From Dictyostelium discoideum (lineage: Eukaryota): DNA of 64,000 nucleotides. Below the pieces are notes generated by a model. It was not told the origin of the DNA, did not search any database, and was given only the letters and a program-made list of their open reading frames with translations. The translations under genes and the position numbers were made by a program. Positions 1 to 64,000 of this stretch are shown here, one piece after another; positions within the stretch are counted from its first letter, which is position 1; each line of letters opens with the position of its first letter. The stretch spans positions 2,144,001 to 2,208,000 of the forward strand of contig CM000151.3 in assembly GCA_000004695.1 (NCBI GenBank), in the 5' to 3' direction.

Positions 1-127
1 ATATGAATTTCTAATTTTAAGATTTATTTTTTTATTTTTATAAATTAAATAAAATTAAAAAATGTTAAGAAATATTATTTATTAAATTTTAATTTTTTTT
101 CTTTTTTTTCTTTCATTTTTTTAATAC

Positions 128-355
128 CTATTTAATTCTCCTTTTATTATTATTATTTTTATTATTATTACTAAAATTGAAAGTTCCATAATAATTATCT
201 AAAACTGTACCATATGGACCTGTATTACCAATACCAATACTTGGTGAATAAAAACTAGTTGGTTGAACATCGACTTGATTAAATGCAATTGTCAAATTAT
301 CAATTTCATCCCATGCTAATGTGACACTATATTTTTTTTTTTATATAGTCGGTGA

Positions 356-395
<40 letters not shown>

Positions 396-1019
396 CTTAC
401 TGTGGTTGAAATTGATCAAAAACGTTTGGAGAACCATATTTTTTAATCATTGCAATTTTTTCATCTCTTAATGGTTCTGGTAATGAATAAACCCAATCTG
501 GGATAGTTTGATTTGGTGTGATATATTGAAAAGTATTATTTACAACCAAATCTGATAAATATTGTAAACATTGATTATTTTGTACTAACCACATACCATA
601 TTGTGCTGAAATATCAATTGTTGTCATTTGAACTAAACAATTTTTACCTGCTTGATTTAGTAATGGGAAGATTTGTGAAATTCTAAAATTTATTATTATT
701 ATTTTAAAATTAGTTTTTTTTTTTTAAAAAAAAAAAATTATTATTAATTATTATTTTTATTTTTATTTTTATTATATTACCCATTTTGAACTAATGGTAT
801 TTGTTCTTGAACGAAATCAGTTAAATATAATGTAATATGTGGAATTGATTTTGAACCAAGGAAAACTTGATCATTTGGAGCATATTTATGTAACAAATTA
901 TTATAATCAATTGCAACCTCATTAGTTGTTGGATCTAAATTGATATGAATATCCAATTCAACTGATGAAACAATTGCAACCAAACAAATAACAAAAAAAG
1001 CAATCAATTTGTGTGACAT
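128..1019 (-). CDS. Secreted 2H-phosphoesterase-like protein, 3 exons (781..1019, 401..682, 128..326)
   Basis: ATG at 1019 starts a signal peptide (MSHKLIAFFVICLVAIVSSV). Donor gtaata after ...LVQNG, acceptor ttttag at 683-688. Donor gtaagt at 395-400, acceptor atatag at 327-332. Stop tag at 128-130. The joined protein (~239 aa) has two H-x-T-x motifs (HITLYL and HVTLAW) in the spacing typical of the 2H phosphoesterase (LigT/CPDase) superfamily. Confidence 0.5.
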
Positions 1020-1073
1020 TTTTCAGTTTTAAAAAATAAAAAAAATAAAAATTAAAAAAAATCCTTTTAATTT

Positions 1074-1104
<31 letters not shown>

Positions 1105-1570
1105 TTTTTTAAAAAAAAAAAGATTTATTTTTATTTTTAATATGAAATTTTGTGTATAAAAATAGAACCCTCAAAAATACACAAAATGATATCAAATTTA
1201 AAAAAATTAATTTTTGGTTTTTTTTTTTTTTTTTTTTTAGCAAACACAAAAAAAAAAAAAAAAATTTGATTAAATAAAGAAAGGCAATAGAAATTTCCAT
1301 TTGAAGCTGCACTAAGAAAATTTTATTTTGACGGTTTTAAAAATTTTATTTTAGAAGCTTTAAAACAAAAAAAAAAACCAAAAAAGAATATAGGATTTGG
1401 ATTCGATCACTTTCTTAAAATAATCTCAAAATAACTAATTAACTTTGTTTTTGGTCAAAAATAAAAAGATTCTCTTTGTATCTTTTTAACTGTAAGGTCA
1501 CATTTCTTTTTTTCGCAAAAAAATAAGATATTTTAATTTTTAAAAAAAATCCAGACATTTTATAATTTTT

Positions 1571-1617
<47 letters not shown>

Positions 1618-1732
1618 GCCGTCTATTTTTCGTAGACTGTAATTATTTATTTTTTTTTTTTTTTATTATTATTATTAATATTATTAATATTATTATTTGG
1701 TTTTTATTTTTTATTTTTTATTTTAAAAATAA

Positions 1733-1764
<32 letters not shown>

Positions 1765-1767
<3 letters not shown>

Positions 1768-2141
1768 AAAATAAATAATATTATAATTTTATTGATCATA
1801 GTATCAATATTTTTATTAAACTCAAAGGTTGATAGTAAATCATTACCACCAAGTTATAATAGAAATAATTTAAAATTACCAAATGAAAAAGATGTTCAAG
1901 ATATTTACAATAGATATAATCTTTTAAATACCGAACACTTTAGTTTAAAACAAAATCCATTTAAAAAAACAAATTTAAATGAAAACTTAAATACAAAATT
2001 ACAAACCTCCTATCCAGTTTCTTCAAATTGTTCAAATGCAATGAGTAATTTATTAAACCCAAATAATCCAGATTTTATGATGTGTAAGTTTTTATTATTT
2101 AAAAAAATAAAAATAAAAATAAAACAAATAATTGATATTAA

Positions 2142-2180
<39 letters not shown>

Positions 2181-4199
2181 GTATTTTATAGTGGTGTTAG
2201 TATAAATGAATTAGGTAATTTTGATTCATGTATTAGTTATGCATCAAATGTTTCACAGTATTGTTTATTTAATACTCAAATTGAAGAGATATTACCAATT
2301 TATATTGGTGTATGTTATCCAAGTGCAATTTATTGTTCACCAGAAGATGTATTGGGTTTAATGACACAATATTCGATTTTAATGCTTTTACAAGCAAATA
2401 TGACATTCAATGCAACAGAGGATTTACATTGTTACAATAGTACCTATCAAACAGTAAACATAGAAGCAACAGCAGGTACATGGGCAATGACGGCAGTTTG
2501 TGCTTTCATCGCTTTGAATATCATAATTGGTACTGTCATTGAATATATATTTGTCATTCAATTATCAAACTATAGAAAGAGATATGGTAACTTAATGAAT
2601 CATCCATATTCATTATTAAATCCAAAGAGTTATTTCGAACCAAATTCAACCAATTTACAAGGTGATAATCAATATAGTTATATTACAAATCAAAATGAAA
2701 ATGAATCAAGTGGTGGTGGTGGTGGTGGTGGTGCTACTACTGCAAGTGGTGGTGGTGGTACAATTGAAAATCTTGGTAATAGTGGTATAAATAATGATTT
2801 TGAACCACAATTTTATGATGGATTTTTTGAAAGAATATCAAATGTTAATGTTGAATCCAATTTATTTATAAAGTATTTCACATGTTGGTCATTAATAAAG
2901 AATTTCAATTCATTAGCCTATGGAAAGAGTGAAAAACGTTATTTCAATTCATTGGATGGTATTAGAACTTTATCAACATGTTGGGTTATTTTAGGTCATT
3001 CATTACTATTTGGTGCATCAGGATATGGTTATGATAATTTAGCATACGTAGCAAGTGGAACTACATTACAAACCTTTGCAGCTCAAGCCATTTTCGGTGG
3101 TGAATTTGCTGTTGATACATTCTTTATGTTAAGTGGTTTCTTGGTTTCTTTCTCTGTATTGAATCAGTTAAGTAAACGTAATAGTATCTATGGGTCAATT
3201 AAATTTTGGGTTGCTTATGTAGTTCATAGATTCGTTAGATTAAGTCCGTTATATTACTTTATGATATTCTTTTCAATGTGGGTTGCACCAATGATTGGCA
3301 GTGGTCCAATTTTCTATCAATATAGTCAATTCACAAATTTGGGTTGTTCAAGTAGTTGGTGGACAAACTTTTTATACTTTAATAATCTTTACTCGACATT
3401 GGCCACCGAATGTTATGCTGTATCTTGGTATTTAGCAAATGATATGCAATTCTTTTTGTTGACACCTTTTATTTTGATACTATTCAGAAAATGGAAATTG
3501 GGTGGTTGGTTATTAACTTTATCACTTATTTTCGCTTCAGTCATTGGTACCACAATCGTCGCCTACAAATACCAATTGGAAACCTTCTTTGATATTTTCT
3601 CAGTAGCCGATGAAACCAATACCAATCCTTTCATAACAGATATCTATCAAAAACCATGGAATAGAATTGGTCCTTATTTAGTTGGTGTTTTGGTTTCTTT
3701 TATTTATACTGCACCAAGATTATCAAAAAGAGTTAGATTTATCTATTATCGTAGAATTACACGTTATATCTTATATTGTATCGCATTCTTTGTAACATTT
3801 TTCCTAGTTTATTGTCCATACACTTTTTATCAAAATGCTTGGAATTATTCTCAAAAGGCAGTGTTCTCTGGTTTCGGTCATACAAGTTTTGTTGTGGGTC
3901 TTGCTATCTTTATGATTGGTACTTTCTTTGGTTATGGTGGTATCGTTAAATGGTTCTTGGAATTGGGTATTTTCAAATTCTTTTCAAAGTTAACCTATTC
4001 AAGTTATCTTGTTCATCCATTGGTAATCATGTTTAGAATCTATTCAATGACAAATTTCTTACATTATTCTGTAACTGAATTCATTGTTTATTATGCTGGA
4101 AATATTGCAACCACTTTTGCTGCTGCTTTTGTAATTCATCTTTTAATTGAAAAGCCATTTGTCAATTTAGAAAGATTAATTTTCTCAAGTTCAAGTTAA
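1765..4199 (+). CDS. Acyltransferase-3 family membrane protein with N-terminal NRF (nose-resistant-to-fluoxetine) domain; exons 1765..2083 and 2182..4199
   Basis: Signal peptide MKINNIIILLIIVSIFLL. Donor gtaagt at 2084 and acceptor ...aatag at 2179-2181 join in frame with the 615-aa ORF. The Cys-rich N-terminal NRF-like segment (CSNAMSNL...CISYASN...CYPSAIYC) is followed by about 10 predicted TM helices typical of Acyl_transf_3. Confidence 0.75.
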
Positions 4200-4456
4200 A
4201 ATAAAAATAAAAATAAAATGAAAATGAATATATGAATTCATGGAAATAAAAAAAAAAAAAAAAAAAAAACAAAAATAAAAATAAAAATAAACTAATAAAA
4301 TATATTATTTTTTTTTATTTATCTTATAAAAAAAAAAAATTCAATTTAAAAAGTTTTTTTGATTATTTTTTTAAAAATACTAGTAAAATATCATATTATT
4401 TCTAAACTAAATTTTCCATTTTTTTTTTTTTTTTTTTTTTTTTTATTTTGCGAATT

Positions 4457-4494
<38 letters not shown>

Positions 4495-4503
4495 TATTAA
4501 CTA

Positions 4504-6108
4504 ATGAATTTTAAAAGGTTGATTACAACATCTTTTACAAATCAAATAAAAAATATGAAATTTAAAAAAACAATTAGTTTTAAACCATTTGATATTAATA
4601 ATCGAATTATTTATGATAAAGAACCTACAATAGTTTTTAAAGATCAAAAATCATGTTTGTTAAAAGATACAATTTCAACAACACTTGAAGATGGTAGTAA
4701 GGAATTAAAAATAAAAATTGGGAGATTTACACCAGGTTTAGATTCAAATAATAATTATATTTCATCAGATATCTTTGAAATTAATATTAACAATTATTCA
4801 AATAAAATTGATTTATGTTTGGTAAGTTTAAAATTTTATATATACATATATTTTATTTAAACAAATAAACAAACAATTTAGCAATACAATTATTGTTAAC
4901 AATCAAAACAATCAAAAAAAAATTACAATCAAATAATAAACAAAACATTAAAAAAACAATATATAACAAATCCATCCAAACAATCTATCAAGTAAATATT
5001 GTTTATTTTTTTTTTTTTTTTAGTTTACACTTTTGATTTGTTTTTTTTTGTTTGGTTGGTTATTCATCTTTTTTATTAAAGATTATTAATAAATTTTATA
5101 TTAGAATGGTAAAAATCCAACATTTTTAAGAAGAAAAGGAAAAATACCGACTAAAGTTAAAAATTGGGAACAATTATTAGGAGAACAATTGGAAATTAGA
5201 AAATCAGTCACTTTGGAAGATGGTGATATAATATCTTTTTTAGGTTTAAATGGTACAACTTCTTCAATACAATTTACAATTGAAGAAGATAATGAAAATG
5301 AAAAAGAAAAAGAAAAAGAAATGGAACTTGATAACGATAATACAAATACAGAATCAATTCCACCAATAACATCAAAATCAACATCAACATCAACATCACT
5401 TATAGATACAAATAAAATTCAATTGAAAAAACATTTTGAAGATCCAAATTCAAAGAATGTAGGTCTTTCAGCATTAGTTTATTTTTGTAATAAACCAGAA
5501 TCATTTCTAGATGTTGTTTTATATTATGATGATAAAACAGTTGCGGTACTTGATAAATATCCAAAAGCAAAACATCATTATTTAGTAATACCAAGAGTTG
5601 AAATCAATACATTGGATGAATTAACACCTTCTTTCATTCCAATGTTAGAACATATGTATAATGTTGCTGATGCAATTATAAATGAAATAATTTCAAAAGA
5701 TAATGATGACGATAATTTAAAAAAATCAGATTTCAAATTAGGTTTTCATGCAATACCATCAATGAAAAGACTTCATCTTCATATTATCTCAAATGACTAT
5801 AATACTAAATATTTAAAAAATAATAAACACTGGAATTCTTTTACTACTGAATTTTATATTCCTTTTGATAAAATCTTAAATGAATTAAAATCAAATGGTA
5901 AAGTTAAAGTAAGTATAAAAAAAAAAATAAAAAAAAATAAAAAAAAACTAATTCACTAAACAAATTATTATTTTAGATTGATCAAGTAAAATATAATTCA
6001 ATATTAAGTCAAATAAAAAAATGTCCAATTTGTAAAGAAGAAAATAAAAATTTAGAAAATTTAAAAGACCATTATAAAAAATGTTTAGAAAAATTTAAAT
6101 CTAAATAA
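4504..6108 (+). CDS. aptx: Aprataxin homolog (FHA domain - HIT domain - C2H2 zinc finger); exons 4504..4821, 5105..5908, 5977..6108
   Basis: The N-terminal FHA-like region continues across intron 1 (donor gtaagt at 4822, acceptor tattag at 5099-5104). The HIT core includes HHYLVIPRV and the histidine triad HLHIIS. Intron 2 runs from donor gtaagt at 5909 to acceptor ttttag at 5971-5976. The last exon encodes CPICKEE...HYKKC (zinc finger) and ends taa at 6106-6108. Confidence 0.75.
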
Positions 6109-6156
6109 ATAAATAAAAAATATAGATTTTATATACAAAAAAATTTAAATTTATTT

Positions 6157-7857
<1,701 letters not shown>

Positions 7858-8138
7858 TGTTGCTTTAAATTTGTGAAAAAATTAAAATATTAAAAATTTT
7901 TTTTTTATTATTGGCTGTTAATAAAAAAAAAAAGAAAAAAAAAAGAAAAAAATAAAAAAAATTAAAATAAAAAAAAAAAAATAAAATAAAAAAAAAAATA
8001 AAAAAAAAAATAAAAAGAAAAAAAAAAGAAAAAAATAAAAAAAATTAAAATAAAAAAAAAAATTAAAATAAATTCACAAATTTGGGTCGCCAAGTATAAA
8101 AAAAAAAATAAAAAAAAATAAATAAAAAATAAAAAAAA

Positions 8139-8262
8139 ACTAATTCACTAAACAAATTATTATTTTAGATTGATCAAGTAAAATATAATTCAATATTAAG
8201 TCAAATAAAAAAATGTCCAATTTGTAAAGAAGAAAATAAAAATTTAAATCCAAATAAATAAA
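8139..8262 (+). pseudogene. Relic copy of aprataxin intron-2 3' end plus exon 3 (zinc-finger exon), with an internal ~45-bp deletion
   Basis: This segment is near-identical to 5944..6010. It then reads ...KCPICKEENKNLNPNK* in place of ...ENKNLENLKDHYKKCLEKFKSK*. No upstream aprataxin exons accompany it. Confidence 0.55.
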
Positions 8263-8301
8263 AAATATGGATTTTATATACAAAAAAATTTAAATTTATT
8301 T

Positions 8302-9897
8302 TTATTTTTTATAATCCAATAAAATTACTGGATTGAAATTTTCAGTTTCATAATTGAAAACAAATTTAACTAATTTTAAACTATTTAGATGTTGCTTATT
8401 TTTATCGATTAATGATTGATACGGTTGAATCATATCGGGTCTACCATTAACTTCAACTATACTGACAGAAAAATCAGTGATAGTTTTATTTTGTTCTAAA
8501 ATTCTCTCTATTAATTGTGGACAGTTAATACCTGTACCAAATGATTCCATTGATGTGCTTGATGAAATTAGTGATGAAAATCTTTCAATAAATGTTTTTG
8601 ATGGTGATTGTTTACATAGTAGTATTTGAGATGCATAACATTCATGAAAGAATTCTAAACTTTTTAGGGTTTTATTATTTTTCAAGGCTTCTTTTAAGAG
8701 TCCAATTTTATTGAATTCCTCATTCACTTCCATTGAATTTGAAGGATTCTTATTTCACTTATCACAATTACATTTTTTAATTTTTGATTTCTTTCTTTCA
8801 GTTTTTGTCGATAAATAATATATTAAATTATTAAAACAAATACTAATTACAAGCTGACTTACTTTCTTTGAATAATTTAAAATTAATTCTAAATCTTTTA
8901 ATGAAACTTCCATTGAAAATATTTTTAAAAATTCTATATTTTCTAAATAATTAATTTTTTCATTATATTTCTTATTTTCTTCATTATTATTATTATTAAA
9001 AGGTATAATACCAGCTAATATTGGAAATAATTGCATTTTATCTTGTTGAGAAGTATATTTTATAATGAATAATTGAGCAATTGAATTTTTATATTGTTTA
9101 AATGATTCGATAATGAGTTCATTATCAAAACATGAATTAATTTTCAAAGTAAATACCTTTTTAACATGTTTTTTTATTTTATTTAAAGATTTAAATGTAA
9201 AAATTGGATTTAAATCTAATTCTAATAGATGAATATTACCATCAGTCGCTTCACATCGATAAAGTGATTGTAAAATATCAGTATCTTCAGTCTCGTTTGA
9301 TGATGATATATTTCTTAATATTAAGTTTTTAAATATAATTGTTTGTTGTTGTTGTTGTTGTTTTTGATTTTCTAATAATGATAAAGTTGATGGTATGGTT
9401 GTTTTTAATTTTGATAATTTTTCTAATTCTTTATTAACTATATCCAATTCTATTATTTTTTCATCAGATTTATCGTCATCAAAAATATCATTATCTTTTG
9501 GTGATTGTTTTTTATCTTTTTCATAAATACTAATATCTTTAATATAAAAGAATGAACCTTGATGATCGAAATGTAATTTCAATGTTTTTAAATTCTCTTT
9601 TTTAATTATTGAATATTTTAAATCAATGTCATTTTTATTATTATTATTATTATTATTATTTTTATTATGATTTAAATTTGTATAATTAAAATCAACTGAT
9701 ACAGTTAAATTATTTGATAAAGTTTTAAACCAATCTTGAGATACTAATGCCAATGTTAACATTAATCTTTTAATTTGACTTTCATTCCCTCTATAGTCAC
9801 CACCAACATAATCAATTGATTTATTATTTTTATCTATATATCTACATAAAATTTTAATTATATATTTTTGAATATATAATGGTAATAACACAACCAT
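8302..9897 (-). pseudogene. Decayed tandem paralog of the F-box-like gene (split into ORFs 8755..9897 and 8302..8733 by indels; poly-N tracts short)
   Basis: The protein is about 90% identical to the 6157..7857 product. The reading frame breaks near 8740-8760, where ...KKCNCDK* replaces the copy-A sequence ...KKCNCDSLIRNPSNSMEVNEEF. Further indels turn KNWDSLKEAL into KIGLLKEAL and LRLSGQCQASQILCEQ into LEFFHECYASQILLCKQ. Poly-N runs are 8 and 5 residues here, versus 36 and 31 in copy A. Confidence 0.55.
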
Positions 9898-10359
9898 TGT
9901 TGCTTTAAATTTGTAAAAAAATTAAAATATTAAAATTTTTTTTTTTATTATTGGCTGTTAATAAAAAAAAAAAAGAAAAAAAAAAAGAAAAAAATAAAAC
10001 AAATTAAAATAAAATGAAAAATAAAAAAAAAAAAAAAAAAAAATTAAATAAAAAAAAAAAAAAAAAAAATAAATTGTTATGTTTTTCTTAAAATTTTAAA
10101 TATCATGGGGTTTGAAAATAGATTTTTTAAAATTCCAGATTTAAAAAAACTTAATTTGAAATAGAAAAAATAAGGTGGATGGATGTAAAAAGTTCAGAAT
10201 TAAAGTGGAAAAGTAAGTTCTAAACGTTTTTATTTACTGGTCGCAGCCCCCCTTTATAAAAAAAAAAAAAATACAAACATGTACAATTTTTTTTTTTTTT
10301 TTTTTTTTAATAAACTAAAAAAAATGAAAAAAATAATTATTTTATGTTTATTATATTTT

Positions 10360-13300
10360 TTAATTTGAAGGAATATTAAAAGTTATAGTATTTGTATCAT
10401 CTTTAGTTAAAACCAATGAATTTTGATTTGACCAAAATAATTTAATATTTTCAATTTTTGGTATTGTTGGTTGAGAATTATTAATTATAGATTGTTGTTG
10501 TTTTAAGTTATTATTATTATTTTGATTTTGATTTAAAGGTTGAGTTGGTGGTGAATTAAAACCAAGAGAAGTTTGTTTTTCAGAAGCGGTTGAAACTGTA
10601 CGAACACAAGTGAATTGACTTGAATTAATTAAACCAAAAAATGTTGAACTTGCTTGCCAAATTTTAATTTCATTTGAGAGTGAACAATAGCAAGCCAACA
10701 TCTTACCACTTTCATTAAAGGTGACAGCAGAGACAAATGAATTTTTAAATGATTCGAAACGATGCCATCTAGTAGCAGTTTTCAAATCATAGATTACGAC
10801 TAAACCATCCAAAGTACCTAATACCAAACGTTGAGTATCATGATGAAAACTAACCATTGGATATTTATTGACCATTAAATGTAAGACAGCAGTGGTTTGA
10901 CGTATACAAGCCTCACGTAAAACTGGTGTATGAGGATCTAAGCTTTTGATGATTGAATCGATAACACGTGGTAGGAAAGGTAAAACTGAATCGGGATCTT
11001 TCTTTATCAAAGACCCAATGAGTACAATACCATGAACTCTACAAGTGGTACTAGTATTTTCACTTGATATTTCATCGCCAATTACTTGAATAAAAGTTTT
11101 AGGATCTACGGAACCAATTAAAAGCAATGAAGTTTTTGAGGTTGTAGCCAATGGATCCGATTGCATTGTAAGTGTGAATAAACATTTCAATAGACCTGGT
11201 AAATCTTTAATTGAGTCTTTCCAAATGGAGAATCCTTTACCAATCAATTCCACCGCTATAATCGTTAAATTACCTGTACCTTTATAGATCATCTTTTGAA
11301 GTTCAATACCAACACGTGAAGAGAAGGCATTGTTAAAATCTGAATTTGGTCTATTGGATGCAATGATTGCCAAAACAATGATTGAACGTGCTCTTTCAAA
11401 TGGACCCAAACAATCGGCATTCAATACACTACAGAATGAATTTACCAACTGTTTGAATGCAGTATTTGGCATACGTTCAATTGAAATCTTAAATATTGAA
11501 CGAGCACTAATCATAACATCTTCATTACCATCTTGACAATAAGTTGCTAAATAAGAGAAATCTGGATAAACATACCCTTGTAGGGTCTCTGGTAATGTTG
11601 TACAATAGTATGTCGTTAACTGGCTGACGGTATTCTCCATACCACCAATTCTAAGTATAGTTCTACCCAATGCTACCGCTGATAAAGTTGTTTGAGCTGT
11701 TAAAGTTTCTGAACATTGTAATTTACCTGTTGAAAATGATACACTTGGTGTAAGGAAACTCATATTACCACCATGACCTAATAAACCAAATGAAAAATCT
11801 GGTTGTGGTGGTCTTAATTGAAAATCTTTCATATATAATATATCTAATGCTTTATCCATACCCCATGGTATTAAATATGAAAATATTGATACTAATTGAT
11901 TTAAATCTTTTTGAATTATTGATGATCCAATATTTTGTTGTTGTTGTTGTTGTACTTGTTGTTGTTGTTGTTGTTGTGATTGTGATTGTGGTTGTTGTTG
12001 TTGTTGTTGTTGTGATTGTTGTTGTTGTTGTTGTTGTTTTTGTTGAGTTATTAATAAAATATCTTCAGAAATTGATTTTATATTTAAAAATAAAGTTTGA
12101 ATTGGTGGATCATTTTTATGAGTATAAACTAAAGATTTAGTTGGAAAATGTTGACCTGAATGAATTTTACTTTCTTGTTGTTTCCAATTATTCGAGAGTA
12201 ATTCTGAATTATCCAAGATATCCTTAGCGATTTGACCATATACTACACCTTCAAGTTCTCCACTTCCCATCTCCCAAATTGAAACTGAACCATCGATAGT
12301 TTCAACCATTAGATAACCTTGTTCATTCTTCCAATGTACCTTGGATATTGATGAAGAGTGAACACCAAACATGTGTTTACATGATAGATCCTCCATAGAG
12401 TACATACCGATTGTTTTATCTTCAGAGATGGATATGAAGGTATTTCTTCTTGACGATTGTGGTAACGAGAATATTGAATACACGGGACCTGTATGATGAG
12501 AGAAAGTGTGTAACAATTTGAATGTACTTAAATCCCAAACTTTAATTGTGCAATCATTGGATGCAGAGAATAACAATCGTCTTAGACCAGTGCCAGGTGG
12601 TGAACTCATCAAATAGTTTACCCTACTATTATGAGAGTTGTTATAAAATTTCGTAAATAAATCGGTGGGTAATTTACTGGTACTAATACTGCCATCCTCG
12701 TAACCACGTATCAACATCATCGTATCATCCAATAAAAGTGAGGCTGTAACACGTTGTTGTCTTGCTTTGCCACCTTTACCACTCTGTTCAACACTCTTCC
12801 AACCATCAGATATTGATCCTTGTAAATTTGGTTCTCTTAATATTCTCTTACCACTAGTTGTTGCTGTCTGATTAGTTGGATTTAACAATTGTTCACTATT
12901 AACTGGTATTACCCAAATTCTAATATGACCATAAACATCACCAATCATAAATATATTACCAAAACACATTGCTGCTCCAATTTTTAATAATGGTGTTTGT
13001 TGACTATTATTATTATCATTTGAAGTAAAAGTTATTAACAATTGTGGTGGTGGTATACCTGATTGATAAGTGAAATTAATTATTGAATAATCTGGTTGAC
13101 CAATTTTACCATTACTATTATTATTATTATTATTGCTATTGCTATTATTAATATTAAAAGAACTATTATTTAAATTTGAAGAGGAGGATAGAGATGAACC
13201 ATATGATCTTGATAATAATGGTGAGGTACCTTCAATTGGTACAGGGTCACCTAAAGGGAAAGATTTTAAATCGGTTTGATCGATACGATAAAGGAAACCT

Positions 13301-14488
13301 CTGCCTTCTTTATTCCAAATTAAAACCATACTATTATCAATGAACGAACCACCAAACCAACCACCACTAGTTGGCAAACCTGCTTGTTTCTCTTGAATGG
13401 TTGTACAAGGACAACGAATTGAATAGAGTAATCTTGAATTTTGGGTGGTGAAAATGGACCAATTGTTCTTTGTCACAACCAATAACGATTTACCATTGGG
13501 TGAGAATTTAATTGAGATGGGTGCGTCATCCAATGTGTAACTACCATCGACACCACTACCTCCACCATTAACATTTCTAGAATCTATAACTTGCAATGCC
13601 ATATCTTGATCACCGGGTTTGAGTAACCAAAATCTAATAATACCATCCAACCCACCCGATAATAGCATCGAGGTCGAATCTTGCATCGTACAAGAGAATA
13701 AACTTGTCACCCAATCCATGTGATCATTGATCGTACTTACGATTCGCAATGAATGAATATCGACAATATATATATAGTTTGAACCTTTACCACATACAGC
13801 TACCTGTTTCCTATTGGGTAATGATACCATCTGTGTTGGTGAACATGATAGAAAATGTGATACTGTCGACAATAAACATAATCCATCCATTATACTCCAC
13901 ACTGACATACTACCATCTGATGCTGCACTAATAACAACTTCCTTTCTTTCAAATTCTCCTAATGCTAAACATGTAATTGGATTCTCATGTCCAATACCTA
14001 AAATTTTCGGTGTAAATTGATTTTCTTTTCCCTTTATATATATATACATATAAAAATAAATAAAAAATATTAATATTATTTATTTTATAAAATATATAAA
14101 TATTTTTTTTTTTTTTTTTTTTTTTACTTACTTGATCTAATGAAATTGAAGTTATTGCAATGTGACCAGATTGTGAACCTGATATGATTGTTTTTTTATC
14201 TGGAGTAATGATGATTGATGTTATCCAATGTGATGGTGAACCACACCAAAGAACAACTGGTACCAGTATTTCTGTACCTTTATTTAATATATAATTACTA
14301 CTATTATTACCATTAACTGATTGTAAACTATTGGATAGTAATGCATTGCTACCATTCATTCCACTACTACTACTACCACCACTCACTGATAATGGTGATG
14401 GTCCATTTGAATATGTTCCATTACTATTATTATATACTCCACTACCATTTAATACTGACCCACTACTTGAGTTTAAATTAAAACTCAT
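10360..14488 (-). CDS. WD40-repeat protein, WDR7/rabconnectin-3beta-like (~1343 aa); exons 14132..14488 and 10360..14031
   Basis: Exon 1 ends ...SISLDQ with donor gtaagt (plus 14126-14131). The acceptor aaag (plus 14032-14033) joins in frame to the 1229-aa ORF. The N-terminus ILVPVVLWCGSPSHWITSIIITPDKKTIISGSQSGHIAI resembles the WDR7 N-terminal beta-propeller start. Multiple WD-like blades are present. An internal poly-Q is encoded by (CAA)n, seen as ttg repeats on the plus strand at ~11935-12050. Confidence 0.65.
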
Positions 14489-14653
14489 CCTTTATAAATA
14501 AATATATAATCTTTAACTTTTTGAAAGTGAATATTTATTTTTCACCTTTTTTTTTTTTTTTTATTAAAAAAAAAAAAATAAATAAATAAAAAAAAAAAAA
14601 CCAAAAAAAAAAAAAAATAAAAATCTTTACACTGGTCACAAATTAAAATTAAA

Positions 14654-14686
<33 letters not shown>

Positions 14687-14817
14687 AAAATTTTAAAAAA
14701 TAAAAAAACAATAAAAAAAAAAATTTTCGTTATCTTAAAATAGGAGTGTTTTCCTAAAATTAAAATCATTTCTTTAAATTAAAATCAATTTCTAAAATAG
14801 ATTAATAATATTATTGA

Positions 14818-14912
14818 CCCCAAATTTCTACCACAAAAACCATTAAACCTATCAAAACCATTCCAATCACCCAATTTCCACACCACCAAAACATACAACT
14901 AGTTGTATGTAT
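14818..14912. promoter_or_regulatory. C/A-rich element block plus a perfect 20-bp palindrome in the divergent intergenic region between the WDR7-like gene (-) and the secreted-protein gene (+)
   Basis: The stretch ccacaaaaaccattaaacctatcaaaaccattccaatcacccaatttccacaccaccaaaac (14826-14890) is unusually C-rich for this genome. It is followed directly by acatacaactagttgtatgt (14891-14910), a perfect palindrome. Confidence 0.3.
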
Positions 14913-15392
14913 TATTATTAATTTAAAACAACACCAAAGTTCAACTTTTTTTTATTTTTTTATTTTTTTTTATTTTTTTTTATTTTTTATATCGAAATAT
15001 ATATAATTATTTAAATTTAATATCAATTTTTTAAATGATTCCAAACCATAAAAAATATTTAGCAAACAAAGAATGTTTATTTGAAAAAAAAATTTTTTGG
15101 AATATCATATTTTTGAAGAGAATAAAAAAAACCTTCTGTGTCGATTAAAAAAAAAAAAAAAAAAATTGAAAACCTTCCATGTCATAACCTTGGGTTGGAA
15201 AAAAAAAAATCTTTTTTTTTTTTTTTTGATGATGTGGAAGGTTTTTTTAAAAAATCTTTTTTTTTTTTTTTTTAAAAATAGAATTGGTTTTTGTTTTTGT
15301 TTTTTTTTTTTTTATTAATAGAATTTATTTTGTTTTTTATTTTTTATTTTTTATTTTTTTTTTTTTTTGATAACATTAATAATAAATAAACA

Positions 15393-16010
15393 ATGAAATT
15401 ATTATTTTCAATTATTTTATTAATTTTTTCAATAAATTCGGTATTTTCATCAAGAAATGAAACAATTATTTTAACTCCATACAAAGATTCAGATTGCACA
15501 GAATTTGGTGGTGGTGTTGGTTATGGGTATATGCCTAATGTACCAAATTCGAATATAATTAGAGTTTTTGGTAATATTTATGATACTTTTGAATTCAAAG
15601 AATCATCAAATGGTGAAATACTTTTAATGAATATTTTAGGATCAAATGGAAAAATTATCAAAACAGAGAGTTTTAATATAAAGAAATGTCAATACTCACA
15701 ATTTTTAAAAACCTATTACTTGTTTGATACAGAAATTAATATCCCAACACCATCAATACAATTTAATCAATGGGCCACTGGTTCAAATAGTGATAGTTTT
15801 AATGGAGAATGTATGGTTGATGTCTATGAAACTTTTAATTTCATAGCAAATGATACAATAATTAATTTACCATATATTCAATCAACCCAACAATTTTATT
15901 GCATAAACGATAGTCCATACTTAAAATCTTGTCAAGAAAATTCAGGTTGCTACACAAATCAATTAACCTCATGTTTTGATGGTGAATACAAAGCAACTTG
16001 TATTAATTAA
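15393..16010 (+). CDS. Small secreted cysteine-rich protein of unknown function (205 aa, single exon)
   Basis: It has a signal peptide (MKLLFSIILLIFSINSVFSS) and 10+ Cys residues, with no homopolymer tract. It starts with ATG and ends taa at 16008-16010. Its amino-acid composition resembles that of confirmed neighbouring genes. Confidence 0.5.
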   Translation: MKLLFSIILLIFSINSVFSSRNETIILTPYKDSDCTEFGGGVGYGYMPNVPNSNIIRVFGNIYDTFEFKESSNGEILLMNILGSNGKIIKTESFNIKKCQYSQFLKTYYLFDTEINIPTPSIQFNQWATGSNSDSFNGECMVDVYETFNFIANDTIINLPYIQSTQQFYCINDSPYLKSCQENSGCYTNQLTSCFDGEYKATCIN

Positions 16011-16249
16011 AAAATAATAAATAAATGAAATAAATAAATAAATTAAATAAATAAATAAATAAATAAAAATGATTAAACTTTTTTTTTTTTTTTCACTTTT
16101 TTTTATTTTTTTTTTTTGTAGGTGCGTGGATTTTTTTTTTTTTTTTGTATACACATGAAAACTTTTTTTTTAATTTTAGAATAGCAAACTAATACATTCT
16201 AAAAAAAAAAAAAACATCATTATTTATTATTTTTATTTATATGTTTCTT

Positions 16250-18043
<1,794 letters not shown>

Positions 18044-18745
18044 TATCTAAACTATATGTAAATATTTAATATTATGTTTATTTTATTTTATTTTATTCTA
18101 AATTTTTTATTTTTATTTTTTTTATTTTCTTTTTTTTTTTTAAGGATTTATTTGATAAATAATTTATTATTATTAATAATCAATCGCACCACTTTTTTTT
18201 GATTAAAAAAAAAAAACACAAATACACATCACAATTGTTTTATTATTATTATTAATTGTTATGTGAGTGTAGATATATGTATTTATTAATATTTAAATTT
18301 ATATATGTATATTATATGTTTAGGTATGTATGTGTGCTTGTTAGAGAATTGGAAAATAAAAATAATAAAAAAAAAAAAAAAAATTTCATAAAAAAATAAA
18401 AATAATAAAAAAAAATAAAAAATAAAAAAAAATAAAAATAATAAAAAAAAAAAATTCGAAAAAAAACAATTTTTCTATTAATAAAAACATTTAAATATTT
18501 CCATTTTATTTTATTTTATTTTTTTTTAAACAATGATTTAATTTTATTTATTTTTAATATGAATTTAGTATAGATAAATAAAACCCTCGAACAAAAAAAA
18601 GAATAATATTTCTGTTTTTTGAATTTTTTGAATTTTTTTTTTTTATTTTTTTTTTTTTTTTCAAAATAAGATTATTAAATTTTTTATTTTAATTTTCTAA
18701 AATAAGATTATTAAATTTTTAGAAAAAAAAAAAGATTAAGTTTTT

Positions 18746-20524
18746 TTATTTTGGTTTTGATTTTGAAGATAATTTAGATTTACTATGAATTTCTCTAAGG
18801 ATTGATTTTGCCTCTTCTTTTTCAGGACCAGCATAATCCAAGAGACGTAAACAATATTGTTCAGATTGAGTTTGATTTTGATTTTTATAAAAATTTGCAA
18901 GGAATAAGAGAGCATCAATGATTTCTTGACCATCGATTTTCTCTTGATCGCAATAGTATAGATTCTTTTTATAATAGAAGGCTGCTTTTTCATTGTTTTG
19001 AATCTCTTGATAAAGTTTTGCCAATTTATTGATTGCAACACGTTCTCTATCGTAGTTTTCTTCGGCACGTTCGTAGCATTTAATTGCTTCGGGTATTCTT
19101 TCGATGAATTCATAGCAACCACCGGCAGCACACCACATTCTAGGATCATAGGGTCTGAGGGTGGTGGCTTTTTTGAAGTAGTACAAAGAATATAAAGGTA
19201 GCTTGAGTAGTTGATAAGTTTGACCCAACCCATACCAAGCTCTGTAGTCTCTTGGATTGATATCGACCGCTTTTCTATACGCGTTGATTGCAGCGGATAC
19301 ATTCTTAATTTCTAAAAATTCGTGGCCAATCAATGTCCAAGCTGAAAGGTAACGATCATTCAATTTCAAAGCTCTTTGAAAGTAAAGTATTGCCTTGTCA
19401 TGCTCCAATTTCAAACTGTAGTAATTACCAATGATGCAGCATGTCTCTGGACAGTATTTCTCGATCTTCATCGCCTTATGAGCCAGCATACTCAAGGATG
19501 CCTTCTTGTCCCTTACGTAGAGTATGTTGCTGTAGATATCGATATTCTCCAATCTGTTTGGCTCCAACTCTATCAATCTTTCAAATAACTCTTCACCAAT
19601 ATCGTATGCACGTAAATTGTAATTACCAATTGCGGTTTGCGCTAGAATATAAGTGGATTGGGTGAATAGTGTCCTTGAGAGTTGTTGATAGATCACCAAG
19701 GATTCATTGTTTTGTTGAAGTTCCAATTTAAAATGAGCCAAAAAGAAATCTTTCATAAAATGATCAGGTAATGACAATTGCATAATAATATCGGCACTAT
19801 CTGAACACAACGAAGATAGGTCACTCCATGCTGACCAATTACATGGATATTTATGTACAGATTCAATTAATACCTTTCTTGCCATTGTGAAATCTCTTTG
19901 CTTCTTTAATAACATACTATAGAAATATAATAAAAATCCATCCATATCTTTCTTATTTTCAATATATAACTTTTTATAAAATTGAAATAGTTGTTTAAAT
20001 TCTTGACATTGTTCAATCTTTTGTTGTTGTTGCTGCTGTTGTTGCTGATCTGTTTTATTATTATTATTAGTGTCATTATTTTTATCATTTTGTTGTGACT
20101 CTTGTTGTGCTTGTTGAGCTTGTTGTTGTGCTTGTTGCTGTTGCTGTTGTTGTTGAGCTTGTTGTTCAATTATATCTTCTTCTCTTCTTTTTTCAATTGC
20201 TAAATAGGTTGCATAGGAACGTAGGAATATTGGTAATTGATATTTATTACAATCAATTAAAACATCTGAACATCTTCTATACTCTTTTAAATCGAAATAA
20301 TTCTTTGCTAATATATATTTATAATATTCATTACTTCCAATTGGTGGTGATGATATTGATGGTTGTGATATAATTGATAATTGTTCCTCATTGGTTAATG
20401 GTGTAGCCAATATAGTTGGTGATAATCCATTCAATTGTTCTGATGACCATTTTGAACTTAATAATAATCCTCTTGAATTTAAATCATTAATTGATTTAAT
20501 TAATTCAATTTTTATTTGTGACAT
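18746..20524 (-). CDS. anapc8: Anaphase-promoting complex subunit 8 (Cdc23), TPR repeats, 592 aa
   Basis: The ANAPC8-type N-terminus (SRGLLLSSKWSSEQL) is followed by TPR repeats. The C-terminal TPR block RALKLNDRYLSAWTLIGHEFLEIKNVSAAINAYRKAVDINPRDYRAWYGLGQTYQ is highly Cdc23-like. An internal poly-Q insert is present. Confidence 0.85.
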   Translation of the reverse strand: MSQIKIELIKSINDLNSRGLLLSSKWSSEQLNGLSPTILATPLTNEEQLSIISQPSISSPPIGSNEYYKYILAKNYFDLKEYRRCSDVLIDCNKYQLPIFLRSYATYLAIEKRREEDIIEQQAQQQQQQQQAQQQAQQAQQESQQNDKNNDTNNNNKTDQQQQQQQQQKIEQCQEFKQLFQFYKKLYIENKKDMDGFLLYFYSMLLKKQRDFTMARKVLIESVHKYPCNWSAWSDLSSLCSDSADIIMQLSLPDHFMKDFFLAHFKLELQQNNESLVIYQQLSRTLFTQSTYILAQTAIGNYNLRAYDIGEELFERLIELEPNRLENIDIYSNILYVRDKKASLSMLAHKAMKIEKYCPETCCIIGNYYSLKLEHDKAILYFQRALKLNDRYLSAWTLIGHEFLEIKNVSAAINAYRKAVDINPRDYRAWYGLGQTYQLLKLPLYSLYYFKKATTLRPYDPRMWCAAGGCYEFIERIPEAIKCYERAEENYDRERVAINKLAKLYQEIQNNEKAAFYYKKNLYYCDQEKIDGQEIIDALLFLANFYKNQNQTQSEQYCLRLLDYAGPEKEEAKSILREIHSKSKLSSKSKPK

Positions 20525-20647
20525 TATTTATTTTTTTTATTTTTTATTTCTTTATTTCTATTTTACATGTATAATATGTTCATTTGATAATTTTTTTTTT
20601 TTTTTAATTTTTTTTTTTTAATTTTTTTTTTTCAATAATTTTAAGCG

Positions 20648-20684
<37 letters not shown>

Positions 20685-20738
20685 TCCTTTTTTTATTTTT
20701 TTATTTTTTTTTTTTTTTTAATAATTTTATTTTAGGTA

Positions 20739-21144
20739 ATGACAGTAAAACCCGAATTTATATTCAATGAAAATGTTCAATATAATCAAATAAAGTGTAA
20801 TACTAAAACTATTGAATCTTTGAAACTATCATCATATCAATATATTAAATTGTTTATTTCAGATAAACATTGTTTAATAGTTGAAGTTATACCAGATGTA
20901 ACCATTGAAGACAACACCATATTATTATCAAATCAAATAATTAATAAAATTGGTAATAAAAATCAAATAAATAGATATAGTTTTAATTTTGAACCAATAG
21001 AAATTATATCAAATAATAATAATAATAAAAATAAAAATAATGTCACAATTACAATAAAAAATATTAATAGCCCATATAATGGAAAGATTTTAAATAATTC
21101 AATAAAAAGATTCTTTTCATATAAGCCAGTAAGTTTTTATATAC

Positions 21145-21175
<31 letters not shown>

Positions 21176-23055
21176 TATAATTTTAACATTTTCATTAACA
21201 ATAATAATAATAAAATTAAAAATTATAGATTATTAAAGATTGTGAATATTTATGTCCTATGGTCGGTAATATGTGCATATTTAGGGTTGTAGATATTAAA
21301 AGAAATAATAATAATAGTAATAATAATAATAATAATTATGGTGATAATGATAGTTCCTTTGAACATATTCAAGAATTTTTAGAAAATAATAATAATATTA
21401 ATGAAATTATTATAATGGATGATAATACCCCAGAAAATAAAGAGTTGAATATAGAGTTAATCGATATAAAAGAACAAGTTGAACAATTATCAGAATTTTT
21501 AAAATTAAAATTTAATACCTCATTTAGTAACAACAACAACAAATATAGCAATCAATTGAATTTCTTAAAATCAAAAGGTATTTTAATTGATGGACCAGAA
21601 GGCACAAGCAAATTACAATTAATAGAATATATAGCTCAACAATATAACTACAAATATTTAAATTTAAATGAATTAGTTAATGGTGGTAGTGGTGGTGGTG
21701 GTGGTGAACAGTTAAACTCAAAAGAACCAATGATTTACATATTAAATAATTTAGATTCAATTGTTGGTAAAATCAGTGATAATGAGAATAGTTACCAAAA
21801 GAAAGTTATTCAAAGATTAACAAATTTCATTGATCATATAAAGTCTAATGAAATTATTTTATCAACATGTACATCAGTTGAAAATATTGACCAATCAATA
21901 ACACGTGCTGGTAGAATTGATAAATTTATACATTTAACAATTCCAACACAATCTAAAAGAATGTTAATCCTTTCAAACCTTTTAAAGAATACACCATTAC
22001 AATATGACACCAATAATAATAATGATGATATTGATCAGTGTAAAATAAAAGATAAAGAACAATTTATAGTTGAATTAAGTAAAATTACACCAGGTTTCCT
22101 TTTTAAAGATTTAACAAAATTATGTAGAACTGTATCATTATTAACAGTTTCAAGTTTTGAAGAAGAAGAAGAAGAAGAAAATGAAAATGAAAAAGAAATT
22201 AAAATTTCATTTAAAATATTTAAAGAGGCATTAAAATTTATTAAACCATCAACGTTAATAAATTTTGATGTTACAGTTCAAAATGTTAAATGGGATAGAA
22301 TTGGAGGTTATAAACAAGTTAAAGAAAGATTTAGACAATTAATTGAATGGCCATTAAAATATCAAGATACATTCAAGAGATTATCATTGAATAATTCATC
22401 AGGATTATTATTACATGGTCCATCTGGTTGTGGTAAAAGTTTAATGGTTAAAGCAATTGCAACAGAGATGAGTATAAATTTCATATCGATTAAGGGTTCA
22501 GATATCTATTCTAAATGGTTAGGTGAAAGTGAAAGAATCATAAGAGATTTATTCAAGTCTGCTAGATTATCGTCACCGTGTATCATGTTTTTCGATGAAA
22601 TCGATTCATTGACACTCTCAAGAGGCAGTGGTGACGATAATGAGGATGGCGGTACATCCAAACGTATCCTTAGTCAATTGTTGAATGAAATGGATGGTAT
22701 CCAAGTAAAGAGTCAAATATTCTTAATTGGTTGTACAAATTCAATTCAGTCAATCGATAGTGCTCTATTGAGACCTGGTAGATTCGAATCATTAATTCAT
22801 ATAGATTTACCAAGTCTTGATGATCGTTTAGATATTTTAAATGTACTATCAACAAATTCTTTAAATTTCAATAAAGATGAAATCACCCAACAAGTATGGT
22901 TAGATATCGCTACTCAAACCAGTGGTTTCACAGGTTCACAATTATATGATCTTTGTAATCAAGCTGGTATCATTCAATTAGAAACTGACATCGTCAACTC
23001 TCAATCAATTTCAAAACAATCCTTATATGAAAGTTTAAATAAACTTAAAAATTAA
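20739..23055 (+). CDS. Two-domain AAA+ ATPase (degenerate D1, canonical D2), SPATA5L1/PEX6-like; exons 20739..21128 and 21229..23055
   Basis: Donor gtaagt at 21129 and acceptor tatag at 21224-21228 keep the frame (..FSYKP|IIKDCEY..). D2 has Walker A GPSGCGKS, Walker B IMFFDEID, SQLLNEMDG and ALLRPGRFE. D1 has a deviant GPEGTSK P-loop. Confidence 0.75.
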
Positions 23056-23087
23056 ATAAAAATTAAATATTTATAAAAAAATTATAA

Positions 23088-25650
23088 AACTATGTTTTTA
23101 TTTCTTTGTTTTTTCTTTTTAATAAATTGAATTAAAGAATTGATAGTATTACTTTGAATTTGTAGAATGGTTACTAAATTTATACCAATTTCTTTATCTA
23201 TCCAATTCTTTAATTGAGCAATAAATAAAGAGTCTGCACCATAATCCACAAGACCAATATCTAAATTTAGTTTAATTTCTTCAATTGATAATAACTCTGA
23301 TATCTTGGAAATAATTAACCACCACTCATATTAGATTGCTTTGAAAATTCTGTTGCTGATTCTTCAATAAGATTTTCAAATTTAATTGAGATTGAATGTT
23401 GTGGATTATTTTTAAATATATTAAAATTAAATTGGTTGAAAGTCTTGATTTTGAATTTGTAAATCTAATGAACCTACTTTATTCATTGTGACAATATTGT
23501 AACCTTGAGCCTCTAATGTAACTGCAATCGATGCATTTCTTAAAACTAAACCAGATTTAATTGAACAAATTGATGGTAATTTAAATCTGATACGATTTCA
23601 TTTAATTTTTGTTCATTACCTGCAATGACAATTGATGTCGGTGAATTGTAACATGAAATTTCAATATCTGAATATTTTTAAGAATAATTTGATTTAAATT
23701 TAGATTCATCAATGTTTATTGATAACATTCTACCATTAGCATGGGTTTTATTTTGTGCAATTGATCTATGATAAATTAAATAACATAAAGTATCCAATGC
23801 AATCATACCTGAACAATAGGCTGCTGAAATTTCACATAAACTATGGCCAACTATAAATAATGCTTCAATTCCCCAATGAGTATATAATTTAAATAATGAA
23901 ATTGTTAACATGCAAACTGATGGTTGTGCAATTGTTGGTTCATGAATTGATTGAGTATCAGTTGTTCTTAATTTCTCAAAAACAGAATAACCATAATACT
24001 TTGACAATGCTTCATTTAATTGATAAATTGATTGTTTGAAAATTGGTTCGTTATTATATAATTCAATTGCCATTGTATTATATTGTGAACCTTGACCTGC
24101 GAATACAAATATGGTAATTGGTTTCTTTCTTTTAATTGATATATTTGCTGATTTTGAATTTGATGTTTTAAAATATCCTAATGATGGTGTTTTAAATTGA
24201 TCCCAATTTGATGCAATTATTACAGATCTTTGAAATAATGATCTTGATTTCTTTAAAATTTGATTTTGAACAAATATTGAAAATTCAACAAAATCAATAT
24301 CTTTTGAAATTAATTGTTGTTGATAATCTTCCAATGATTTTGTTGAGTTTGCTGAAAATGGTACTAAATATTCTTTATTTTTATTTTTTATGGTGTTAAT
24401 AGACTTTTCAGGAATTGTTTCTTTAAATTCGGATAAAACTAAACAACAATTTGAGCCAGTAAAACCAAAATTATAAATTACAATTGAAAAAGGTTTATTA
24501 TTATTATTAAACTTTGAAAATGGTTCTGTAATAACTTTTAAATTCCATTCATCAAATTTAATCATTGGATTTGGAATTGAATAATTTATATTTGGAACCA
24601 AGCTTTTATTAAAAAGTATTAAACAACACTTGATTAATGATACTACACCAGATGCAGCTTCAGTAAGACCAATCGAACATTTAATTGAACCAATTAATAA
24701 TGGATTTTCTTTTGAACGAGTGCCATCATTATTAAAAACCATTGATATACTTTTAGTTTCTAATATTTGTAGCTTGGGATAATGGTGCATAAAAATTTGA
24801 TTTATCCTCAAGACCGAAACCATCGACATTTGAATTTGCACCTTTTAAAATACAATAAATTTTATCACCATCTTTAATTGCTTTTGTTAATTTCTTTAAA
24901 AGTACAATACCAGTACCCTCTGCACGAACAAGGCCATTGGCATCTTTATCGAATGGTCTACAAACCCCAGTTTTACTTAACATATTAAGGTATGAAAATG
25001 CTTTAATATTTGTTGTATCCAGAATTAAATTTACACCACCAACAATTGATAAATCTGATTTACCTGTTAAAATTGATTGACGACCTAATGTAACTGCAAC
25101 ACCTGATGATGAACATGCAGTATCAACAGCCATTGACTCACCACGTAAATCAAAACAATAGGAGATACGATTAGCTGTTCCATGTGCATATGTACCAAAA
25201 ATATTTAAATATTGTTTATTTTGATTTACATTGGATTCTCTATATTCTGATGTTGAACAACCAACAATTACCGATGTGTTTGATGCTCTTAATTTCATTG
25301 GATCAATTCCTGCATCTTCAAATGCTTCCCATGTACATTTTAATAGTAATCTTTGTTGTGGATCAATAGTTGATGCTTCTGATGGACTAATACCAAAAAA
25401 TAATGGATCAAATGACTTTAGTTCGTCAAATGGTAATAAACCTGCATATCCATTACTTATTTCTCCCAATCTACTGAAATTATCACTCCATCTCTCTGTT
25501 GTTTTTACAACACCATTAAATCCATTCATTAAATTACTCCATAACTTAATTGGTGAGTCATTGTTTGCTTTTTCTTCGCCACTTGGTATTCTAAATCCAA
25601 GCCCAATAATTGCTATATCTTCATTATCATTATTTATAGTAAACTTCTTT
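23088..25650 (-). pseudogene. Truncated, frameshifted type-I polyketide synthase remnant (KS - AT - ACP only)
   Basis: The minus-strand translation gives [16 protein letters not shown] (the typical Dictyostelium PKS N-terminus, with no in-frame ATG nearby). The KS domain carries active-site DTACSSS (ORF 24753..25529). The AT domain carries FVFAGQGSQY and GHSLCE (ORF 23678..24841, overlapping the KS ORF out of frame). The AT C-terminus is broken (23340-23680). An ACP follows with [23 protein letters not shown] (23088-23300). DH, ER and KR domains are absent. Confidence 0.65.
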
Positions 25651-26267
25651 TTTTTTTTTTTTTTGATTTATTTACTTTTTCTTTTTTTTTTTTTTTTTTT
25701 TTTTTTTGGTTTAATATCTTCTAAAATAATAAATAACAATAAATGTTTTTAAAGGAAAAAAAAGCTAATAATTTAATGATTATACAAATCAAAAGAATAA
25801 AAAAAAAAACCAAATGTATTTCCTTACATTATGTGATACCAATTTGATAACTTTTTTTTTTAATCAAATGGGAAATAAATAAATTATAAATTAATATTAA
25901 TTTTTTTAAATAATATTTTCAAATGAAATATAAGGTTCATACAATGCCCAATTTTTTACTACCCTCCCTTTTTTTTTTTTTATTTAATTATTATTTTGGG
26001 GGTTGGGTGTTTGTTTATTAATAAAAATGATTTTTTGTACAAATTGTCATTATTTTTACTTTTAATTTATTTAAAAAAAATAAATTTATCCTTGTGGTAA
26101 GATATAATTTCAAATAATGAGTCGTTAAAAAAAAAGTTGCTTTTTGAAATTTTTAATCTTATTTTATCTATTATTTTTTTTATTTTATTTTATTTTATTT
26201 TTTTGTTTTATTTTACTATTTTTATTACGTGAATATTAGTATTTTAATTTATTTGTTATCATCATTT

Positions 26268-26334
<67 letters not shown>

Positions 26335-26340
26335 CCTTAC

Positions 26341-27350
26341 CTATTTTTTAAAAAAGAAATCGTTTAAAATGGCCAAAGTATTAGCTGGTGATTTTACAGT
26401 AAAAGATTGTGTAATTCTTGGGTGATTAGCAATTTCATAATCATTACCACCCAAAAAAGTTTTATCACCAAAAAAGTAGAGTGTTTTAAATTCATCCTCT
26501 GGTAAATGACGTAAACAATAAGTTTTATCCCAACCAATTGGAAAAACATCAAAACTTATTTGACCACCAATTGAATATTGTAAACCAAAAGATTTAAATT
26601 CCTCTTTTAATATTGATACCATTGTTGATCTAATTTTGTGTTCCTGAAAAAAAAAAAAAATTATTATTAAATTTAATATATATATATTTAATCATATTTA
26701 AAAGTACAATAAACCTACCAAATCATACTTTTCAAATTCTTCACGTTCTTGTTGGGAACAATTTCTACCAATTGGCGAGATATTAAGCATACCATTTCTA
26801 AATTCAACAAAGGTACCTCTTTTTATTGGAATATCAAGATCAGCTACATAATGTAACACAAAATTAATAAATTTTTTGATATTTTCTTCACCTAAATACT
26901 TTTTAATATCCTAAAATAATATTTAATTATTATGATGCTATATATTTTATTTATGATTACTACTATTAATATAATAAAAAATTTTAATAATTACTTGAAT
27001 TTCTAATAATGAACCATCTTTATATGCTATTAAACCATTTTCTGCAAATACATAATCAAAATCATTAATAAAATTTTCACCTAATTGCTCTTTAATTTTA
27101 TTAAAATTAGAGCCACCAACAACACCTATCTTTATTTTTGTTCTTAAAGATGCCAATAATTCTTTCATTTCATTGGTGATTGCCTATTTATTTTTTAAAG
27201 CATTTTTATTATTTTATTTTATAAAAATGTTAACCAATCATTTTATTAATTTATTTTATAAAAATATAAAATACGGATACTTGCATTTCTCGGTTTAGTT
27301 AAAGTATCATCCACATCAAACAAACATATAGTGTTTTTATTTTGTGACAT
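26341..27350 (-). CDS. pmmA: Phosphomannomutase (PMM, HAD superfamily), ~249 aa; exons 27285..27350, 26995..27183, 26719..26910, 26341..26643
   Basis: The joined protein [22 protein letters not shown]|[10 protein letters not shown]...[20 protein letters not shown]...[15 protein letters not shown]...[34 protein letters not shown]...[25 protein letters not shown]...[16 protein letters not shown] aligns colinearly with human PMM2. Introns 2 and 3 have gtaatt and gtaggt donors. Intron 1 fits only as GC-AG (donor gcaagt). Confidence 0.85.
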
Positions 27351-27797
27351 TTCAAAGGAATTTTTGTTAATAAATCTCACAAATCAGATTAATCAAAACA
27401 AATGAAAAAAAAAAAAAAATGAAAAAATAAGAAAATAAAAAAAAAATTTATAACATAAAAAAAAGGAAAAAGGAAAAATTGAAAAAAAATCAACATAAAA
27501 AAAAAAAAAAAGGAAAAATTAAAAAAAATTATTGCGTTGTTGCCAATGGGAGCATGGAAAAAAAGGTAAAATAAAAAAAGAGGTGACTAACCGAGCAGCG
27601 CCACATAGAAATAAATAATAAATAATTAATTATTTTTATATCCAGCCAATCTTAGTTGTTTATTTTAAAGAAAAAGATTTTTTTTTTTTAAAGATTTTTT
27701 TTTTTCCCAACACCCAATATATTTATAGTTTTTGAAATTTTTATTTTTTTTTTTTTTTTTTTTTTTATTTTTCATTTTTTATTTTTTTTTATTTTTA

Positions 27798-27829
<32 letters not shown>

Positions 27830-28066
27830 GAACTATGGAATATTATTAGAGAACCAAATGGAAATGGAATGAAAAAGCTATAATGATTAGGTTTATAGTT
27901 TTTTAAAAAATAAAAAATTAAAATTAAAAATAATTAAATATAATTAAAAATAATTAAAAATAATTAAAAATAAAAATAATTTTTGGTAAAAAAGATTATT
28001 TAAAAAAAAAAAAAAGAAAAAAAAAAAAAAACCTAAATACTATTTTTAAAAAAAAAAAAAAAAAAA

Positions 28067-29694
28067 ATGGGTGGTGCGGTGCTTATTAATAGTGGTAACA
28101 GTAGTAATACTCCTATTAATGAAGAAGAGCCGTCTGGATTGGAAACTAATTTTGGTACCACTACTCCAAATTTAAAAAAAAAGTACTTAATTCAGTATAT
28201 AATATTATATGCATATTTAGCGTGTATTTTTATATCAACATTTTTATATGATATTTTCATTCCAACTTTATTATTTCATTATGTTGAACATAAATTTCCA
28301 GATTTAACACCTCAAGAAAAAAGTTCGAAATCATCATATTATAAATCTTATTCTGATGGTTTTCCATTTTTAGTTATGTTTTTATTTGTAAGTTTTTAAA
28401 TAATAATTTTTAATATTTTATAACAATAGAATAATTGTTAATAATTATTAATTGTTTTTTTTTTTTTTTTTTTTTTAATAAAAATAAGGGACCACTTGTG
28501 GGATATATTTCAGATAGATATGGAAGAAAATCCAATTTTTATTTATCAGTTTTAACAGTTATGTTTGTTATTATGTCATGTTTTGTATCAATGGAAACAA
28601 ATAACATTTATTGTTTTTATGTTTTCCATACCATTGGTGGTTTATATAATGTTTCAAACTCTGTAGTTTTTTCATTCATTTATGATATTTCCGATGAAAA
28701 AGATATTCCAGTTTTGTTTACATTATGTGGACTTTCAATGGGCCTTGGTACAACGATTGGATCTTTAATTTATGCATTTGTACCAACTGATAAGGTTCCA
28801 TATATGATGTTATACATTTCTAGTGGGTTCGCTTTAGTATCTCTTATACTTGTTCCATTTTTAATTGAAACCATTCACATCTCTCGAGAAAATAATAAAA
28901 ATAAAACTTTTGTAAAAAAAAGTTTTGAAAATCCAAATCCATTCTCAACTATTAAAAGTTTATTCACAAATAATGGTTTTATTTCTTGGACAATTTTATT
29001 ATTTTTTTCAATTCAATATACTGGTCAAGATATCTGGTCAACCTTTTACTATTACTCATATCTAATGTATAACTGGAATCAAAAAACAATTGGTCTTTTT
29101 ACTCTTGGTGTTGGTGGTGCAACAATTTTATATAGTGTTTTAATTGTTCCATTATTTTTAAAAGTTTTATGTATGTTGTAAATTTATAAATTATTTTTTA
29201 TTATTGTTGAACAAATTTAATTAAATATTAACTTTTTTTTTTTTATTTCTTTCTTTTTTTTTTTTTTTTTTTTTTTTTTAGCTGAAAAAAAAGTAATTAC
29301 AATTGGATTCTTTATTACATTCTGTGCACATGTAATGCTATCAAGTTCAAAGTTTTCACAATATCTTTTTATTTTTGGTGCAATAGTTAGTAGTATTGTT
29401 CCATGTGTTTCGAATTTATTATGCTCTGTAATATCTAAATCTACACCTCAAGAAGTTCAAGGATCAGTATTAACAGGTCTTCAATCTGTAAAAGCACTTG
29501 GTAGCTTTGCTGGTGCCATGGTAGCTAATAATTTACTAAGTCATTTCTCAAGTGATGAATCATCGATTTACTTTCCTCAAGCTATCTATTTTTTAAATGG
29601 TGTTGTATTATTTATAATAATGATCATTTCTATTTTAGTTTGGAGATTTTATAAAAACAAAATCAAAAATAATGTAAACAATAATAACAATTAA
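28067..29694 (+). CDS. Major-facilitator-superfamily transporter (HIAT1/MFSD14-like), about 12 TM; exons 28067..28387, 28489..29170, 29282..29694
   Basis: Intron 1 runs from donor gtaagt at 28388 to acceptor aataag at 28483-28488 and restores the MFS loop-2/3 signature GPLVGYISDRYGRK. Intron 2 runs from donor gtatgt at 29171 to acceptor tttag at 29277-29281, in phase 1. Both sides of it are hydrophobic helical segments. Confidence 0.65.
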
Positions 29695-29912
29695 TAAAAT
29701 TAAAAATTATTTTTTAATTTTGTTCACTTCAAAGTAAAATAATTAATTTTTTTTTTTTTTTTTTATTTTTTATTTACTTTTTTTATTTTTTTTATTTTTT
29801 TTTAAACCAATATGGTATATTTAAATTAAAGAAAAAACAAAAAAAAACAAATAAATAAATTTTAAGTTTTAATATTATTTTTTTTATTTTATTTTTTTTT
29901 TATTTGAATAAT

Positions 29913-31703
29913 TTAAACATATCCACCTTGGTTACCGAAAATTGATTGAATTTGAGTATTGTATTGATTAATTTCACCTAACCATTCTGGTTTATCTTGA
30001 GCGATTTGGTTATAGAAAACTCCGGCCATTAAGTAATTTGCAATTTGGTTTGGATGGAAACCATCAATTGGTTCTATAATAGGAAAAATTAAAAAAAAAA
30101 AAAAAAAGTTAGTATTAACTTTATTTAAAATTATTATTATTATTATTATTAAAACTTACCAATAAGATCATAAGTTTGACCACCTTGAGCAACCCACATT
30201 TCATTAATAGTTGCGAATGGGAAATCGTAATAAATCATATCGAAATTATTAAAAGTATAATTTTTAATGAGTTGATTATAAACGAGAGATAATTGAGCAG
30301 CACGATTACTGGTATAATCACGAACTGTTTCATTTGGATTCATCCAACCCCAACATGGACTTACTTGAATACAATTTAAGAAATCATAAACCTCTTCATA
30401 TGTACAACCGAGTGGATGTGTTCTATTCCATAAACTATCCCAAAGTACTCTACCATCAGCTAAACCAACAAAAACGACATGTGAACCTTTTGGTAAAGTT
30501 GTTTCTAAATAATTTAAGATTGTTAAAATGTTTTCACCAAATTCTTCTACGGTAGTCATTGAATCATAATCATGATGACCACTACAAACATCGTTACCAA
30601 TGAGTTCGAGGAATAATAAAACTGGTTTATCAGTGTTTTGGTTACGGTTAATGGTTTGAATGATGGTTCTTGTACTTGATGAGCTAGCACCATTTACACC
30701 TAAATTTTGGTAATCTCTATGATTACATAAATTTCTTTCTCTCATTCTGAGATACATTGAATCTACGTTTGGTGCAGATGTATCCCAACCAGTGTAACAT
30801 GATCTCATTGGCCAATCGACTTCAGTCTCTAAAATGTCAATCATTCCTTTGTAAGTGGTGGAATTAATATCTCTTGCTGTCATCCATTGTGGTGGAATTG
30901 AGAAATGTGCACCTGCTGAATCACCAGAAACAATTACACCCATTGCACCAGAGTTGGAACAAAATAATTCTTCATATGATTGTGATTGATTATTGACACC
31001 AAAAATACCATTACAATTCTTATCAACACTTGCATCACCTGTACCTTCAATTGTACCTGGATATGATGATTTATCAAAATCATTACAATCTTTACCTCTC
31101 CAATTATAACCTCTAAAAGTTGCTTCAACTAAAAAAATAAAAAAATAAAAAAAATAATAAAAAAAATAATAATTAAATATTTAAAATTAGTAAATTAATT
31201 TAAAAATAGAATTAAAATAAAACTAAAATAAAATACATACGTGAATGATGATCACCATCAAAATCTTGAATTGGTAAATGTTCAGATGAAAAGACTTTAA
31301 TTAATTCTTGAATCCAAGCCCATGGACTACCTCCAACTTTTGGATCTTCTTTGTTATATTCTTGATGAACATGATCTGGATTATAGAATTTAGATGGTGC
31401 ACTTGTGAATAATCTACAAGTTGGTGATGTACAAACGTTCATTGCATGACATACATCATCAGCATTTTGGTATTGATCAAAGTATGAAATGATTTGTTCA
31501 CCATAAGTATTAACTAACCATGTACAAAGTGAACCAGCTTCATCTGGGAAAAATGAACATAATTCATCTAATGAATCTTCAATTGATTTATTATGAATAC
31601 CTGAATATTGGTTAACTAAACTTAATACCTTTTTTTTTTTTTTTTTAATTTTTTTTTTTTTTTTTTTTTTTTCGAAAATGGAAAAAAAGTGATTAGAAGA
31701 TAT

Positions 31704-31742
<39 letters not shown>

Positions 31743-31949
31743 CAAAAATGATAATAATTAATTAATTCTTACAATTGTACATGCAGCACAGTGTGTACCA
31801 CCATTAGCTGATTTTACATCATTTGAAATAAATTCTTCAAATTTATTTTTTATTTCCAATGATTTTCCATTTACTGGAATGTTTACGGCAGTAGTAAAAT
31901 TAATTAAAACTGATAATACTATAAATAATAATACAAATACAGATTTCAT
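29913..31949 (-). CDS. Acyloxyacyl hydrolase (AOAH) homolog: signal peptide, saposin-like domain, GDSL lipase domain; 4 exons (approx. 31773..31949, 31241..31628, 30160..31128, 29913..30073), ~564 aa
   Basis: Signal peptide MKSVFVLLFIVLSVL. A saposin-like Cys pattern follows (CAACTIV...LCSFFPDEAGSLCTWLVNTYGEQIISYF...VCHAMNVCTS). The GDSL block VIVSGDSAGAHFSIPPQW matches the AOAH active-site region. Downstream are ELIGNDVCSGHH and DGFHPNQ. Donors are gtaaga, gtatgt and gtaagt. The exon 1 and exon 2 boundaries are less certain. Confidence 0.7.
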
Positions 31950-32581
31950 TCTTTATTTTATTTTTTATTTTTTATTTTTTTTTTATTTCACTTAATAAAA
32001 TAAAAGTTTAGAAAATATGATTAAAAAAAAAAAAAAAATAAAAAATAAAAATGGGACTGCTGGAGTTTGTGAAAAAATGAAAAAATAAAAAATAAAAAAA
32101 TAAAAAATAAAAAATAAAAAATAAAAAATAAAAAAAAAAAAAAAGAGGAGAAATTTGGAAAATATCTAACGTCTCCCCAAAAATAAATAAAAAAAAAAAA
32201 AATAAAAAAATAAATTAAAAAAACAGTATCTTTTTTCGAGTGGGAATTTTATTTAGAAATTTCGAAAATCAAAGCAATGCAATGTCATATTCAGCTCAAT
32301 TGGCAAGAGTATCTCGATTAATAATTGTAATTAATAAATACCATGATTTTCAAAAAAAAAAAAAAAAAAAAAGTTAATAAAAAAAAAAAGAATAAAAAAA
32401 AAAAAAAGATGAAAATAAAAAAAGTTGGATTTATGATATTTTTGGTTTGAAATTTGTGGGCTATTTTTATATTTTTTTTTTTTACTTTTTTTTTTTTTTG
32501 TTTTTATTTTATTATTTATTTATATTAAGTAAAAAAAAAAAAAAAATAGATTTATATATATATTGTTTTTTTTTTTATAAC

Positions 32582-33669
32582 CTATTTTGGTAAAGTTTGT
32601 AATAAATCATTCAATTGTAAAATACTAGTTCCATTTCCACCACAAACGATTGTTAAAATATTTTTTGAATTTATATCTAAAAGTGTTGATAATTTTTTTG
32701 AATAGAGTACAGATAATGTTGCACCACAAGATGGTTCTACTAAGATTCTTTCATCATCAACAAATTTTAAACAAGCATCTACAGCATCTCTATCAGTGAC
32801 TAAAATTGGTTTAATATTAAATCTTTTTGAAATTTCCCAAGCTTCACTACAAACTGAACGAGTTGATAAGGTTTTAATTACACTTGTAACCTCTGATACA
32901 TCCAATTTTGTCAATTGTTTCTCTTGAAAACTTTTCCAAAAACTATGACTACCAACAGTTTCAACAGTAACAATTGGTATATCATTCCAACCATATCTAT
33001 CTAAACCTTGTAAAATACCAATCATCATACCACCACCACCAACTGAAAATAAAATTACATCTGGTTTTTCACAAACACCATTTTGAACATCTTGATAGAT
33101 TTCATCAATCATTGTGGAATGACCCTCCCAAAGTAATGGATGATCGAATGGATGGATATAACAATCTGTACAACCTTCTTTCTCTGCCAATTCCAATGCA
33201 AATGTATTTGCTTCATCCCAAATAGTACCATGTACAATTACATTTGCTCCTTCATCTTTAATCTTTTCAATTGTTGCCTCTGGTATAGTATTTGGTAAAA
33301 CTATCGTTGTCTTTACATTTAATTTTCTACCTGCATATGCAACACTTTTACCTGCATTACCTCCTGATGAACAAATAAAATGAGCTTCTTCATTTTTTGA
33401 TTTTTTTTCTTTTAAAAGTTGATTACACTTTTTTTTTTTTAAAAAATAATTTCGGAAAAATAAAAAATAAAAAAAAATAAATAAATTATTTGAATAATTA
33501 ATTTTCCATCTTTTTTTTTTTTTTTTTTTTTTAAATAAAAAAAAATACATACGAGAAGGCCTACTCCACGGATTTTGAATGAGCCTGATGGTTGAAGTGC
33601 ATCTACTTTCATCCATACTTTTGCATTTTCTTCTTTAAATAATTTTGATAAAGCCAATGATTCCAACAT
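32582..33669 (-). CDS. L-serine/L-threonine dehydratase (PLP-dependent, SDS-like), ~320 aa; exons 33553..33669 and 32582..33427
   Basis: Exon 1 carries the PLP-lysine motif SGSFKIRG and ends at donor gtatgt. Exon 2 starts CNQLLKEKKSKNEEAHFICSSGGNAG and contains GATVKVHG-like, PFDHPLLWEGHSTMIDEI and SVGGGGMMIGI. It is colinear with human SDS. Confidence 0.85.
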
Positions 33670-34148
33670 TGGAGAATTTATATGTAATGGAGGTGAAGTT
33701 TTGGTATTTCTATTTGAATTTTATTTATTTATTTATTTTTATTATTTTTTATTTTTTTTTTTTTAGAAATAAAATTAATAATCATAACAATCAAAAAAAA
33801 AAAAAATAAAAAAAAAAAATAAAATAAATAAAATAAAAGAAATTAATAAAATAAAATAAATCTTAAAATTACATTATTTTATCAAATGAAGAATCTGGTG
33901 AAATAGTTGTTTTAAGACCCATTTTATTATTATTTTTTTTTAAAAGAGATTGTTTGTATGTGTATTTTCTAAAAAATCGAAAGTGATTAGTTGTGTTTTG
34001 TGAATTTTTTTTTTTTTTTTTTTTTGATTTTTTTTTTTTTTTGCACCTTATGGATATTCTTTTTATACTGAATTTTTTTTTTATTTTTTTTTTTTTTTGA
34101 AATTTACGTCAAGCAGACCTGTGGGAAATTAAAAAGCAATCAATTTAT

Positions 34149-34181
<33 letters not shown>

Positions 34182-34486
34182 AAAATATTTTATTAAATAT
34201 CTATTTTTTATCTTTAATGTCAGAGATCAGTATTTTTATCCATTTAAATAAAAAATTGTTTTATTTTTTTTTTTCCAAAAAAAAAAATTATTATTATTAA
34301 TATTTTATTATTAATATTTTTTTTTATTTTTAGATTTTTTTTTTTTATTTATTTTTTTTTTTTCTATTTTTGGTGTATACATGATTATTTAATATATTGA
34401 AAAAAGGGAAAATGGAGGAGTTGGATTATTGAAAAGGGGGGGTTGAGTGGTGGTTGTTTGAATAATAAATTAAAAAATTAAAAAAT

Positions 34487-35119
34487 TTATGATTGCATTT
34501 TAGTTGTAGTTAATTGTTCAATTTTTTCAGCATTATTTTTAATTCTCTCTTGTAATTTATTCAAAGCGGATGGACCTCTAATGAGAGAAAGATTTTGATT
34601 GATTTCCTTAAGTTTTTGTTTCTTTTGCATTCCTTTAACACCCTCCATTCTGTTCTTGTAGAAAGTTTTCTCTCTACGTTCTTTAATTTTTTGTACTCTT
34701 GCCATTGCAATAATGGTATTATTGATTAATTCTCTATCATATTTAACTGGTCTATTACGTTTCTTTTCAAATTCTAATGTCTTATCAACAGTCATTTCCT
34801 TTCCATTTAACTTTCTAAATGCTTTAGTCCATCTAGTCTTTCTTGGATTACGTTTTAATTTAAAGTTTTTATGACATTTTGATCTACAGAAACGGAATTG
34901 CTAAAAAAATAATAATAAAAAGAAATTAATAAAAAATTAATATATTTTTTAATTTATTTATTCTTGCTTTTTTCACAATTTTTATTTTATTTTATTTTTG
35001 ATAATTTGTTTAATTATTTTTATTTATTTGATACAAACTTTACAATCATTTCTAACAAACATAACACCATGACCTGGATATACTGGTCCACTACAGAAAT
35101 AACACTTTTCGATTCTCAT
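34487..35119 (-). CDS. Ribosome biogenesis protein RLP24 (RSL24D1), ~164 aa; exons 35039..35119 and 34487..34900
   Basis: Exon 1 [27 protein letters not shown] has the TRASH-type zinc-binding start of RLP24 and donor gtttgt. Exon 2 (acceptor ttttttag) reads [30 protein letters not shown]...[23 protein letters not shown].., colinear with human RSL24D1. Confidence 0.8.
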
Positions 35120-35658
35120 CTTTTTTTATGTGTATATATGTGTTAAAAAAAAAATAATAATAAAAAAAAAAAAAAAAAAAAAAATTTTTAAAAAAGCGAA
35201 TTTTTTTCGATGCCTCGTTTTTTTTTTTTTTTTTAATTATTTTTTTTTTTATTTTTTATTTTTTTTTTCGTTTTAATTTTTTTTATTTTTAAATTTTTTT
35301 TTTTTTTTTTTTTAATTTCGACATTCTTGATTTACAAATTCGGGATTCCAGTTTTGACTGCAAAAAAAAAAAAAAAAAAAAAAAAAAAATAGATAATATA
35401 TACCAACAAAATAATTTATCGATTGTTTTTTATCTAATAATACAGGTTAATTAAATTAACTTTTCGACCTTGGTTAAAAAAAAAACAGGATGTTAATTAA
35501 AAAAAAAAAAAAAAAAAAAAATTGAACTAAAATTGAGAAATAAAAAAAAAAAATAATAATGATATAACCCCATTCAACTAATGAGATTGAGTTAATAGAT
35601 TCTATAATCAATTTGGTAATTAATAATTTCCATATTCACTCTTGGAATATCAATTCAC

Positions 35659-35894
35659 TATTTATTATTTTTATTCAAGTTATTTACCACCAAATTTATT
35701 AAGAAGTATTTTATTGCTATGAATCTTTTTTCTTAACATGAATGCTGCAATTATTAAAGCACAACCAACAACAGGTACAGTGACAGCAACTGGAATTAAC
35801 CAAGGTTTTTTATTTTCTTTGCCACATGAATCTGATGACTTAAAATCTGAATTAATAATAACTGAAAAATCTAAAAATAAAAAAAATCAGTATA

Positions 35895-35925
<31 letters not shown>

Positions 35926-38900
35926 GATAAAAATTTATAAATACCTGGATCTAATAAACATTGATTACAATGAGGCATATCAAGTGAAATTAAAACTTTT
36001 TTATCATCTTTTGAAATTATTTTAGTGATTGTTGTTGTTGGTCTACCATCTGATAACATTTTATCTTGGAATCTACCATAAAGTGTTTTACCATTTTTAC
36101 TAATTTTAAGATAATTAACATTTTGTAAATTATTACTATTTGGTGATGTTTCTACATTTGTATGTTCACTATCTATACAATTATTAATTTTACCTTCAGT
36201 AGTTGAAATATCAGATGACATTTGGATTTGTAAAGTGTTTAGATTACTTTTATAATTCCAATTTGAAACTGATAATGAAAGTTTAAAACCATCTTTACTA
36301 ACTGTGAATTGATTACCTGCAAATGTAAATTCTTTACCATTGTTACTTTCAATATTTTCAATTGTCATTATAATGGTTGCATTATTAACAATTTGAGAAA
36401 ATGTTGAAATTAAAGAACCTGAACCAGTTAGGTTATTTGTAGTATTTGTAATTTTCCAACCACTTTTAAGATTGATTAAAGAGTTTGGTACTTGATTATT
36501 ATTTAAATCAATTTCAGCAATTGAATCAATATAAATTAAATATACAGTATCTTCATTTATAATGGTAGTTGTGCCGTCGGGATTTACCTTTGTTTCAGTT
36601 GGTGGTTTTGATTCACCAACATCCTTTGTTAAACAATCAAGACCAATGAAACCAGAATTACATTTACATTCACCATTTGAATTACAATTACCATTACCAC
36701 TACAATTATTTAAACAATTAATAGTTGATTCTGAATATGGATAAATTGAACCAGACCATGTAATATTATTTTGAATGATTTCAATATTCTTTAAACCAAC
36801 ACCTGGTGGGATTGAAATAACTATTGTTTCATTATCAATTGAGTTTATTGGTATTATTTCATTATCAAATGAAAATTGGAAATATTTATGAACATCACCG
36901 AAAAAACCTGATATTGAAATGTTACCACCAGAAGTGGATGGTACCTTACTTGATGACGATACATAATGATATGGAATTGTACAAATTTCATTGTCTAAGC
37001 TTGTCCATTTATTATTACATGTACATTGTTTAGTAGTTTCATTACAATATCCATTTTCAGGTTGAAGGTATGGATTAATTAAACCGGACCATGTTATACC
37101 ATTTTGGGTTACTTCAGTTTTTACAAAACCGAATCCTTTACCAATTTGAGCATAGATTGTATTTGAATTAATTGAATCTATAAGGGAGCTAACACCATTA
37201 AAGGAAACAGAAATACCCAAATGAATATCACCAAACCAACCATATAATTTGATTGCACCACCAGATTCGACTGGAACTTTGGTTGAGTTTGTTACATTAT
37301 GAATTGGGATTAAACAATCCTCACTAGTCCATTCTTTAAAACATGCACAAACACCCATATGATCATTACAAATTCCATTTGAATTACAAGTTGGATTTTT
37401 ACATGGAACAGGAGTATGAATTAAATTAAAGTAGGTTGTTGTACTTTTATCTTCAACCATAACTGTAAATGATTTATTACCATAGTCAACAATTGGATAA
37501 TTAATATCACAAATTATTTTATAGAATGTAGTTGATTTAACAATACAATCATTATTACCGATCTTAACATTTACAACTGATTTATCATAAGAATAATATT
37601 GACCAGTGATTTCAAATGTTGCATTATTTTGAATGATCGTATCGATTTGTGGTGCATTACCTGCGATTGAAACTGTGAAATTAATTCCTGGTATTAAAAA
37701 TCTAATTTGAATAATATCATATTGATTACTAGCAACACTAAAATATCCTGAAAAACTATCATTTAAATTATTTGAACTAAATTTAATTTCAGGATATGTT
37801 ACAATATTATCTAAATTTGTTCCAATATTTTTTCCAATTAATGTAACTCGTGTTGATGATAAATTTAAAAATTTATAAACATTTATTTGACCTTTTTTTT
37901 TTTTTTTTTTTTTTTTAAAAAATATAAAAATAAAAATTAGTTATTTTTTAAAAATTATATAAAATTAGTTAATTATTATTCTATTCAAACTTACCATCAT
38001 TACAAGTTGAAGTTAAATTATAATTTGAAAAATTATTACCAACTAATCTTCTTTGATATGTTGGATCTTGTAAATAACAATAATAGCAATCTGGTAAAGA
38101 TCCTGATAATAAATTATTTGAAACATCTAAACTAATTGAACACCATGATTCATCGATACTACCAGTTAGTTTGTTATTACTTAAAGTAGCAGTTTGAGTG
38201 AATGCTGATTTTTGTAATGTATCTTTTACAGATGGAAGATTACCACCAATTTCAGAATTTGATAATGAAAATTGTTGGGCTCTTTGAAAAATTGATAGAT
38301 CTGGTAATGTTGAAAAGTTTCCATTTTCAACTATAAAGTTACTACATGTACCTGTTGGTAATTTTGAAAATGGGAAATTACCATTAATATTGAATTTTTT
38401 ACCAGCATTTTTTAAAGAAAATGAAACAAGTGTTTGATTACTATTTGATAAATCAATATAATCAGCTGGTGGACCCCAATTTCCTTGTGTAAAATATCTA
38501 CATTTATTATTATAATTATTATTTTTATTATTATTATTCAAGATAACTTTTTGAAAAAAAAAAAAAATTAAATTAAATAAAAAACTTACATAGTACCCCA
38601 CATTGGATTAATAATATTAGAAAATTCAGTTGGGAAATTTAAAGGATTTGAATTTGAAAAACCCATTCCTATGTAAGTTAATTTACTAAAAGATAGAATG
38701 TTCACTAATGAAGATTGATTAAAATCATTTCCTAAATTGAAGCTTAAAGTCCTTAGAAAAGAAAGTGATGATACATCAGGTATATTTTTAGTATTAAAAA
38801 ATAATGATGAGAGTTTATTACCACTTTGATCACCATCAATTTCAATATCACATATTGCTCCCAAAACAGTGCTTTTTATTTATTTTTTTTTTTTAAAAAG

Positions 38901-39528
38901 AAAATATAAAAAATTGGGATTAATTAATTATATCTAATTGTTTTTTTTTTTTTTTTTTACCAAAAAATTTTAAAAAAAAAAAAAAAAAAAATTTATTAAA
39001 TAAAAATAAACTTACAAACTTGTTACATCTTTCAAATAAGATGCTTTAATATTCATGTGACTATTAATTCCTTCTCCTTGAAAATTAATATAAACATTAT
39101 CATATTTTGGAAGGACTTTATCAAATTCAAAGTATAGTTTATTGTGAATTGATAAATAGCCTATTGAGGGAATTGGAAAGTATGCAAAATTTTGATCTAC
39201 CGAAACTTCTGCCATATATAAATAGTAAAGTTTAGTGAACCCATTAAAATCACTCCAACTTAAAATTTCATTTGTTGTGGATCTCAATGTCCTAAAAAAT
39301 AAAAACAAAAGGAAAAAAAAAAAAAAAGTTAAAAAATACTACTAAATTGAAATTAATTTCTTGTTTTAAACATACAAAGATTCTAAATTTCCGTTGGAAT
39401 TACACCTTGAACCAAAAAATACCCCACTACATATTATTGTTTCAATGTTTGGTATATTAAGTTTTGTGTCATTAACTTTTTGAATAATACTATAAAGATA
39501 TGGTACTTTTTTTAATTTTTAAAATCAG

Positions 39529-39564
<36 letters not shown>

Positions 39565-39684
39565 ATAATAAATATAAAAATAATTATAATAATAGTTACC
39601 CTCTTCAGAAACAAGATCAACAGAGTTTACAAAAGATATAAATGAAATCAAAAGGATAATTAATATTGGTAAATTGTATTTCAT
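35659..39684 (-). CDS. Large signal-peptide / LRR-like / IPT-TIG-like / EGF-like single-pass membrane glycoprotein, family copy 1; ~8 exons; main exon 35945..37891, last exon 35659..35870
   Basis: Signal peptide MKYNLPILIILLISFISFVNS starts at 39684. LRR-like ORFs lie at 39012..39308, 38586..38864 and 37981..38601 (GNLPSVKDTLQ..LSNNKLTGSIDESWCSISLDVSNNLLSGSLPDCYYCY). The main exon has Ig-like beta-rich repeats and EGF-like Cys clusters (CSGNGNCNSNGECKCNSGFIGLDC). Donor gtattt follows ..LLDPG. The final exon encodes a TM helix (WLIPVAVTVPVVGCALIIAAFML) and a short tail. The 5' exon boundaries are approximate. Confidence 0.6.
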
Positions 39685-39949
39685 TTTTTGTGTAATTTTT
39701 TTTTTTTGAAGTTTTCTGCTTTTGTTTTTTCTTTTTTTCTTTTTTCGAAACCAATCATATTCTAAAAAAAAAAAAAAAAAAGAAGAAAAAATTAAAACAC
39801 TGTTTTTTTTTTAGATTTTTTGTTTTTTTTTATTTTTTTTTAGATTTTTTTTGATATTTTTTTTTTTTTTATTTTATTTTTATTTTTTTTTTAATTTTAT
39901 TTTTTATGGTTTTCAAAATTTTTTTTTTTTAGACTTAAGTACTCTATTT

Positions 39950-40001
39950 TGGGAGGTCTTTTTTTTTTTTGAAGAGACAAACCTTTGGAATTTGAACGGT
40001 T

Positions 40002-40039
<38 letters not shown>

Positions 40040-40269
40040 AAAATAATAAAAAGAATTAAGTAAAAAAAAAAAAAAAAAATAAAGTTAAAATATAAAATAA
40101 TAAAAACAATTGTTTTTGATCATCAAACCCCTTAAATACACAATTCCTTATTTTTTTATTTTTTATTTTTTTTTTATAATTAATTTCTTGAAAATTTGAT
40201 AATAATAATTTTATAAAAAAAAAAATTTGGGAGTTTTTTTTTTTGAAGACCACCTTTGGAATTTGAAAT

Positions 40270-40319
<50 letters not shown>

Positions 40320-40400
40320 AATAAATAGTTAAAATATTAATAATTTTATTATTTTCCAAAAACAATTTCTTTTGATTATCAAACCCTTGTTTCTCAAATT
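39950..40400. repeat. About 265-bp tandemly repeated intergenic unit between family copies 1 and 2
   Basis: ttgggag..tttttttttgaaga..ca..cctttggaatttgaa occurs at 39957 and 40228. gat[c/t]atcaaaccc..t occurs at 40115 and 40373. Confidence 0.4.
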
Positions 40401-40423
40401 TTTTTATATTTTTTTAGGGTCTT

Positions 40424-42817
40424 TTATTTTAAATTATTCATTCTTTTTTTTTCTAAATTTCTTAATAAAAATGCAATTATTAAAGCACAACCAATAACAG
40501 GTACAGTGACAGCAACCGGAATTAACCAAGATTTTTTATTTTCTTTACCACACGAATCTGATGATTTAAAATCTGAATTAATAATAACTGAAAAATCTAA
40601 AAATAAATAAAGCAATAAAAAATTAATATGAAAAAAAAAATATAAAAAAAATAAAAAAAAAAATTTATAAATACCTGGATCCAATAAACATTGATTACAA
40701 TGAGGCATATCAAGTGAAATTAAAACTTTTTTATCATCTTTTGAAATTATTTTAGTGATTGTTGTTGTTGGTCTACCATCTGATAACATTTTATCTTGGA
40801 ATCTACCATAAAGTGTTTTACCATTTTACTAATTTTAAGATAATTAACATTTTGTAAATTATTACTATTTGATGATGTTTCTACATTTGTATGTTCACTA
40901 TCTGTACACTTATTAATTTTATCACTTTCAGTGGTTGAAATATCAGATGACATTTGAATTTGTAAAGTGTTTAAATTACTTTTATAATTCCAATTTGAAA
41001 CTGATAATGAAAGTTTAAAACCATCTTTACTTACAGTAAATTGGTTACCAGCAAATGTAAATTCTTTTCCATTATTACTTTCAATATTTTCAATTGTCAT
41101 TATAATTAAAACATTATTAATATTTTGATAGAAATTGGTAATTGATGAGTTAGAAGTACTATTATCAAATTTCCAACCATTTTTAAGATTAATTAAACAG
41201 TTTGGTACTTGATTATTATTAAAATCAATTTCGGCAATTGAATTAATATAAATTAAATATACAGTATCTTCATTTGTAATGGTAGTCGTACCATTAGGAT
41301 TTATTATTACATGAGTTGGTGGTGTTGGTGACCCTGAATCTTTATTTGTTGAACAATCAAGACCAATATAATTATCATTACATTTACATTCACCATTTGA
41401 ATTGCAGTTTCCATTACCACTACAATTATTTAAGAATTTAATAGTTGATTCTGAATATGGATAAATTGAACCAGACCATGTAATATTATTTTGAATTATT
41501 TCAATACTCCTTGAACCAACACCTGGTGGAATGGTAATTACTATTGTTTCATTATCAATTGATTCAATTATTACTTGTTTATTATTTAATAATACTATAG
41601 GATCATCATGAACATCACCAAACCAACCTGATAAGGTAATATTACCACCAATGTTTGATTGTACAGTACTCGATGATGATAAATAATGATTTGGTATTAA
41701 ACATGGAGAGTATGGATTTAACCTTGTCCATTTACTATAACAATAACAAGACTTGGTTATATCATCACAATAACCATTGATTATTGTTGTGTTTAATAAA
41801 GATAGGGGAAATGTTGTATTATGTCCATTAACTTTTAAATAACCTTTTGAAGAAATACCACCATATACAAATATAGGAATATTAATTTTACATATTATTT
41901 TATCAAATGTACAATATTCAACAATACAATTTAAAATTTCTTTACCATTATCAATTTCAACACTAATTCCAGATTTATCATATGAAAAGTATTCATCATA
42001 AATAAAAATAGTGTCAGCCCCAAATGAATTTGCATTTACTATTGGTGGGCTATTTTTCAATGAAATTGTGAAATTAATACCTGGTACTAAAAATCTAACT
42101 TGAATAATATCATATTTCCATTTACAAATATTCCACTAAAACTATCATTTAAATTGTTTTTTTGAAAAACTATTTCAGGATATGTTACAATATTTATTAA
42201 ATTGAATCCAATATTTTTTCCCATTAATACAACTCCAATATCATTAACAATAATTTTATAAACTGATATTTGTTATATATATATATAATTATTTAAATTA
42301 GTGTTGTCAATTATTTTAAAAAATAATGAAAAAAAAAAACAAACATACCATAGGTACAAGTTGCATTTGTATTGTAATTTGTAATTTATTAAAAGAATAT
42401 TATGATTGATACATAGGGTCATTTTGATAACAATATTTACAATCTGGCAATTGGCCAGTTAATAAATTATTTGAAATATCTAAACTTATTGAGCACCATG
42501 ATTCATTGATGAGAAAATTATTATTTAATGAAGCAAATACAGTAGATTTTGATTTTTGTAGTGAATATTTTACAGATGGAAGATTACCACCAATTCCTAA
42601 ATTTTTTAATGAAATACCTGTACAAGATTCAAATAATTTCATATCTGGTAGTTTGGTATAATCCATAAATAATTCCAAATGAAAGACATGAATTTCCAGG
42701 TAATTTTATACCAATTGGTATACTTCCATTTATATTAAAATAGCAACAATTGTTGTAGGGAATTTTTTTTGAAATTTCGCTTTCTAAACGGCAGTGAATT
42801 TTTACACTAAAATACAC
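40424..42817 (-). pseudogene. Truncated, frameshifted tandem paralog (family copy 2) of the membrane glycoprotein gene
   Basis: The 3' 380 bp (40440-40820) is nearly identical to copy 1 (35700-36080). A 1-bp T deletion near 40820 shifts the frame, so ORFs 40424..40789 and 40747..42060 overlap. The region 42060-42400 shows deletions relative to copy 1. Only part of the LRR region survives (42400..42817). No signal-peptide exon lies upstream. Confidence 0.55.
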
Positions 42818-42845
42818 TGTTTATGCATGGTGTAAAAATTCACTA
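42792..42845. repeat. Isolated stem-loop: 15-16-bp inverted repeat with a 22-nt loop in an otherwise AT-rich spacer
   Basis: cagtgaatttttacac (42792-42807) pairs with gtgtaaaaattcacta (42830-42845). The local G+C is above the surrounding background. Confidence 0.5.
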
Positions 42846-42967
42846 AATTTTTTTTTTTTTTATAATTAAATTAAAAAACAATTTATTTAATCAGAACAAT
42901 AAAAAACCAATTTTATTCAGTTATTTGCTTGTTATTTATTTTTTTATAACAAAAAAATTTAGTTGGT

Positions 42968-43019
<52 letters not shown>

Positions 43020-43266
43020 CAATTATTTTTTTCAATTTTTTATTTTATCAATTGTTTCATTTTTGGGGAATAAAATAAAATTGTTTTTATTGAAAAAAAT
43101 TATTAAAAAAAAAAAAAAAAAAAAAAAATTGATAGTTTATATTTTAATTATAATATTCATTATTGTTTATATAATTATTTTTAGTATTTATATTATTTAT
43201 AATTATAAACTCGAGTTAATATTAAATAAGCGAATTAAGACACTAATTATAGTTGACCCACATTTA

Positions 43267-43305
<39 letters not shown>

Positions 43306-43695
43306 TCTATTAACTTATTTTTGTGTCTTCGTTACATAAAAAAAAAATGAAAAAAAAAAATGAAAAAAAAAAAATGAAAAAAAATAAAAAAAATGAAAAA
43401 TAAAAAAAAATAAAAAAAAAAAAAAAAAAAAAATTGGCTCAAATCTAACAATTTAAATTGTTATTTAATTCTTAAACAACAAATAATTGTTTAAAATTAG
43501 TTTTTTTTGATTAAATAAATTGTTTTTAATTTATAAAAAAAAAAAAAAAAATTTTAGTGAGTTTTTACAATTGTAAATAATAAAACCTTTTAATTTAAGC
43601 TGATATTAAAATAATAAATGGTGGATAAAAAAAAAAAAACTGTTTTGGTGGTGAAGATGAATTGATTTTGTAGTTTGCCAATTTTAAATAATTTT

Positions 43696-43726
<31 letters not shown>

Positions 43727-43842
43727 TTTTAATAGAGAGATATAAGAGAGATATGTTAATTATAATAATAATTGGGTTGAAAAAACCATTGATTTTTTTA
43801 ATTTTCTTTTTCTTTTGTAGTTTGCCAATTTTAAATAATTTT

Positions 43843-43878
<36 letters not shown>

Positions 43879-44196
43879 GTTTTTTTTTTTTTTTTTTTTC
43901 TTCATTTAATAACATTCTCTTTTTTTTTTAAAAAATAATATAAATTATAACTTTAAATAAAAATAAATAAATATATTTTAAAATGGCTGAATTGAAAATT
44001 ACATTAATTAATGAAGATGGGGAATCAACAATAAGTGGTAAAGGTAAATTAATTGAAATTATTAATTTCTAAATATTTAATTTTTATTTATATAAATTTA
44101 AAAATCTTACATTTCATTCCATTAATTTCCTCTTCCTTTTTTTAAAAATATAGCTAGTCAAATACCAGCCCCCCCACTTTTCCACCACCATATTTT

Positions 44197-44403
44197 ATGT
44201 ATTTTACCGAATACAAAATTAATGGTAAGCTTTGGGACAAAAATGAATTTCAAATAAAATCAGGTAAAATTGAATTCAACGGAAAAGAATTTGATATTCC
44301 TGAATCCCAGGGTACTTGGATTAAAGATGATGAAGAAAACGTAATCTCTATTAGAATATTTCCAAGTCGACAAGCTAATAGACCTTTTTCCTTTGGTTTT
44401 TAG
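44197..44403 (+). CDS. Hypothetical small protein ORF (68 aa in-frame). A possible upstream exon at 43983 ([21 protein letters not shown], donor gtaaat) could not be joined in frame
   Basis: The composition is balanced and non-repetitive ([49 protein letters not shown]), unlike the flanking junk ORFs. No consistent splice solution was found. Confidence 0.25.
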
Positions 44404-44534
44404 ATCTTAAAAATAGATCTGAAAAATACACAAAGAAAATAAAATTTTGAATAAATTTTATTTTTCAACATAAATTATTTCTTGTTTATAAACAATAAAA
44501 TTTAATTATTTTTTAATAAATAGATAGATAGAAT

Positions 44535-44568
<34 letters not shown>

Positions 44569-45394
44569 TATTACACGTGTATTATTATTATTATTATTAT
44601 TTTTTTAATATTTTTAAAATTTTTATTATTATTGTTACAAACATATCTAATTGATTAATTTTTTTTTTTTTTTTTTAATAGCCTAATTGGGATTTGTTCT
44701 ATTTTATATTTGTATTATAAATAATAAATGATTTGTATTGAGAATAGATCCCAATCCATTTTATTCTGCCTTTTTAATTTTTTTAATTTTCATTTAATTT
44801 TCATTTGCGGAATGCCTCTCAAAAATAAAAATAAAAAAGAAAAAAAATAATTATTAAATTTATTATTATTATTTTTTAATTTGATGTTATAGAAATATTT
44901 AATTTTTTTGTTTTTTTTTTGAAAAGCCACTAATTTATTCATTATCTAACATTGTATACCATTGAGGATTTTCCATTAACGAAAATTCAATGGGAAAATC
45001 ATATGAATTACTATATTGAAAGGTTAAATCTATTGATTCTAAATTTATTAAATGAAAGAATATTTGAAAATGATGATTCATTAAAGTTATTGTGTGTTGA
45101 AAGAAATAAAAATAAAAATAAAATAAAATTAAAAAATAAAATAAAACTTACAGTTCAAAAACATTTGCAAAATTTGAAATTTTTAAATTAAGTATATGAT
45201 GATCGAGTAAATAACACTCAAAAGAATAATAATTGGAAAAGGTTGATCAAAAGCCAATGATGAAAAAGTATATATGGCTAAATAAGTAATAGTTGGAATT
45301 GGTTTGTAAATAAAATTTATATCGTCAATATAAACTCTTTGAAGTTTTGAAAAACCATTAAATGGTTTCCAATTAATGCTATTGATGCTGTCAA

Positions 45395-45510
45395 GAAGGA
45401 AGGTTCCTATTTTTTTAAAAAAAAAAAAAAAAAATTTAATGCTGTTGAAGAACTTGTTATTTCTCTGTGCAAGGTCAAGAAGGAAGGTTCCTATTTTTTT
45501 AAAAAAAAAA
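45395..45510. repeat. Local about 75-bp direct duplication (gtcaagaaggaaggttcctatttttttaaaaaaaaaaaaa x2)
   Basis: The repeat is seen at 45395-45432 and 45470-45508. It lies inside a possible small minus-strand membrane-protein gene (45190-45640), where it duplicates an exon start. Confidence 0.5.
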
Positions 45511-46389
45511 AAAAATTTGTAAAAAAAAAAAAAAAAGGAACTTCGAAGGAAAAAAAAAAAAACTTACTTTCACTTATAATTAAATCTACGCATTGTATAT
45601 AACCAATAATTGAAATCAAAAGGAAAATAATTAATGTGTAAATTGATTACATTGTTAATTATTTGAAAAAAAAAAAAAAAAAAAAAAAAATATTTTTAGA
45701 AAATTAATCAAAATAAAAAAAAAAAAAAAAAAAAAACCAATGAGAATTTATGGAAACAAAAAATCAATTGAACCCAAAAATATCTTGATTTTTTTTTTTT
45801 TTGAGAAAATATCCAATAAGAAAAAATGATGTATTATTATAGATATTTTTTTTTTCTTTTGGGAACCAAAAAAAAAATAAAAACAAAAATAAAATAAAAA
45901 ATAAAATAAAAAAAAAAATTAATTATTTTGTTACTTACCTTTCTGGTAACCAAAAGGTTTTGAATAATTCAGAACAATACATTCTTTTATTAAAAATATT
46001 ATTGGAATATTGTAATTAATTTTTTTTTTTTTTTTTTTTTTTTATAATTATAAAGACGAATTTGAAAGTGAATTTGAATTTGAATTACATTTTGGTATTA
46101 AAAATATTAAAAAAAAACCCTTTGTTTCGCTCGATAATTATTTTAATTTTTTATTTTTTTTTATTTTTATTTTTTTTTTATTTTTATTTTTTTTATTTTT
46201 TTTTAATTATTTTTTTTTTTTTTAAAATTTATTATATTAAAAAAAAAAAAACCATTGACACCACCACTAAAAGAGTGAATTAATAAAATATATTGATGTC
46301 AATAATAATAACGAATTTAAAAATATCTTTTTTATACTATTACTATTTATAGTATAAAGCAATAAAATATAATCACATATTAAGCAATA

Positions 46390-46429
<40 letters not shown>

Positions 46430-46438
46430 AAAGTCAAT

Positions 46439-49253
<2,815 letters not shown>

Positions 49254-49771
49254 TTAATTAATTAAATAATAAAAAAAAAAAACAAAAATAAAAAAAAAAT
49301 AAAAAAAAACATTACCAAATTTGGTAATGTTTTTTTTTTTTAAAAATTTTCGATTTTGACGTTTCATAAAAAAAAAAAAAAAAAGCGAGCTTAAAAAAAA
49401 AAAAAAAAAAAAAAAAAATTAAAAAAAAAAAAAAAAAAAAAGTTTATTGAAATTTTTTTTTTTTTTTTTTTTTTTTTCAATTTTAATAGAACATATATAC
49501 ACATTTTATAAACAAATAATATAATATGATAACACAATAACTTTATATTTTTAAAAAAAAAAAAAAAAAAAATTTTATACACTGTGTTAAGTTGTGTGAA
49601 TAAAAAATAATTCAAAGGAAAAAATTAGAGACGATAGTCAAAAAACATACAAAATAGAAATAAAAAAAAAAAAAAAAAAAAAACACACACATTTATATAA
49701 AAACAGACGAAATTTATATTAATATTTTCACTCAATAATATTCAAATAAATAAAAATCAGTAAAGTGAGAA

Positions 49772-57313
<7,542 letters not shown>

Positions 57314-57562
57314 ATAAAGTTAAAAAATATTTCATCATTTTACAATTTTTTTTTTTTTTTTTTTTTTCCACCATCTTACAATTAAAAACTTGTGGCATTT
57401 GGAAATCTCAAACTGTTGGGTACATTAGAATCAAAAAAAAAGCCAAGCTTGATGTAGCATGATTATCAAATTCATCCCAATAAAATAATAATAAAATAAA
57501 AAAATAAAAAAATAAAAAAATAAAATGAAAATATAAAATAAAAATATAAAATAAAAAAATAA

Positions 57563-57805
57563 AAATGCATTGTAAAAATTTAGTTTTTTTTTTTTTTTTG
57601 AGCGTCTCCAAACAATTAAACGATAATAAATTTATCAATTCCTTGATTGTTAGAACTAAATTTTTATAATGCATTGGTATTTTTTTTGAATTTTTAATTT
57701 ATTTTATTTTTTTATTTTTTTATTTTATTTTTTTATTTTTTTATTTTATTTTTTTATTTTTTTTTATTTTATTTGTAAAAAAAAACTAAATTTTTATAAT
57801 GCATT
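57563..57805. repeat. Short inverted repeat plus direct repeat element in the 3' intergenic region of the GCN2-like gene
   Basis: gcattgtaaaaatttag (57566-57582) is the reverse complement (16/17) of ctaaatttttataatgc (57655-57671). ctaaatttttataatgcatt recurs as a direct repeat at 57786-57805. cgttatttcttttaaatttaa recurs at 57828 and 57905. The flanking arms are A-rich on the left and T-rich on the right. Confidence 0.4.
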
Positions 57806-57968
57806 TTATAAATCAATAATTATTTCTTCGTTATTTCTTTTAAATTTAAGAGGAAAATTGGTCACCCTAATAAAAGATAAAAAAAAGAAAAAAAAAAAAG
57901 AAATCGTTATTTCTTTTAAATTTAAAAGGTCGGTAGCGAATAAAATTTCGTTTTTTTAGGTTTTTTAG

Positions 57969-58011
<43 letters not shown>

Positions 58012-58088
58012 GTTGCCACGTTTGGATGTTTCTGAAAAAAAAAAAAAAATTTATTTTAATTTTTCTATTTGAAGCAAAGTACGTGATC

Positions 58089-58240
58089 ATGAAAAGCTTT
58101 CATTTAATTTTTTCATATTTTTTTATTTCATTTATAATTATAAATAAAGTATACAGTATGTTTTAGTTTAGAAAAAATAATAAATAAATAAATAAATTCT
58201 ATTCTATCCATTATTTCTTTTTGATTTGTGGAAAAACTTA

Positions 58241-58280
<40 letters not shown>

Positions 58281-58675
58281 TATTCAAAGGTACAAATACA
58301 ATTACCCCCTTAATCTCATCAAAAATAATAAAAAATGAATATCCACATTTAATTAAAAATTGTACATATAGTTATTTATTAGAGATTCCAAGTGGATCGA
58401 TATCCAATATTACCAGTATAATATGCAATTATAATACTTTCCACACTCCTAGTTATCAAACAATTGGAAAAAATTTAAATGGGGATTATTCAATTTTATT
58501 TTCAGATATTAGCTTACCGATTGGTTCACAACAATTTAAAGTGATAATTATAGATTCAGAAGTAATTTCAAATGAAATTACTATACAATTAGAATCACCA
58601 TGTTCAGGTAATTTAATTTTTATTTATTAATATAATAAATAAGAAATATTATTAACTTTTATAATTTAATAAAAA

Positions 58676-58727
<52 letters not shown>

Positions 58728-61700
58728 TAGAATTACCATCATTAGTTTCACCAATTAATAAAAATCCAAGCGCAAATAAATGGATAATGACAAAATCAAG
58801 ATTATTAAATCAAATACCTACATTGGCTGTTTATTTATCAAATTTAAATGGGTTCATATATCCAACAAATAATAATAACCCACAAATAAATAGTTTATTG
58901 ATAACTTCGAATGGATTTATACAAATGGATAAAAACACATTTTTATTTAATTATTATTATTTATCGTTTTTAGGCAAAACAGATGATATAAAATGGTTAT
59001 ACTTTAATAATTCAATTATTTCTGACTCAATTATGTTTAAAAGCCCAGTTTCTGAAAGTATGTATATATATTTTTTTTTTTTTTTTTTTTTTCCAATTTT
59101 TATTATTTATTAATAATTATAAAAAAAAATATTTTAAAAAATTATTAGACTTTGGCAAATCAATGATAAGTGTATCTAGTTATCCTCAAGCGATAGATTG
59201 TAAAAATTTTAAAGTTTGTTATTTGGTTATAAATTCAACAATAGCTTTTGTGCCACTTTTGGGATTTATAGAGGATAGTACTGGAACAAGAGATGCAATG
59301 AATATCTATCCACTCTATGGAAGCCCAAATAATTCAAAACATATAGCCTATTTTAATTTTAATGATGATAATAAAAATGTTTATTCAGAATATTTTGTAA
59401 TGGGTTACTCTTCATATGAAAGTGTACAGAAATATAGAGCAAGTAGAAATATTACTAGTTTGGTTCCACCAGCGATTTCAAATGTTAAATCCATTCAAAT
59501 ATCCTATGCTCATTATGATCCATATTCATTAACCATTGCATATTTTGACAATGATAATCAAAGTCAAGTAACAAGTTTAGCTTTTGGTCCTTTCATTCAA
59601 TATGATAGAGTAACCTATCCGTTTGGCTTTTTAAAAGGAAATTCAAAAAACTATTCCTATGCCATTGGAATGGTTCTTCCAATATATTCTGATTTGCGAT
59701 CTTATTCTTTTATACCTCCCAGTGGAATAACCATTAAAATGGTGAGTTCAGTATATACTGGCGAAATATCAACACCAATTATATCATTGGTATCATTCAT
59801 TCCAAAGGTTGGTGATGGTTTAAAAACAATTTTAAGAATAACAGCGTCTGATAAAGTTTTTGGTTTATTTTATATGGAAACTCAACCATCAGGAATTAAA
59901 ATCATTGGAAGTGATTTGGTTGATGGTAATAAATTTAATGGTACCTATGAAAAATTAATTGATTTTTCAATTTATCCACCAATAACTTCAATTACAGCTT
60001 ATAATTTATATAACGCAGAATCAATTACTTTCACTATGAATAATCATCAATATCCAAGTAATATTCCATCAATTTCAGATATAACATTATTTAAATTTAA
60101 GAAACAAACGGTAGACCTTTCAACTGACAGTTTCATCAATACAATCTATATGAATTACTCAAATGCAAATATAAATTATAGACCAGGTTTTAAATTAATA
60201 ACAACATCAGAGATTGCAAGAGATTTTCAATGGTATCGTAATTATGATTACCTTGAATGGGATGAAACACTTCAACTTTTTAAATTAGACTTTTATATGC
60301 CACCAAGATTATTTACAGGTATTTTAGAGTATAGATTTAATTTTGCTTATGTAGATTTAGATCCAAATTCTTTATCAAATTTGTTAGTAGATAATTCAAT
60401 AAATGATAATAACGCAATACTTTCAGTTACTTGTGATTTTGCAGATGAAATGCCACCAATTGTAACAAAAATAAAATCTAGTGCTCAATCTTTTGATTTA
60501 TTATGGGATATTACATTTAGTGATGATATCAATGGTATTGAATCAATTAATGTTACAATTTCTAGTGAGTTTGATTTAGTTGGTGAAACCTTTACATTTT
60601 TCCCATCACTTGATGATAATAATAAATTGGTTACAGTAAGAATAAACAAAACAATTTATCCATATTCAAAGAGTCAAACTTATAGAATTTCAGAGATTGC
60701 AACACGTGATACAAGTGGACATTATGCCAATAGTACCTTTGAACCAAGCTTTCAAAATATTCTTAATCCATGGAGATTAACATATGATGATATTTCAAAT
60801 TTTGATTTTACCATTTCCAATGAATTAAATATTGAAGATAATGTACCAATTATTAATTCAGTTTTATTATCAACAAATTCTATTGATATTTCTACAGCAA
60901 ATAGAGAGTTAACTGTAACATTCAGTGTTTCAGATGATACAGGTTTTTCAAATAATAATCCAATAGTTTATTTTCAAACTAGAATGCTAGAAACTATTAG
61001 TGTAGTTGCAAATAAAACCAATTGTTCATCAGTTACTACTTGTAATTATCGAGTCGATCTACAATTTCCATTTTTATTTGGCTATCCAGAACCAATTTTA
61101 TGTTCAATCTATAGAATTGAAGATGTTTTTTTCAATTTTAATAGTTATAATTATCATAAAAATACATTAATTCATACAAGTAATAGTGTGTTAGAAACTA
61201 AACCAATTATTGAATCAACATCATCAATTACTCGAAATGGTGGTGATCTTATATTGAATGGTCATTGGTTTGGAATTGATGAAAATGCAATAACCATTAT
61301 GATAAGATATCTTGATTTACCAAATGAAAATATTACATCATCTTCATTTATTTATCAATTTGGTAGTGAAATTAAATTTAAAAAAATTAAAGCAAACAAT
61401 GGTGATTCAGTTTATATTAGATTAAAAGTTGGAAATCAACTTTCAAATGAATTTAAAGTTGTACCAATTCCATTAAACAATTGTCCAAATAATTGTAATC
61501 AAGATAAAGGGCAAGGTGTTTGTCAATCGGATGGTAGTTGTAAATGTTCAGATTCTAAATGGTTTGGTGTTGATTGTTCAAAACAATTTCATTACATTTC
61601 ATCGGTTTTACCATCAACAACCTCTGGTGGTGAAGCAAGTTTCATAGGTCTTTTTAGTGATTCACATGATAATATTTCAATTTCAATTGGTGGTTTAGAT

Positions 61701-62660
61701 TGTCCAATTTTATTAAATACTTCAAGTCTAATTAAATGTAATGCATCAGCAGGTATTGGTATTAAAAATGTAACATTGACACAAAATGGTTATACATTCA
61801 CTGCTCTTGATATTTATAAATATATTGAAATCAGCACATCTTTACAATGTCCAAATAAATGCTCAAATAATGGTATTTGTAATAGTACAACAGGTATTTG
61901 TAATTGTAAGATTGGTTTTGGTTTATATGATTGTAGTGCTTTAATTAATCTAGATAATGGTAATGGTGGAGGTACAAATACAACAATTGATACAGGTTCA
62001 AGTTCAACTAATTTCACAAATTCTGAAACCAATTTTCAAATTTCAATTAAATCATTAATAGAGGTTGATATTAATAATAATGTTATTAAATCATATTCAT
62101 TATTAAAAAATTGGTCATTTAATAAAACTGATAATGAATTTGAACCAAATAAATATATATTAAAACAAATTTTAAATAGTAATAATTCATCAGAATCAGA
62201 ATCAGAATCAAATGATAAAAGTTTTATAATTACTTCGATAATTGAAGAGATTAAAGATAAAAATGGTAAAGAATTTATTTTTGCAGGTTCAAGTTTTATA
62301 GTTCCAAGTGGTTCAATTAAATTTACAATTTCAATTTTAAATTATACATATCAAAGTAATTTAAATTCATTGAAATTGGAATTAATTTCATTGACTGATA
62401 ATAATAATAAAAGAACTGATTGTAATTCTAAATCTATTGAAATCGATACAAGTAATACGAATAATTTATCAACATTTAATTATATTAGAATCTCAAGGAA
62501 TAATAAAATTTTAGAAGGTAGATTTATAAATAAAGTTATGTCAGATGGTAGATCAACATTCTTAACTTCAACTACTAGAAATGATTCAAATTCAATTATA
62601 ACAACTTTAAATTTACCTCATTGTGTATCCGAATGTATAATTGATCCAGGTATGTTTATA

Positions 62661-62697
<37 letters not shown>

Positions 62698-62935
62698 GAT
62701 ATTAACTTTTTTTTTTTTTTTTTTTTTACATTTAGACTTTTCAATTTTAATTTCAAATGATTTTAAATCTAGTTGTGAAGATAATTCTCGAAAATGGTTT
62801 TTGCCAGTAGTAATTACTGTACCAATTTTAGGTTGTTTTTTATTGTTTGTTTTAGGTGCAATAATCTACAAGAAAAGTACAAGTGTAAAAGTTTTTGTTC
62901 ATGGTACTAAATTAAAGAAAATTAATGCTTTTTAA
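58089..62935 (+). CDS. Family copy 3 of the large membrane glycoprotein (signal peptide, beta-rich repeats, EGF-like modules, C-terminal TM), ~1.5 kaa; exons 58089..58155, 58290..58607, 58731..59057, 59149..62649, 62736..62935
   Basis: Exon 1 MKSFHLIFSYFFISFIIINKVY has donor gtatgt. Exon 2 (..NCTYSYLLEI..ESPCSG, donor gtaatt) and exon 3 (ELPSLVSPINKNPSANKWIMTKSRLL.., donor gtatgt) follow. The giant exon 4 has EGF-like Cys clusters (CPNNCNQDKGQGVCQSDGSCKC; CPNKCSNNGICNSTTGICNCKIGFGLYDC) and ends ..IIDPG with donor gtatgt at 62650. The final exon encodes NDFKSSCEDNSRKWFLPVVITVPILGCFLLFVLGAIIYKK (TM). Its exon architecture and C-terminal exon are homologous to copy 1. Confidence 0.65.
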
Positions 62936-63198
62936 TAATAAAAAAAAGAAAAAGAAATTCAAAAATAACATTAAAAAAAAAAAAATAAATGTTTTTCCCG
63001 TCACAGTATTTTTAAAAATTAAAACACTTTGTTGACCCCCTGATATGGTGTAATTTCGAAATATTGCAAATTTGGTTGGGTTTTACAATATCTTAAAAAT
63101 AAATGGTATTATGGAAATGAAAAAAAAAAAAAAATTAAGATATTTTTTTTTTGGAAAATAAAAAAAAAAATCAGATATTTACAAAAACAGAGTAAATA

Positions 63199-63231
<33 letters not shown>

Positions 63232-63278
63232 TGTTAAATTTTTTTTTTTTTTTTTTTTTTAACTAAAAGAAGATCAAA

Positions 63279-64000
63279 ATGAAAAATAATGTTTTATTAA
63301 TTATCTTAATATTTTCTCTTTTTTTATCAGTTAATTGTAATTTATTATTATTTATTTTTTTTTTTTTTTTTTTTTTTATTATTCAAAATATATTAACAAA
63401 AATAAATTAATTACAGCATTAGACACATTATTATTAGAATCAAAACAATTAATTTCAAAAACTTATTCAATTAATTCAAGTAATTGCACGTATGAATATC
63501 TATTTGTATTTGAAGCATTTGAATTTTCTTCACTATCAAGCTCTAATCAAGTTAGCTATTATGGAGGAGATTCAATTGTAAATAATCAAGTTTCAATAAG
63601 AGTTTCTAATATATCAATAAGGGTTGGTTCAATGGATATGTATATTTCAATTCAAACTAAATCAAATAAAACATTTAATTTATTTATTTTATTAGACGAA
63701 TCATGTTCTGGTAAGTTAAAAAAAAAAATAAAAAAAAAATAAAAAAATAAAAAAAATTATTTAAAAAACTAATAATAATTAATTATAATTAAAAAAAACA
63801 AAAGAATTACCAAATAATCTTCAACCAAAATATTATTTTAATAAGTGGATAAATATTAAATCAAGATTATTAAAAGATCCCCCAAAACTTACGATGTATT
63901 TTGAAAAATTAAATGGTATTGGTAACCCTTCAAATTTTTTAATAACTGGAAATTTAATTAAAAATACATCTACATTCTATCAGAGAGAGTTTGAAACAAA
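63279..64000 (+). CDS. Family copy 4 (5' part only; continues beyond window): exons 63279..63336, 63417..63710, 63805..>64000
   Basis: Signal peptide MKNNVLLIILIFSLFLSVN has donor gtaatt. Exon 2 ..NCTYEYLFVF..LLDESCSG (donor gtaagt) is homologous to copy 3 exon 2 (..NCTYSYLLEI..ESPCSG). Exon 3 ELPNNLQPKYYFNKWINIKSRLLKD.. is homologous to copy 3 exon 3. Confidence 0.55.

Follow-up and report, generated by a model that had tools for sequence, protein, structure and literature searches.

Forty putative polyketide synthase (pks) genes, as worded including five pseudogenes, have been described in Dictyostelium discoideum, the pseudogenes having an open reading frame (ORF) interrupted by stop codons (PMC9618038), and the polyketide synthase (PKS) family is in lineage-specific expansion (PMC3188802). 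The locus analysed here lies in a 64-kb stretch of D. discoideum DNA (GCA_000004695.1, CM000151.3, positions 2,144,001 to 2,208,000), hereafter called the window, to whose first base the coordinates below refer unless a chromosome or another locus is named. On the minus strand, 23082..25643 was found to be the relic of a type I PKS gene of approximately 2.56 kb, in which the KS, half of the AT and the ACP are left; it is bounded by the stop codon at 23082 and by 25643. The relic shares with the reported pks pseudogenes the genome, the gene family and an interrupted reading frame, and, unlike a simple stop-codon pseudogene, it has lost approximately 60% of its length. Very probably the locus is one of the five pseudogenes already counted (PMC9618038). 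In our analysis, the relic is almost certainly a non-functional unprocessed (unitary) pseudogene of a type I iterative highly-reducing-type PKS that decayed in place. The numbers pks4, pks11, pks12, pks20, and pks43 are unused, and we take them to be those of the D. discoideum pks pseudogenes; in dictyBase, the relic would presumably have the identifier DDB_G0272779, which falls between DDB_G0272777 and DDB_G0272781. A literature match to "pks12" was rejected as a name for the relic (it is a mycobacterial enzyme).

The plus-strand neighbour (20739..23055) was 100% identical to DDB_G0272777 of D. discoideum AX4, which codes for a VCP-like AAA ATPase. According to the supplementary synteny table of PMC3188802, DDB_G0272777 lies at chromosome 2, 2151170-2153486, and the length of the gene is 2317 nt both there and in the window. 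With the gene coordinates of PMC3188802, the position of the relic was derived as approximately chr2:2,153,513-2,156,074, between DDB_G0272777 and pmmB (DDB_G0272781). The pmmB gene (26341..27380, minus strand) is intact, contains an intron, and is located on the same strand approximately 700 nt upstream of the relic; it has a stop codon of its own, after which comes an AT-rich spacer that contains long poly(A) tracts. Two such tracts, of 26 and 17 bases, were found at 25650..25720 (minus strand), directly upstream of the start of the relic KS, and their lengths vary between the two D. discoideum assemblies compared below. The window is strongly AT-rich overall, and the GC content was 0.23-0.32 across 23000-25700 vs 0.10-0.19 in the spacers. 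Both D. discoideum (approximately 28022-29645, plus strand) and D. firmibasis have a gene for an MFS transporter next to the PKS position, with 78% nucleotide identity between the two; this gene may once have belonged to a cluster with the synthase and have outlived it in D. discoideum.

The content of the relic was assigned with Pfam and tblastn. The N-terminal part of the KS (24760..25643, minus strand; aa 4-293 of the orthologue, see below) was recognised by both, and in the frame-0 stretch 25643..24756 PF00109 (KS N-terminal) was complete (profile positions 2-252 of 252, E = 1e-69); it holds the conserved N-terminal motif DIAIIGLGF at 25619..25593 and, at 25124..25104, the KS active-site Cys motif DTACSSS. 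The C-terminal half of the KS, the KS-AT linker, and the first ~60% of the AT (23579..24759, minus strand; orthologue aa 322-719) were likewise recognised by Pfam and tblastn. In the frame-1 stretch 24841..23579, PF02801 (KS C-terminal) was represented by its last half only (profile positions 61-118 of 119), followed by the KS-AT linker PF16197 and by PF00698 (AT), of which only the first 179 of 319 profile positions were matched (E = 2e-31). The segment 23319..23578 (minus strand; orthologue aa 2124-2226) corresponds to the very end of the KR and to the KR-ACP linker, and it was detected by sensitive tblastn; Pfam gave no match for the two short pieces between the AT and the ACP, which were recognised as the KR end and the linker solely through comparison with paralogues and orthologues. 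The C-terminal ACP (23082..23318, minus strand) ends in a TAA (23084..23082), is 81% identical to the D. firmibasis ACP, and gave PF23297 (E = 4e-28) and PF00550 (E = 4.5e-8) in the stretch 23318..23085; the motif of the phosphopantetheine site, GADSL, is at 23240..23226, and the serine of DSL is present. No in-frame ATG was found between the upstream stop codon and DIAIIGLGF, and the first in-frame ATG is at 25529; a change of ATG to ATA was considered for the lost start, around which the 5' ends of the three species compared below align poorly. A reading of this DNA made beforehand from its letters (the sequence-only reading) had described an internally deleted PKS pseudogene of approximately 2.5 kb with an intact DTACSSS motif, a recognisable ACP with GADSL, and no in-frame start codon, and on all of these points it agrees with the assignment; the interval given there, 23088-25650, falls slightly short of the terminal stop codon at 23082.

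Orthologues of the gene were located by anchoring on the neighbouring ATPase gene. In D. firmibasis (GCA_036169595.1, CM069770.1), the next gene after the ATPase orthologue was, on the opposite strand, an uninterrupted PKS ORF of 2299 aa (L012 12361-19260), and in D. dimigraforme (GCA_054859025.1) it was one of 2132 aa (L011 12347-18745). These genes, 6.4-6.9 kb in length, have the same position and orientation beside the DDB_G0272777 orthologue as the relic, and, unlike the relic, they are single ORFs with a complete Cys-His-His KS, a full AT, DH, KR, and ACP. The domains of the D. firmibasis PKS according to Pfam were KS (4-381), AT (542-833), DH (931-1209), KR (1957-2128), and ACP (2218-2299), and no ER-type family was reported by Pfam; the D. 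dimigraforme PKS gave KS, AT, DH, KR, and ACP with a zinc-ADH-type ER-like match in addition. No methyltransferase was detectable by Pfam in the orthologues, and the parent gene of 8-9 kb with a methyltransferase, assumed in the sequence-only reading, has to be replaced by this shorter one. In the ancestor that D. discoideum shares with D. firmibasis and D. dimigraforme, this site held an intact PKS gene of approximately 6.4-6.9 kb with KS, AT, DH, ER-like, KR, and ACP regions.

Several features of these loci were observed in addition. In D. dimigraforme, a second large gene (L011 19207-22306), which runs off the locus, adjoins the syntenic PKS, to residues 1254-2123 of which its product shows 88.7% identity; this indicates a lineage-specific tandem duplication. 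The syntenic D. dimigraforme PKS is also without approximately 175-190 aa in frame (residues 1238-1427 of D. firmibasis, a region with no Pfam match) and is still one ORF, so that internal deletions would seem to occur also in apparently live members of the lineage. At the place equivalent to that of pmmB, D. firmibasis has three short PMM-like fragments (55-62% identity; L012 approximately 19929-20220, minus strand), and no PMM-like sequence was found in the D. dimigraforme flank. Decay is thus reciprocal in two of the species: in D. discoideum the PKS is dead and pmmB is intact, and in D. firmibasis the PKS is intact and pmmB is in fragments. In D. purpureum, the ATPase gene is directly followed by a saposin/GDSL-lipase gene, and no PKS, pmmB, or MFS gene is present between them. 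For the orthologous locus of D. citrinum, no further members were found via cluster membership.

With the full-length D. firmibasis PKS as the reference for tblastn, a search that had been proposed for mapping the retained segments, three blocks were obtained on the minus strand: aa 4-293 at 25622..24759 (91.7% protein identity), aa 322-719 at 24763..23579 (76%), and aa 2124-2298 at 23579..23103 (56%, split over three frames). The relic is therefore colinear with the D. firmibasis PKS, and the two sides of the large gap meet at base 23579. Protein identity to D. dimigraforme was 81% in the N-terminal part of the KS and 79% in the C-terminal part of the KS and the AT; for the ACP, it was approximately 80% to both orthologues.

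The first disruption is located inside the KS. Nucleotide alignment with both orthologues placed a deletion junction at 24760|24759, where 89 nt corresponding to nt 879-967 of the D. firmibasis CDS are missing; the deletion is flanked by a 4-nt direct repeat (ATTG), shifts the frame, and takes out the catalytic-His motif CHGTGT. Alignments with paralogous proteins gave a gap of approximately 26-31 aa within the relic KS. The frameshift had been noticed beforehand from the overlapping minus-strand ORFs (24753..25529 and 23678..24841), which are indeed present; it had been placed at the KS/AT junction, and its real site is this deletion within the KS. The second KS His is replaced by Leu, SNIGH having become CSIGL (CSIGLTE at 24679..24659 vs SIGHTE/NIGHSE in the orthologues), and the AT nucleophile elbow reads GHSLCE (23848..23831) in place of GHSLGE. 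An in-frame TAA at 23680..23678 is the sole stop codon in the retained half of the AT. The largest lesion is a single deletion at 23579|23578, which was supported both by the two tblastn alignments ending at 23579 and by the alignment of the junction; it spans 4213 nt when D. firmibasis is taken as the reference and 3688 nt when D. dimigraforme is, has only 2 nt of microhomology (AT), and takes away everything between aa 720 in the AT and aa 2123 in the KR, including the DH, the central region, and the ER-like part. Downstream of it, the KR-ACP linker (23578..23319) has suffered a 12-nt deletion and frameshifting deletions of 17 nt and 16 nt. This stretch has several stop codons in every frame, and its tblastn alignment to the orthologues is split over three frames; it is the segment that had been taken for a stop-riddled C-terminus of the AT, which is instead deleted. 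Both deletions may have been produced by replication slippage or by microhomology-mediated end joining.

At least seven disabling lesions are thus present in a sequence approximately 60% shorter than the intact gene. Together, the two losses (89 and 4213 nt) amount to 4302 nt, which is divisible by three, and as a result the frame past the large junction is that of the KS; we regard this match as a coincidence. No part of the deleted orthologue sequence was matched elsewhere in the 64-kb window (E <= 1), and tblastn with paralogues and orthologues gave no further PKS-like sequence there, so that neither an additional PKS exon nor further domains are found nearby. Among the features of a functional PKS, the carrier domain with its DSL serine is retained, and a continuous ORF with a start codon, the Cys-His-His triad, and a complete AT are not. 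A working synthase cannot be encoded by the locus: the KS is without both catalytic histidines, the AT is without its C-terminal half, and no domain for the processing of the beta-carbon is left.

The same structure was found in a second D. discoideum assembly (GCA_054883475.1), which is 99.6% identical over 21.8 kb and 99.8% identical over the relic. All lesions of the relic are present in it, and the differences are limited to one base at approximately 25639 and to the lengths of homopolymers; since an independent assembly has the same structure, it is unlikely that the AX4 form is an assembly error. In the automatic annotation of GCA_054883475.1, pmmB and the KS-AT part of the relic are joined in an 848-aa model (L001 3286-6849, equal to L010 12940-16503; approximately 23678-27241 of the window), which stops at the TAA inside the AT, and the ACP has a separate 160-aa model (L001 6873-7445, equal to L010 12344-12916; approximately 23082-23654 of the window). 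Both models end exactly at lesions, and they are probably artefacts of gene prediction over a pseudogene.

The substitution pattern was compared among the three species. At the nucleotide level, the relic had an identity of 0.81-0.88 to either orthologue, in the same range as that between the two intact orthologues (0.81-0.84). Substitutions unique to one branch were distributed over codon positions 1/2/3 as 44/33/71 in the relic, 39/25/118 in D. firmibasis, and 51/31/112 in D. dimigraforme; the ratio of positions 1+2 to position 3 was 77:71 in the relic and 146:230 on the two intact branches (chi-square test, p = 0.008). The shift off third positions was strong in the C-terminal segment (p = 0.001), and no relaxation on the D. 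discoideum branch was detectable in the N-terminal segment of the KS (10:23 vs 55:92; Fisher's test, p = 0.55). The GC-to-AT excess was modest (39:52 in the relic vs 31:77 and 38:75 on the intact branches), and the GC content was nearly unchanged. On the basis of the GC content and of the third-position bias of the KS, which is still coding-like, purifying selection would have acted on the gene along most of the D. discoideum branch, and its death would be recent compared with the split of the three species. The unshifted pattern in the N-terminal segment of the KS fits such a recent death, and it would equally fit lingering selection there.

The latter point bears on the possibility that the dead synthase was co-opted, as a 3' extension of pmmB or a chimera with it, through a truncated KS-like polypeptide that starts at the ATG at 25529, or in the form of a regulatory RNA. 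The relic lies shortly downstream of pmmB on the same strand, the automatic annotation joins the PMM to the KS-AT in one model, and the substitution pattern of the N-terminal KS segment on the D. discoideum branch is coding-like, all of which could be expected from co-option. However, the fusion model requires invented introns over the frameshift and ends within the AT, pmmB is closed by a stop codon of its own and is separated from the relic by the AT-rich spacer with its poly(A) tracts, and a coding-like pattern is expected after recent inactivation. We therefore consider co-option very unlikely. Transcription of the relic as such, for instance through read-through from pmmB, may occur. It is very improbable that the N-terminal part of the KS is expressed, from the ATG at 25529 or through read-through from pmmB or a chimera with it, and is kept for a non-catalytic or regulatory role. 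If co-option were true, the reciprocal pattern of PKS and pmmB would represent a lineage-specific functional trade-off and not chance.

Paralogues were also compared with the relic. The protein search with the relic gave matches only among entries of up to approximately 1200 aa, shorter than full-length PKSs; within this sample, the best matches were P0001 of D. purpureum (54% identity) and P0002 of D. dimigraforme (52%), and the best D. discoideum proteins were 47-49% identical. P0001 and P0002 were rejected as orthologues, both being non-syntenic paralogues. The PKS genes of the D. discoideum locus L008 (GCA_054859385.1) were 41-55% identical to the relic. Paralogues of D. discoideum and D. 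purpureum (P0001, P0003, and L008) share with the relic the KS-AT-...-ACP architecture and the family-specific motifs; unlike the syntenic orthologues, they have 49-59% protein identity to the relic and are non-syntenic. The first map against paralogues was colinear from the KS to the middle of the AT and then jumped to the KR end and the ACP. In L008, two PKS genes are arranged in tandem (840-9249 and 10001-18087), each broken into several ORFs, which may reflect either true pseudogenes or homopolymer errors of long reads, and the second is annotated as models of 1197, 1118, and 134 aa; for tblastn, the L008 genes were used as stop-to-stop pieces.

With this comparison, we also weighed whether the relic arose as a dead-on-arrival partial copy of a paralogue by segmental duplication and was never a full gene at this site. 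In favour of such a copy, the absence of PKS, pmmB, and MFS genes between the flanking orthologues of D. purpureum makes the block lineage-specific, and PKS genes in these amoebae duplicate often, as in the tandem copy of D. dimigraforme. Against it, a full-length intact gene is present at the same position and in the same orientation in two sister species, with the same ATPase neighbour in both and the same MFS gene in D. firmibasis; the protein identity of the relic is 76-92% to the syntenic genes vs approximately 50% to the sampled D. discoideum paralogues; and both true ends of the gene are kept. Such an origin is extremely unlikely. A functional minimal KS-AT-ACP gene with its frame restored by introns, to which the deletions summing to a multiple of three with the KS frame regained, the intact Cys and ACP serine motifs, and the spliced automatic models across the relic might point, is virtually impossible, since the coding sequence of CHGTGT and of the C-terminal half of the AT is physically missing from the locus and from the whole window and cannot be restored by splicing, Leu has replaced the second KS His and Cys the Gly of the AT elbow, a start codon is lacking, a TAA interrupts the AT, the 17-nt and 16-nt deletions shift the frame ahead of the ACP, and the frame switch at 24760 lies inside a 17-nt overlap with no space for an intron.

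For a unitary pseudogene that decayed in place, the comparison with sister species adds the exact breakpoints and the loss in situ; the kind of feature is unchanged, that is, an ordinary pseudogene, and its significance beyond bookkeeping is small. Two gene models of a recent automatic annotation can be flagged as probable artefacts. For the family, the locus offers a clean, datable example of how a member is lost from the PKS repertoire of social amoebae, which turns over fast: the PKS genes at a single syntenic site range from none in D. purpureum through one in D. firmibasis to a tandem pair in D. dimigraforme, and in D. discoideum the site is occupied by the relic with its two microhomology-flanked deletions. 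D. discoideum is thus left without a polyketide pathway that its closest sequenced relatives may retain.
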